Positions 1 through 64,000 of a stretch of 64,000 bases of DNA are shown one piece after another. A model generated the notes under the pieces. The model saw only the letters and a program-made list of their open reading frames with translations. It did no database searches and was not told where the DNA came from. Every line of letters starts with the position of its first letter. Positions within the stretch are counted from its first letter, which is position 1. A program made the position numbers and the translations under genes. The DNA is from Oikopleura dioica. Lineage: Eukaryota > Animalia > Chordata. The stretch spans positions 3,100,001 through 3,164,000 of the forward strand of contig OU015568.1 of NCBI GenBank assembly GCA_907165135.1. Reading direction: 5' to 3'.

Positions 1-657
1 TTTTTTGACTCAACCCAGCTTCTTTTTTGGGTGTCCCAAACGATCGGGTCCGGGAGTCTCAAGTTAAGTTTTTAAAAAAATAGCTGGGGACAGCCTTAAA
101 AATAAATAAACCATTAACCATGCCAGATCTAGACTCAGAAAATTGCCAATAAGTGTGAATCTGCGGGACAAATTCGTAAAAACCGTGGGTTTTGGAGGTG
201 GTTCAATCATGTCAGCTTAGGGGCCTAAGCTAGCTAGACTAGCTAAGCTGAGGGCATAAAAAATTTCTCCTAAGCTTGCTAAGTTGTGAGCTAACCAGAT
301 TTAGAACTCTGCCTGAGGTGCATGTGTTGTTTTCGCTATGCACCTCAGCAGGTGCATGCAGTTACTCTCAAAAAAAGCCAAGTACCTGGAGTGGTCGAAA
401 TCCAATATAAAGAACCCTTAAACTCAAAGGCACTTCGGTAAAAGCCAACTTTTGCCTCAGGAGGTGTACCCTGGCGGGGTAAGGTTAATGAATAAGCGAA
501 TGGCAAGATAGGGAGCTGATTCTACCAGTTCATTTGAAAACGAGCTTTCAAATAAGCGCTTGATCAGCCTTTTACCAATATAAAGTAGATACGAGTTAAA
601 GTTCGGGAAATGGGGGGATCCCTGTAATTTAATAATCATCGAACGAGACTCTTCCAT

Positions 658-730
658 GTGTACATAGCCTAGTGGTCAATAGATGGGTCAGGGTCTAATC
701 GGTGCGGCGGGTTCGAATCCCGGCGCTCAA
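658..730 (+). pseudogene. tRNA-derived Pol III-type element (tRNA pseudogene or SINE head)
   Basis: A-box TAGCCTAGTGGT (665) and B-box GGTTCGAATCC (710) at tRNA spacing, followed by T-runs. The acceptor halves (GTGTACA vs CGCTCAA) do not pair, so it is not a canonical tRNA. Confidence 0.6.
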
Positions 731-1099
731 CTTTTGATTTTTTCGTGCGGCTCTCTCTAGCGCCTTCGCGCATTGACGCGGGCTATGCGCTTTTGCCGCC
801 GCTTTATGAGTCATTCTTCAGAAGTACAAAAAGGCAAGCGCAAGTACGCGTTGCCGATTTTGAGTGTTTTCTTTACAGAAAACTCTTTTTAATCCATAAT
901 ACATCTACTGTTAGCAACGCGTGATTGCGCGTCAACAGGAAGGCTGTTTTTCGACAGTATCCGGAGAACCGGAAGTGATAAAGGAATTTCATTAAGTAAT
1001 TTGAAATCAGCATGTCCGAATTACTATTCAAAATTTTAATATAAGAGACATATCAGTATTTTAAAAAATGGCTGTTTTGATTTGCGTTCGATCCCTAAG

Positions 1100-1300
1100 T
1101 GAGACAAGCGAATGATGATTCGATTTTCATACCAAATAGACATCAGAGAATGTAAGCAAGTTTTCGTTTAATCCATTTTATGCACTCATTAGAGGATTCT
1201 TCGTGTTTCACTATGGGTCATCTATTGGAACACATCATATAGAGATTCGTCTGAAAGAGAAAGACACCAAGACGTTTCCAGTCGTCGTGATTTGAAACGG
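1100..1300 (+). CDS. 5' exons of beta-propeller/kelch-like family gene, copy 1 (upstream of the transposon)
   Basis: Exons 1100-1151 and 1193-1300 translate SIFIPNRHQRI/GFFVFHYGSSIGTHHIEIRLKEKDTKTFPVVVI*, colinear with PVFIPNRRQGI/GFFVFHFGASIGTHHIVIRRKENDKQVFPVVVI* at about 48610-48786. The more 5' part of copy 1 was not resolved. Confidence 0.75.
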
Positions 1301-1380
1301 GTCTTAAGTTTAGAGTCTAAACTTTAGACCGTCTAAACACGCTCTTTGAAAATAATACCCATTTTCTTGAGTTACTTTAA

Positions 1381-1732
1381 GGATATAGCCGTTCTCAAGG
1401 CACTTTTGTAGCGCCGAAATGGGACGATAAAATTTTTTCATTTCAAGACAGTTCCTACCTAAAATCGTCTGTAGAATTCAAATCTGATGTTTTTCAAAAT
1501 TTTTTTTCAGGAAAATTTCTCTCTAGAGCGATTTGAAATCTTACGATCACTTTTTCTCGAAAATTTTCCATTAAATCGCTAAAACTAAACCGTGTATTAT
1601 AATAAGAAACTATCAATCTAGCTTCTTAGGGCTTCAAAATTTCAAAACTCGACCAAATTTATATTCTAGCGCCTTCTTCTATTCAATCTCTTCTTCTTTC
1701 TCGTTGATGATTCGCTCGCGCGCGACCAATCA
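1381..1732 (+). repeat. Left terminal inverted repeat (352 bp)
   Basis: Reverse complement of 9754-10105, no mismatch seen by eye. The inner end carries a CCAAT box (GACCAATCA). Confidence 0.95.
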
Positions 1733-1989
1733 GCGCAAAACAGCCCGCCATGATTCTCAAGAAGACCCGACCCTCAACCTCAATCATTTTCCATCTGATT
1801 CATATTCCACTGTAGTATCTTTCCTTCGGCCAATAAACAAACTTTCGGAAAATCCGACGAATGATTGAAGAACAGACAAATTGTCTTGATTCTTTCTTGA
1901 ATAAAAGCTTGTCAATCTGATACTTTCACTCAGTATTGAGAAACAATGAGTACTAAAAGCAGTGTTGCAAATTTTTCAATATCATAAGC

Positions 1990-4900
1990 ATGGCAAAGAA
2001 TAATCTAGCTAAGAGGAATAAAGCTAGAAGCAGAAAAAGAAAGAGTTTAGCTGTTAGAAGAAGGCAAGACAAATATGGTAGATTGCTGCCAAAAAGGTGA
2101 ACTTGGTTTTGCTGGTCTAAACCAAAATATGGAAGTGAATATATGATAAATGAAAATCATTTTTTCGGAGCAAAATTCTATCCCCCATCTTTCTTGTGCT
2201 CATCTGATAGAGCAACTCCTGAGGAGTCGATTCATATAGTTTTGAGGGTTTGAGTCATCATGAAAATACTATTTTTCAAGTACCATCTTCGGATCGTCAA
2301 TGCGCGCGTGGATTCCATATTTTGGTTTTACCCTTTTAGTTTGATTTATATTGACAGTATTGAAGTTCTCCTTCGCTAACCACTGCTTCTTCTTCGAATC
2401 TTACCGAATCGACTTGTGAAAACATCGACGATGCTCTTGTTCACCCCTATTCAAATCCCGAAAACAACGCTATTGCCGAAAACCTTGGATGGATCGATAC
2501 ATCATCCTCAACGTTTGGTCATTTCGAGGAACCTCTTGAAAGCTCGATCTACTATCATCATAATGTCGGAGATCACATTGAAGAGCAACAGATCAATGAT
2601 GTAGCAGATCGTCTTCAAAAATTACAGATCACTCATCCTACTCTGCCACAAGAATCTGAAATGTCCATTTACAATCCTGACCAACATGACCCGGTGTCAA
2701 ATGAGCCAGAAATCACAGAAACAACTCCTTTTCCAGCTGATAAATCGGTCGCCCCTGAATATGTCACGAATGTCACGAATGTCACGAATATTTCTTGCGA
2801 AGATGACTCTGATACATGCATGATTTGGTCACAATCAGCGATTGAAGAGCTTGTCAGTAACGTGGCCTGCTCAAAGTGCAACAAAAAACTAAATGTGCTC
2901 TTCTTTCAACCAGATGTGTTTCATTTCAAAGCCAAAATTACATGCGAAACTAAATACTGTCGCGGTGGATTTACTCTGGAAAACACTCCCTCTTCTATAA
3001 ACGATACGATACTTTGCGCGTCGAAATTTGCGGGAATGAGTGCGTCTCAACTGCGTAGATTTTGTTATTTCAATAATTTTGCGGTCAAGGTATTTTTATC
3101 AAAGAAAGTCCTATATTCATTTCTTTAAGAGTTTTACTCAGACTTATCCTGCTCGTTATCATCAGAACAACAAATTCTACACTCGGCGTGCTAAAATCTA
3201 CCGAGAGATAAAAGGTACAAGTCCATATTCTATTGTATTTATTTTGAGATTTGGATTATGTACCGAGGTATTTAGCAGAATGATAGAAAAGGCAAAAAGC
3301 AATTTTGTAGGAGAAAAATGTTTTTTTTTGGAGTGAACTTTTTGTCGAGGCAGAATCTGCATTCATACTTGGTTATTTCGTTGTTCGATTTCTTTGAGCA
3401 CAGCCAGGAAGTTTTTCTTCTTTATCATTTTTGTCTGGTCTAGTATCTTATCTGAACGCTTGCAATTATTTTCCGAAAAACCTACAGTGGTGTGTGGAGT
3501 TGGTGCACCCCTAGATAGCGGGTAAAAGGTGCACAAACGCATCACTCACTTTTGCTACTTCTAGAAGAAAACAATAGAAAAAGTGCGGGTCAGGGGTGCA
3601 CCAACGCAGCACTCGCTAAGGGTGCACCAACTCACTACAATATTGTAACGCCGAAGAAGTATTCCAAGCTTTTACATACCGATAGAATATATCTGCGGAT
3701 ACTCTGTAAAATTCCTTTTGAGGCGGCAAACTCCACATGATATCGACGTTGTGGAAGTCCGAAACTGGGTGGTATTTGATAAGCTTGGAAACATTTTGTC
3801 CTTTATATGCAGATCCGACAGACCAGTCCGGCTCGTCCAGGGTTTTTCTCAAGTTGCGGGAGGGAACAAGAGAGAATATTTCTTCGACCCACTTTTGTTA
3901 CTCGTCCAGCCATAACGAGCTCTTTTTCATAGTTGAATGTACTGTAAGATTTGACAACATAAGTTCAATAATCAACCTTTTCCTGAATAACGAGTTTCAT
4001 CAAATTCGACGAGTAATTCCTTGGATACCAATAGTGCAACATGTCATATGCTGTTTTTCTGATTTTCTTGAGATCCTCCCAAAGACTCTTTCTGTTTCAA
4101 AAGAAACCGCTCTGAGGATGGCCTTTTTTCATCACTGCCTCTTGGATAATCTGGAATTTGCGACAATAGTCGTCGGTTTTTGCCATTTCGAATTCCGAAT
4201 GAACGGAGGCAACTATTCAAAGGGATAGTTTTACTGTCAAAAGATCATTATTAGACATGTGTCGACCAAGATCTAATCTTAAGAATAAGGAAAATAGGTT
4301 CTATCCCTTCCTTTCGCGTTCAACAGAATCTTCCTTCATCAATGGGTCGATGAAAAACTGCGCCCAAATGTCCAGCGCTTCTCTGAACTTACCCGGCGCC
4401 ACGTCGAAATGATAGTTGGCGTATTCGAGCTCCGTACGAAAAGAGAAATGGAAAGCGATAGACAACGGTATCTGTCGATTTTATTGCATGTGAACAACTC
4501 TAAGCGGAAAAAAGTTGGCTCGCCTCAAAGAGAGATGGCGGGCGATATACATGTAGAACGAAATTTGTAAAAAATATGAGTAAGATTCAATATCAATTTG
4601 AACTTGTAGAAGTTGGCTAGTCCATTCGCGCCTTCAGCTTGCGGGTGATGATTTTGTCCTTTTGAATGATGGTTACAGTGGCTCCCCAGCCGGATGCAGC
4701 GTTTCGATCGCAACCAGAAAGCATAGTTTGTGAGACGCATTCGAAAAGCTCCTCCGCTGGCTAAAAGAGTAAGATTTGCGCGAGACCCTGGCACTCGACT
4801 TTTTCGTGAAAACTTCCGGCGCGGACGACCATACAAGCGGCCGACACTTTTCTTAATTTCTCCTCGCCCTCTTCTTCTTCTCCTTCACCGTCGCATTCGC

Positions 4901-7897
4901 TTTTCTCGAGCTCATCGGAGCTCAGGTCTTCTTCTTCTTACCGTTTCGGGCTCTCTTTCATGTTCCATGCTAAAATCGAGCTGATCTCCAGGCCTTCAGA
5001 AAAAGTACCTTTTGACATTCATGTTGGACAAATGCGTCAAAAAATCGTTGTAACTCTCCCTCTCATGAAGCGCCACATCTCTCTCGTCGAAATCATCTTC
5101 TCTACCGAGAGCGAAATCAATCGAAAACTGATTCTTCTGAGTGTCGATTCTGCGTTGCATTTCTAGCTCTAGCGCTTCGAATTCTTCGTTGAAAGCCGTC
5201 ACATCAATTGGTACGTGTGTTGGTAGAACTTTCAAAAGGAAGCTCATGTGCCAAATCTGAATAAAAAAATTAAGGACTTGCGATGAAAGACCAACAAGAA
5301 ATTCTTGACCACTACATGGAGTACTGTGCGAAGAACTCAATTATTCCTTCTTTTTCTGTTGATGGAACGTATCCTTGCAGAAAAGACTCCCCGATGTGTG
5401 CCCTCACTGTCCTGGTTCGAATTCCTGGTCAGTCAGCAAAGGTGGTTCACACACAAATAATTGCTCGCTGGAAGACATGCCAGGATCTCTCCCAGGAATG
5501 GATATAAATTACCTTTGTGAACAGGGTTCGGTATTTTGCATTCTTCGAAAAATTCGCCAAAGACGACGGTGAATATGCTCTTTTTTCGCTGTTGTAGAAG
5601 CTGCAGTAGGTGTTGAATTCTATAAGAAATATTTCATGATTCCAGAATTTGTTTAGTAATTGCCTCGATATAGTCTTTCAAAAGTTATATATTATTGAAA
5701 ATCGAATATCGACAATGAAAAACAAGTTTTGAAATCTTGATTATTGTACCTAAGAAGTGTTCGAAGGCCGCAAGCGGCTTTCTCGCTATTTTTTTCAACC
5801 AAAGTCGGTCTTACCAATTTCGAGCCACAAGTCCCCTTTTTTTATGCGAATGCCAACGAAGCTCTGTCGATTGTGGCTGTCGTTTAGCACCTGGGTAGTA
5901 GGAAAAATCTCCCTCACGATTCGGGTAAAGCCAGAAACGCCGAGAACTGGGGTTCCCTTCACGCCTGCAATTTTCAATTCTTGCATGGCTTTGGTTGTGT
6001 AATCGGTGAAGAAACCCGAGCGGGAGAGCAGCTCGTTTTCGTCGCCGAGTTCGATGCGTTTTCTGATGAAAGCACGAGCGAAATTAGCAGATGCGGCTTG
6101 GATTTGGGATTGATCCTCTCTCGGGCCATTTGCTACTAGAAAAAGTAGAGATAGAATTGAAAAATGCTACCTTGTCCAACAGGTCGCATTTTTGAGGAGT
6201 TTGGGACTTGGTAGCATTACTGTGAACTTCTTGTTGTTGGGACCGGAGAGCGGCTTGCTTGGCATGAGAGGAGTGAACAGAGTTGTGAGGAGTTGCGGGA
6301 TGGGGATTTTGAGCTTGAGATTTTTGAGAATTTACAAGAAGACGTAGTCGAGGGCAGAAAGGAAATCCGTGCGTTTGATCATCTTGGCAGTGAGATTGTA
6401 CCCCAGAAATGGGGTTGTAAGCTGAAAATATGCTTTAAAAGGGGGTCAAGATAGATTTGTTAGTGATTTCCCCTAATTATATCCAAAAAAGCTTCCTGAG
6501 GGCGTGTCAAATGAGCCTTGCTCGTCAAAGAGTCTCGAGGCTAGGGCTTTTAATCTTGCTCTGATCGGATGGAGGGACAATTGTCCGCACACAAGCCATG
6601 AGGCGCTGCACTACACCGCGCTACTAGCCAAGAGATGGGGGCGCAACGGAGCGCGCGCTGATATCAAAATCATCAGCAGGGATCAAAGTCTTTGATTCAA
6701 AGAACACTTCTCGTTGTTTTGAATATATTTATCTAGTACCAATCTAAACAAAAATTTTTTATTTTATCACCTAACAAAAAGATAAAGAATGGTAGCTGCC
6801 CGTTACATTCCTTTTATCGCGCCTTCTTTTGTTCTGCCAGAATTGGACAGATTCTCAGAATTTCTTGAACATATATTATCAAAAATACAATATTAGAACC
6901 TAAGTGCCCCTCACCACGGGGCTTCGCCCCTTAGGTCCTAAGATGCCGGGGTCTAGTCTAGGGTTACTTAGGGTTACCTGCGGTAGATTAGACGGTGATT
7001 AAATTTTTCAAAGAAGAGAAGCTTGTCGGAGTCAGTGACAGTCGGATCAATGAGCGATATCTACACGATGTAATTACAAAAACTCAAGGAGGGCTACAAT
7101 TTTTGAAGGACAATTCTGCAGAAATGACGCCCGAGCTTGTCAAAAACACTATTCTACGAGTTTGGTACCACAATGCGGGAGTGCATACTGACTGTGATGA
7201 TTCTTTTTGCTCTGGAGAAACTTGCTACTTTCCTACATCAGAAAAATTTACAAAAGAAGACTTACTTGTGGCTATCTCTAAGAGTTTTTGTGCGAAAAAA
7301 TTCGACCTGAACAAATTTGCATCTGATATTGCGACTTCGGGCGAAACAAGGTTAGACGCTCAAAACGAAAATATCTGAAGAAATTTTTAGTCGTAACGAG
7401 TCTTTCCACTCTGCCATATTTTCACGATGGCGCAAAGAATCTCCACTTAGTTACAGAACTAAAGATGAGTTTACTACATGCGTCTTCATCTCATCTTTGA
7501 GTTTTAATAACAATGAAGCTGATATTGCGGAAATACTAGCAAAAAAACTCGATCGTCAAATCTCACCTGTCATCATTAAAATGATGAGAAATGAAATCAA
7601 GAAAAGGAATGTTCAAAATAAGAAAAATGGGCCGATACAGAAAGAAAACAGGCGCAAAAAACTAAAAGATTCGAAAAAACTTAGACTCAGGTGAAAAATC
7701 CACAGATCTCAAAACAATTAATTTAATTTAGCCTTTATAACAAGAAGCATGAGTTGGAAAGGGATCGTTCAAATGCTGAAAAGAGAGAGAAGAACCAGAA
7801 CAAAAAGAAAGGTTTTCAAGTTCCAGTGAAGGAAGTGGTCCAAGTCATGCCCCCAGAAAGTTTAGTTGAAATGATGCCAATGACGGAGAAAGGGTAA
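1990..7897 (+). CDS. Multi-exon DDE transposase (Kolobok / 'Mutator-like transposase' domain family)
   Basis: Inferred exons: 1990-2096, 2366-3089, 3130-3214, 5275-~5470, ~6499-6685, ~6989-7350, 7391-~7690 and ~7733-7897. Motifs: CxxC zinc knuckle (CSKC...CETKYC), SVDGTY (first D, 5361), SSKSLE, IISRD, HxxC (HAGVHTDC) and TSRNESFHS (catalytic E, 7398). Several donors and the C-terminal exons are uncertain. Confidence 0.75.
3483..3647. mobile_element. Nested TA-flanked MITE (Tc1/mariner-like ends)
   Basis: GAGTTGGTGCACCC (3497-3510) is inverted at 3620-3633. Degenerate pairing extends to TACA...TGTA ends, with extra internal GGTGCAC(C/A)AAC copies. Confidence 0.55.
3690..4938 (-). pseudogene. 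NRDC: Captured nardilysin-like (M16A metallopeptidase) gene fragment, with introns and premature stops
   Basis: Four segments: acidic tract plus [24 protein letters not shown] (4938-4777); [41 protein letters not shown] (4436-4312); IASVHSEF...[13 protein letters not shown]...[13 protein letters not shown] (4212-3977); [15 protein letters not shown]...[12 protein letters not shown]. They match remembered nardilysin motifs (SAAALCVGVGSF..GLAHFLEH; ALDRWAQFFIHPL; WALPPQ..YRV). Stops at 4097-4099 and 3898-3900. Confidence 0.85.
4617..4760 (-). pseudogene. PSMB3: Captured terminal exon of proteasome subunit beta type-3
   Basis: After a polypyrimidine AG acceptor it reads [47 protein letters not shown]. 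This matches the remembered PSMB3 C-terminus ([39 protein letters not shown]). No other PSMB3 exons were found nearby. Confidence 0.9.
4912..6189 (-). CDS. Transposon accessory gene with RFX-like winged-helix domain
   Basis: Inferred GT-AG exons in matching phases: 6189-6171, 6135-5815, 5785-5750, ~5621-5513, ~5263-5005 and ~4965-4912. Exon 2 ([24 protein letters not shown]...[35 protein letters not shown]) resembles the RFX DNA-binding signature (FGKLIRSVFP...YYGIRLK). Confidence 0.6.
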
Positions 7898-9139
7898 ACT
7901 TATACAGTGTAAATTTTATTCTTACCTTTTCATTAAGTTCCAAAAAAACCAAGTCAAAAGCAAGAACGCCCCTTGGAGATATTTCCAACACGAAATCTTC
8001 ATTTCAACCCTAATCAAATCGCCCAAACAAAAAATGCTATTTTCGCGGGTTCAACCAATTTATGGAAATGATTTTATGGATCTGGGCTTTGATTCGCCGG
8101 TAGGCCAAATAAAGCAATCTTATTAGTTATCCAAAAATGCACCGCCATAAATTTGTTGTGTCTATTTTTACTGAAAATTGAAACTGAAGAATAATGATCG
8201 AAAAATTTCCAATCTCACCGTCATGTCTTTGACCACGTCGCAAAGCCTATGAATTTGCATCCTCAAGTTCGTTTCATTATTTGCAAAATAAGTCTTTTTG
8301 ACTGCTATGCCGCTGCTTCTGAGTTTGCTTCGAGAAATTCTTCTGAGCTTGACTTTCAGTAATTGTTTGCAGCGTTTTGTTCTGTGCGATTAGTTGCGCT
8401 TCTACTTCACTCTAAATAGTTGTAAAATACTGGCAAATGTATCTTTCAATGAAAACAAAAAACAATGCATGGCTGCTTTTTTAGCAATCAAACAAAGTTT
8501 CTTTTCAAGAAAATATGTATTTAACTTTTCAGGATTTTGAACTTTGATCATAGCATGAAGATGGATTGGAACTTTGAAATAGCTTTCAATTATTTACAAA
8601 AGTGAGGAAGAAAAGAGAGAGGCGCTAGAAATTACGCTTGAAAGGAAAAAAATAACGACCCGCGCTGAAATTTGAAACAAGGGCAGCTCGTGGGTATGTT
8701 GCAAGTTATCTAGTAATGAACTCTGAAGACGCTGATAAAAAAAACGAGGGAGTGGCAGATTCAAATTTGTACAGGAGGCAATGGTCTAAGATTGACCACA
8801 AATTGGAAGAATTCAAAGTGTCTTCGCGAATGAATTGAGCTCTTTTAGCGAGTGCTCCTGAATATGATCAGCAGATTTCTAGCTCGGTTTCCGTCGCGTG
8901 GCTGCATATCTAAAGACGTGGCTAGAATTATGCTAGAATAGCACTCCGATGTACCTTGCATTGATGATTTAGAGCCAAAACTTGGACTTTGATGAATGTA
9001 TTGAAGTACTGTCCCAGGTTGTCCATCTTGTATGCACCATTTTCGAAAGACATACCATTCGACGAGTTCGATTTTGGCTTCTCAAGCCGCCTTTTGAAGG
9101 TTTGTTGCTCGCTTTATTTTATTGTTGTCGCACACTTTG

Positions 9140-9496
9140 AAGGTTGAAAAATCTTCTTCTTCTGTCAGAATCGAGTTTCCATGGAGTGCTTGCTGCGGTT
9201 CTGAAGATACGCCTTTGAAGATAAAGCAATAAAAATATAGAATATTGATAGGATAATTATGTTAAGATGTATTTACCTCTTCGAGAGTCATTTTCCACCG
9301 TCTTAGGGCTCTCACTTGGATCCAAACTTGAAACCTGCTCATTTGAAGTGTATTCCGTTGACTGGTTCTCTTCTGGAGACATCTCACTGAAAGAACAATT
9401 TGTCTGGATATTTGCACGATTTGCGTAACAAACCTTGGAAAACAGTTTTTCTCTTCCATGACGATCTCCAGCGCGTGTTTTTGAAGCAGTGATCAT
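9140..9496 (-). CDS. Possible second inward-facing accessory gene, 5' exons
   Basis: ATG at 9496, a 75-codon Ser/Glu-rich exon ending at a GTAAAT donor, then a short AG-acceptor exon near 9213. No recognisable domain. Confidence 0.3.
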
Positions 9497-9753
9497 TTCT
9501 AATAATAACAGCTATCGTAAATTTTACGAATCTTTTAAAAATTAATTGAATATAACAGCAGATTTTGGATAAAAAAGTATCATTAATTGAATTGTTTTCT
9601 TGGGGAGCATATTTTATAAATTGTTAAATTTCTAATATAAATAGTAGTATGGTAAAAAAATAAATAGTGTTCACGGTTTCGTTGCAAGTTCTCGCAGTTT
9701 CTCTCGAAAAAATGAAAATGGGCCTCTCCTCCACGAGAGTTCTCACCGCTCTT

Positions 9754-10105
9754 TGATTGGTCGCGCGCGAGCGAATCATCAACGAGAAAGAAGAAGAGAT
9801 TGAATAGAAGAAGGCGCTAGAATATAAATTTGGTCGAGTTTTGAAATTTTGAAGCCCTAAGAAGCTAGATTGATAGTTTCTTATTATAATACACGGTTTA
9901 GTTTTAGCGATTTAATGGAAAATTTTCGAGAAAAAGTGATCGTAAGATTTCAAATCGCTCTAGAGAGAAATTTTCCTGAAAAAAAATTTTGAAAAACATC
10001 AGATTTGAATTCTACAGACGATTTTAGGTAGGAACTGTCTTGAAATGAAAAAATTTTATCGTCCCATTTCGGCGCTACAAAAGTGCCTTGAGAACGGCTA
10101 TATCC
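9754..10105 (-). repeat. Right terminal inverted repeat (352 bp)
   Basis: Reverse complement of 1381-1732. Confidence 0.95.
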
Positions 10106-10124
10106 TTAACCGACCCATACCAAG

Positions 10125-12915
10125 TTCTCCAACTGGCAGAGTCGATAAATGCTACTATTATGCTCCAGATTACAACCTGAATCGATTTGAAGAGGCTCAA
10201 GGTTATATTGCCAGTAACCACTTTAACGCAAAAGTTTCTTCAACAAGCTTGAGAGGAGTGTTTTATCTGATTAGTGTTCAACTGGGCGACTTTTTCATAA
10301 AGCTGTCAACAACAGTTTCTTTGAACAGGATTCGAAAAGACGAGCAACTGGAGAAAGGGTGGAGAAAGAAAGAAATTCACTTCCCGACAGAGTTTAGAGA
10401 CCTAGACCCTGTTCATGTCGTCCCTCTGGCAATAGTTGAAAAGATAGTCTTGAAAAAGATTGATCTCTATTCTTTTGAACTTGAAAAAGACCGATCTGGG
10501 AAAACTTCTTTTAATTTTGGTATCAAGAAGTATCCAGCTTTCAAATACTCTGTATTCGTTGTTGCTGGAGGCAGAAGGAAAATTTCTGGTTCTCGGTCGC
10601 GAGTGGATCGGCTCTCTGATCGAATACGACCAACAATCAATCTGTTATTCAGAACTATTTGCCTCGGACGATCCTCACTATACGGATCAAGTTGCAGTCA
10701 ACAACGACGAATGCGAGTACTTTGGAAACGGAATCATCCACGACGAGAAAATATTTTTTCAGAATTATGTTTTTGATGTTTTATTCGAAATGGAGTTTAA
10801 TTTTGGGAAGGATTTTCAACTAACATTTGGTGGAATCACATACCTCTATGCTCTCAAGTATAGACCAGCAAAATATTGATTTGAAATAAATCCACTTAAG
10901 AACGTATAGAGCTCGAATTTGTCCAACAAAATGCTCAACAGAAAATGCACGTGACGAGCAATCCCTTCTTCGCATTCCACGATGATGTCTTTCCTGCTTT
11001 CGCGAAGAATGCTGTCTCTCAGGAAGAATTTCCAGGCGTCTTTTACAAGAAAACATTTGTCCCTGACTATCCTTTTTCCTCGCTCAAAGAATTGACCCAC
11101 ATCTCAACCATTGAAATGAAATTTGATGGCACTGATAAATTTGTGTTCGAAATCAACGTGACCGAAGCTTTTGGCGAGGCTATGGAAATTCTTGAGTGCA
11201 AATTTTTTGATGCAACAACTTTGCTCCTTTTTGGGATATATGAAAATGGCTCATTTTGGGTGACATCTGATTATTTTGAAGAACGCTTGTCCTTTCAGAC
11301 GAATGGATTAGAATCAACAGATCTTGCATTTAATTTTAATTCAACATCATTGAACTCGTCAAATTTCGAAGTTTTTGAGGAAAAGTTTAATATGAAGATA
11401 TTTTTTATTAAATTATGTCATTTATTATTATATTTCATATTTATTTCTTGTTCTAATTAAAGCTCGAAAAAGAATCGCATTCCAAAAATCAAAAGTGATA
11501 AGAAAATAAAATTTTCTGCACTTGAAAATGTCGAAAACAAAAAGGTTCGCATTTCGAAGTTGGACAGCGTTACAAAAATACGAAATTTTGTTGGCATACA
11601 ACACGCATCCCAAATAAATATTTTATTGCCTTATCCTTCGTGCGCTGTTAAACCCTACGCTTTGATGCCCGATGGGTCGAGAATCAACAATGTTTTCTTC
11701 AAGACTCCTGCCGATTACTACAACGGATGCCTTGCAGAATACGTTGAGGATTCAAGACATGCATTGGTCAATGGGCGACTTTATATTTTTGGAGGAGTGT
11801 ATAAAAAAACTACCAGAGTAACAAAGATTTTAAAAAATGAATATTTCTTATTACATTGTAAATAGATTGCGCGATTAGATGGCTGCCAATTCACAGAATT
11901 GAGCACCCGTCTTTATCTTAATTATTACTTCGGCCATTCGGCTATATCTTCCGTACAAGGAAACGAAGGTTAGTAAAAATTATGAACAAAAATGTACATT
12001 GTGATATTGATTATTGTGACCGGATATACTCCGTTCGCCGGGCTTTGAGCCAAACAGTCCCGGCGAACCGAGGGTGAGGGGAAAATCCCGGCGAACCAAA
12101 GGTCATTCATTGTGACCGATGCCAATTTTATTCTTTTAGCGATCATTTGCTTCGATGGTTCAACTCGCAGATTTTGTGAGGTCTTTAATGAAGAGGGAAT
12201 TACAAAGGCTTTAATTACAAATATAAAACACCAACATGGTGAATTGGGACTCTACAACGGTCATGTGATCGCAATCGGAGGACAAGGAGCAAACGGACAA
12301 GTCGAGAAGTTGTCTGGAGATACATGGACAATTATGCCGAGCTTGAATCATCCTAGGTAAAAAATTCAAAGTATTCTATATTTCAAAAAATTTAGAAATA
12401 AAATTCAAGGGTTTTCTGCTATCGGGCTTGCAAACGGGAGACTTTTGACAATCGGAGGGGAAGAAAATGGCAGAAAATGGGAACGATACGATGAAATCTG
12501 GCAACTGTTCAACGATAACTGGTCTTTAGTCGGCTCCCTTTCAATAGTAAAATGATCTTTCTTTTTTAACATTTTTTGACATTGAAAAGTTTGGTTGATT
12601 TTATTCTAGGCAGTATCTGTTCCGTCAGCGATTAAATTGGACAACAGCATCTTTGTATTCCCTAGATTTATGACCCAAGACGAGTTTCGTCCGATTCAAA
12701 AAATAAAACTAGTGCAAGGGTCAGAAATGTGTTGATTTTTCAACAATAAAGATAAAATTTTATTCCCCATTTTTCAAATTTTGATCCTTGATAAAGACTC
12801 CGAAGAAAACGTCATTGGAACTCACATTATCGCAGAGCAGGGTTACGAAAAACGTGAAACAATATTTAATCCAATTATTTTTGTTTCACCTGTTGGTCAG
12901 TTTGGAAGCTGTTGA
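10125..12915 (+). CDS. 3' exons of beta-propeller/kelch-like family gene, copy 1
   Basis: From acceptor 10124: SPTGRVDKCYYYAPDYNLNRFEEAQG..., colinear with 48843 onward. Later exons show GRLYIFGG, IARLDGCQFTEL, AIICFDG, LGLYNGHVIAIGG and LLTIGG blade-like motifs. Stop at 12913-12915. Needs GC-AG (10429-10489) and GG-AG (10806-10900) introns. Confidence 0.8.
12013..12118. mobile_element. 86-bp intronic insertion flanked by 10-bp direct repeat
   Basis: ATTGTGACCG at 12013-12022 and 12109-12118. Internal GTTCGCCGGG with two inverted CCCGGCGAAC copies. Confidence 0.55.
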
Positions 12916-13148
12916 CAGTATTGAGAAAAAATCAACTTCGGTATGAACAAATTATGACTCCTTATCGGCAGTAACTCGTTAGTCATCTTCATAAAACTGT
13001 AAATATTTGACCAGTTCGATCTTTTGTCCAGCTAAAAGCTGAAAATAACAAAGACTCACCACTCATTGATTTTTCTCTAGAACTCATTTCAGAAAGAGTT
13101 TTTCCACATTATGCCAATCAGATAAGCGAGAAATTAAATAAGAGAAAG

Positions 13149-14761
13149 ATGAATTGTGGCTGCTGCTTTGGTGGATGTGTCAGGTAGAATCTTCTACTTT
13201 TACGCGTAAAAATTTTCCCCCAAGAGCATTATGCTGCTGCGGCTCAGCTTCATGTCGAGACCAGGACAACATGGGAATCGAGTTTGCAATGAACTACACT
13301 GGGCTTTCAGTTTGCCACGCAGCAATTCTAGAGCTCAACACTCCTCTCGACCGATCAACCATGACCGGCGCCTGGTACAAGACCCTTCAGACTCATCCCT
13401 TTTTACGCGCAAAATGGTGCAGCGGCTTCATCTCCACAGTCAAAGGAAATACAGAGCCAACCTATTTGGACATAACACAGAGCCAAGAAATGGTAGATCA
13501 GCTGATTTTTCACTCGAACAAAGATGCGAAATTCGCGGAACTGACTGTTTGCGAACAAGGATTGACAATTCAAATTCTAGGTAAGATGGACATTGTCCGG
13601 TTTTCTATTTGATTCTAGTGACGATTCCCCATTCCCTCGCAGATGGAACAGCAATGATGATCATTCTCAACGACCTTCTGAAATTCTACGAAAAGCCGCA
13701 TCAATCTGCGATTTTGGACGAGGTCTATCCCGTTCAAGCCGAAAAACTCAAGCCAGAACTGACCAAAGAAGCCCAAAATAACTACAAGGTACTAACAGTA
13801 CTCAAAAAGTCCTCCCACACCGGGAATCGAACCCGGGCCGTCGGAGTGAAAATCCGAAATCCTAACCCCTAGACCATGTGGGACCTGACCCGCTGCGCAA
13901 AGTCTTATCACTCGACCCAGCCTTATTTTAGGAAAAAGTACTCGCCAAGCAGAAAGAATTCAAGAACATCGTTCCTCATCACAAGTTCGAAAAGCGAAAT
14001 CCCGAGCAGACAAATGTAACGATCGGAAAAGGAACTCCAGAAGGCAGCAAAAAGCTTCTTCATTTTTGTCGAAAGAATGGAATCACGATTGGCACTTTTT
14101 GATGGCCGCGTTCAATTTTGTCAACTCTCGAGTCATTGTAAGTCGATTTTTTCTTTCGTCGTTGATTTTTCTTTCTAGCAAAAACTCGGAAACGAGTTGA
14201 AAATGGACATTGACTACAATCTCCGAGATCGGTTTCCTCAGAAGCTTGGGAACACTGTTGTAGCATGCTACATCGGACTCGGAAGCATTAATCCCAAAGC
14301 TGACTTTAGCGAAACGATGGTCGACGTAGCCAAACGAATCAAAAAAGAAATCAACGAGCAACTTGAAAACCAAGAGCCTTTTATGGTTGGAGCGTTTATG
14401 GAGGCAGCACAAATGAAACCCGAAAATAACCATATCGGTAAATTCTTTCTTCTTTATTTTTTAATAAAGATGTTTTCAAGACGGTAGCGTTAACTTTTCC
14501 AATGTCGGAAAATACAAATTCGACACAGAATTCAGCTTCGGCAAAATTCGCGAGCTTTATTGCTCTGGCAACAAGTGGATCAATTCCTACGAGTACGGGC
14601 TGCTCTTCCAGACAACTGATAAACTCTGCGTTACGATCACCCACCCGGACATGAAAGAATACAACGAAACTGCTCAAATCTATCTCCAAGGACTCATCGA
14701 TGTTGCCGAAGCGCCAGAAGTTTATGGAGATATGACGCTGAGACACTTCGCGAACATATAA
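13149..14761 (+). CDS. CoA-dependent acyltransferase (condensation/PapA5-like fold, HxxxDG)
   Basis: Spliced ORF MNCGCCFGGCVR/ALCCCGSASC...HPFLRAKW...IPHSLADGTAMMIILNDLL...FCRKNGITIGTFLMAA...DYNLRDRF...NFSNVGKY, stop at 14759-14761. Canonical GT-AG introns keep the frame. Confidence 0.75.
13812..13883 (-). tRNA. tRNA-Glu(TTC): tRNA-Glu (anticodon TTC), antisense in an intron
   Basis: TCCCACATGGTCTAGGGGTTAGGATTTCGGATTTTCACTCCGACGGCCCGGGTTCGATTCCCGGTGTGGGAG. Paired acceptor stem, anticodon stem TCGGA/TCCGA and T-loop GTTCGATTC. Confidence 0.95.
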
Positions 14762-15296
14762 GAACACGAGGTTTTGTACTTTTCTAGGCGATTTTTATAC
14801 AATTTGAAAAAATATTTATTTAATAAAAATATCTTGAAACAACCTGTTTCTCTCTTGAAAAGATGAGAAAATCAGAAGATTATGTGAAAGTGCAATTTTA
14901 TTGAGTTGATGTACAGAAAGTTAAAATTGTTTGGGCACACCTACAAATCAGCATTTGAGCGGCGAATAACTTGCTTTTTTCATCGAAAATTTGGATCTTT
15001 CGAATTTTTTTTTCTTGATTTTTGAAAATTTTCATTTTGACTTTTTCATCGAATCAAGGCTTATTAAAAAGCAACTGTGAAATGTACAGGGGGAATTTTT
15101 GTTGTTTTTTTTTTGAATTTGCAGTTTTCGTGATTTGGGCTTGATTTGGTCGTCGCGTGGTGGCGCTGTTGTATTGTCGCTTTTTGGTCTTTTTTGTCCG
15201 GTCGAGTTATTGTAAGTTAGTTTTTTAAATATACACAAAAGCAGTACAAAAATTATCTCCGGCGGTGGATATAAAATCATTAAATTAATTAATTAA

Positions 15297-18200
15297 TTAA
15301 TTAATGTAATCAGAGTATCGTCGGCCGAGAAGTTTCATCGTGTAATCGTCCGTGTACCAGCACTAGAAAAAGAGATTATTTTAGTTGACCTTGTATTTTG
15401 GTTGAATTTGTAGTTTGAATGAAAATGGCTTTATAATTGTAAGACGCGTGTTTTGAATAATTACCTGTCCGTTGGAAGTTTCCCGGGTGACCACTGGAAT
15501 GAGCGAGGAGGAAGTGATCAAATTAGCCTGAGCTTGATCCAACGCGATGTTGTTTGAGGCGAACTGACCCAAGAGACCGGTAGCTGAGAGGCTGTTTCCG
15601 TCCTGAAAAAAAACATTCAGAAACATGCTCATTAAAATTGACTATCAAGCTTTTCAACAAACTTAAATATTGTTAACTACCTCGTAGCTGACGAGCTCAA
15701 CACCAACGGAAGAAGCATCAGAAATGAGTCGAATCTGGATCTGATCCTTGTACTGGAGGTAGCAGTCGGAGCCGGTTGATCGCACTTGCCAGTCCTTTAC
15801 CAAAATCATCTAGAAAATCAGTTAGGGTGGAGGAAGAGAGAATCGGTTTTTACCTTGTCAGATTCGAGTCGATAGATGGCGCCGTCAAAGGTTTGCTTGA
15901 GGATTTGACCACCAGCGAGGACGATAATCGTTGTAGATCCGAGTTTCACTCGGACTTGATCAAAGTACAGCTAAATTTTTAGCATGAAAAGGGTTCGAAG
16001 AAGGATTTTCTTCTTACCTGATTGTCTTTGTCGAGCGCAGCCTTTCCAGAAACAGCAATGCCAACAGTATCGTCCTTGAGAATATTGAACTCGCTTCCGG
16101 ATCGTCCACCAATGTCAAAACAAGCGGGGGAGGCGCTGTTTCGAAGGTTGACATTGAACAGGGCTGGGAGACCAGAGACGGAAGCAATCGATGGCTCTGG
16201 AGCGTCCATTTCGATCACATTTTCTTCAGGCGCCTGAAACGAAAATTTGAATATTCTTGAGATCGAGGCGGCTCGCGACGGCGTGTTTTTTAATTAAAGT
16301 GAAGTGTGTACCTGATTCTTCCACCAGAGCTTTCGGTACTCGTACTGGACCACGTGTTGAACTTGCGTCTTGAGGTTGAGGTCGAATTCCTCGAAGGAGT
16401 CGGACGATCGACGGGCGCGATTGCCTGGAAGCGGCTTAGTTACAGACATGGACATGACGGGAGAGAGGTAAGCGGAAACGTGCTCGTTGCCAGAGGAAAT
16501 AGCAATCAGCTTTCGAGTCACTGAAAGTTAGTTAGATTACCGTAAAAGAGGATATCTTTCTACCTTCATTGAAGTCCTCAGCAGTGTGAGCAATGTGTCT
16601 CTCGCGAATAAGCTGCTTAATGACCTGGAGTCGGTAAATTCTCTCAGCCAGATTCAAATTGACGTTCTTCTCATCCTTTCGGCCGGCGAATTTGAGGTTG
16701 ACAGGGCTCATGATCTCGTTGACCTGAAAAATACGATTATACATAATGCCGCTAATTTTCACGAAAAAAGTGTGAAAATTCAAGAGATTGAAAAAAGTGT
16801 CATACGATGTATTTTTGCTCGATGATTCGCTCCTCGCCGTTCGGGTCGATGATTTTCAAGTCGTTGGAGACGGTTTTGAATGTGCCGAGGACCTTCTCTT
16901 TGATTTTGCCGGCGAAGGTGAATTCCTGGCCGTTGCCGAGCTGGGATTGGTCGATGGAATCGTATGTGGTCTCGTTGGAGTCAAGGAAGTCATCAGAGTA
17001 CATGAACTGGACGGATTTCATTGTTCGTCGGGCGTCGGTGAATTTCATGACCTAAAATAATAGCTCGAAAATTGCTCAAATTTCATCAGTTTTTACCTCA
17101 TCGAAGAATCCTTGCATCTGGAAAGCAGCGTTGGTGTCTTCAAAGATCTGTCGGGCGATACCAGAGTTCAAAACGGACAAGCGAGAAAGGAAGCTGTAGC
17201 TGATTCCAGCGCCAAATCCGATTACATTGAACGCGATGTTGGCATTTCCTTGCTGTCGGGATTTGGTGACATCCGAAAGGATTCGCGACTCTTCAGTGAC
17301 TCCCACAGTTGGGGTTCCGTCGGTCATAAATAGGATCATGCATGGGACAGTTGAGGAGGATTCGGAGTTGCAGAGCTCGATGGCATCAAGAAGAGCGGCG
17401 TGCATGTTGGTTCCGCCACCGGCAGAGATTCTAGAGATAAATGATCGGGCTTCTTCGACGTTGTAGTTGGTAGCTCGGACGAGTTTGTTTCTCCAAGCGG
17501 TAGTGGCATAGTTGAAACCGACGATGGAGAATTTTGCGTTTCGATCGAGGGAAGAGATCATGGATCGGAAGGCTTCTTTGGTCTGATCTAATTTCGTGCC
17601 AATCATGGAACCGGATTTGTCCATGACAAAGACAACATTGTAAGGAGCAGTGGAGCTTGACTGAGCGTTTGACTTGAGCATGATCTTTGGTGGAAGACAG
17701 GTCTGGACAAAGAAATTATTCTGGATCATAGCATCACAAGCTTTTTCGTGGTTTGTATCGTAGACGAGCATAAGTCGGCCAGTAATACCGTCTTGGCTGA
17801 AGCTGTGTTGATCCTCCTCGCTTGGGGCGTATTTGACTTCTGCGAATTCATCTCCCTTTTCCCATTTGATTTCAGCATCAGAACCTGGTCGGAATGACTC
17901 AGAACCAGATTGGAGTGGGAAAGCTCGGATCCACTTAATTCCGCCCATGTCGCTGACTTGAATCGATGTGCTCATGTCTGGAACGATTTGGGAGGGGGCG
18001 AGGCTGACCCAGTGCTGGTATCGGTCCTGAGATCGCTCGAGAAGCTCTTCGTAGGTGAGTTCAAAGGTGACGTTGTCCCAGGAGTCAATGTTCATTTTGA
18101 TTTCATATCGGTGAGCGTCTCGTTGGAGAATCTGGGGAGCGCTGAGTCCGTGGAGATTACCGCCGGGGCTGTGGCCCTTAATCATTTCACTTGGGTGGGG

Positions 18201-20593
18201 GTTGATAGTGATTTTAGACTTGTTATCAGTTGGTTTCTTCTCAACAGCCTTGGCGGGGTAGATTTCAGAGTCAAAGACTTCTTCGCCAATGAACAATCGG
18301 AGACCGGTGATGAGTGCGTTTGGTGGGACAAGAGCGTCAAAGACAGCTTCTCGTGGCTCTGGGTGATCGTTTCGGATGTTTGACTTGATGGAAGTAGTGG
18401 CGAACTTGTTGTTGATCTGAGTATCGATATGCAGAGACTCGATTGTGGGCTTGGCTCGTTGTCCAGCGGCGACGTCGAAAGTGATCGAACCAAGGAGGAC
18501 CTTCTGCTCTTCTGCGGTTGCGGTAAATGTGACGGACGAGATCTTGCCTTGTTCAGTGTTCGCTGGCGGTCGGATAGTCACGACAACATCAGTGTAGTAG
18601 GTCTTGGAGGTTTTAGAAGGTGAAATATTGACGATCCAATCTTCGAAATCATTAGCAGCAAGGTCGATTTCTCGGTAAGCGTTTGTAACTCGGACTGTGA
18701 CAGTAGAATCGACGCCTGGAAGGAAGTCGGTCTTTTCAAGCTCAGTGAGGAGGAGAATTTTGGATGGGAAGATCACGTGTGTTCGGAGAACTGGGAATCC
18801 AGATTGATCAATTCCTTCGATTTTAGCCATTTGGAAAGTCTTTTGTTCGAGTGATTCGCTCTCAAGAGGCATCGGGAAGGCGGAAACGAGTGATTCGACG
18901 AGGTAAAGTGGGGAAACTCGATCATCGGAGATTTTATCTTCATCCTTGAACTGGACGGATTGAAGTTCTACATTTTCAACACCGAGAGAATGGACCAACA
19001 AAAATTTAGATTCTTCATCAGCGTTGAGGGATCCCTTAGGGTTGAGGCCGAATGGAGACGTAGACTTGAATTCGCCGTTGGTGTTGGCAAAGGTGAAGAA
19101 AAAGTCTACAGGGGATTGACCACGGACCTCGATGTAGAAATCGGTATCGCATTTGACCTGAGCTTGCCAGTTGCCGGGCTCGACGTTCTTGATGGAATAC
19201 AAGTAGTGTTCTCGGGTGGCGACGAGGGTTTCGATGTCTCTCTGTGGACGATATCGGGGGTTGTAGATCATGAGTGACTGGAGGCTTGGGCAGAAGACTT
19301 CAAAGATGAGCTCGGACATGGTGGAATCGACTGGAATATCAACGATGGAGTTGCCTCGGCCAGTGACGGGAATTCGCTGGTTTCGAACGATTGTGACCTG
19401 ATCTGGCTGGAATCGAGACTCGATGACGGGGATGAGATCGGAAGCCTGTCGTCGGGGAGTTTCGTACATCATACCGCCAGTAGAAAGGGCAAGGGTGTTG
19501 TACATGATCTTCGAAACATCAGTCACGTATTTTGGATCGAGAAGGACGACGTTGATAAGAATATTCTTGTTTTGGGCGTTTCCAGCGATGATGTTGACAA
19601 GTCGTGGGTTGTCGACGGGGAATTCGGCGCCAGTCACGAGGAAAAGAACAGTACCAGGGGTGGTGTCCTTGAGAATAGATTTGTAAAGGAGATTGAGATC
19701 GATTTCTTGGTTGTCTTCTCCGACGATCAAGGCGGAGTTGGGAGCACCGTTGGTCAGGGACATGTAGACCGCGGAAGGCTTGTCGAGCATGATTCGAAGG
19801 TGATCAGCGGATGAACCGTCACCAGCGTTGCCGGATTTCTTCAAATTCATGATGTCATCTTCCGATTCAAGAGTGACAACTGGCTTGTAGGTGTTTTTCA
19901 AGTAAAGCAAGTCAGCGTACTGGATCGATCCGACGATGTTGCGGACTTTGTAAAGAGTGGTTTCCATATCTTCGATTGCGGCCTTTCTATCCTCCATGGT
20001 CAAGCAATGTCCACCATCGTGGAGGTGTTCCCGGTAGATGTGAGAAAGGAGATTTCCGAGCTTTCGTCGGGCCTCGTGATTCATGTGATCCTTCTTGGCG
20101 AGATTGGTGAGACCAACAATGGCGTTGTATCGGCTGAAATTTTACGGTGAGTGGCGAGACAAGAAAAAGCGAATTGGAAATTTATTTTAATCTCAAGTGG
20201 ATAGCACCGTTGCACTCTCGAGAGTGGAATAGAACTTTCCTCCTTTTGCGCGAAGTATCTATTTTTAGAGGTCATCTCTTACCTTGGAGGGGCCTCGTCT
20301 GATGGAGTTGCCCAGCCGGCGGCGAGGATTTCGTAGAAGGCAGAGTGGAACATCTTGGTCGAAATGCTCAAGGGGCAGTACTTGCGCACGGTGGTCAATG
20401 GATCGGTGATTTCAATGTCTTCATTTGTATGTCGCTCGGCAGCAGCATCAACGTCGATGCAGTGAGTAAACACGCTGCGAGCAATTGCATTTGAAGCGAC
20501 ATCTGTGAAGGAGTTGATGCACGGCTCGGGATTTGTGGAGCGAACAAGTGTCGGGCTCAGGAAGAGGCCCACTGCGGTAATGAACCGCAGCAT
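15297..20593 (-). CDS. Secreted VWA7/hemicentin-N-like plus inter-alpha-trypsin inhibitor heavy chain (VIT-VWA-ITI_HC_C) fusion protein
   Basis: Signal peptide MLRFITAVGLFLSPTLVRS. VWA7-like helical domain (ARRKLGNLL), degenerate VWA (YNTLALSTGG) and beta-sandwich. VIT (INNKFATTSI...EAVFDALVPPNALITGL...FELTYEELL), MIDAS DKSGSM, GGGTNMHAAL, FMTDGTPTVG, AERIYRLQVIKQL, TGLLGQF and C-terminal CWY...YSDYIN*. Confidence 0.8.
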
Positions 20594-21996
20594 GTTTAGC
20601 GAGCTTCTCTGACCTGGAAAATGATGATTAGCGAGAGTTAAAATATTAGAGCGAGGGAGAAGGTCAGCGACAGTGTTAAAAAGGATGAAGCGGCCTTTAG
20701 AAATTATAATCAGATGACTATCGGGGTGATATCGGGAAGGGCACACTTCCGCCGTATTTGAAGATAGCGGGAGTTTGTGCTCGAGGTAGTATGAGTACGT
20801 ATTATGGTGTTTAAATTTGCGGGCAACGCTGGGGAGCAGGTACAAGCTGGACGAATATGCAAAGTAAAATATACACGCGCAGATTTTCTCGGCCTCGAAA
20901 CGACTGGATTATCCCCGGAACTCGCGAAATTACGCAAAAGGAATCGTTTATTTGCTCGCCTAAGGAAAATTCTTTCTTATTGAAATTCTGAAATTGCTTC
21001 AAAAATTGACCCAAAAAGTGTGAAGCGCAGGAAAAGTCAACGACGACTTATCAAAAAGTAAATCGGGCCAAGCTCGATGCCCCGTTGAGTAAAAATGGCA
21101 GCTCAAAGAGCACGACTGCTGAATGGAAAAGTGCATATCTAGGGTTTGTCTAGCGAAAATTTGAATTCTCGGCGCCGCTTTCTAAAAAATATTCGCGCCG
21201 CGCGAACTTTCACGAATTCAGGTTCACACTTATTGAATTACTGTTTATTCTACAGTCTTCACAACAGTTCCAGAGTACTGTTGATCCACGTAGGGATTGT
21301 CCATCTGCGAGTCCAAATTACCCAGGCGAGGAGATGATCAAGCCTGCTGCAAAGCGCTCCGCAAATGCTACACACACTGACCATGGTGGACCCCCGCTGG
21401 TGGCTATTTATTGCTAATTTGACTTTTGCGGCCGTAATTTGTATGACTGAGAGCGCGCGGAATTTTTACCCCGGCTATCATACACGCACAACGCGCCATT
21501 TACGAGAAATTTCGGCCTAATACTCGCCAAGAGAAAAGTCAACTAGGGGACTTCTAAAATTGATGGTAGCGAAAATGTAATGTAGAAAAGATGTTGGTTT
21601 TTGGAGATGCAAGATTGATAGACTACCAAAATAGAAAAAGAGGTTTATCATTTTATGAGGTTTCTCTTTTAAGGTTTTCAATTAAAAAAAAAACAAAAGT
21701 TTATCTTCAAATATAAAATATAAGGCGCTAAAAAAGAGATATGAAGCCTTAATAATTAACTCGATGATAAGTTAAATATTTTTTTTTTCTAAAATTAAGG
21801 TTCTTCATTGTTGATATAGAGGAAGGAGATTTGTTGAATTATTATCTTTTACCTTTTGTTCAAGAAGCAGGTTCTTCGTTAATGTTTTGGATTGATTGAA
21901 AGTTCCCTGAAAGAAACAGTTAGAAATTGAAATTTAATTTTTGAGGTGCCGTCGAATTGATTGGATAAATCAGAAAACTCAGAATTTTAAAAATAA

Positions 21997-22882
21997 GACT
22001 TTCCATTAATCCTTTTTGCATGAAAAATTTTGGGTGGCTCAAGCTCTCGGCATAATAAATGGAATCAATTTGAAATTCTAGCGCTTAGAGAAACTTTCGA
22101 TTTATAACAAGAAAACTCGGAAAGAGCGGGGCTAAATCCGCGGGAAGGAGAAAATTGTGAACTTTTGATGCGCAAATCGATAACGATGGATGCAATTTGC
22201 GGAGTTTTCGTAATCCAGCACGGATTTAAGCTACTGTTCTCTTAATTCCCGACTGGATTTGAACAACCAAATTAAATCACAATACTTCCAAAAAGGCCAA
22301 AATGAACATCCCGGAGGATTTTTTCGCAAAACCAAGAGAAGTTAAATTCAAATCACTTCGCGACAAAAAAGGTGAAGAAAAATCACTCTAAAGAACATTT
22401 TAATACAGTCATTTAGGCGTGATTATATGGTGCTGCCTGTGTCTCTTCGCATTCTTCTATTACGGCACGCGAAAAGTGAGACTCTCATCCCCTTATTACG
22501 ACATTCAAAAAAGTGCTCGCTCGCGTGACACTAATCCTGCCAGTTTGATTCTAAACGTGTTTTTGCTTTTTCTGCTTTTTAAAATTCTTGTAATAATACT
22601 TTACGTACCGCTACATTGCTTTTAAATCAGCCTCCCGGAAATGGCAAGAAAATAATGATTCCAAAACAAACGGTCCAAGAAAGCGGATTATTAAAAAGAG
22701 ATTTTTTCGGAAACAACAAGAAAATCAGAAAATCACAAGTTTATTGTTACAACGGTGATCATGCCATGCGGTGATGGTCAACATAATACAATTTGTATTG
22801 TTATGATTTTTAACCCGCGAGGGTTAGAAGTACAAATCTTGTACAACCAAAGTATTCTTACGATTTTCGCGAGGATTAATCC
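21997..22882. promoter_or_regulatory. Cluster of TAATCC/GGATTA (K50 homeodomain-type) motifs
   Basis: Six exact sites: 22007, 22211, 22532, 22685 and a palindromic GGATTAATCC at 22873-22882 (two sites). Function not shown. Confidence 0.3.
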
Positions 22883-23001
22883 TATGTCAATCCTCTTTGA
22901 CACTTTTTGAACGCAAAAATTATCAATTATCTTTGAACTTTTACAAAAAAGGGGCACATAATTTGCCATTGTTCCCCAACAGGTTAAATTTTCTATCTTA
23001 G

Positions 23002-26000
23002 TACATCATCTGGAAAAAGCAGCAAATTATTGACAAGAAAACAAACATGATCAACATCAAAAACTTCGACGAGCGGGTCTCCATCCTGATGAGTCATCGT
23101 GGCGACTGCAGGTTAACCCCTTGGCGCGAGCTCTGCTAACTCGTCTTCTTTTTTAGCACTCAACGCGAACATAACCAGCGAAGACATGCCATGTGCCAAA
23201 CACGTTCAGTCTTACTTCCTTCCAGTCTTACTACCGTCCCAAAATAAAATAACGGAAACGATGAGTCGAAAGACGATGACACGTTGTAGGAACTACTCGC
23301 GGAGGGAGTATCAAGTACGGCTACCGGAAGATCGCTCGAAAACTTTTCAAATAAACACGTTTTCGCTTGAAATTTAATGTTTAGTGGAACACACTTCTTC
23401 CCGTCTTGAATTTTTTTAGATGCTTTTACAGAGACTTAAGGGTATCCCTACCGATAACAACAAGTATAAGGAGGGGCCCCTTAGCGCTATGAAAGGGTCC
23501 TGATTATCAGAATTTGATACCCTGATGGTTCAATTGATTTTATAATCAAAAGAGATATTTCACCTCAGTCAACTACAGTCAACCCTCTTCACAGCCCTCG
23601 CTAAGCCCATTCTGACGTCGCTCAATAATAAAACTTGTTGAAAGAAGTGAGAAGAGTCGAAATATCTTCTTCCCAGCTTGTAAATCAACAGGCTCTAAAA
23701 AAACAACAACATCGCGCTTTTCCGGTCTTTTTTTTGTTTCTGGAGCAGGTGAACGCTGATAGGAGCTAACTAGCCGAGACTGTCGAGCGAAATTGAGTGA
23801 ATTTTCCAAATTTTCGCAAAGATTAGTGTTAAACAACGTGATTGTTTGGCAGTTTTGGCGAAAGTGATGAGTAAGCCTTTTTGGCGGAAAAGGCTTTCTT
23901 TCAAAAAAAAGAACGTCGAAAAGAAGGATTACAAAAGCAGCGCTCTCGAGAGCCCTGATTTTCCGCTCGCACCTGTCGAAATAACCCTAAATCAAGGTTG
24001 TTTTCGATTTCTTGCGCTTATCCAGGGGATTTTTCGTAGAAAGCGATGCTCCATTATCACCTCGCTTGAGCTTATCAGTAGTTCCTCTAAGCTTTGAGGT
24101 GGTCGCCAGAGAATCACACCCCAAAAATAAGCTTCTGCCCTGATTTTAATCAGCCTTCCCGAAAATTTACAACGGAAGAATTTTCAAAGTCTTTCTGAAA
24201 ATCGACCTTTCGAGCTTTCGAACTTTGAAGGCCAAAGGAATGCCTGAGCAGAAAGAGAGAGATTCTAACGTCAGGTGAGATCGCAGATGCCAAAAGCTGC
24301 TTCTTTTTGTTTCTCCAATTTTAAATTTGCCAAGTGGTGGGGATGATTTCTTTTTTAATTAGACCGCACGTGGCGATTCTAGAGCGTAAATTGCTCGAAA
24401 GCAGGTTGCAGACGATTTCGGTACAGGAAGATTATACGGACTTGATTGAAGATGTTCTCGACGAGTTATGGTAAGCGGGGAAAAATGGGATTCAAAAGGT
24501 AATTTTATCATTTTAGTCAGTTGCGAAATTTGGAAGTTGCGACGGATTACTTGTGTGGGAGCGAAGTGCTGCTAGATGAGCGAGAAAGGTTAGTCGGAGA
24601 AGAACGCTTCTAAAAGATTTTCGAGGGAAGTTCGATTACGCAACAGTTTTCATGAGTTGTCACGAATAGTATATTTTCAAAGAGAAAATATCAGCCCCTG
24701 GCGGCGCATTTATCATGACAACTCATGTTTACGCTATTTGTTTCTTTATTCGAGCCAAAACTGGAATCCGGCGTACTTTGCTAATAAAGTTGGTCCCCTT
24801 AGCGCAACATACTTTTCGTTCATTTTTACAAATTACTCTCTGCGCTCATCCTAAACGATATTTTTACGCACTAATCTAAAGAGGGCCCTCTTTTCGTCGT
24901 ACTCATTTTCCGAATTTCTTTCCATTAGAAAATCGAAATTCTATATAGAAGGAAACCTTCTTTGTTGGAAAAAAACCTGTTTTCGCTGATTTTAAGTTTT
25001 GTAATTTGCAAATTTGCGCGGCTGGGAGCGATTATTTGCCAATAAGGGTGGTGTAATTTTGTGGTTTAGGCTTCACGAGGCGCTAGAAATTATCAGATCG
25101 GATCTCAGGATGGACCGGCATCTACAGAGCCTGGAAAAGCAGGAATTGAAGGCTGAGCTCAAAGCGAAAAGGAGTCAATTAGGTAAGTCTAGCAATTTAA
25201 GAGCATCCGAAAGAAAGGGCCTAAAATGTCCGTCATTAAAGATCGAGTTAAATTTGTATTGATATTTTCGTTTTTGAACGTTGCTAGAAGTCGAAATCAC
25301 CGGCTGATCAAAGGAGCTTAAGGGGGAGGGGGTAGTAAGCGACAAAGGTTATCTCTCTATTTCCTCGTTGTTGTGAAAACCCACCTTTTTTAGCGGATAG
25401 CGAAGAAAAACGAAAATGGCTGATAAAGAGGAGAGGAAAGGGTGTTTAGGTTATCGCCATGGTTTACGAAGAAAACGTTAAATTACGCGATAATTCAATT
25501 TTCCGATTCTTATCGAGTTAAACGAGTTAAACACCCTTAACGAATAGACGAACTGGTTGATCAGAACGAGAAGTTAAAGGTTGCAGTCATTTCCCTCGCT
25601 TCAGGAAAATTGTCGAGATTATTACCATTTTTGCGCTTTTTCCAACGACGTGTTAAATAAGCTCGAATCTTGACCATTAAACAAAGCGGTGGCGATAATT
25701 ACTTCGTACAAGGGTAAGAGCAATTTTAATGAAAAGATGACAAAATGAGCATACTATGTTTTCTTTAGTATTAACGATGTAACGAGGCTCCCCGGCGACG
25801 CTAGAAATCGAGTGCGCAAGTCGCACACGCAAGCTGATACGTGGCGTCAACGTCAAAAGTCATTTTCACAAAAACACTCCACTACACAACACTCACTGTG
25901 TCCGTGCTGATTTACTGATCCTCCGTTTTCTTAATGTGTTTTCCGAAAAACAAACAAAAAAATCACCGTTCTTTTCAAACAAAACTTTTGTAACCTTCTT

Positions 26001-27417
26001 TTCTATGAAATATAAATTCAAAAATATCCAACCAAAAGATTGGAAAAATTCCTTCAATGGGTTAAGCAAATTTCGTTCAAGAAAATTTCTGATTCTCTTT
26101 TTCAAAAATTTTCAAAAAAGTCATTTTCTAGTCGAAAAAGGCTCATCTCAACAAATTTTTGGACAAAGTGCCATAATGGGTTAAGGTTCAAAACTTTCTA
26201 TTCTATTTCTAAGTCCCCCTTCTTCCCACTTAATCACATGATCACATTGTCATTTTTCCTCGTTAGATGGAAAATTAAATAACGTAATTACGGTGCCTTG
26301 TCATCCCTACGAATCGCAGGTTTATTTTTAACCTATGTAGCCGTTCTGAGTTTCTCAATTTTAAACACACAAAACCTCGTTTCATCACGATTCTAATTAA
26401 ATCATCGGCGGTCTAATTTGGTTAAGAATGGAAAGTTACGAGTCTAAAGGTCAATTACTCAGCAGAGTACTTAGCACCTTTTTATGATTGACTCAGAAGA
26501 ATAGAAACTTTTCCATAAATTAAAAGAGGCAGATCCAGATCCAGAGGGAAGGAGTGATCCATTAATAAATTTGCTCTGCGAGGGATTGGATCCAATTTTC
26601 AATTAGCGAGTGAGCAAAGAGAATACTTCAACTAAGAAAGATAGAAGATGGATGTTAATGGAGGGGAATTTCCTCCCTTTTTCTACCCAGTTTTGGCAGC
26701 GGTCTGTGTTACAACAGGTAAGAAACAAGATTTTTTGAAGTCAGTTTTTGAGTGAATTTTTAAAGGAATTGTGCTCCTTATGTGCGTCTTCCGAAAAACC
26801 GCCGAATCAGCCTGTTACGACTACGCCCGGGATAGGAAAAGCCGCTTCTATCAAGCTCAGCAGGCTCAAGCGACCCTCAACGCAGCCAGTTGCAGTTTAG
26901 GAGAAGGGTTGAACACCTGAGCGCTTCAGGAATTTTTTTTTCGTGTCCGTTCTTTCATCCCTTTTTAGACAACTCATCGCCGTTACATTTACGCGCACCA
27001 CAAAAAGGACACCAGGTGGGTTAAAAGTCAACAATGAATTTCAAATTTCTTTTTGATCATTCATTTTGACCACCTGGCATTTTAGTCGGCGAGTTTCAGT
27101 GTTTCTGCACCGGCGGATTTGCTCGGAAGACCTAGTCATTACAGCAGGTACGGTTATGGGTAAAATTATTTTAACCTGTTTGCACTGATTGACCATTTTC
27201 TTGGCAATTATTCTCGATGAGCAAAACTGATTCGAAATTGGATGTGACGAAAAAATGGCCAATTTATGCGCATAGGTTAACCCATAAAAAACACGTTAAG
27301 CCGATCGCCTTCCGCGCCCGAAGTCGCCACTTTGTCAGTAACGCCGACGGTCCACGAGCTCCGGAAGCTCTCTGTCAATCTCTCGAGCCCGGTCAAATCG
27401 CAATTAAGAGTACATAG
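23002..27417 (+). CDS. Scattered exons of a coiled-coil protein (family not identified)
   Basis: Phase-compatible AG/GT exons at 24231-24274, ~24363-24469, ~24517-24589, ~25070-25181, ~25546-25578 and 26691-26717 give PHVAILERKLLESRLQ...LHEALEIIRSDLRMDRHLQSLEKQELKAELKAKRSQLDELVDQNEKLK. The exons at 23002-23111 and ~27336-27417 are less certain. Confidence 0.55.
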
Positions 27418-28391
27418 GTATCAGGTTCACACGCACGTATGTTTCGTTACCGTTTTTTAGACCTCACACGCCTGAATTGGCGACGCTGGAAAATCCAGAA
27501 AAGGAACATTCGGGTTAAACAAAACATTTGAGCGGAAAAAAGAAGATGTAGTGCATGTTGCAGATATTTTTTACAAAATTTGTTTTTGGTGAATTCGACC
27601 TTGTGGCAAGCAAGTTGTCACATGTTTCTTTATTCAAGACGAGCGGGCTTTAGAAGATGGGCAAAAGAATTAACGAAAAGATAAGTGCTTTTTCTTGAGC
27701 TGTGGAAATCAATTTCGCTGCTCAGAGAAATTTCGACAGTAGTTTAAAAATCCGTTTTCTTATCGCGAAAAAGCCCCTAAATTTCTAATTGAAGCTTGTT
27801 ATCTCGAAGGCTTAATGTTTGATTAACCCCGTGTCAAGCGTCTTAGTCTGCGGCCCAAATCAACTTCTGACGCTGAAGAGGAGGAAGCATCATGAAATTC
27901 AACGCAGATGTTTACTCGCCATATTCATGAGCAGTCGTAGCCACCCTCGAGGACGTACTCACGTGGCTCCAGTACCGAAAATGTACATTTTAACCCTCCA
28001 CCGTCCATATGCACACTCGAAGCACTTCTGATAGAACATGCAACATTTTAATTTCCATTTCCCTTCTTTTCTATTTTTCCAAGATTCGATATCTCCAGCA
28101 AACTGGGAAAATAGAAAAAATTCAAATCTGGCGCGCAACACCGGAAATACCGCCAGCTTGATGCATTTCAAGCTCAATTTTTACGAGTGAAATTTCACGA
28201 AGCATTTCGCCTTATTTCGTGTTACTGTAATTATGACTCAATTCTTTCTGTAAATAAACATTCACAAAATAAATCCAAGATTTTGCATCAATACAAATAA
28301 TGACTCAATTCACTACCAGACATCAGTAAAAGCAAATTTGATCTATCAAACTAACTTGGAAGAGGATACCCTTAATTCAAAAAAAAAGAGA

Positions 28392-31300
28392 ATGAAGAAA
28401 AACGGCGGCGAGGTGACTAAGTTCGCAGATTACGCAAAAGAACGTATTTGGCGCAAGAATTTGGATAAATTTACATTGAGTAAGTCGCCCCTCATTTTCC
28501 CATCGCCGGGTAAAAATAATCGCCGTTTTGTAAATTAGAAATTCAACTTCCAAATGAGGAGAAGAGGGAGTATAGATTCGGACCGAATGTTGTGGTTCAT
28601 GATGTGGTCAAATCGATTTGCGACGAGCTCGGAATTACCATCGCGGAGATTTATGGTTTGCAGCGAGTTCCTGGCTCGACTGAGTGGCTGAACGGGCGGA
28701 ACAGACTGGAGCTGCAAATACAGGAGCAAGAGGAGCTACTGTACATAAGGCAGAAGTACTTTCCTGATGTGAGTCTGCTTACTTCAAAGGAAAGGCGTCT
28801 AGGAAGCTTAATACACCGGATAAAACCAATTTGCGACACGCCGCAAACAGGAAAAAGAATTCCTCTTACGTCAAATTGAACAAGGTATTAACCCTTTACG
28901 GCACGACAGGTGTAATTCGCCCCGTGCGCTATTTCCGAGACATGCATTAGACGCTTTCTTCTATTTAATCTCAAATAACTCCGCGTTTCGAGCTTTATTT
29001 TGCCCTCCAAAATTGTAAATCTGAAATCGCCAAAGCTGAGAACGAAAAGATTCTCGGTAACGTTCCTTTCTGAGGATTCTAGAGCCGGTTAAGCTCGTGT
29101 AGGAAGAGGAAGGTTCGAGAGGCTAACAAATTAACCCCCATTTTATCCATTTGTTATCAATGGATTATCCGCCTTCGATAAACCCTCTTGAAACTAGTGG
29201 AAGAAGAATTTATCTTGTCCTCGGATTGTAGGATTGAGTACCAAACAAATAGTAGCGTTCTCTTCAGACTACTGCTATTTTAATCTGATATCTCTGCCCT
29301 TCAACTTGAGACAACGAAAAAGTGTGAACGTTTTAGATTTTCGCCTTGGGCGCAACGGGCAGCAAACGATACCCGAGAGCTTCTTCGCCGAGTTCGCGGC
29401 GAAAGTCGAGTCCTCACACAAAGTAAGACTTTCTTACTCTTTCTGAAACCGTCCACTTTAGTAGCTTTGTTTAGATCTCCATTGCGCTCGCCTATCTCTC
29501 TAAACTACCGCAATTCGGGCAGTACGTCGTACGCACCGTTGCGCCGCTTTCTACCACCGCCACCGCCACAAACAGCACCACGCCGGCGGAGAATATTATC
29601 GAAATGTCAGATTAGGCTCCGAATTCTGATAATTCCTTAGATCCCCAAAGATCGGCTTGTGTGATGCACCGTTGATTCGCGAGAAGTTTTCTAGAGCCAA
29701 AATCATCATTTTTGGCCAAATTTTGGGGGAGGTGTCTGGAACCGACAAAAATATTTCGACAAATTTTACTTGGAAATTTTCAACCAATCAGAAGCCTGGA
29801 TTCGGCAAACCGAGTAGACGCCCACGCAAAATTTGTCGGAATTTTTTCGTCGGTTCCAGACACCATCCCAAATTTTTGGACATACGGTCAGGATGGGTTA
29901 ACAAATTTAACCCCTCAGCGATTAGCGTCTCATTTGACGCTTGTAGGCTGACATTGAAGATCTTTCTCAAAACAGGTTAAAAAATTAACTCATGACGACT
30001 TTTTCCGCAATTTTGTGGTATCTAGGTTTTGAGTCAAAAAAAAATTGATTTTTAAAAATAAAAGTTTCATCATGCAAATTTTCGCTCACAGAAAAGTTCC
30101 CAAAAGCTTGTCTTCCACGAGTTAATTTCGAGCAGCTCAATAAGCTTGCCGCTCTAGTTTTTGATCAACTGGAGGGTTAGAACATTTGTCGCGAGTGAAT
30201 TCCGAGCCTCTCCCTGAACAAGAAGCGAACCCGGCGGAGTCTTTTGGCTGCTCAGCAGGAATTGGGGGGCTCTGTTTTCTGAATTTCTTGCTTTAGGTGC
30301 CAATTTGGTTGGAGACCCCAGGGTTAAGGTGCACCCGCGGGGAGCCAAGGAGGAACCAGCGAGATGATTATTAACCGTGAAGGGTTGATATTTCCACAAA
30401 CGCCAGCGGATAGGTGTGTGAAAACGTGTTGTGTTTTGACTCACTCGATAGGCTACTAATCGGATAGGGATACCCTTAACCGCGCAACCGAGCAGACACA
30501 AAGAATAACACACTTTCTAACACAACTTATTTTTGTTCGCGCTACTAATCCTTCACGATTTTCGACTCGAAAAAAGGTGCCCCGATCCAAGCTTCAAGCT
30601 GCTTTCAGAGCACTTTCTAACTTATCAATTGTAAAACGCAGACGGGGCGAAATTCCGCGGTACTGGCAACATGGGTGCTCCGAATTTAAAGTGGGAATTC
30701 TATCACCACCGAGCGTTGTGAATTTTCTAGTGCCAGCAGATGTTCCAATCCAGCCAAAAAAGAAAAATACGCCCAAGTACAAATTGCGCTCCCATGGAAA
30801 ATTCGCGCATTTACAAAAATTCTGCGCTTTGAAAATTTTGAATTGAAAGTTCAAAGTTGCATTTTAACCTGTCGACGTTAAGGCGACACCTTTTATGCAG
30901 CGATTTGCAACAGCGAACGTGAAAGGATTTGAAAAAGCCAGTTTTCGTGAGAGATTTCGATGATGGCGTAATTTTGAGTTCGAATAAACGCAATTTTTCA
31001 TGCCCTTTGAGCACTGCGAATGAATTTATCAACGCGCCCAGACTGATGAGCTTGTCATACAGGTTAGCCCTTCTAATCGAAACGGTCACCCGCTGGGATC
31101 TTATCAGTTCGAACCGTTGGGTTATTTCACAATCAAAATTATTAACCCATGTTTTGTCTCTCCGACAGATCCGGCCCATTTAACGTCAAACAATCAATTA
31201 CACCGCTCTTATGGGTACATTTCAACACGTCACCCGCTGAGCTGATAAGAAAGGAGTAGAAGTTATCAGTTCAAACTGCGATTTATCATGATTTTCATAT

Positions 31301-33734
31301 CAAACAATGAATTTTTTCGCTAATTGGGCAGAAATCGAGGAAGAGGCAATCAAGGGTGTATTTAGCTAGGTACCCCGCCGAGTTCTTATCAGAGTTCCTG
31401 GCAAGGAGGTTAACTCGTTGTCCGCCGTTAAATTCGAGAGATCGATTGTTTACAGCGGTCGAGGGAATGCTTTTGGCGGCGACCACAGCGCCCGCCGCCG
31501 CGCTAATGATCCCACTCACCCTGGCCCTCATCTCCCAGCTCATCCCCACTTCGACTTTCTAATTCCAGGATTAGCAAGAGTAGTCTGAGAGGAGCATCTG
31601 CTGTGAGTTGTATTCAACTCGATTCTCTCTCCCTCTTTTGAAGTGGAAAATAGCGGACATAGCTGGAGAAGGATTTGCGTGACGGCCACGCGGCTGGATT
31701 TCCGAAACATTTCTCCTCTTACCGAGTACACTTTCCCAAGCCCCCCAGTTTTTCTTTTTGCATGCATGGCATAATTATATGCAGCGCGCGTCATATTGAC
31801 AAAATGGCAGCGGCGTGAACCATTTGACGGGCGGGATAACCTAACTTGTCGGAAGGGGTTCCTCGGAGGGACCGCTATGTAATTGGGTTTGAAATTTCTG
31901 TCACTTTTGGAACCGAGGAGGAGGGGCAGACCCCGTTTATTAGCACAGGAGCTCTTCCGGCTCCAAGTTTGTGGATTCAAGCCGTCACCTTCTTTTTTGA
32001 GTCGAAAATGAGCGATCATGAAAAAAACGCATCAAATCATTTTTCGACCAATATGAGTTTTTGAGTCGAAAATAAAACGATTTCGCGATCGAAATGAGCG
32101 ATCATGAAATCAACCCAAGTCCGAAAAGTACCGTTTCTAGTGGCTTATCTAACCAAAAAACGTGATGATTTGATTAACACAAATTTTCGTCTTCAGCGTG
32201 AAATATCACGAAATCTACGGGGTCTCTAAAATGAAGAAGGTCAAGCAAGGCATTCGAATTTTGCTAATCGACGAGGTAACGCTTTAACCTTTTTCCACTG
32301 CTCCCAAGGTTAACCGATGATTCATTAAATAAGGACAAATCCACCCGGCGACAGATGGACATCATCTTAGGAACCATTGCCAAACGAGTTTGGACACTCT
32401 TTTTGAGCGTTCCACTCAAAAGCCCTTTGTAACCGTTGAACACCAATGGGAACAAGATTCGCCGAGAACGGCAAAAGCCACATTCCGCTTCATTTCCGAG
32501 TGTTACGTCTTCTACTCCTTCGATCAGGTAACGCAACCTTCTAAAACTCCACCCCTCTCACTCAACAGTGGTAATCGCGGAAGTACCTTTTTGGTCGCCC
32601 AAGCAATTAACCCGTTAGCGCGGGGCGGAGAAGATTTATCATCTTTACCCAAAAAGATAGAGACTGTCCACAGTTTTATATAGAGGGTATACAGTAATAA
32701 CAACAACCCATGTCCGTATATTTTCGCGCGGTTCGAGGGTCTAATACTTTTTCCAAAATGTTTAGGTGCCGCTTTACATGCTCGAGGGGCAGAAACAAGA
32801 CCTGGGAATACAAATATTAGACCTGTTCAATCCGAAACAGGGGCGCAACTACAAGGTTTGACAGGAAAAAAAAAAGAGAATTGGTCACGTGTTATTTAGA
32901 CGTTTCAATTCGACTCGGTGAGTACGAAGGCTCAACTGGATCTCAGGTGAGTTGTGTCACCAAAAGAGTGTTCAGTTACGTAACCAGCTTTCTAGGCACA
33001 GGAAGAGGATACGCAACGGGCAGGAACTGGTGAAAAATGAACGCGGATTTGCCGACCTGGTCTACAAGGTACGCTCATTTAGAGTGTGCATGAACACATT
33101 TCTAATGTCTCAAAAGTCTGATGACGACTCTTGATGACATCCAGACAGTCAATTGTAGTTGAAATGATGTCTCTTTGAAAGATTGACATTTCTCCTGTCT
33201 AGTAGACAAGTTCAACGTCTAAAAGACTGTTCTGATGTCAATTTCGCCTCGAATGTCTTCGAAATGTCTATACATTCGGACATGTGTTCATTTTTACAGA
33301 CATTTGGCTGCGAAAATGTCATTTCAACCTTCGAGATCACCAGATCACCAAGCCATCTGAATTTTCATAAACTCCAAAAATGTCATATTTAGATCATGTC
33401 AGATTTAACCTGCCACATTTGTTTCGATCGATCCGTGAGCGTGATCCTTCGTCCATGTAATCATCAGGTAATTACTAGAACTCGCACTCGACACCCTCTC
33501 ACATGATTACCATAAATATAATTTTAAATTTTAAACATAAACTGCCGCACCTTTAGAAAGAGGTTTTTAGAAGGGTTGAAGAAAGCAAATAAATATTTTA
33601 AGTTGATGTGCCAAGATTGCGCGGAAAAGTGCTCCGAATGTCCCCTTTGTTTGGTGAAGATCGAAGAGGTTTCCGTTGCATTTTTGTCTAGGGAACGCAA
33701 AAAGTGCTTTAACTCCTTGATATTTATTATCTAA
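28392..33734 (+). CDS. MYLIP: FERM + C-terminal RING E3 ubiquitin ligase, MYLIP/IDOL-like
   Basis: FERM-N ICDELGI..YGLQ...EWLNGRNRLELQ...KYFPD (compare MYLIP WLNLRNRISQQ). FERM-C TAKATFRFISECYVFY. RING CHICFDRSVSVILRPCNHQ/LMCQDCAEKCSECPLCLVKIEEV. Stop at 33732-33734. At least one middle exon (29.4-32.3 kb) was not located. Confidence 0.8.
29718..29876. mobile_element. MITE-like element, copy A
   Basis: GGGAGGTGTCTGGAACCGACAAAAA ... TTTTCGTCGGTTCCAGACACCATCCC inverted ends. Near-identical copy at 35216-35362. Confidence 0.75.
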
Positions 33735-35215
33735 CCCGTTCGGGGCATTCCTGGCCCTTCCAAGGCCGTTTTTTCTTTATTGTCGAACTTGCGCAAAAAG
33801 CCGCTGAGTAGGGACGAGATCTCGCAGAAATTTCACAAATTAGCCAAGAATTCCCGCCGAATGAGTCTATGAAGAACTCGCGAACTTGTCGCTTGGAATT
33901 TTTTTGCTCCTGGAAACTGCCGCGTTTTAGAAGGAAGCCTGACTCCTTTCCCCGAATAAATTCAGTGCAAAATAAAATTCTAGAGTTTCCTCCAAAAAGG
34001 TCACGTGAGGAACTGCCATCTAACCGTGGTTAACCACCGTCTAAACCGGAAGCAAACTGTCCAATGGTGTACATGGCTACTTAACCCATTACCGACACAT
34101 GACAGAAAAAAGTGCAGCGGTGGGTATTAGCTCTAGAAGATGACGACACGCCGGAAATTTCAATTAGTCAATTAGCCAGTTATAAAGTTTGTGAGTTATC
34201 CAATCAATTTGGTATGTCGAGTTTTTTGCAAATTATGTTAATACTGGACTTGGCGGGTTAGTGCTGGAAAATTTTAAATTACCGGTTTTCGGCGGGAAGT
34301 GATGAGGTAGCGGCGCGAAGTGAAGCTTAAAAAATATGATTTAGTAAAAAAGTTAATTAGAGGGAATCTTTCAAATGACGCTCTAGAATTTTCAGTTTCC
34401 CAGAAATAAATCTACAAACTCTGAAAAAGAAATTTCAATTCGTTAAATTCGTGAAATTTTATGTCTGATAGACATTCAAGCTGTCTGGCAGACAAAACAC
34501 GAAAAAGACCATAAAAATAAAGGACTTATTGTTAGTTTTACGATTCACATATTCGAAGATACGAATCCTATTTTGTCTGGCAGACAGATCAAAAGTCAAA
34601 CCACTAAAATTAAGTCTAAAAGGATGCAGTGAAATCACCAGCGGAAAAAACGTAAATAGACATCATTCCGCGGTCGCGTTAAAAAAGGTGAGAGCCGCAT
34701 TTTGAAACCGACAAAAATATTCCGAATATGCGTCCTTCCGGGTAACCTCGCGTGTTGCAAACGTAGGTACATTTGCTTCTCCTATTGAACATCCATTTTT
34801 AACTTTTTAGATAATTATTAACGAAAATATTGGCATACAAAATTCCTCGGCGCGTAGACGAAGCCGCAAGACGACGTAATTTGCGGCGAATTTTCCTGAT
34901 TATTTGTCCACTTTACCTTTTTTTTTTCTTGAGTTGAAGTTTCGTTTCGTTCGGGACTTTTTTGCGTTCCTGAAAATAACAAATTAGCTTAATCGATGCG
35001 GAAGTACTTCGGATGCGTCAAATAAGTAAGCCTTTTCGGATGAGTTGGCCCATTTCCGGACATTAGTACAAATAACATATGAATTCTTGGATACTTTTCG
35101 GGTGCACTTGAAAATGTCAACGTTGTCACGTGTGGTAGGGTTAGGGTTAGGCCCGAACCGTTAGGGTAAAGATAGCGTGAGGGATTTTCAAGAATAAAGA
35201 TGTCTTATTGGTCGA

Positions 35216-35362
35216 AAAATGGGGAGGTGTCTGGAACCGACAAAAATATTTCGACAAATTTTACGTGAAAATTTTCAACCAATCAGAAACCTGGATTCGG
35301 CAAATTGGCCAATCAGCAACCGGACAGAAATTTTTTGTCGGTTCCAGACACCATCCCGAAAA
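35216..35362. mobile_element. MITE-like element, copy B
   Basis: Same inverted ends and about 85 bp near-identical to 29725-29810. Confidence 0.75.
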
Positions 35363-37052
35363 ATGTCATTTATTTTTATACTAAAACTGTTGACATTCGT
35401 GACTTTTGCGACATTCGTGACATTTTTTTAATTTGATTTATTAAAAAAAAAATCACGATTTCAAAATCATTCCCATGTCAAAATATGGTCCATGTGGTAA
35501 GATAGGCCGCAACGTGTCGCAAAAAAACGAAGCTAAGCACCCTTAGGTTTAGATAAGACAAAAATTCTAGCAGTAAGTGCGTTTTGTGATTTGCGCTCAT
35601 AATGACTCCCGAGTTCGATAAGCTTCGGCTGGCTGCCTTGGGTTAAGAGTGGGGCCCTTTTATATCATCATCAGGGGACAAGTGGCGTCTTGGTTAATTT
35701 TGGTTTTCGCAGGTAGATACCCTTGAGAATTCCCTTTTTCCCGACTTCGAGGAAAGATTTTTTGAATTTTTAATCGAGAAAAAGTCAGTTGCGTAACCAA
35801 TTACGCTCCTCCCAACATATTTACGTCTGTGGTGAATTTTATAAAGACTTTCTAGTGCCACGTTTTTTCTCATCCCCTCCGCCGCAGCTACAAAAAGAAA
35901 GACAAAACCAAGCTTCAAAACTTGAACAAAAAAGTTGAAGCCAATTTGGATTTGGAGAGTTAGTGCTCGTAACTTGCGGTCATAGAAGGTGCAACTCGGT
36001 GAGGTTGTTGAAAAAAAGGAGCCCACGTGATCAAGTCTGACGAAGTTCGAGGTTGAAGCTTTCAAAGTGGTGGAAGCACGCGAAAGTGCTCGTTTCCGAT
36101 CCAACTGATGATGCAAATACATTGGGATTATGCGAAAACGGCTTGACTTTATCGTCAGGTTAGAAGCGACTTTTTAAAAATGTGACGCGAAAACGGGTGT
36201 TCTCAAATTAAATAGTCATCAAAATTTGGTCAAAAAAGAAAAAAAATCCAAAAATGAAGACTTTTTTTACCAAAAATTTTTTTTGTTGATTTTTTTTTAC
36301 GCCAAAAAATTTCAATAAAAAAATTTTTAAAAATATTTGAAAAAGTAATTCGATCGAAATCTCGTTCCTTCGGCGCTAGAATAAAAATAAAAAAAGCGAC
36401 TCGATAAGTATTTTGTCTAAAACGCTCGTCCACGTTTGAGATCGTTTTTCGCGTCGGGGCTAATCCCCTCGCTGATCCGAAATTTTTTTTATCCCAAGTT
36501 CATTCGGGTGGCGATTTTGAGCTTAGCGAGAATTCGCGAGTCGCGATGGTGCTAGAATTTGGCATTTGCGTACCATGTCTCGCGAATAAAAGTGCTTTAG
36601 CTAAAAGAGGGTTTTGTAGACGCGACTACCGGTAAAGAGGCAAATATTTGGGAACATCGGGAGTGATAACGACTTCCGAAAGAGTTAGGCGGCTACTGGC
36701 GAATTGGGAGAGTCGAAAAAATAGAGAATTTTAGCTTTTATCTTTCCGAATATGAGATAATAAAGTCCGTCTCTCACTACAGTAGCACGTGGTTGCAACA
36801 ACGGCAAGCCACAACCCAATTTTCCCGTGGTCTGATACGGACCGCCGAACCGACCGGTTGTCCGAGGCAATCACAATCGCGCATAAGAAAATTTCGCACC
36901 GCGACGAAATTCACGACTGATTCAATCTGAGTCAAATCTTTGCGAAAAGTTCCATTTCTTAGCCGCATTTCTAGCAAATCACGCGGGCAGTTTTAAGGGT
37001 ATACATATCTTTTATTCGTCTTTTTATCATTATATTACTCAAATCTTAGCAC

Positions 37053-37145
37053 TGTGACACCCTTATTTTACATTGGAATAAAGAATTTGGGTCCTTTGTC
37101 TACCGATAAATTTGATTGAAAAATGATTAAAATAAGGGTATCACA
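37053..37145. repeat. Short inverted-repeat element
   Basis: TGTGACACCCTTATTTT ... AAAATAAGGGTATCACA (one mismatch). A related arm pair lies at about 58075-58141 and a single arm at about 62688. Confidence 0.55.
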
Positions 37146-38229
37146 ATCATAAACACCCTTAAAAAATCTCGAAAACGAAACATGATTTGAGCATTATTGA
37201 TCCCTTTGAAATAGAATTACTCAAAGAAGGTCCGTTTTCGATAAAAATTGCTTTTTTTCTCAAACACCTGTGTGGATAAATTTATCTGTGTGTATACCCT
37301 TAGCGCGATAGTCCTACCGCTGTTGCGTCAGAGAGGCCACAGTTGGAAAAACTTCTATGCTTTCGCATATTTTCATTTCTCCCTAGCGCACATCTGTAAT
37401 GGCACTACTGTAGCATCATATTATCATATCCCGCCGAGGAGCTTGGCGCTGATAAGAACTCACCGTTCGGCGCGAAAACTAACAAGTTCCGATAAAGCGT
37501 AATCCTTGAAAATAGAACCAACTCTGGAACGAAAATAAAGTTAGAAAGTCTTCAAAAACATCGAAAAAAGAGCTCAACTTCAGGAATTTTTCTTGAATTG
37601 GAGGGAGTAATTTTACAAAAATTGCAAAAAGTATTTTGAAGCAAATTGTTTTGGGGAAGATTGCTATTCGATAAGACACCGCGAGTATAATTAGATTATT
37701 GATAAATATTTTTGAAAAACAAGAATAATAATAGAACGAAAATCATTCATATTTTCATGTCAATAAGGGGGTAGACATCGATAAACCAAAATAACGGATC
37801 CTCTTTCTCGTCTTTTCGATAATTTTTTTAAGGGTGTCATAATTATAAAAATTGAGGCGAAAATTGCTTTAATTTTTTTAATTGATAATTTTAGAATTCA
37901 ATTATAATAAATAATGACAAGATATTCCGCAGTGAAGAAGTTCTTGATTCAAGGAGAAAAAATCTTACACTCGAAAATTATTCCAAAGGTCGAAAAGGCC
38001 ACAACCCAGGGCCGCCAAAATGCAAATTCGACCGTTTGATATATGTATCAACGAAGTGATGGTCCGCAAGTCGCAACTCACGTTGTTTCCCTAAGCGCGC
38101 GGGGCCTCGATAAGGTTAAAAATGTTAATAGAAGGAATCGGGAATCACGATTTTTTCGAATTGCAAATGATGTTTTCTCATAAATTTTTGATGACGAACG
38201 AATATGTTGAAAGCCGTTCTATACGCTGC

Positions 38230-38485
38230 CTGAATCAGGACCCTTACACAGGAACCTGACACAGGAACCTGACACAGGAACCTGACTCAGAAACCTTACA
38301 CAGGAACCTGATTCAGGAACCTGACTCAGGAACCTTACACAGGAACCTGATTCAGGAACCTGGCACAGGAACCTGACACAGGAACCTGACTCAGGAACCT
38401 TACACAGGAACCTGATTCAGGAACCTGGCACAGGAACCTGACACAGGAACCTGACTCAGGAACCTGACACAGGACCCTGACTCAG
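38230..38485. repeat. 13-bp minisatellite (consensus GACACAGGAACCT), about 19-20 copies
   Basis: Contiguous units with variants TACAC/GATTC/GGCAC/GACAC/GACTC + AGGAACCT. No unique spacers. Confidence 0.95.
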
Positions 38486-41400
38486 CTTGAACTCAGGTTC
38501 TAAAAAGAGCAAGCGACTTTTGTTTGAAACTCAATTTAGCTTCAATTTAGCTTGTTTTAATTCAATTGTAAACTAGCTCAATTCACATATGCTGAAATAA
38601 TTTTCACCAAAAACAAAATTATTCGTCGCGCCCCAAACAAATTTGACTGCTTCTTCTGGTCTAAACGTGAACACGAAAAGAGAGGGCAGAAAACGTGTTT
38701 CCGGACAGGTGCAGCTGCCGAGGCCACTTAGACTAAGGATCTCGAAAACGCAAAAGCCCCTGATCTCGGACTTTGTTTGACAGATGACTGATGTAAAAAT
38801 CAACCAGAAAGCGAGATGAACTTAGATTAGTTCAGAAAGACACAATATGATTTCTAACGCTTTTTTCCACAACACCCTTAATTTTTTAAAAAGTTTTTTT
38901 CTGAGAAGATTTTTGAAAGTCTAAATATAATTTCAAAATACAAAAAATTGAAGAAATTAAGGGTATATCCCCAAAAAGAGGATTTTCTTCCCGAAAGCGA
39001 AGAAATTAGCTCAAAAATTCTTAAAATCGTGATTTCAGGCTCTCAACATCAAAATTTTTCGATAAAAAATTTTCTATATTTTTCACCCTTAACCCTAAGA
39101 AAGGGTTTTTCTCTTGATACTTTACCAGCAAAAATAACGATTTCTTCTTTTCAAATTTTTATCTTCTTTCCTCTGAGTTAAAAAAATGAAAAGCTAATTT
39201 AATCCTCTTAGTCTCTTCTCTTTAAAAAAAATTTACACAAGAGTAAGATAAAGAGCAAGAAGGATCTTTTGGTAGCCTTCGAGGGATCGAGCAGGGCGAG
39301 GAAAGCTGGGCGCGGTGCGCGAACGCTCATGGCGGCTCAGGGGCGCCACAAAAGCGCCACCGCGCGGTCTAGCGTCGAGCAAAATCGATGAATCGGCAAA
39401 GAAAGAGGATGGCATGGACGATCGTTATTCGTCGAGAAGAATTGCGCTCGTAATTACTTGAACAAAGTAAATTATCAATATTTAGATGCAGTTCAATTGA
39501 TATTATTCTTTCGAGACAAGAATTGATGGAGCCGCTTTCTTCTCATTTCTACATTAATGACGCTATCATTTTATTGCGAAAATGAGGAGCAGGAATAAAA
39601 TAGACGATTTTCACCTCTTTTTTTAATTAAAATCGAATATATCTTGAAATCTTGTTCAGAGAAATTTTTATTTTCGGATCTTTTTGGTGAATTTTCGAAC
39701 AAAAATTCAGAATTTGAATTTAAAAAATAGATGAATTTTATAATTTTGACATATTTATAATAGGAAGTCATACTGTAGCAGGACTGTAGCATTGTTTATA
39801 TCTCTTGCAGTCTCCAGTTGATGAAATTTGCTTTAGAAACTAAGCTTGCAACGACAATTTTGAGGGTCTAATTGTTCATTTTATTTGAAATGAAAAAGAA
39901 CCGTAACAAGGTTATTATAATTTTGGATTATGCAGATTCCGTTTTCAGCATAATTTTAACCAAGCAGGTTTACATAAAAATACCAGGTCAGTCGTTAGTA
40001 GGCCGCTATAATCAATTAAAAAGTCTGCAGTTACTTAATCCGCGTCCAAAAATCGACAAGACCCGTATTTTTCGAAAAACAAAGTCTTAGTTGCAAAACT
40101 CAATAATGATAATATTATGTGATCATCAACAAGAAACGAAATCCTGTTTAACGCTTTCCCGCAAAAAAACGGACCCTGGTACTATTTCTTTTACTCGGGA
40201 ATTATTAAAAATAGAACTAGCATACTTCGAATTCTCAAGTACTTTTTGATATCAACAATGTTCAAACGAGTACTTGACAATAATAAAACGTGAGCTTCAA
40301 CTTAACTTTCTCCCTCAATACCTTGTCGAAATTATTTTGAGTCGAGTCGAGTTGAGCTGAGTTTGATTGGATTGAAAAGTTCATGGAAGATTGAAGTTTT
40401 TGGATGAACTTTTCGAATTCTGTCGACGTTCGTTTTGACCTGATTAAACGTTTGAGGGCTTTCCCCGTCACTTTAGAGCTCAAGGGATGATCTTTAGGGA
40501 TGATGCTTAAGCCCGTAAATATGTGTTTCGCGCGAAGACTGTTTTAACCCCAGACGGGAGGATTTTTTTATTGAACGAATTCATGAGATCAGAATATCAT
40601 TTATTGACAAAAAGTTTTCCTAACAACATAAAATTAGAAAGCTCATTTGCACAAGAAAGCCATTTTATGAACAATTAATGAATGAACGCTTCATCAAAAA
40701 TATTAAGCGAATTGTTTTCGTATCATTCTAATTTTGCGTTTCAACAAAAAATGGCTGTTATATGCGCTGAGCATCTGTTGCGACCAAGCGGTAAATAGAT
40801 ATGCATCTTGCCTACTTTTTTGATGGAAAATTTTGAATTTCGCGCTCAATTCTGACCTCTCGCACGCCTCATTTTCGGATTTTCGAACATGTAAAAAGTT
40901 TCTATAGAATTACTCATTATCTCGAAAAAACGGTATATTTATTCGTATTTATGAAGATACGAAATTTATATTTTCTCCATAAACGAATGAGTCATTGAGT
41001 CGCAATAGTAAAAACAAATTGTAGTTAATCGAACTCGTTCTAATTATTTTCCGCTTGTTTGTTCCTTCCGCATTACTTGAGCTCGATCATTTCTCAACAT
41101 ATATAAAACCCCGTTGCCTCAACCTGCCGAAGCTTTCTCCTTTTTCGAATCCGGAAATCGGGCGCTAATTGTCGCCAGCGGAGTTTTACGGCAGCGGGAG
41201 CTGTTGTTTCAAGGAACGAGAAAGCACTTCCTCGATCTGCTTCCTTTTCCCCCTCTTGATAATATTCAATTGGGATACCACTTCTCCAGCGTTCTTTTTT
41301 TACTCTTCTTCAAATGCATTTTTAGAAGCCAAAAATGGTTCGAATTCGCTTATCAGTTGAGATCAGCAGATGTTGCCTACCGGTACACTACAGCTGTTTA

Positions 41401-44072
41401 TGGCAAGATGTTCACATTATCGATTTTTCGCTCTCTGCTGCCATCAGTTGAGGAAATAAATTGAGAGATTTTTCGTGAAAATATCATAAAATGACTCAAC
41501 AGCGTTTCTGAATGTTTCATATAGAAAATTTTCACTGTATTTTTACAGAAAAGATGATTAATTTCTTATTGTAAAATGAATACGCTCATTTTTATTTTAA
41601 TCTCATCGGTTGTTATCAAATTTAAAATCGCGATACTTTTTCTATATTTATCTCATGAAATGACTGCTTTTTTTGTTTTGATTCAAAGAGTTTTTTGATT
41701 GAATAAAATGATCCATTTACAAGAAACAAATATTCAGCATGAATCTTCCGTTCTTTTGTTAATAAGCAAAAAATATCATTGTTAGTGAAGCTCTGTTACG
41801 GGAAAACTGAAGTTATCTACTGTGTTCTACTCAGGGTGCAACCTTATGGCTCCCGATAAGAGTGTGTTTGGAGGGTTTAGACGTATCTCAAAGGATTCCC
41901 TAGAACACATCCGACCCTCGACAAGAGTAAGCCGATTCGAAATCGCTTGAAAAAAGCTCGTTCTTTCAAAAACAACTTTTATAAGCAGTTTTTACCAATT
42001 AACGAAATAACAAACAATTCCTAACAGAGCACTTTTTTCCCGTTTGATTGACGGATCACAAGTTGTAGTGGTTTTGAAACAGGGCGAAAGTTTTGAAACG
42101 AAAGTGTTTGTTTTTGATGTTGTTAATTGCAACTGCGCCTTCTTTTTTAATTGAATGAGTGTGTTTTTATTAAACAAAAGAGGCAAGTCAGAAACCGGAA
42201 ATGAGTCAAGTTTTTCGCTTGGGAACACGTGACTCTAAAATCTTTCAAAATCATACACTCGTTCATTTTAGCATAATTTTCGGGGATAACCATGTCTGAG
42301 CAACAAAATAATGAACGCTCGGAATGATAAAAAACGAATAGCCAGAGCGATAAGGAACGTGCGCCAGTGATAGTACACGTTCGGTATCAGCGGCAGTTGT
42401 CCCAGTTGACACGCGCGATCGCCGGATTCGAGAATCATGTTTTTACTAAATCCGAAAATGAAAAAGAAAAGGGGCAGGTTTCTTTCGAAAACTTTGAAAT
42501 TTGAGTTTCAGATGAAAGAGTTCGAATTCTTCCAAAAAAGAAAGCAAGGAAAAAAATTTGCGGAAATTATTTTATTCACGGTGGTAGACCCTTAAATCGC
42601 AAGACGCAAGCCCGAATCCTTCGCATATTTAGGCCTCAAGATAGAAACGTCAAGTGTCTTGCGCAAAAGTAACCATTCTGATTCCGCAAACGCCAATGTG
42701 AAGACGCCGCAGTCAAGGGTTAAAAATTCGCCGTATTTGGCGGGCAAGAATTCCAGCATTCCAATCAAGACCAAATCCAACGCGGCGCAATCTCCTTGTG
42801 GCATTTTCTTGCTTCTTAGCTTTTTTTGTCTCCTGCTCTAACCTTTTTCGGACAGCAAAAAATGCGCGATAAAGCTGTGTCCGGATAACCTTATGTCCTT
42901 TTTGGAGTTTTAGTCGAAAATTATCTCCAAAAACGTGGCGCTAACAGCATTCCGAGCATTTGTTTGAACGTGCTTGCAAAATATGAGCCAGATTTTTCGC
43001 GCATTGCAAACTTGATTTGAGCCCAAGAAAATGGCAATTAGAAGCATTTGCGACCATTACTTGACTTTCTATTATTCTTGAAAAAGGCTTATTCAAAAAG
43101 AGCAGTCAATCAAATTTTCCACTTTTTGGAGAAAAAGTTTCGTTTCCTTGATAAAATATTTTAGCTAATCTCTTCCCCCGTAATAAAAGTTAAGCCACAA
43201 ACACAACCCTCTTTTGGGTAGTCTAGCCAGTTTTCTAGCGAGCTTTATTAGATTTCAAAATTTGCTGCTCACGTAAAAAAGGAAAGTTTTGAATTATCGC
43301 CTCAATTTGACAAAATGTTTATTGTGGCTCCTGGAAGAAAACGATGAGCTCGAAGAAAATCGGTATAATATTTTTAATGTTTGTGGTTCGGGCCTCTTTA
43401 TCATGGAAATTATAGTGCTAGAATCGATTATACAGTATGATCCCGAAGTATTTCACAGTATTCAATGCGATATTAAAGTACCCCTCTTCATAAATGCATC
43501 CCAAAAATTTTGGCCTCCAAAGTTTGGGAAAATGCATGTAATTTGTACTTAGCGTGAAAATCGCGATTTTTTTCAATTTTTATCGTTATCAAAAGAGGAC
43601 AAGTTAGGGGTTGATCGAAAGCTTAGAATGTGCTGATAACGAATATGATATCCGCACTAGAATCTTCGGCCATTTGTTGGCGCTAGAGAGCATTTAACCA
43701 CCAAAAAATGCCAAAAATGGCTCCAAAAAGTTCTACAACTAGGAAATTTTTTTCAGTCATCCAATTATGCTGGTTCTACCAGAATATTAAGTTTAGGCTC
43801 TGAGCTATCTATAGAAGCAAGAATATTGGTGATTAAAGAGCCCCAAAAAAGTATATACGATTTGAAAATGGTCAAAAATAGCCATTTTCGCCAACTTTAA
43901 TCACTTTGACGGCCTGTAATGCATCAGCGAATGTTATGCTGGCAAGCTGATTCTACCAGAATTTGCTCCTTTTAAAGCGGGCTTTCTAATGCGCCTAAAA
44001 CCAGCTTCCTAAGTAAGCTCAAAAAAAAGTAGATAGAGGTCAAAGTTGGCGAAATCAGGGGGGGATCCCTTA

Positions 44073-44132
44073 AATAATTATTAAAATTATTAATTTCAAA
44101 AAAAAAAATAATTAATAATTTTAATAATTATT
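44073..44132. repeat. AT-only perfect 23-bp inverted repeat
   Basis: AATAATTATTAAAATTATTAATT (44073-44095) and its reverse complement (44110-44132) around an A-rich loop. Confidence 0.8.
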
Positions 44133-44287
44133 TATTTATTATACTTATAATTAATTATTATACAAAAATCACTAATTTAAAAAAATAATTAATAATTTTA
44201 ATAATCATTTTTTCACGAGAGAAGTTATATTTCGTATTTACAGTTGTTTATTTTGAAATTTTTTAATTATGAAACATTTTAATTAAC

Positions 44288-44520
44288 TTAGTTAGATCGC
44301 TGTTTTCTCGTCGGAAAGTGAGTTTTTCGGCCATGAGAAGATTCCAGCCGCGCGTAGCAAATACTTGCGCTGAGGTTAAAGAATTATCAAAGGCACGTGT
44401 CCGACCTGTAGAAGAGGCGCAAGAAACCCATAAGAGCGAGAAGAGCTCCGATGCCAGTAACCAGGAAGGATGTGCACGAGTACTCCAGCCGAACGATGGG
44501 ATCTTCCTTAACGCCTTGAA
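44288..44520 (-). CDS. Possible terminal exons of a membrane protein
   Basis: AG/GT-bounded segment GVKEDPIVRLEYSCTSFLVTGIGALLALMGFLRLFY (hydrophobic helix), then SASICYARLESSHGRKTHFPTRKQRSN*. Upstream exons were not established. Confidence 0.3.
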
Positions 44521-47445
44521 AGGAGCTCACTTATCGGCTCGTTTTCAATCCCTTATCACTTTTAAAATTGTGCCCCGAGTAGTGCACGATTCGGTTTTCG
44601 AGAGAGAAAGATCCTTTTTCTTCTTTCTGGAGAATAATTCTTGAGAATAAGGAAGGGCAAAAGGAAGGATTAGCGTAGTTAACTTTTCTCTTAATTTTTG
44701 GTGAAGGCTACTGTAATTAAAATTTTGGGTCAACGATGAGATCATTTTTAAATCAACAGGGTGGCGAAACAACACCTTTTAATGCTCAATTAGAAACTTC
44801 AGGAAAGCTGGTCAATAATCTGACCAAGATTAAACGAGGCGAGTCAAGTTTAATTAACTCCTCGCCGCAATCGATTTCACCGTCTCTGTATGTCCGTTTA
44901 ATGGGATGTACGATGCACGGTTAAGTGAACCCCCGCTCCCTGGCACCTGAACGACGATTCCAAGTCCGATTACGCCACAGGTTGATAAGAAAAACCCTTT
45001 CTCAGTTCCTTATCAGCCCCATTTTAAGGGCTTAGAAATGGATAAAAATCTGAAGCTTGTTTTCCGCCCTTATTAAAAAATTACTGATAAGAAGAATTTA
45101 AAGACTAAAAAAAAGTTAAGTCTTTAGATAAAAAGAAGCTTCTTTCGAAGAAAAAAATCAACAAGAAAAGCCGTTTGCGGCTTTTGATTAAAGAAACACC
45201 GCATTTTTCTTCAATTAACATTTTTTAATTATTTTTTAACAAAATAATTTAATAAAAAAAAATTTTTTTTTCATCATTTTTAGAAAGAACTGATTCCTGT
45301 AGTGAGCAAAATACACACCCAAGATGTTTCATTTTTCTCGATTCCAACTAAGCTTTCATCTTCCGATTCTAGCGAGACTTCTGAGTGGAGAGATTCACTG
45401 CCCGTTACCGAGTTTCTCAAAATCATGAATCCTCAAACATTTTGGTGACGAGAAGTTACGGATTTTGTGTGGAAGGGATTTGCACTAAGCCGCATTTTGC
45501 TGTCACCTTTGCGGTTTTGATCCTGATGCTCTGATTTTTAAAGAAAGAGTGAATCTTCCGCCTTGCCTTGGAATTGAGAATTGAGAAGCAGCCTTGTCTT
45601 CGTCTCCATTAAACTTTGTCACGCTCTTGCACGGAATCAAGTGCCCAGTTCAACAACTTTCCGTTTTTTTTTCGTCTCAAAATTCTCTAGCCAGCTTTTT
45701 TCTTTCTTCAAATTATGGAAGAAACAAGATTATCTTAGTACTTTTTAAAAGACAAAAGAGGGGGAAAGACGACCCAAGAAGAATTGCCCTTTAGTAATAA
45801 TAGAATAGTAGCACTAATAAAGAGGAGCTACAAGGAAACAATTATTGAACGAATGGAGATTACAAGATGACTTAAGTTTCCTAGTAATTAGTTTTTGAGC
45901 CTGTTTTGGCTCTTAAGAAGAAGCCTTTTCTATCAAGGATTTAGGTCTTTTCGATTAAAGAAAGAGTACAGTAAAGAAGAGAGAAGGAAATCCACTCTTC
46001 GGACTATCTTTTAGAAAGAACTGGCCTCTGCTCCCTAATCTAAACTCGAGTGACGTTCACGACGTATTTGGGACGCATTTTGCATTTGAAAGCACGGCTC
46101 AACATCCGCCGAACCATAATTCAAATTCTACCTCGTTGCGCGTTTATTCATCCACGACACATTTTCTCCATAACAACCAATCCATCATTACATTTTCCGC
46201 TCTTTCTAAAACTTCATCGAGCAAGACCTCAGATATTTTCGACAAGAAAACGGATAAGAAGAAGACCCTCGAAATTATTATAATGAGGAGGCCTACGACG
46301 ATGAATATGTTTTTGTTCATTTTGTGTTCTTGAGAAAACAAGTGCGGCAAATAAATAAATTTCGTCCGTAGCTATTCGTGGCTAGAAGTAATTCGTGTTT
46401 GTTGTGAGGAACAGTAACAGTTGTGAGCAGCACAAATAATCGCTTGTTGTTGCTCAAGCTGAAACTTAAGTTTTGTTGATTGTTCAGAAGAATGCGGTGA
46501 GCATGCGGATTTCCGGATTTAGTGAACTCCAACCACACAGTGTTGCTGGCTAAGGATTCTCGAGAAAAAGGGTTGAATAAAACTGTTTTCTGTTGCTGAA
46601 TCAAACAAATGAAAAGTTGCTCTAAAATCCCCCTTTTCAATGTCGCTGCATTACGAAACACGAATCAGGGCATCTAAAATAATTAAACTTTCTCACTTAC
46701 AAGCTTTTCCAAATGCTGATATTATATATTGCTGCCGGTTAAAATTTATAATCTCAAACAGCGTCACCATTCTAGCGAAGCATGCGTCCGTGTCGACCTT
46801 GGAAGCTGCGGCATTGCATCGTTAATCAAGACAATATTGCTTTTATACTGCAGCTGGCGCACAATGAGAGTAGCTCTCGTAACTTTTACACCTTTTCATG
46901 AATTTTAAACGCGAGACAGACGAGAGCAACAGAAATTATGAGTCAGATCAGCTTTTAGTTTTCTTTTCTTTGATTCTGAAAACCGTTTCCGACGATTTCC
47001 AGATGACGTAACACATCGGTAACGGAAGTTATGCTCTCGTTCCTCTTTTCAGTAATAAGCCGAATAAGCATTATTGTACTTTGCCGAACTCAAAGCGGAT
47101 AAAACTGACAGCGTTAAAATGTTACTTCTGCTGAGAAATTTCCGTCTTGAAGAATCCGCTTGAGATTTTAACCAACTCAAAATCATTCCGAAAATACTTT
47201 TTCTTGAGAATGCTAGATTTTGTAGAGGATGAGTTTGGAAGGCAAATCCTACAACTGAGATCGACAAGAGTTCGGGTACCTATCGACTTTTTTTCCAAAA
47301 TTACCGTAAATGAATTCTTCAGTGCATGGATTGCGACTGTGTTGGCGTTCTGAAAAAGAAAGATGGAAAGGTATATTTATTTACCGAGGAGGTGCTTACG
47401 ACCCGCAGCATTCACACCCAAAAGCACGATTTTAAGAAGGCAACA

Positions 47446-50400
47446 ATGAAGACTGTGATTCGCGATAGAATGACTCTGGCTAAGCACGGTTTTGCTACTG
47501 ACAAACAACAGCGAACCTATCTTACGCTCGGTTCTCTTTTCTGGATAACAATCATGCTTATAGGTAAGTTTATGGCCATCAACTTCTTTTGATGCTTTCT
47601 AGCGGGCTACGACTCTCTACAAAAATCACGCGTCGTTACAACTTTTCTGACTACGACATGTCATCGTAACTACAAAAAATGCGTGACTCTTGAAAACATG
47701 GACTACTGTGGGCACCTAATGAAGCAATGCTACGAAACAAAAAAATTCATCATTCCTAATCCCATTTCAAAAATACCCCAGCAACAAACAAAAGTTCAAA
47801 CTTTCTCCGAAGAAGAAAACCAAGTAAATCTCCTCCGCTGCCAGAAGAAAAAATTCTATGACCAAAAAATATGCCGTCATTTATGTTCTACAACGCTTGT
47901 TTTGGAGACAACGAGGACTAACCCAATGTCTCCATGTGAAAAAATCTGCTTCGAGCTCACTCGGTCTTTTGATTCAGCTGGAGAGGTTTGCCCGTTTCAG
48001 AAATATTGTCCAGCAGGATGTCCCTGTCCTTTTTATGATTGCGAGAAAGTTGATATGCCGCAGAAATTTATTCCTGTTTTTGATCTCGATGAAACGTCGG
48101 GAAATCAACTTCAAGACTTGTTAGTATCAACCACATCCTCTTCAACTCATTTTGCATCAACCCAGTCGACTGCAAAACAGTCAACAACAACACCGTCAGC
48201 AACAACAGAGTCGACAACAACACAATCAACAACAACACAGTCGACAACACCACAGTCAACTTCTACAGAGTCAACTTTGAGAGAGACATTTTTGATTCAG
48301 ACAACATCATCTGAAATGGAGCAAACTGTGGACGACGTTAATATCCAGTGGATAACTGCTCGATGGGATCATCGTCAATCGACTGAATTGAAAAAATACC
48401 CGCTCGGTCTTTACGATTTCACAAATAATGAAATTGCAGGACAAACGTTGAGGACCCCTCGCTCATTTTATGCCTATGTGAGTGAAGAATTCGCGATCAT
48501 TTAATAAATTTTTAGTCGACCGGTGCAACTTTTCTCAATGGAGTTCATTACTTGGTCGATGCTCTTGGAAATCTGATGAAATTCAACGAACATGAAATAG
48601 AGTCTCCTGTGTTCATCCCAAATCGACGGCAAGGAATGTAAGCTTTTAAAATTTCTTATTTTTACTTCATTGCGTTATTCTAGAGGCTTCTTCGTCTTCC
48701 ATTTCGGCGCGTCTATCGGAACTCATCACATCGTTATTCGGAGAAAAGAAAATGACAAGCAGGTGTTTCCCGTCGTTGTTATCTGAAAAAGGTCAAAAAG
48801 AGACAAAACGAAATGTTGAAAGTCATTTTTGACCTGTTTAAGCTCCCCTACCGGAAGATCAGACAAGTGCTACTATTACGCAACAGACTACAATTTGAAT
48901 CGTTTTGAAGAAGCACAGGGTTTTATCGCCAGCAACCATTTTAACGCGAAAACGTCTTCCATCAGCTTCAAGGGAGTATTTTACTTGATGAGTGTCAGGC
49001 TTGGCGAAAACTACATCAAACTATCGACAACGATTGCATTGAATAGAATCAGGAAAAACGAAGAAATGGAGAAAGGATGGAAAAAGAACGAAATCGCTTT
49101 GCCGGCAAGATTTCGAGATTTAGACCCTGTGCACGTTGTCCCGTTGATGGACGTAAAAAGGCTTCTTCTTGTTCTAGTTACTCGTAGCATTGTCTTATCA
49201 AACACTCAATATTCTTTATTGCTCGAAGCGGAAGGAAAATTCATCACTCTGGGAAGCGAGTGGATAGGCTCACTCGTCAAATACGAAGAAAAATCAGTAT
49301 GTTTCTCCTGGTTGTTCGCTCAGAATGACTTTCTCTACACTGACCTAAGAGGAATCAACAACGATGAATGCGAGTATTTCGGCAATGGAATCATCAACAA
49401 TGAAAAAATATTTATCCAGAGCTATGTTTTCGATGCTACGTTCGAAATAGTATTCGATTTCGACTTTGTTGAGCTTGATTTCGTTCAAAAACGAGCCGAT
49501 GAAAAAATTCACGTCACAAGCAATCCTCATTTTGCTTTTCATGACGATGTCTTTCCTGCGTTTTCCAAAAATGCTTTCCGCCAACGTCAATTTCCACGGC
49601 TTCCAAGTTTAAAATTTCCACCTTATCCAGTAACAATCGTTCCTGATAATTATTTCTCATCTTTAGCCGAGCAAAAACATATCGCTACTTTTGAGATAGA
49701 TGTTAATGGAACAGAGAGTTTCAAAGCAGAGCTTAATTCAAAGAAAGAGGATGTCTTAGAGAGCAAAAAGATTCTTGAGCTGCAGTTTTTCGACGGCAAG
49801 AAGTTCTTTGGATTGGAAAGACTTATTAATGGCTCAACTTTATTCTATTCTGATTATTTCAAAAACTCGATTCTTCATTTCAACACATCAGACTTATCTG
49901 AATTTGAATTGAAATTGCACACTGATCAATTCTCTCAAAAACATACAGCGGAAATTTCGGAAAACAGATGGAAAAGTGAGGTAGATGCCGATTTTATTCA
50001 AAAACAATGCACCAAAAGAAAATGCTTAAAAGAATCCTGGTGTCGACATTGGTGTCGGGATAAACGAAATATGGGTCACAGAATAACTGCTCATGTTGAA
50101 GGACTCTTGAATAGGGTCGACAATAGAATCCGTGTTTTCAAGTTTGATCGAGAGACTGAAATCAAAAATTTCATTTATTCAAAAGAAAAGGAAAGTCAGA
50201 TCAACATTATCCGACCAACCTATGGCGACTTATTAAAGCATTACGTTTTATTGCATGATGGATCAAATCGTACTTTGTCGATCAAAGCTCCGTCTGATTC
50301 TACGCGCACACTCGGCGACTACACTGTTCTCTCAAAACACGCTTATGTTCATGATCAATTCCACATTTTCGGAGGCCATTTTAATGAACGCAAAGTAATT

Positions 50401-51438
50401 CATACATACATCTTTAGTATACTTAAGTATAGTTAGAAGGCGTTGTAGTCATGTTTCTTCGACCAAGATTGCGCCAAACTATAAATAAACTATTGATTCA
50501 ATAATAGTTCTTAATAAGAGCTTCTTATTAAAAAACTTCTTAAGATTGCACGGTTAGATGGATGTGAATTTACCGAATTACAAGTTAAACTCCTTGAAGA
50601 TTACCGAAGTGGACATTCCGTATTACCCATAAATAATGGTCAGCAAGGTAGTAAATCAGTGACGCTCAATTTCTTGTTTATTTGCTTTCCATTCGGAACG
50701 AATGATTCGAAAATTATTTTTAGCAATTATTTGTTTTGGTTATGCCTCTGTTAAATATACAGATACAAGAGAAAAAGATTGCGAACAGTTCGACGGAATT
50801 ACCGTTAACCCGATCTCGAGAACAAATAGTGAGCATTGGAATGGGGGATTAGGGCTTTATCAAGGACGAGCAACTGTCGTTGGAGGCTCGTATTCAGAAG
50901 GAGCCACAGAAACATTAATGGATGACGGCTGGGTTTATCTTTCTTCGCATCCGAGGTTTTCCCTTACTATTGACATTAATTTAACAAAGGTTAAGAAAGC
51001 TAGAATATGTTACTACTGTTGGGCTTTCTTCAGGGGTTCTATTGACGACCGGAGGAAAAGAGTGGAATGGTCCACTATTGAATGATATTTGGCGGCTTAT
51101 GGACAATCGTTGGTTTCATCTCGGCCACCTTAACATGGTAAATTATTATCTTGATCAAGTATATAAAAACAATCTCAGGCAATAATGAAGACGACGACGT
51201 TACTACTCAAAGATTCAATCTATGTTTTACCTGGCGAGACAAATGAAGATGCAAGACCTATTCAACTAATAACTTTAGGTAAGCGCTAAAGGATTGACGG
51301 GACCAGTTGTGTTTATCTCATTTTTCAGATTTTGGGGGCCACCAAGTCCGGACTGAAAATATAACCAACGATCGTGCACCTTATTCAGTTGAATATCCAA
51401 TTGCTTTTGTCTCTCCCATTAATTACTGCAGCCTTTGA
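47446..51438 (+). CDS. Type II membrane protein: Cys-rich domain, Thr/Ser mucin stalk, beta-propeller/kelch-like C-terminus (copy 2)
   Basis: N-terminal TM (TYLTLGSLFWITIMLIAG), CPFQKYCPAGCPCPFYDC, STTTQ repeats, a 535-codon open frame, then IARLDGCEFTEL, AIICFG and LGLYQGRATVVGG. Stop at 51436-51438. Contains an internal in-frame TGA at 48784-48786 (see findings). Confidence 0.8.
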
Positions 51439-51612
51439 GACTCAAAGTTTGAGTAGTGAATAACCAACTTTTTTTTCTGTATAATAATATGTATATTGGT
51501 ATTTGCGACAAAAATGGTTTGAACTGTTTGACAAGTTTAAAAGGTAAAAATTGATTAAATAAAATATCTTTTTTTTTTGCAGTAAATTTTCAATTTCAAT
51601 GTTTCTATTTTT

Positions 51613-53428
51613 TCAACTGCTTTGCAACGCGGCGCCGGCAATTTGCTCGAAATAGGCAAGAGAAGCCGCTTTTTGTTCTTCCGTCGGCGAAACCAGGTTC
51701 GGAATCGATTTGTACATTTTGTCCCTCAAGAACTCGCCGTAGACGGTTTCTGACCAGGCGAGATGCTTGCACTTGTCGGTCGGGTGCGGTCGCAACTTCG
51801 CGCCCAAAATCCAGGGTTTTTTCTTGAACGGCTCGTAGGACTGAATACATTCGGTTTCGGCGGCTTTTTGCTCAGCTCGGAAAGCTTCCAATTCTGAGTT
51901 CATTTTGTCGACGCCAAAGGCTTCTGAAAATCAGGATCGACATTTTATTAAATTCATGAAATTAGTCTCTTTTTTCGTGAGTATCATGTTTTTCCTTCAA
52001 TTCTCGATCCCGTTCCTACTCGTTTCCAAAACGTAGTATTGAAATAATCGTACAATTTATGATCTGCGTGGTTCCACTCCAAAATTTTCTTTGCCAGTTC
52101 CGGGTTCATTTCTGCTTTCGCCTCTTCCGTTCTCATCTTGAATTTGATGTAGACGATGTCGTCCCAGTCCCAGCAAAGCAAGTGCTTCATCAGAATCAGC
52201 GACTCGTCAAAGAAGTCCGTCAAAAGAATCAGAGTAAAATTCTCGTCCATTTCTGCGATGGCCTGGTCTACGTACGCCTCGTCCTCCGCCCGGTTCACGT
52301 CGTAACCGATGTCGAAAAACATGTGGTTTTTGGATCTAAACAAGCGTTTGAGAAGAGAAGGATTAAATGAGACAGAATAACGAGAATCGAGATTGTCTGG
52401 ACCAAAATCGTAAACAATTAATTTATCCTAGGATGTCATTTCTTACCTGAAGTACCAATCAGTATCTCTTTTGAAATACTTCGCTGGGTCAGCGTAAAAA
52501 GTCTTCAATCGTTCTGTCGTCGTCACGTCCCCGAGCCACTCTTCGAAAGGCATTTGATCCTGGAAAAACCCGAAAACGGACTCGACGTTGTCGACTGGGG
52601 AGCGAATGATGGTGACGTATTTGGTGTCCGCGGGCATGAATTCGTCGAGTTTTTGCTTGTTATAGCGGAAGTGGTGGCCCAAGACGTCGTAGGAGGTCAG
52701 TTGCGGGTCTTTGGCGGTTTTAATAAGAGGATGTTGACAAGAGAAATTCTTTATTTTTCAAATTGATCTGAAAACCGCTCCTATCAAATGGTGGTCAATA
52801 AAAGCAGGGTATCCGCCAAGTTCCCATTTTCCCTCCAAAGGAAGTCCAACAGTCAAATTGTGAGTGTCCGCGAATCTCAACATGATATTCGACATTGTCG
52901 AGCTTCCAGTTTTGTGAGTTTTGAGAAAAGCAACATGTCTGCTTGGCCCGTTCTCGCAAGTTGGAAATTGAAATTGGGGAGAAACCGCTGCGATTGGAGC
53001 GGACATTTGTTGGACGTTTCCTTGTTGTTGTCTTGTTCGCGTTTTTTAAAGAGAGAGTTTATGTTTGGACGCGGCTGATTTTAGGCCGGTGTGTTTTATG
53101 AGAGCTATAAATCATTATTTTTAAAACGGCTAAGACAGCAATTAATCAACATTTGAACTTTTGAAAAAGTAATTTAAAAAAATCAATTAATTTTTAGTTT
53201 TTAATTCGTCTAAAGAAAAATCTTGATCGAAAGAGTTAGGACTTAAAAACGATTCCTGATCTGCCCCATTTGACCGCGCATCCTCTGCAAATTGGGGTTG
53301 AAATTTCTGACCCGTCGCGCCGAGAGCGAGTCCGAAATTTCGGGATGGTTGATAGTCCAGAGCACGTACGCGCATAGAACCACCAAAGTCAGCTTGATAA
53401 ATGGTGGCATTTTCTGGGAACGCACCAT
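51613..53428 (-). CDS. Galactose-3-O-sulfotransferase family (Gal3ST)
   Basis: Type II anchor FIKLTLVVLCAYVLWTI. 5'-PSB FLKTHKTGSSTMSNIMLRF, 3'-PB YVTIIRSPVDNVESVFGFF, NHMFFDIG, FDESLILMKHLLCW and WNHADHKLYDYFNTTFWKR. Confidence 0.92.
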
Positions 53429-55966
53429 TTTTCTTGTATTTTAGAGCTCTTCTTGCCAAACGGCTCTTCTTTTTTTCGTCGGTTCCTGTTTTCGCCTCTC
53501 TGAAAAATTTAATATGATGCTTAGTAGCGCTTGAAAATTTGGCGCCCTGCCCTAGAAAATTATTGTTTATACCTGACACTCTAAGAATTCGCACTATTTT
53601 TCTCTAAAAATGGCCGATCCCAAATGCTTTCAAAAATATGTCTCTAATTAGGTACTATTCTGAGCTCTAATAAAAACTGAAAAGAAGACGAATTGGTCAA
53701 TTAAGACTCGCTGAAAATTAACTCCGATAATAAATCATTATCGGATCATTATTTCGAGCCCTTCGGAAGAGAGACGAATTTTATGAGCCACAACTATAAA
53801 TTTAACGCGAAAATAAGCGGCTCTCATCAGAACCCGGGTCACTTTTGTTGATGAAGTCTTACTTTTTGTTGCTTTTCAAAATAGCTGTTCTTGAGTTGAT
53901 AATTATTGCTTTAATTTAGGGCTTATCTTTTGAAAACATACAATTATAATTACCAAAATTGATGAATAATTTTTGAAGAAAAAGCTAATATTATATTTTT
54001 TCTCTTTGGAATGAGGAAAATTCCGTATCTGCTCCGTTTTATACGAAAACTCTAGTCATCCCTTAAATTCTCGGGGCTTGCTAATCACCGGTTAATTCTC
54101 TCAAACTGAGTCATCCCTTTTTACAAGTTCAAAATTTCAAATCTAGCAAATATAGAGCACACGAGAATCAATGCTGAAAATTTCGAAACAGAAGATAATT
54201 TGCAGTCTTGGAAGAAAAAACTGTCCATAAAAGACCCTGTTATCTCGAGGACGCCCTTAACCTCTGGAATGCCGGTAACTCTGATGAAAAACGGTGAAAT
54301 TTTGTAAGAAAACCGCGGTTTAAATGCTCTTCGCCTTTTTTAATCTCCTTTCATATTTTTGAATAAAAATTTTGAAGAAAAAAATCTTCGAATTCTAGCA
54401 TTATGAAGGGTATCCCTCCTTGATTGAACTCTCTTTCTTACCTTTCTTTGACTACCTCTTTCTTTCCCCTTTTCTCTCTTTACGAAAATCGTGACCCCCG
54501 ACGGGCCCCTTATCTCTCCTTCTCCTTTTCGGGCGAGAATAAAAAACGGGTTGATTTTTGAAAATAGAAAACACAGTGCAGTGAGGCCCGCGCTACGGAA
54601 GCCACGTTCAATGCCCTAAGGCAGGGCGGCCCAGCTCAAGAATCCGCAATTTTCGAAGCATTTTTATTTATGCTTTGCGTTTCTTTTCTTCCCTTAAAGT
54701 CTCCGCCGGAAGCGAAAAGGCGCTAAGTTGAATTTTGCATTTTTACGATCAGTCTTTTTTCTCCCCAATGGTCGTTGAAGCAGAAAATCAAGGAAGAGTC
54801 ATTTTTAAATGTTTTATCGACGCTCTTTTCTTGATTAACAGCTGCTCCCACATAGGAAAAAAGTTTCTCCTCCTTGATTGAGAAGATTAACGTCAACGAG
54901 GTAAATTCTCTCATTCGCTGATGCTCATCCTCGGCGCCTTCCGTATTAAAACTGTCTGAAAGCTGTCGGAAATATGACGTGCAGAAAGTAAAACTTCCTT
55001 ACTCGAAAATGTATAGATCTTTCCAAATAAGCTGTCTCGCCTTTTTCGTCCAACTTCCATAAAAATCACTTTTCGGCTTTTGTTCTTTATTACAGAAGCA
55101 GATTTTCCAGAAAGAAATATATTTCAAATTTCGCGATTTCAAATAAGGGTATAAATTCCGTCATTTCTACGTCGGCGCCTTCATAAGCTTGATGATTCGC
55201 ATTTTGTCAGACTTTTTCGAGCTTTCCTTCTTCATCTTAAGTATACAGTCGCTCCTTTTCCTCAATGCAGTATTGTCAATACTATCAATACTGTATTGAC
55301 AATACTCTTAGTTTTCTAGTTTCAAAAGCTAGTTTTGTACTGATTCAAACGTCGAAAATAATATTCTAGCGAGCATTTAAAACACTTGAATTAAACAATG
55401 CGAAAGCTTTTTTCAACAAAACTGAAGTCTTATTCGTTGCCGAACTTTGTGAATGCTGAAGACTTTGGTTGATTCCAAAAATGGATAGTTTTTTTTCCTG
55501 ACAATATCTGTGGCGTTTTCTCCGAGATTTAAGTATTTGGTTAATATTTTGGAATCTTTCGTATAATTCCAAGAAAGAGAAATCCAATGCCAAAAGCAAC
55601 AAGCTTAAGTTTTGTTCCCAGCATTCTCTGATTTTTTTTCTTTTGAAAGCAATGGCCTAAATTTCATGTCTCGATTTTTCGCCCAATTCCGCTCGTTAAA
55701 ATTTCATCGAGCAAAAGAAAAGAAGCTCATTAGAGAATGACCCAGTTGGCCTCAATTTGGAATTTACGAGACACTGTAATTAACGAAAAGATTGAGGAAT
55801 ATCTAATGATTATCGATTGCTTCGAGGACAGAGGCAGTCGTAACATTTTCCAATGATTTCTGTCTGGCGCCATTTTTGTCCGACGGCGCTGATTCCAGCC
55901 GACTATTTAATCTTTCTCATTTCTCAAGAAATTATCATAACTAGAAAACGATAATTTAGCTGAAAA

Positions 55967-56158
55967 ATGAACATCACCTTCATCTTCTTCTGCTTCCTGA
56001 CAATTGTTCGCGCCAACTTGAGCTACAGACAATATTACGTTTACTACGTACGAGCGATGAGGCGAAATCAAATGCGAAAAAATGCAATGGGCGAGGCGAC
56101 TTTTCGACAACGAGCGATGATACGATTCAATCAAGAAAACTTGCAATACCGATTCTAA
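55967..56158 (+). CDS. Small putative secreted cationic peptide (63 aa)
   Basis: Signal-peptide-like MNITFIFFCFLTIVRA followed by an Arg/Tyr-rich 47-mer. No homology recognised. Confidence 0.45.
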   Translation: MNITFIFFCFLTIVRANLSYRQYYVYYVRAMRRNQMRKNAMGEATFRQRAMIRFNQENLQYRF

Positions 56159-56210
56159 CTGAAAAATCTGATCAAAAAGAATAAAAAAAATCTTTTCTAC
56201 TTTATTGTCT

Positions 56211-56648
56211 TTAGAAGAGTTTTTGAACGTCTTTGGTTGTAAAAGGCGTTCTGCAGGCCGGGCAAATTTTTGGTGAAAGCACTTTAGATGACAGACATGA
56301 AAAACAAAACATATGAAAACATTTCGTTATGCAAGAAATATGATGCAGATTTTCATCAAATTCTTGAAAGCAAATTGAGCAAGACGGTAGTTCAGCTTCT
56401 GCTTGAGAACGGGATCTATCAGAATCAGTGAGAAGTCGGAGTTTTCGATTGATAGCCTGTAACTGTCGCCTTCCGTCTTGAAAGGACTCATCAAGAGATT
56501 TGAGCTTAGCGTTGTTTTTGTCCAAAACTCGTTTTATTTCTCGCAATTCTCTTTTATCAGCATTCGGAGTTGTTATTTTCTTGTAGATAAACATGCCAAT
56601 ACATGCATAAATACAAAAACCTGCAAACGCAGGTACATATTTCATCAT
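56211..56648 (-). CDS. Intronless TM-coiled-coil-RING (C3HC4) protein
   Basis: Hydrophobic N-terminus, heptad region, CSIC...CFHMFCFSCL...CPACR. Confidence 0.85.
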   Translation of the reverse strand: MMKYVPAFAGFCIYACIGMFIYKKITTPNADKRELREIKRVLDKNNAKLKSLDESFQDGRRQLQAINRKLRLLTDSDRSRSQAEAELPSCSICFQEFDENLHHISCITKCFHMFCFSCLSSKVLSPKICPACRTPFTTKDVQKLF

Positions 56649-57849
56649 TTCTCAGTTGATAAACTGTAATTTTTCAGAATTTTTCCTTACTTTGTCGCTT
56701 TTCTGTTTACAAATCGCCAAAATACATTTCAAATATTGACCCATAAAAAGGAAATCAAAAATTTTGAATGAAGTTGTTGAAATATAAGCTCATGATGTTC
56801 TTTAAAAATTAATATTCATCAAAGTTTCTATTGAGAATAAGAGGAAAGAGTGGGTGAAGGAAATTCCGCTCTCTTAATTTCCATAATCTTCGTTTCCGCG
56901 CTCAGGGGATCATGGAGGAGAAACCCAACGGGAACAAATGTGCTAAATGATGCTCAGGTGTGTTGTCTTAGTGAAAGATGTGAAAATTTATTCAAAAATT
57001 GTAGACGAAAAATGTCTGCGATTCTGGATGCTTTCCGAGCCAAAATCACAAGATAAAAAAACGAAAGAACTGTTCATTTAACGATTGAGCCTTGGCCATG
57101 CTAGACTTTTCCCTGGAGAGCAATTTTTCCAGACATCAAGTTGTTTCCTGTAAGTGCGAACAATCATGCTTCTGTCGGGAGTCGCGACAGACAGAAATCA
57201 GCGACGCGCCGTTCCGAAATGATCAGGTAGCAGATGTCCCATTTCTGATGATTCGAAAGTAATGCTCAAGTGCGAAGAATAGGAATCTTGACTCTTATAG
57301 GAAGAAGTTTGGTTTGCCTTTCAGGAGATATCTTCTTTTGGGAAGATCGTTAGACCAAATTTGGTAAGCAATTTTCGACCAAAAATGCTTTCTTTATTTC
57401 TCATTGCCTGATTCTTATAATTTTTTTTTTTTGAAAATTTAACAATTGTTTTGAAAAGAATGTTTTTTATTTATTTTGTGCAAGTTTTTATTTTTTGCAG
57501 TTTTCAGCAGCCAGCGGCGATTTTCTTCGTCTCCATCTTCAATTCTTCATCTTCATTTCCAAAGTGTCATCAAAAATCCAATCCTACCGGCCAAGTAGGC
57601 CACTTTGAAAACTCGGGAAGAATAAAAAGACTCGAAACTTGTGTTTTTTAGTTAAAAATTTTTGGCAAAAATTGGTCAAAATTTACAAAAAGCTATTTAC
57701 AAATATACTGTTAAAATGATATAATATGAATAAAATTTGTGGAATAGAATTTCGATAAAGAAATGTATAAAATCCTATTTTTGATTGGTTCAAAAATCAT
57801 TAGGAAATCATGTCGAAAATTGAGTTAAAAAAGAAGAAGCGGGGGAAAT

Positions 57850-58829
57850 TTAACAAGTTTCGGTCGAGAGTTTGACTTGGTAGTTAGGGCAGCATTGTTT
57901 TGTGTTCGCGTTGTAGAGGGTCTGAAATGGATTAAGGATATACCCAACGGTTAATTGAAGAACTAACACTGTTAGTCTAACAGGTGAAAAAAAGGATAAA
58001 GGCTAATTTCAGGTCACAAAAAGGATCTAAAACGCCTTTTTCAGGAGTTTTTCTTTCGAAAAGATTAGCAATGAGATACCCTTAAAATAATTATAAATGA
58101 GCTTAATTTTCCTCGAATAGCTATGTCAAAATAAGGGTATCACTCAAAAAAAATTTTTCGAAGAAGCGAAAGAAATAAGCTATCGTCCCGTTTTCTTCAT
58201 ATAGACTTACGTAAGGTCCAGCTGGGTTGTTACAGCACTGAGGATCAGGCTTTGGTCCAGGAGTGGATTCGCAGCTACCTTCGAGGTAGTCGAAACCAAT
58301 CGTTGTCCAGAAGTAGTGGTAGTCCGCGTTGAAAACGTCTTTCTACGGAAGAAACACTAGAATGGGCAAATTTGAATGCAGAGCAAACCTTTTCGACATG
58401 GTTCTGAGCAAATTGCTTGTCACATTCACAGAGTGCTCGTCCGCAGGTGCCCTCTTCATCACGGCATTGGGGTCCTTTGCCGGTGATTCGTAGACCGTAC
58501 TCGACGAATTCGCCAATGCACATGTCGCCGAAAGTCATTCGCGCGCATTTTTGGCAGTCCTTGTACTGTTTGCAGACAGCGTCAAGCTCATCAACTGGTG
58601 GACCATGGCCAGGATCGGACATTGGTCGATCACCGAGGATCAAGCACTGGCAACCGTAAGCCCAGTATTTTCGCTCATCGAATTCGGAGTTGTAATACTC
58701 CATCTGGGAAGTGAGCTGTTTGTATCTTCGTGGTCCCTGGTCGAGGGGAGCTTGGCGACGAGTTCGGGCGAGAGCCAAGTCAGCAGAAGTAGAGGAGAAA
58801 AAGGTGAGGATGGCGGTTGAGTATTTCAT
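57850..58829 (-). CDS. Secreted phospholipase A2-like protein lacking the catalytic His-Asp
   Basis: Signal peptide, YWAYGCQC, GPPVDELDAVCKQYKDCQKC, CGRALCECDKQFA. Further exons KDVFNADYHFFWTT...QCCNNPAGPY and TLYNANTKQCCPNYQVKLSTETC*, stop at 57850. Confidence 0.85.
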
Positions 58830-59254
58830 TTTCTGGGAGATTATATTATTTTTTGAATTATTCTAACTATTACTCCATAATTCTTCTGTTTTTCTAGGAT
58901 AATAAAGTTTGATTAATTTACAGAAAAACGATAAAAAAAAACAAATTAAAACATCTTTTATTTCCTTATTGAAATCTCTGACGAAAAATCATTACCTGTG
59001 ATCTGTGACGGGAGAAAGTATCTAACAAAAAGTCGATTAAAAGCGTTTCCTCTTTGGACTTTTGATTACTCGTCTATCCGAGTTTTGTTGTCCTCGTCTT
59101 CTCTGACGCGCATTATAAAGCGCGATTTTGATGGCGCTCATGAGCAGCGGCGCCGTGCGAAACGGAGTTTTCATGATTACGCGCGCGGGACGGATCGACA
59201 TCTCATCTTTTCTGAATCAGGAATTGATGTGTTTGAAACTTCCACTAAACTTAA

Positions 59255-59917
59255 GGGGGTGGTGGTCGAGAATTAAGATTTTTCAAACCATGATTGAGAA
59301 AAAACCGAAAGGGACAAGAAAATCTATATTTTCTGGGATTAAAGATAAACGTTGAAAGAATGTGGGCGCGTGGAGAAAAATTTTTTTTTTTTTTTGAAAA
59401 AGCTGAGAAAAATTTTATGAAAGTGTACCCTACTTCAATCCAAGATTACGGGCAAAATAACTTTTTTTTCCAAAGATCAAACCTCATATGATGATAGAAT
59501 AGACCCTTACGGATGTGGGCGGGTGAAGATTTTCAAGTGTCAGCCTGTAGAAAAAAAGTTCGTTATTGAATCAAAAATGCTGGGAGCCTGAAAAATCGTC
59601 ATTTTCATTCATTTTTTAAATATAATTTTCGAAAACATAACAATAATCGTAATTTTTAAGATTTTTATAATTATAGTTTGATCGAGAAACATTATCTCGC
59701 AATAAAAATCAATTTTTAGTTGGTATAAGTTCGAAAAATCGCGTTTTAAAATTCCCGAAAGTGACGATTTCACAACATAAAATCGTAAATTTTCTTAAAT
59801 AAGGTTGGTTCAATCAAAAAAAGCTAGAGACCAAAAATACTCCTTTTTTATCAAGGAATCTAAAAATAATATCAGAATTTTAAAAAGTCGAAAAAAATTT
59901 TCTCGACCACCACCCCC
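59255..59917. mobile_element. 663-bp non-autonomous TTAA element with GG...CC termini
   Basis: TTAA at 59251-59254 and 59918-59921. 18-bp TIR GGGGGTGGTGGTCGAGAA / TTCTCGACCACCACCCCC. Confidence 0.88.
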
Positions 59918-60142
59918 TTAAAGGTTAAAAATCAAAATGTTTTGGCTCATTTTATCATCCTCAGCATCAGTAGACAAACGAGGCAGATTTAACATGATGA
60001 TGTGACTAAAATTCCTGAATCTCCGAATTTTGAAAACGATGTTCATTATAGGCAAACAACGCAGTGGCAAATATTAAGTGTCATGAACAAATTCTATTTT
60101 TCCGCGTTCAAATACATTTTTTTACTTGGCTTCATAATCAAG

Positions 60143-61144
60143 ATGTCAAGAAAAGAAAGAAAAATATGTCTTGAGAAACGAGAAATTCCAGCAAGATATT
60201 TGGATAATGGAAATTACAGATTCGATTTGGATCGATCAACAGGAGACATACGTGTTTTCAAATGCAAAATTTGCTCGTTAATAACATCTTCAAGATAATC
60301 TTATTCATCAATTTTTAGTGTTGTTCCGGGCAAGTTCTATATATTCCACTGCAGCGATGATACAAGTGGCAACAAAGCATTTTGCACAGATTGTCATTCA
60401 CGTCAGGATTTTCGTCATAATTCGCACTGTATATGTCAATTCTATGAGTACAAAAAAGAAAAATCTTCACAACATATTTTCTTCCAATGTTTCTACTTTG
60501 GATGCAATGCTTCTTTGAAATTTAACCAGTTTTTCGAGCATTATCAACGATGCGAACATTCTTCTTCTAGCCTACCTCGTTTTTTCGAAGATCAAAAATT
60601 AAATCTATCCATTGAAGACGCAACTTTGGACGACGTTCGTCTACCTGATGATTTTTAAAGAGACCTCAATTTACGCGAAAATGAAATTAAGTCCCTAAGA
60701 GTCGAAATGCAGCGCATTTTATTCGAAGAAAATAGAATAACTGACCGATCCAATAATGTTCAAAAGACTATGGACACAAATTCAAAGAAAATTGAAACCC
60801 TTCTCCAAGAAAATAAGAAACTAGAACGAGAAAAAATTGAACTTGACAGAAATCTCGAAGCTCTATCAAGAAGAAAGAAAATTGCAAAAGAAAAAACAAG
60901 CAAGTCATCGAATCAAAGTGCTATTCAAATCATAAAAATATAAAGCTTAAATTTTTTAGATCCGGGTGAGGACAACTGTTGCAAAGTGTGCTTCTCGCCG
61001 TTCGACAAAAATCTCCACCATCAATCTTGCATAACGAAGTTCTTTCATTCCTTCTGTTTCTCCTGTCTTAGCGCCCTCAACCCGAAAAACTGTCCAAGCT
61101 GCCGAGAGCCGTTCCAAATGTCCGATGTTAGAAAAATCTTCTGA
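60143..61144 (+). CDS. RING-like + TRAF/Sina-type zinc finger + coiled coil + C-terminal RING protein
   Basis: CKICS/VVPGKFYIFHC...FCTDC...HCIC; CFYFGC...FEHYQRCEH; heptads; CKVC...ITKFFHSFCFSCL...CPSCR...KIF*. Introns of about 42 nt at ~60277-60318 and ~60918-60959. Splicing around the TAA at 60656 is unresolved. Confidence 0.6.
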
Positions 61145-64000
61145 TGAAGAGAAAGTCTTATATTCGAATTCTTCCTGATTTCCCTTGATCCTCTTTCTTG
61201 CGGTATTTGTCCCCTGATCTGAAAATTATGAAAATTAATAAACGAAAAAATAAAGATTTTAAAACAAAAGTTCACTGATCTTAGGACAGAAGTCATTGGT
61301 GAACACACTCCACAGACTTGTTTTTTCTAAGAATTTTTCGTAGTTATCATTAAGCCACTTAGATATTTGTTTTACAAACTCGCATGTCTCTTTTAAAAAT
61401 ACTTACAGAGACAAATTACTTGTCCCTTTCGTCAAAAATGGTGTTGGCGGCAAATTGCTGATCTACATTTTTAAAACTGGTCAGAAAGTACTCGAGTATT
61501 TTCGTCGAACATTTTTGCACTCGCCGCAAGTTTTCATCAAGTTACGTGCATCGGGGAATGCGTGTTTTGGCGAAGCCTTTTTTTTTGAAGGCTTATTTTC
61601 AATTCTGGGTAAGATTCTTGCATAATCAGATGAAAAGGTGATTTTGCGAAAGAATGATTTATTTTTCGTTTCGAAATTTGAAATTTATAAATAAAAACAA
61701 GATTTTCATGTATCAATATTTTTAATTTCATAATTTTATACTGCATAAATTCGATTTCGTTTAATATTCCTGAAGATAGAAGCGAACAATGACGCTTTTT
61801 GTTAAACAAGATTGGATTCTAGACAAATTATTGATAATGTAAGGAGCTGTTAGGTAGACGTGGCGGAGCAATCTCTTCTAAGGTTTCATATCATAACGAA
61901 ACCCTTAATTCTAGGAGCTTAATTTTGCTAAAAATCTATCTTTTCAGTGCCTAAAGACCCAAAATGGCCTTTATCTACTTCTCCGAAAAGCAGATTATCT
62001 TTTTGAATTAAGGCTGGCACACCCTTAATCGATCGTTAAAAATTTACTTTTTTTTTCAAGAAAATTACGATTTTGTCAGTTTCCTAACGTGTTTTCTAGC
62101 TAAGAAAAAACCCGTAAGTGTTAAGAATTTTATCAGTTTTTATACTGGAGACAGTAATTAATCGTCTATCTTGGTTTTTTCACTTCGCTGAATCGCCTTA
62201 ATTTCTTGCGCGATGATGTCCACAATATTCCATCGCCGAATATGACAAGAAATACTAAGAAAAAAAGAGAAGATGACAAGACGAACACGACCGAGAAGCG
62301 CGATTTTGAGGTGGAGCGAATTCAATTCAGCAATTCCAGTTTTTTTTTCTTGAAACTCAAGTTACTTTTCCAAGCGGAAAGGGTATTTTTCGATCAATTT
62401 TAACCTGTCCTAAGAAAGGGCGGAGAAAAAAATGTGACCTGGACTCGTACTTGAAGCTTTCGGAAAACGACTTCGATTAAGAAAATAGTCCTGGAGTGAC
62501 ATTATCTAACACACGTCGCGGCTTTCCGATTTCGAAGGTGCGGTTGTTGTTGGAGGATAAGAGCGTAATGGTGAACGTACGCATTTCGGATGAGCGAACT
62601 CGAGGGCTTAATAAATGCATGATGCAACAAGGTGATGTGTTAAGGGGATTGACCCGAGGAGAATCGATTTAATCGAACGTTAAAGTGGTGACACCCTTAT
62701 TTATTATGAAATCAATGGAGGGGCCCATTATCTTGTAATGGGTTAAGTGGATATAAATCGTGTCTGAGGCCCGGTTTACTGTTATATGAGCTGTCATTAT
62801 CAAATTGCATGAGATATGGTACTAACATGTGTAAATGATTATAGAACCAAATTGATACAAGATGAAATTTAAATCGATGAATAACGGAATAAGTTGAATC
62901 GAGTTAAAAACAAATATTTTCAATATATTCAAGGATGACCGGTTGGTTTGTTCAAGCTTTTTTTTGAGTCGAAAAATCTTACAATTTTTGAGTCATAATT
63001 TTGAGTTCCGCTCAACGCGCAATGTTTTTACGATAAATTGCCGCCAGATGAGTCGTTTTTTGAACCTCTTTCTTATCGACAATGTTTTAACGTTTTAAGC
63101 CGATTGATTTGAAACATCCAAGTTTGAAGTTGGTATTGAATATTGTTAAAGAGCAACGGTTTTTATCCGTTGTTAACAATATTTGAAACGTCTCCAGTCT
63201 CCTCTGGACAAGTGGCGACAACGCAAGAGTACAGCGCAAATTCTTGTAATTCTCGAGGCGACCACATTCGATGATTGTGTCCCGGTCCGGAGCAGAAGCG
63301 AGATTACGAGATCAACTGACGTTTTTCAGATTTCAGCTGAGAATGGCCCGCTCCTTGATAGTCTCAACGATCCAATCTGCAGCGTCTTGAAGGAACCACG
63401 CTTAATTAAACAAACAGGGTGTTCGATAAACCGAACTTTTAAGAGCTGCATCTTCCCGGGCAAAAATGCACCTTAGTTCATGAGCAGCGTTAATTCATTC
63501 CAGAGTCGTTTTGATAATTGACCGGAAATCGACAATCATCATCAAACAAGTCCTGTTTGTATTCCCTCCTTTGTGATATCATGTTAAACTGAGCCGGCCC
63601 CTTGTTATTACGAGATTTGTCAACCCGCAGTACGGTTTCTCCTCACGTGAGCGCACTCAGAAGAAGAAGATCCGAACGGTCTCACCCGTCGCCGTCTTAA
63701 AAACATTCTTGGTCGGCTTGAGACGCCTTTGCTCAGTAAAAAAATGCGATTCGCGAAATTAACCAACGCTGGGGGTTGCATGACGAGAATGATGAAAAAT
63801 GAAGGGGAAATGCCATTTCAACATATTTTTCGCATACATTGACTTTTTCAAAGCACGTGGTTTTTCTGGGGCAGCTCAAAATTAGACTAAAGTTCAATCA
63901 TTTTCATTCTCCAGATTTTCGATTATGATGTCTACCCCCTTAATCGACGAAAACAAATTAGAAAGAGCCCTCCTTATTACTGAGACGTGTCAAGCTTAAG

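Follow-up and report, generated by a model that had tools for sequence, protein, structure and literature searches.

A Kolobok-type transposon of Oikopleura dioica with pieces of three host genes between its terminal inverted repeats

Introduction

[quoted passage not shown] The alignment of its transposases contains a D1 block DGxW..R, the motif S(A/S)K(S/A)ME, a zinc finger H-x4-H-x2-C-xn-C and the E block NES(F/L)(H/N)S, and in almost all Kolobok lineages the finger is situated between C/DxxH and E (PMC9587614). The Kol0 lineage has a second gene, KolX, whose product is P2X7 ballast-like and has seven conserved Cys.

Host sequence carried between the ends of a transposon with terminal inverted repeats (TIRs) has been surveyed in animals under the name Pack-TIR, and Supplementary Data 1 of Tan et al. 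2021 (PMC8277862) contains Kolobok-superfamily Pack-TIRs of Xenopus laevis and piggyBac ones of medaka. Oikopleura was outside that survey, and Ciona had no Pack-TIRs (PMC8277862). The capture of host sequence by TTAA elements in chordates is already described, since the Xenopus and medaka cases are listed there (PMC8277862), and the novelty which the original prediction for the present locus had claimed for such a capture has to be withdrawn. Our literature search found no report of Kolobok in Oikopleura.

Results

Ends and insertion site

The element occupies 8.7 kb of the PAR chromosome of the OKI2018_I69 assembly (OU015568.1:3,101,381-3,110,105), corresponding to 1381-10105 in the window, i.e. 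in the whole 64-kb stretch of DNA that was analysed and in which all further positions are given (Table 1). The sequence is 100% identical to OU015568.1 of GCA_907165135.1 (L005). Its inverted arms (1377-1732 and 9754-10109, 356 nt, 100% complementary) each consist of a 352-bp TIR and the adjoining palindromic TTAA, and its termini read 5'-GGATATAG ... CTATATCC-3', i.e. GG...CC; a CCAAT-like GACCAATCA is found at the inner end of the left TIR. The TTAA duplication, the GG termini and the mismatch-free 352-bp repeats had all been predicted correctly.

The insertion lies between two conserved exons of a host gene paralogue, in an intron of ~90 nt. At 48.6-49.6 kb in the window the paralogue runs colinear with the flanks of the element, the TTAA junction is clean, and the host exon restarts ~13 nt beyond the right TTAA (acceptor ...ccaag/TTCTCC). 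The perfect TIRs are compatible with a recent insertion, yet they are silent on whether the cargo was already inside by then. No second copy of the TIR was detected within the window, and a 23-mer from the TIR end had no match in the JGI metagenome contigs.

Table 1. Features of the element, in window coordinates
Feature	Position	Strand	Remarks
TTAA target-site duplication, left copy	1377..1380	.	Arms run 4 nt past the TIR, TTAA being palindromic
Left TIR, 352 bp, 5'-GG start	1381..1732	+	100% complementary to 9754-10105
Putative transposase exon 1, basic, NLS-like	1990..2096	+	GT donor at 2097
Transposase exon 2, N-terminal region, CxxC...CxxxxC zinc-finger-like motif (VACSKCNKK...)	2366..3089	+	
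Two small transposase exons, 3130-3214 and 3249-3267	3130..3267	+	34-nt GT-AG intron between them
Cluster of four GGTGCACCAAC-like motifs, 32-nt imperfect inverted repeat	3499..3631	.	
Nardilysin-like M16 peptidase fragment, downstream block	3682..4480	-	Pieces 4480-4304, 4216-4100, 4096-3968, 3897-3682
PSMB3 fragment	4480..4776	-	Intron tail 4776-4761, last exon 4760-4620, stop codon 4619-4617, 3' UTR
Nardilysin-like upstream block: acidic stretch, then M16 domain start (...GLAQ)	4777..4937	-	
Open frame, 114 codons, ending at GT donor	4999..5340	-	No Pfam or PDB match
Transposase exon with first catalytic Asp (D1, SVDGTY..RK)	5275..5503	+	Acceptor AG 5273-5274
ARID2-like host gene fragment, two exons and intron 6170-6136	5832..6330	-	
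Transposase exon with SSKSLE motif and D2-equivalent Asp (6681-6683)	6492..6695	+	
Transposase C-terminal exons 6992-7350, 7391-7690, 7732-7894 and stop codon	6992..7897	+	
Internal DNA right of the transposase exons	7898..9753	.	Without homology
Right TIR, 352 bp, ...CC-3' end	9754..10105	-	
TTAA target-site duplication, right copy	10106..10109	.	

Assignment to Kolobok

Both the TTAA duplication and the RR..YY termini are present, and the D1 motif DGTY..RK, SSKSLE, the zinc finger H-x4-H-x2-C-x4-C and NESFHS fit the blocks of the Kolobok alignment (PMC9587614). In Data S5 of the same paper the D1 block reads DGxWxKRG, which the motif of our D1 exon fits, and the spacing of the finger equals e.g. 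HIFGEHKRC...C (PMC9587614); this spacing is conserved in the relative P0001 as well. Each signature motif occurs once, in the right order and on the plus strand only, and in 2000 shuffles not even three of them ever came up together, with patterns that had been written after the sequence was seen.

Searches of Pfam, the PDB and protein databases gave no link between the exons and a named Kolobok transposase; phmmer against 1.84 billion representatives returned a 113-aa metagenome fragment as the only match. The only relatives found (P0001, L001 and L008) are 36-38% identical and have one intron position in common with the element. L001 and L008 carry the canonical D2 sequence DGDSS and DLSH as C/DxxH, which in L008 follows D2 by 33 residues. 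On its motifs and termini the element is assigned to Kolobok at the motif level, as had been proposed, the signature motifs being situated in coding exons; by these motifs the transposase belongs with neither piggyBac nor MULE.

Transposase exons and reading frame

All recognisable transposase exons keep open frames; it is the joins between them that fail. Exons 1 and 2 are in one open frame across the GT-AG intron 2097-2365 (269 nt, the first of the element), and exon 2 had no homologue in a 5.8-billion protein set and no Pfam family above threshold. The chain of the first four exons is open, but it cannot be continued in frame from the fourth into the D1 exon, and no single additional GT-AG exon restores the frame. 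The D1 exon runs into an in-frame TAA at 5504-5506. The following exon is homologous to an exon of L008 (KKLPPEVYSEDCSAKSME...IIIVTDGDSSL...DLSH), with the acceptor AAAAAAG/CT conserved, and its D2-equivalent Asp stands in a degenerate ISRDQSL, where the relatives and the published alignment have DGDSS; a TGA (6693-6695) comes three codons on. No splice path keeps in frame both this Asp and CPLH (~6800), the sole C/DxxH candidate of the window, the two having been picked by alignment to a relative that is only 37% identical. The three C-terminal exons, separated by GT-AG introns of 40 and 41 nt, together hold 274 open codons with the zinc finger H-x4-H-x2-C-x4-C and the E motif SRNESFHS.

The reading frame has two or three breaks. 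It is lost on the way from the N-terminal exons to the D1 exon and a second time on the way from D2 to the C/DxxH, which is missing, and an active transposase is probably no longer encoded by this copy. Because of the broken frame, movement together with the cargo would need transposase in trans. The original prediction had given the element its own transposase, which was not borne out; from the D/D/E triad it had read, D1 and E (RNESFHS) are clear and the D2 equivalent is degraded. Its placement of the cargo inside a transposase intron stands in so far as the cargo lies between transposase exons, although the flanking exons have no in-frame join.

O. dioica is known to use non-canonical G*-AG introns, and many in-frame joins appear if GA, GC or GG donors are allowed.

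Host gene fragments

On the minus strand the element carries pieces of three host genes, ~2.5 kb in total. In the downstream block of the nardilysin-like M16 gene, where the pieces are separated by GT..AG spacers, piece 4304-4480 matches Pfam Peptidase_M16 (2.4e-8) and IDE in the PDB (1e-4). Pfam and PDB searches gave no match for the pieces between 4216 and 3682, which presumably belong to the same gene, judged by colinearity and by resemblance to human NRDC; on the same footing two in-frame stops are tentatively placed in this block, TGA at 4097-4099 and TAA at ~3898-3900. The upstream piece (4764-4937) has a weak M16 match, below the cut-off (E=0.023, Peptidase_M16 profile positions 10-37), and its block ends just short of the part encoding HxxEH. 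An acidic insert is typical of nardilysin.

At this point the last exon and 3' UTR of PSMB3 stand in place of the M16 active-site part, i.e. one fragment is nested in another. The exon encodes the last 45 residues (161-205 of 205; PDB PSMB3 chains, E=1e-11); the ~16-nt intron tail before it is acceptor-like and ends in TAG, and the 3' UTR contains AATAAA at 4485-4480. The open frame at 4999..5340 could belong to the M16 gene, as its 5' part, or could be one more capture. Since the M16 gene is represented without its HxxEH part and its C-terminal two thirds, and PSMB3 by 45 residues only, we infer that these pieces cannot be the sole genomic copies of NRDC and PSMB3.

The intron-containing nardilysin and PSMB3 fragments had been recognised in the original prediction, and both do include intron sequence, but the host genes are three and not two: the ARID2-like fragment had been missed. 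Its homology stops at 5832 inside an exon, and its upper limit is possibly beyond 6330. It matches P0025 with E=4e-50 and 82% identity, and L009-L014 with 76% nucleotide identity over 485 bp and the same intron position; in contig L011 an ARID domain (6e-6) is found 2.2 kb upstream of the matching region, besides a weak RFX-type match (0.0064). Among the contigs searched, a parent-type gene was found only in those of other Oikopleura lineages. Comparison of the fragment with the gene of another lineage gave omega 0.07 and dS 0.97, and the low omega indicates that most of this divergence accrued while the sequence was a constrained gene, so that the capture is recent relative to the lineage split.

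Remaining internal DNA

The GGTGCACCAAC-like motif has four matches, all of them within 3499..3631, with 0.21 expected by chance. The predicted accessory gene could not be confirmed: the KolX-type Cys motif (C.C..C) is absent from all six frames, and for a second gene in 7.9-9.75 kb there was neither a Pfam match nor anything conserved with L008. The NCBI annotation has an unsupported 98-aa minus-strand model at 6332-9459.

Discussion

Taking all parts of the explanation together, we consider it on balance probable that 1381-10105 represents a single, recently inserted copy of an O. dioica cut-and-paste DNA transposon from the Kolobok superfamily, in which two blocks of host DNA in opposite orientation are interleaved with plus-strand DDE transposase exons between the TIRs. 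Block 1 (~3.65-5.34 kb) represents the 5' third of a nardilysin-like M16 gene with its active-site part swapped for the end of PSMB3, and block 2 (~5.8-6.4 kb) a piece of an ARID2-like gene, namely two exons with their intron. The source of the cargo was genomic DNA and not mRNA, since introns were retained. The pieces may have entered as filler DNA when a break within the element was repaired or replicated with template switching, i.e. by the gap-filling/FoSTeST route proposed for Pack-TIRs. An intact member of the family would then act on the TIRs and move this copy in trans, its cargo travelling with it.

The host pieces could instead have been gap-filled in situ, without transposition, after a plain Kolobok element had inserted, in which case the cargo was never mobile and the element is a single-copy Pack-TIR. 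Most single-copy animal Pack-TIRs took this route according to Tan et al. 2021 (PMC8277862), neither the window nor the metagenome scan showed a second copy, and zero mismatches in 704 bp of TIR leave room for a few events in 8 kb at a later time. We nevertheless regard it as unlikely, since it requires that at least three fragments, one of them nested, were all gained later than an insertion too recent for any TIR difference, and since the parents usually lie close by, while none of the three parent genes is within the window.

It is also doubtful, and we would put only a minor share of belief in it, that the copy is an autonomous Pack element whose transposase is intact, with the host fragments in two oversized but spliceable introns, and which moves itself together with its cargo. 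The identical TIRs, the open state of all recognisable exons and the clean splicing of the C-terminal three would agree with this, and the acceptor after block 2, being conserved with L008, places that block at an intron position. Moreover, non-canonical donors are tolerated in O. dioica, and a GA donor at 5496 could join the D1 exon to the next one in frame, so an intact spliced transposase mRNA may be conceivable. Against it stand the out-of-frame join before the D1 exon and the degenerate D2 (RDQSL versus DGDSS) with its TGA and with no path that keeps the D2 Asp and CxxH. Furthermore, the gaps holding the cargo measure ~2.0 and ~1.0 kb, compared with 34-41 nt for the four short introns of the element, and introns of 1-2 kb would be extreme for a genome with a median of 49 bp; finally, the annotation has no plus-strand gene model between 5297 and the right end.

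An assembly artefact, whether through chimeric joining or through collapse or duplication of an inverted repeat, is very improbable: the sequence is in one assembly only and the Bergen contigs L006 and L007 stop short of the site, but the outer junctions are exact TTAA duplications, neighbouring exons of a paralogue run colinear with the two flanks, order and orientation are consistent among the internal transposase exons, and the Nanopore reads behind the assembly far exceed the element in length, so the chimera named beforehand as a possible refutation was not upheld. A piggyBac-type element, i.e. one of the other TTAA-specific superfamily, would share the TTAA duplication, but it is scarcely credible given the GG..CC termini, which are the Kolobok RR..YY signature used to separate the two (PMC9587614), exons with a Kolobok-type H-x4-H-x2-C zinc finger and NESFHS E motif, and the lack of a Pfam DDE_Tnp_1_7 match for any exon.

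Returning to the favoured reading, splicing on the minus strand can join the three cargo pieces in a single open frame, with the PSMB3 stop codon and poly(A) signal at its end, and the genome annotation has a 287-aa model at this chimeric frame. It is conceivable, as a long shot, that the element is still mobile (through a spliced transposase of its own or one acting in trans) and that the three-gene chimera is transcribed, or that plus-strand read-through produces antisense RNA. If so, an ARID2-like winged-helix exon, the N-terminal part of an M16 peptidase and the C-terminal exon of PSMB3 would make up a new chimeric gene carried by a Kolobok element in the most compact free-living chordate genome, and the read-through would yield antisense RNA to three essential host genes.

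The locus adds a tunicate to the short list of animals in which TIR transposons hold host exons, it seems to be the first Kolobok element recorded for Oikopleura, and it is an unusually large and mosaic example of capture, with three genes and one nested fragment. Because the transposase exons have stayed where they were, its breakpoints can be read against its own gene structure. With its very short introns, its small genome and several divergent lineages already sequenced, O. dioica is convenient for testing the origin of captured DNA (gap filling versus FoSTeST) and the expression of chimeras. For annotation it is of consequence that at least two OKI2018_I69 gene models sit inside the transposon.

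Compared with Kolobok elements (PMC9587614), the likeness consists in the TTAA duplication, the 5'-RR..YY-3' termini and the transposase blocks, and the relatives of the present copy have the DGDSS D2 and DxxH. Unlike them, the present element gave no sequence match to a named Kolobok protein in our searches and has no KolX, nuclease or helicase partner gene, and this copy is without a CCHC finger after D1 and degenerate in the D2 and C/DxxH region.

The term Pack-type Kolobok used in the original prediction is fair, as intron-containing pieces of unrelated host genes lie between the TIRs. As in animal Pack-TIRs (PMC8277862), host genomic sequence is found between the two ends of a TIR transposon, the breakpoints ignore exon borders and the annotation has a chimeric open frame running through the cargo. 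The Kolobok Pack-TIRs of that survey are MITE-sized, with consensus lengths of 462-603 bp, whereas the present element is 8.7 kb long and keeps most transposase exons; the median cargo of all Pack-TIRs in the survey is 224 bp (PMC8277862), compared with ~2.5 kb in our case, where three genes contributed and one piece is nested. A parental copy was required in the survey (PMC8277862), while the present element is called Pack-type from its own sequence. The plant Pack-MULEs and Pack-CACTA elements are similar in that multi-gene mosaics with retained introns and possible chimeric frames are situated inside a TIR element, but they belong to other superfamilies with TSDs of 9-10 bp or 3 bp, and they are normally short, non-autonomous and multicopy, whereas the present element still has transposase exons.

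Element ends and insertion site

The inverted-repeat arms of the element (1377-1732 and 9754-10109) extend over 356 nt with 100% complementarity, each arm consisting of a 352-bp TIR and the palindromic TTAA, and the element termini are 5'-GG and CC-3'; the TIRs without mismatch, the TTAA TSD and the GG termini of the original prediction were thus borne out exactly. After removal of the element together with one TTAA, the flanks align colinearly with a paralogous gene at 48.6-49.6 kb; the junction then lies about 13 nt before the 3' splice site of a short intron that separates two conserved exons. It had been asked whether the region could be an assembly chimera: this is very unlikely, since the flanks are colinear with the paralogue, the TSD is exact, and the OKI2018_I69 assembly was made from Nanopore reads (the locus is on the PAR chromosome; intron median 49 bp; gene models by AUGUSTUS with RNA-seq hints).

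The interrupted gene (1180-1380 and 10106-11460) was compared with 48612-50436. Its flanking exons have about 73% amino-acid identity to the paralogue, which lies 38 kb away and is better preserved, with a 535-codon frame at 48829-50436. Among the NCBI table rows listed there was no gene model at the interrupted copy.

At the inner end of both TIRs (1720-1732, 9754-9766) stands an inward-facing CCAAT-like box, GCGCGCGACCAATCA. The first ATG of the putative transposase (1990) and that of a minus-strand ORF (9496) are each 257 nt from the TIR; this equal spacing may be chance, because the sequences between TIR and ATG are unrelated, and the aligned inner flanks beyond the two TIRs had no similarity. 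When the TIR was searched for subterminal repeats, just short A/T-rich chance matches appeared, and Rfam gave no match in 1-12 kb. No second element-like sequence was seen elsewhere within the 64-kb window, and the TIR-end 23-mer was absent from the JGI metagenome contigs scanned.

Assignment to Kolobok

Since the transposase exons found no counterpart among Pfam models, PDB chains and named proteins, the motifs were compared with the literature. Kolobok is defined by a TTAA TSD, RR..YY termini, a C/DxxH motif located between D2 and E, and a zinc finger that lies between this motif and E; the alignment blocks in Data S5 of the same study are DGxWxKRG, S(A/S)K(S/A)ME, DGDSS, (C/D)xxH, H-x4-H-x2-C-xn-C and NES(F/L)(H/N)S (PMC9587614). 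Four Kolobok-type motifs, the last being SRNESFHS, occur in the window once each, in Kolobok order and on the plus strand only. At least three of the four were found together in 0/2000 dinucleotide shuffles, a significance that is somewhat overstated because the motif patterns were written after the sequence had been seen. Termini and motifs exclude piggyBac, and on this sequence evidence the element very probably belongs to Kolobok.

With the 128-aa transposase exon as query, phmmer gave one 113-aa fragment (P0001) out of 1.84 billion representative proteins, and the only relatives in that collection are fragments of 113 aa encoded on contigs of marine metagenomes (P0001; contigs L001 and L008). 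These are 36-38% identical to the window exon and have an intron at the same position. In L008 the upstream exon carries SAKSME, then IIIVTDGDSSL and, 33 residues on, DLSH; the AAAAAAG|CT acceptor is common to L008 and the window. The family on these short marine contigs (L001 and L008 from ENA; JGI 3300072015) is Kolobok-like, related and distinct, with intact-looking DGDSS and DLSH, and presumably comes from another larvacean.

The transposase reading frame

Exon borders were set from three-frame displays and then checked by script.

Transposase exons and NCBI gene models within the element
Feature	Position	Strand	Remarks
N-terminal exon chain	1990-2096, 2366-3089, 3130-3214, 3249-3267	+	one open chain, GT-AG introns
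D1 exon (first catalytic Asp)	5275-5503	+	between the two chains
D2 exon (second catalytic Asp)	6492-6692	+	between the two chains
C-terminal exon chain	6992-7350, 7391-7690, 7732-7894	+	274 codons; introns 40 and 41 nt
NCBI 98-aa model	6332-9459	-	inside the element
NCBI 287-aa model	starts 6189 (inside ARID2-like piece), extends below 5297	-	inside the element

A D/D/E transposase had been proposed; its D1 and E motifs were recovered, but the D2 motif is degenerate and followed by TGA, where the relatives have IIIVTDGDSSL, and the reading frame appears broken, so that an intact gene was not confirmed. The last N-terminal exon (E4) is out of frame with the D1 exon, and adding any one GT-AG exon from 3290-3460 does not restore the join. 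A TAA at 5504 closes the frame of the D1 exon, which reaches the next exon only via early truncating GT donors or a non-canonical GA or GC donor. Furthermore, CPLH (~6800), the only CxxH candidate, has no in-frame join with the D2 Asp, even with GN-AG introns and a middle exon permitted. The gaps that hold the cargo are of about 2.0 and 1.0 kb, whereas the four short introns of the element are of 34-41 nt and the first intron is of 269 nt. These features suggest that the transposase of this copy is rather likely to be defective, where the D2 and CxxH assignments lean on one 37%-identical relative and O. dioica uses non-canonical introns. The element is a real Pack-type copy, very probably of Kolobok, and most likely non-autonomous.

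The D1 exon also shows, in a different frame, a CCHC-like pattern (5399), which was rejected as chance: it is too near D1 and would delete two strands of the fold. Pfam applied to 28 exon-sized pieces gave M16 as the sole family and no transposase family, the 254-aa N-terminal frame had no match in a word-indexed search, and exact look-up found 0/10 window ORFs in the protein collection. Codon-usage scores did not discriminate strongly enough between coding and non-coding pieces.

In the N-terminal transposase exon, at 2761-2789, the 9-bp unit ATGTCACGA is repeated perfectly in tandem (x 3.2; coding VTNVTNVTN), and a 32-bp stretch on the opposite strand at 35395-35426 gives an 87.5% match to this repeat. 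Just upstream of the C-terminal exon acceptor, a G+C-rich stretch (6900-6990) contains short self-complementary and repeated units (CCCCTCACCACGGGGCTTCGCCCC; GGGTTACTTAGGGTTACC), with no further match of the stretch within the window.

Captured host gene fragments

Fragments of nardilysin (NRDC) and PSMB3 had been reported as cargo. PSMB3 was confirmed by the minus-strand piece 4760-4620, which corresponds to residues 161-205 of 205 (E=1e-11), with an acceptor-like intron tail before it and a stop, UTR and AATAAA after it. An M16 peptidase was likewise confirmed by the piece 4304-4480 (minus; Pfam Peptidase_M16 2.4e-8; insulin-degrading enzyme in PDB 1e-4), presumably of nardilysin type. The piece 4764-4937 (minus) weakly matches the start of the Peptidase_M16 profile and has an acidic run just before it; such runs are typical of nardilysin. 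Further pieces, which reach down to 3682 and are separated by GT..AG spacers, contain two in-frame stops and presumably continue nardilysin, and Pfam and PDB found no match to them. Where the M16 gene should encode HxxEH, the PSMB3 piece is found instead. A retro-copy origin of the cargo is ruled out, because introns were retained. An M16 piece had no match in JGI metagenome contigs, nor had the frame 4999-5340 in Pfam or PDB, nor the unassigned minus-strand frames in PDB.

At the start of the M16 acidic stretch, a (GAA)n run (4934-4961, 4900-4930, minus) puts the fragment out of frame with the open frame upstream of it, perhaps through slippage in the captured copy. A 133-bp interval (3499-3631) contains four GGTGCACCAAC-like motifs, of which three are exact and one has a mismatch, surrounded by a 32-nt imperfect inverted repeat; the motifs occur nowhere else within the window. 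The group might represent either a small nested repeat or clustered binding sites at the border of cargo block 1, the M16/PSMB3 block.

The first reading counted two captured host genes and missed a third, ARID2-like fragment. The minus-strand frame 5798-6166 matches P0025, a 162-aa ORF product (E=4e-50), and over 485 bp the interval 5832-6289 is 76% identical to six contigs from a different Oikopleura lineage. The piece comprises two exons and the intervening intron, positioned as in those contigs. There, an ARID domain is located 2.2 kb upstream, and the captured exon has a weak RFX-type match; the label 'ARID2-like' was chosen for these two reasons. The homology ends inside an exon; therefore the breakpoint does not coincide with a splice site. 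In the comparison with the other lineage dS is 0.97 and omega 0.07 (control gene 1.35 and 0.03), so this copy was under constraint for most of its evolution, and its capture is recent compared with the separation of the lineages.

That synonymous sites are saturated between cryptic O. dioica lineages is illustrated by the neighbouring VIT/VWA (ITIH-like) gene (15200-20850, minus), which was compared with six sequences (L002-L007): relative to transcripts of another lineage, its protein is 94% identical and its DNA only about 82%, and DNA identity to the Bergen reference is about 77%. A neighbouring 1002-codon frame belongs to a 90% cluster whose named members are the O. dioica proteins CBY14858.1 and CAG5079588.1; the locus of CAG5079588.1 has 100% identity to the window (GCA_907165135.1, OU015568.1; record coordinate = 3,100,000 + window coordinate).

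Annotated models and the proposed accessory gene

The 287-aa NCBI model is, judged from the sequence, probably an ARID2-like/M16/PSMB3 chimera, because it starts in the ARID2-like piece and GT-AG paths of exactly 287 codons, many in a restricted enumeration, lead from that ATG to the PSMB3 stop. The accessory gene of the original prediction found no support: no KolX-type cysteine motif occurs in any frame, its region has no Pfam match, and no second gene common to the element and the 3' part of L008 was found.

Comparison with known Pack-TIRs

Host-sequence capture by a TTAA/Kolobok element had been considered possibly undescribed in chordates. This claim cannot be maintained, since Kolobok-type Pack-TIRs, transposons holding host sequence between TIRs, are already catalogued in Xenopus laevis (XR_XL, XFB_XL), with piggyBac-type ones in medaka (Supplementary Data 1, PMC8277862). 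That survey found 370 Pack-TIRs in 55/100 animal genomes, with 0 in Ciona and with Oikopleura outside its scope, and proposed gap filling and FoSTeST as origins (Tan et al. 2021, PMC8277862). In the literature search one unrelated co-occurrence was the sole mention of Kolobok with Oikopleura. The gene-carrying Kolobok kind is thus known, and what is new in the Oikopleura element is its host, its size, the retained transposase exons and the mosaic of three genes.

Follow-up and report, generated by a model that had tools for sequence, protein, structure and literature searches.

A conserved in-frame TGA in an Oikopleura dioica protein family is probably the edge of a non-GT intron inside a cysteine codon

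An in-frame TGA conserved in two diverged gene copies within a 64,000-nucleotide stretch of the Oikopleura dioica genome (hereafter, the window) is most probably not decoded: with a probability that we put at about 0.8, a phase-2, non-GT intron splits a Cys codon at this point and is removed by the spliceosome, assisted by a helix. The pattern TG^A...AG^Y (^ marks a cut) recurs in 11 distinct paralogs or orthologs, which is far beyond chance, and comparative evidence establishes TG^Y as the predicted splice product. An earlier note on the window had listed splicing after TG, rebuilding TGC or TGT, as one of three readings; this reading fits 11 of 11 intron-bearing copies and four intron-less homologues that encode Cys-Ser-Pro. 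The family itself consists of orphan, secreted Oikopleura proteins.

The TGA and its flanks in the two window copies

The letters quoted in the earlier note were recovered at both loci: copy 2 reads TTT CCC GTC GTT GTT ATC TGA AAA AG^GT and ...tttaag^C TCC CCT, and copy 1 reads TTT CCA GTC GTC GTG ATT TGA AAC GG^GT and ccaag^T TCT CCA (Table 1). Also as described there, the FPVVVI codons of the two copies show four differences, every one synonymous; across the whole 34-codon upstream exon, 15 codons differ synonymously and 8 non-synonymously. The statement that more than 500 open codons follow held for copy 2 (530 after the acceptor); in copy 1, ordinary introns interrupt the open frame after ~109 codons, beyond which it continues by homology. 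Before splicing, the downstream ORF of copy 2 lies in the frame of the TGA, the 57 nt between them being a multiple of 3, and a second in-frame TGA (48817-48819) lies within these 57 nt.

Table 1. Positions of the features discussed, numbered from the first letter of the window
Feature	Position	Strand	Remark
Copy 2, preceding 46-nt intron, ordinary GT-AG type, GTAAGC...TCTAG	48638..48683	+	Internal control
Copy 2, exon, 102 nt, coding (I)GFFVFHFGASIGTHHIVIRRKENDKQVFPVVVI and TG of the split Cys codon	48684..48785	+	
Copy 2, apparent in-frame TGA (ATC TGA)	48784..48786	+	Exon TG plus first intron base A
Copy 2, predicted non-canonical intron, 57 nt, AA...AG, phase 2	48786..48842	+	Homologue comparison
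Copy 2, same intron in alternative register, GA...AA	48785-48841	+	
Copy 2, terminal helix 5' arm AGGTCAAAAA, intron +5 to +14	48790..48799	+	
Copy 2, GT after the TGA	48792-48793		
Copy 2, terminal helix 3' arm TTTTTGACCT, intron -17 to -8	48826..48835	+	Includes yUnAy-like TTGAC
Copy 2, acceptor	48842^48843		
Copy 2, downstream exon, first base C completing TGC (Cys), then SPTGRSDKCYYY...	48843..50433	+	530 open codons
Copy 1, homologous 102-nt exon, ending ATT TG	1193..1294	+	
Copy 1, in-frame TGA (ATT TGA)	1293-1295		
Copy 1, homologous predicted AA...AG intron, 8830 nt	1295..10124	+	Transposon-swollen
Copy 1, helix arms GGGTC and GACCC	1299-1303 and 10112-10116	+	
Copy 1, transposon within the intron	1381..10105		Inverted ends
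Copy 1, acceptor	10124^10125		
Copy 1, downstream exon, first base T completing TGT (Cys), then SPTGRVDKCYYY...	10125..10452	+	

Homologues carry cysteine at the split codon

Eleven distinct family members share the layout [A/C]TY TG^AAW..GG(G)TCAAAA....TTTTGACC(C)..AG^Y TCN CCN. The 5' side is TG^AA in all 11 distinct intron-bearing copies and the 3' side is AG^Y in all ten whose intron is complete, with C as the first base of exon 2 in five of these, T in the other five and a purine in none. Such a restriction to C and T is what the third base of a TGY codon would demand.

An alignment of family members at the TGA codon, a check proposed in the earlier note, places Cys in the intron-less members and TG^A in the intron-bearing ones. 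The four intron-less homologues (L001, L007, L008 and P0025) read V-I-C-S-P at the exact intron point, with DNA readings of GTA ATA TGC TCG CCT, GTC ATT TGC TCT CCA and GTC ATC TGT TCT CCG. Both L001 and L007 are genomic DNA, since other introns are still present in them. Three more database ORFs stop exactly after ...VV[V/A]I. An apparent TGG (Trp) variant, P0036, was rejected, as its DNA reads TGA and the W is an artefact of a code-4 gene call.

Phylogeny gives L007 particular weight. It falls inside a group of intron-bearing sequences (copies 2 and 1 of the window and L020; support, 98/99 and 96/96), and the AU test rejects (P = 0.0002) topologies in which a single branch separates all intron-bearing rows from the rest, so that L007 has lost the intron secondarily and precisely. 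The adjacent upstream intron is missing from L007 as well, the two having been lost together; such a double precise loss is the pattern of cDNA recombination, which would make the TGC of L007 a fossil of the spliced mRNA.

Conservation on both sides of the intron points the same way. The peptide of the 102-nt upstream exon is conserved in 14 of 14 aligned family members, and in exon 2 the 50 residues ahead of its first Met rank with the best conserved of the family, which together argue that both exons belong to one translated chain. The homologous intron upstream of the 102-nt exon is an ordinary GT-AG intron in nine of nine copies examined. At the protein level, Pfam gave no match except a sub-threshold DUF7495 at the N-terminus, which is rich in Cys, the only leads from the ESM Atlas were weak ones to Kelch or LamG-like proteins (all below 0.9), and the AlphaFold2 model has a mean pLDDT of 39.

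Intron borders and the predicted splice

Under the proposed mechanism, the exon would end in TG, the intron would start with A and the next exon would start with C or T. Excision of the intron from copy 2 or copy 1 (48786-48842 or 1295-10124) would then yield ...V-V-V-I-Cys-Ser-Pro-Thr-Gly..., with an expected junction of ...GTTATCTG^CTCCCC in copy 2 and ...GTCATTTG^CTCTCC in the paralog L009. The borders may be written as AA-AG or, with both cuts slid by one base, as GA-AA/CA, and either would give an identical mRNA. In the GA-keeping register the 3' end is AA in nine copies and CA in one, and cutting at GA and AG proper would put the downstream exon out of frame. No register therefore combines a +1 G with a 3' AG, which bears out the earlier suggestion of a splice-site class outside GT, GA, GC and GG donors.

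The acceptor is AAG in nine of the ten complete copies, the base at -3 being usually a purine, and a yUnAy-like TTGAC lies 10-12 nt upstream of the AG with no pyrimidine tract in between. Removal would presumably fall to the permissive major spliceosome of Oikopleura. From 5' splice-site genetics in yeast and mammals, characterised spliceosomes are known to disfavour the combination of a +1 A with a 3' G, and this counts against the proposed mechanism. Editing of the +1 A from A to I, yielding a GA-AG intron, is unlikely because this base lies outside the helix and the helix is too short.

A conserved terminal helix

Nearly the whole intron is closed by a conserved helix, GGTCAAAA/TTTTGACC, in which GG(G)TCAAAA pairs with TTTTGACC(C); the distance to the splice site is 4-5 nt on the 5' side and 7-9 nt on the 3' side. 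The helix is present in all ten complete copies, starting at +5 or +6 and ending at -8 to -10. In eight of eight introns folded (seven that are naturally short, plus copy 1 after in silico removal of the transposon), the minimum-energy structure is closed by this stem (z, -1.0 to -5.0). The arms make a near-terminal inverted repeat of 6-12 bp, perfect over 12 bp in L005 and with a 5-bp GGGTC/GACCC core in copy 1, and the first 15 nt of the intron are 72% identical among paralogs versus 43% in the neighbouring GT-AG intron. By bringing two weak splice sites side by side, the helix may aid splicing. Neither this helix nor the purine-rich AAG acceptor figured in the earlier note.

Covariation within the helix is thin, with most pairs invariant and one column showing an AU/GC double change, and the arms may thus be kept for separate sequence reasons, with TTGAC, for instance, serving as a branch site. 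Additional compensated pairs occur in copy 1 and L020. The paired helix motif occurs once in the 64-kb window, where GGTCAAAA by itself is found at the chance rate (7 observed versus 5.2 expected). A scan of the window for a second AA..AG segment with a terminal helix joining two ORFs found none, and the same scan on reversed and complemented controls returned 0 instances.

Transcript and database evidence

When RNA-seq reads from three bulk oligo-dT runs and a single-cell run were placed on 47200-52000 at 90% likeness, none fell on the gene, the only matches being partial ones at a repeat (~51500-51560). Words from both exons of L009 are contained in two true metatranscriptomes, which hold 0.74 of 39 sampled 31-mers from L009:1497-1900 (exon, intron, exon), as compared with 0.717 expected if all intron-overlapping words were absent; the value of 0.74 is a total share that does not say which words are absent. 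Several runs labelled 'RNA?', of uncertain type, hold 100% of the L009 words, including those of the intron, and if any of these is truly RNA, unspliced transcripts exist.

Searches of protein databases found no transcript-derived protein across the junction. The junction-region search returned only the intron-less P0001 and P0019, an exhaustive search among cluster representatives turned up, in addition, P0025 and three ORFs ending at the TGA, a long query admitting proteins of up to 1274 aa gave nothing further, and no spliced form was found among cluster members.

Comparison with known intron types

Among the closest known counterparts of the family intron are the G[A/C/G]-AG introns of O. 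dioica, which make up ~11-12% of its introns, with GA-AG as the commonest class (PMC8008620, PMC7072748). Both share the organism group, a short length, the 3' AG, an A at +2/+3 as in GA-A donors and, presumably, the same permissive major spliceosome. The family intron differs in its +1 A (found in every one of the 11 copies when the 3' AG is kept), in following an exon that ends in TG where AG is the conserved ending, in its AAG acceptor and in its terminal helix. GA-AG donors have an exonic AG before them and an A after them (AG^GAA; PMC7072748); here the downstream A is present and the exon ends in [C/T]TG, or in [C/T]T if slid.

Introns starting with A are known from another appendicularian, Fritillaria borealis, which has thousands of non-canonical introns (AG-AC, AG-AT and others), thought to derive from MITEs, at lineage-specific sites (PMC11282704, PMC13326754). 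These too are processed despite the GT rule, and their proposed origin from transposons with inverted ends recalls the terminal inverted repeats of the family intron, whereas the latter is AA-AG and occupies one old position common to paralogs. No target-site duplication surrounds it beyond the single slidable G, and no MITE or introner repeat family was found within the 64-kb window. We found no description of AA-AG introns in the literature.

A U12-type intron was ruled out, the 5' site being AAAAAGG or similar in all copies and not ATATCC or GTATCC with a TCCTTAAC branch site. The TCCTTAAC seen in copy 1 is the product of a transposon end and its TTAA duplication; this transposon is ~8.7 kb long and very young, and its inverted ends match perfectly over 356 nt (1377-1732 and 9754-10109, TTAA duplication included). 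Mirtrons were ruled out by a stem of only 8-12 bp, and bulge-helix-bulge or IRE1-type cleavage by the lack of matching local structures.

Alternative explanations

A broader proposal, made by analogy, is that the terminal helix and short fixed spacers, instead of a +1 G, set the cut sites of a structured intron type in a chordate, whether by an altered step of the major spliceosome or by other machinery, and that the family intron would be the first case to be recognised in a genome-wide class missed by annotation. We consider this improbable. Somewhat less probable still is that the same TG^Y mRNA might arise by helix-guided excision without the spliceosome, the cuts being measured from the terminal helix as in euglenids. 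Both intron ends are atypical, given the +1 A, the AAG acceptor and the missing pyrimidine tract, and conservation of the helix goes with spacers of almost constant length; non-GT, slidable borders and a terminal helix at short, near-fixed distances from both cuts also characterise the non-conventional introns of euglenids, which follow the code N3-CDG...CH'G-N5-6^R (PMC12501133). The resemblance is one of analogy only, in an unrelated taxon: here the pairing is GGTC/GACC and not CAG/CTG, the spacers measure 4-5 and 7-9 nt instead of 3 and 5-6 nt, the first exon base is a pyrimidine and not a purine, and the 3' AG is invariant. That AG and the branch-like TTGAC upstream of it look spliceosomal, and the scan of the window leaves this architecture at one intron position only. 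To our knowledge, no machinery for helix-guided, non-spliceosomal excision is known in animals, which also counts against this alternative.

The TGA could instead be a genuine stop, giving a truncated N-terminal protein with a downstream ORF that is dead or separately expressed. The zero RNA-seq coverage of the gene, the break of all public gene models at the TGA and the very young transposon in the copy 1 intron would all accord with this. Against it, 11 paralogs retain 300-530 open, conserved downstream codons, the most conserved stretch (SPT.R.DKC.YY..YNLNRFE.AQG.IASNHFNA) stands before any Met, the base after the acceptor alternates between C and T only, and words of both exons occur in two metatranscriptomes. 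We judge a true stop to be very unlikely.

Equally doubtful is the earlier note's third reading, in which a shared upstream in-frame GTTTCC donor would skip FPVVVI together with the TGA, and unspliced RNA might give a short isoform ending at the TGA. A GT in the right phase is indeed available in both window copies (CAG GT^GTTTCC and AAG AC^GTTTCC), but GTTTCC itself was seen only there. A codon-by-codon check of L002 and L005 found no phase-compatible upstream GT in either; the one candidate in L020 is a GTTTTT in phase 0, L018 lacks a GT in this stretch, and the single GT of L003 is a different one (CA^GTCTTT). Moreover, the codons that would be removed are under purifying selection, with mostly synonymous changes, and are kept in the intron-less homologues. 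The copy 2 junction for such a donor would join 48764^48843.

The least probable reading, also put forward in the earlier note, takes the GT 5-6 nt past the TGA as donor and UGA as Sec or as read through, giving VVVI-U/X-KS-SPTG; its predicted copy 2 junction is ...TGAAAAAG^CTCC / ...ATCTGAAAAAG^CTCCCC. This donor is in frame in seven of nine copies checked, and homologues with Cys aligned to an in-frame TGA are what Sec/Cys pairs of selenoprotein genes present. However, an extra G puts L003 and L005 out of frame, two non-conserved residues (KS, NG or IR) are added that are missing from the intron-less homologues, and the precise loss in L007 has TGC followed directly by TCT CCA. Unlike in selenoprotein genes, the TGA here spans an exon-intron border, splicing would rebuild TGY, and with the GT donor some members do not keep UGA in frame with its two flanks. 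The earlier impression by eye that no SECIS is present agrees with Rfam, which found no SECIS family in 48600-52600 at E <= 5 and, at gathering score over the whole window, tRNA only.

Discussion

The family intron extends the non-canonical introns of Oikopleura with a new AA-AG, helix-bearing form. Oikopleura serves as a model for the limits to which the rules of the major spliceosome can be relaxed, and the exceptions described in it keep the +1 G; an old intron that at least 11 paralogs have kept, and that combines a +1 A with an AAG acceptor and a conserved helix, would extend those rules. At 57-76 nt, the intron is also a compact natural substrate for testing whether structure can stand in for splice-site sequence. 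In genomes with non-canonical introns, the alignment of a conserved in-frame TGA with Cys does not suffice as evidence of a selenoprotein.

Every public O. dioica model of the family that we examined begins inside or after the intron (~10 Bergen proteins), and the signal peptide and N-terminal domains of the family are consequently missing from databases. Splice-aware re-annotation that permits AA-AG would mend these models and could uncover more cases.

Comparison of homologues at the junction codon

We fetched homologue DNA and compared it at the codon where the two window paralogs, copy 2 and copy 1, carry an in-frame TGA. Eleven distinct copies share the layout [A/C]TY TG^AAW..GG(G)TCAAAA ... 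TTTTGACC(C) ... AG^Y TCN CCN (carets mark splice boundaries): copy 2, copy 1, L002 from the Bergen reference genome (FN653388), L003 (the same copy also as L004, L009 and L010), L005 (also as L006 and L011), L012, L013, L014, L016 (also as L017), L018 and L020. Three more database ORFs end exactly past ...VV[V/A]I. Four homologues have no intron at the junction and read V-I-Cys-Ser-Pro, namely L001 (ATA TGC TCG CCT), L007 (ATT TGC TCT CCA), L008 (ATC TGT TCT CCG) and the protein P0025; L001 and L007 are genomic DNA rather than cDNA, since they retain other introns. In every intron-bearing copy, precisely the same reading results once the stretch that begins with the A after TG and ends with AG is taken out. 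The next exon begins with C in five copies, T in five and a purine in none, toggling between C and T among near relatives (copy 2/copy 1, L003/L005) as the third base of a TGY codon would. By this comparative evidence, the codon is shown to be TG^Y and the product ...VVVI-C-SPTG....

Positions of the features described (window coordinates unless a locus is named)
Feature	Position	Size	Detail
Copy 2 TGA	48784-48786		TTT CCC GTC GTT GTT ATC TGA, then AAAAG + GT
Copy 2 intron	48786-48842	57 nt	
Copy 2 acceptor	48842^48843		...tttaag^C TCC CCT
Copy 1 TGA	1293-1295		TTT CCA GTC GTC GTG ATT TGA
Copy 1 intron	1295-10124	8830 nt	
Copy 1 acceptor	10124^10125		ccaag^T TCT CCA
Transposon in copy 1 intron	1377-10109	8.7 kb	
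tRNA gene	13812-13883 (-)		just downstream of copy 1; Rfam tRNA, 61.6 bits
Landing site of RNA-seq reads	51500-51560		just beyond copy 2 3' end
Enlarged intron	L012:48-331	284 nt	
Region of word search	L009:1497-1900		Bergen-type paralog; exon-intron-exon

The sequences quoted for both window copies in the earlier note match the DNA, and all four copy 1/copy 2 differences in FPVVVI are synonymous, as it stated; across the full 34-codon exon there are 15 synonymous and 8 non-synonymous codon differences. Its count of more than 500 open codons past the site also holds (530 after the acceptor in copy 2). Among the three models it proposed, splicing after TG is the only one that fits all copies, and the splice class does lie outside known Oikopleura donors, as neither border register fits known classes.

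A second model takes the GT 5-6 nt past the TGA as donor, with UGA read as selenocysteine or read through. Of nine copies checked, seven would stay in frame; an extra G in L003 and L005 puts these two out of frame. The two residues it would insert are non-conserved and missing from the intron-less copies, and Rfam found no SECIS element for its selenoprotein version. The TGA-to-acceptor stretch of copy 2 has a length divisible by three and contains a second in-frame TGA, so plain readthrough of unspliced RNA would require two recoding events. The third model, long and short isoforms from a shared upstream GTTTCC donor, is also unsupported: this donor is confined to copy 1 and copy 2 (L020 carries a phase-0 GTTTTT, L018 no GT there and L003 a different GT only), a phase-compatible upstream GT is missing from L002 and L005 on a codon-by-codon check, and the model would remove codons kept as protein. 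A separate downstream cistron is unlikely because the family's most conserved part (SPT.R.DKC.YY..YNLNRFE.AQG.IASNHFNA) comes before that exon's first Met.

Precise loss of the intron

For the exon-2 region, a maximum-likelihood tree of 18 rows and 325 columns (some rows short, L008 on a long branch) placed intron-less L007 in a clade with intron-bearing copy 2, copy 1 and L020 (support 98/99 and 96/96); all 11 rows of a second clade bear the intron. An AU test rejected the arrangement in which a branch separates all intron-bearing rows from the others (p = 0.0002), for a group named post hoc with the tree already seen. Tree placement and AU test thus indicate that L007 lost the intron secondarily and precisely. 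The neighbouring upstream GT-AG intron, kept by copy 2, copy 1 and L020, is also gone from L007, and joint loss of neighbouring introns is classically taken as the mark of recombination with reverse-transcribed mRNA. On that reading, ATT TGC TCT in L007 would be a record of the natural splice product. L007 and L020 come from the same metagenome sample, so intron presence varies among paralogs inside one population or species.

Anatomy of the intron

The intron has AA-AG borders, and the same mRNA would result from GA-AA (GA-CA in L005) because exon and intron both end in G; with identical mRNA, RNA-seq cannot tell the two registers apart. Oikopleura GA-AG donors have AG upstream and A downstream (PMC7072748), whereas the last exon bases here are [C/T]TG, and cutting at a true GA-AG would alter the reading frame. 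The acceptor is AAG in nine of ten copies.

In all ten complete copies, 5'-proximal GG(G)TCAAAA is complementary to 3'-proximal TTTTGACC(C), with duplex energies of -7 to -16.5 kcal/mol and almost constant spacers (4-5 nt at the 5' side, 7-9 nt at the 3' side). Eight introns were folded (seven natural short ones and copy 1 made transposon-free in silico), and in each of them the helix closes the minimum-energy structure (z-scores -1.0 to -5.0 against mononucleotide shuffles); RNAalifold also gives it as the consensus structure. Covariation is sparse, most pairs being invariant: an AU/GC double change appears in one column (L003 and L005 have an extra G with a matching C, and copy 1 has the same change independently), and L020 and copy 1 carry further compensated pairs. 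Identity among paralogs over the first 15 nt is 72%, versus 43% for the adjoining control intron, 39-67 nt long and GT-AG in each of nine copies examined. Although covariation is scarce, this conservation suggests that the helix is functional. The window contains the paired motif a single time and GGTCAAAA at chance rate, and a scan of it for AA..AG segments with a terminal helix linking two ORFs returned none beyond this one (zero in controls).

RNA evidence and public gene models

Three bulk and one single-cell RNA-seq runs (same species label, 90% likeness) gave zero reads on the gene, leaving it wholly uncovered. The sole landing site of reads from runs X4-X6, where matches are partial, 90-99% alike and have unrelated read flanks, resembles a short element, repeated or transcribed, that other loci also carry. 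Using 39 31-mers sampled from L009, we found a share of 0.74 in each of two genuine metatranscriptome runs; 268/374 = 0.717 is expected if both exons are covered and all intron-overlapping words are missing. Genome-like and unknown-type runs gave 1.00. The 0.74 share fits expression with intron removal, though a share gives neither the identity of the missing words nor the junction position; if any 'RNA?' run at 1.00 is truly RNA, unspliced transcripts also exist.

The protein collections searched held no transcript-derived protein spanning the junction. All NCBI Oikopleura dioica models of the family examined (among them P0007, P0010, P0013, P0041 (CBY15428), P0063 (CBY07423), P0069 (CBY06780), P0048/49, P0055/56 and P0066) are truncated or wrongly started at this intron, with their first codon in its 3' end or beyond it, as expected if the pipeline was unable to place a splice site here. 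The P0007 model has an invented first exon and joins the gene by way of the 3' end of the intron.

Possible mechanism

The intron would be removed by Oikopleura's permissive major spliceosome, given the invariant AG and a yUnAy-like TTGAC 10-12 nt upstream (no pyrimidine tract was found between the two), and the helix may make up for the weak ends by drawing the 5' and 3' sites together. It is improbable that the cut sites are instead measured from the helix by a spliceosome-free route, as proposed for euglenid non-conventional introns (N3-CDG...CH'G-N5-6^R; PMC12501133): the architecture is similar, but motif, spacers, first exon base and invariant AG are all unlike. A-to-I editing of the +1 A would convert the intron to GA-AG with the correct frame; this is an unlikely route, as the helix has only 8-12 bp and does not include that base.

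Non-canonical introns make up ~11-12% of all Oikopleura introns, and GA-AG is the most frequent class among them (PMC8008620, PMC7072748); a MITE origin has been proposed for the AG-AC and AG-AT introns of Fritillaria (PMC11282704, PMC13326754). Our literature search found no report of AA-AG introns. What we describe is a single old intron position.

Mobile elements and the gene family

The transposon in copy 1 comes with a TTAA duplication, and its 356-nt terminal inverted repeats are 100% identical, which points to a very recent insertion, and copy 1 may be impaired by it. Its right end plus TTAA forms ATATCCTTAAC, a U12 branch-site look-alike ~14 nt from the acceptor. The L012 intron owes its length to a ~230-nt palindromic MITE-like insert (GCGAAGC-rich arms) between the conserved helix arms, and that of L018 is also enlarged, by repeat-rich sequence including CCCTAA-like runs. 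Mobile elements appear to insert into this intron often.

The family, with two copies in the window, probably comprises secreted orphan appendicularian proteins. All matches to its downstream ORF are unnamed proteins of Oikopleura dioica or ORFs from marine metagenomes, and no Pfam domain was found in it. A signal peptide and a Cys-rich module with a sub-threshold DUF7495 match (both read from L001) precede the junction region, which is followed by a C-terminal part with HIFGG/VVGG-type repeats; copy 2 has an additional Thr-rich linker. An AlphaFold2 model was too poor for use (mean pLDDT 39). P0038, a repeat protein of 1044 aa from outside the window, contains eight units like the junction exon (28 residues versus GTHHIVIRRKENDKQVFPVVVICSPTG). 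The module ending ..I/L-C-SP may be an older domain that occurs beyond this family.
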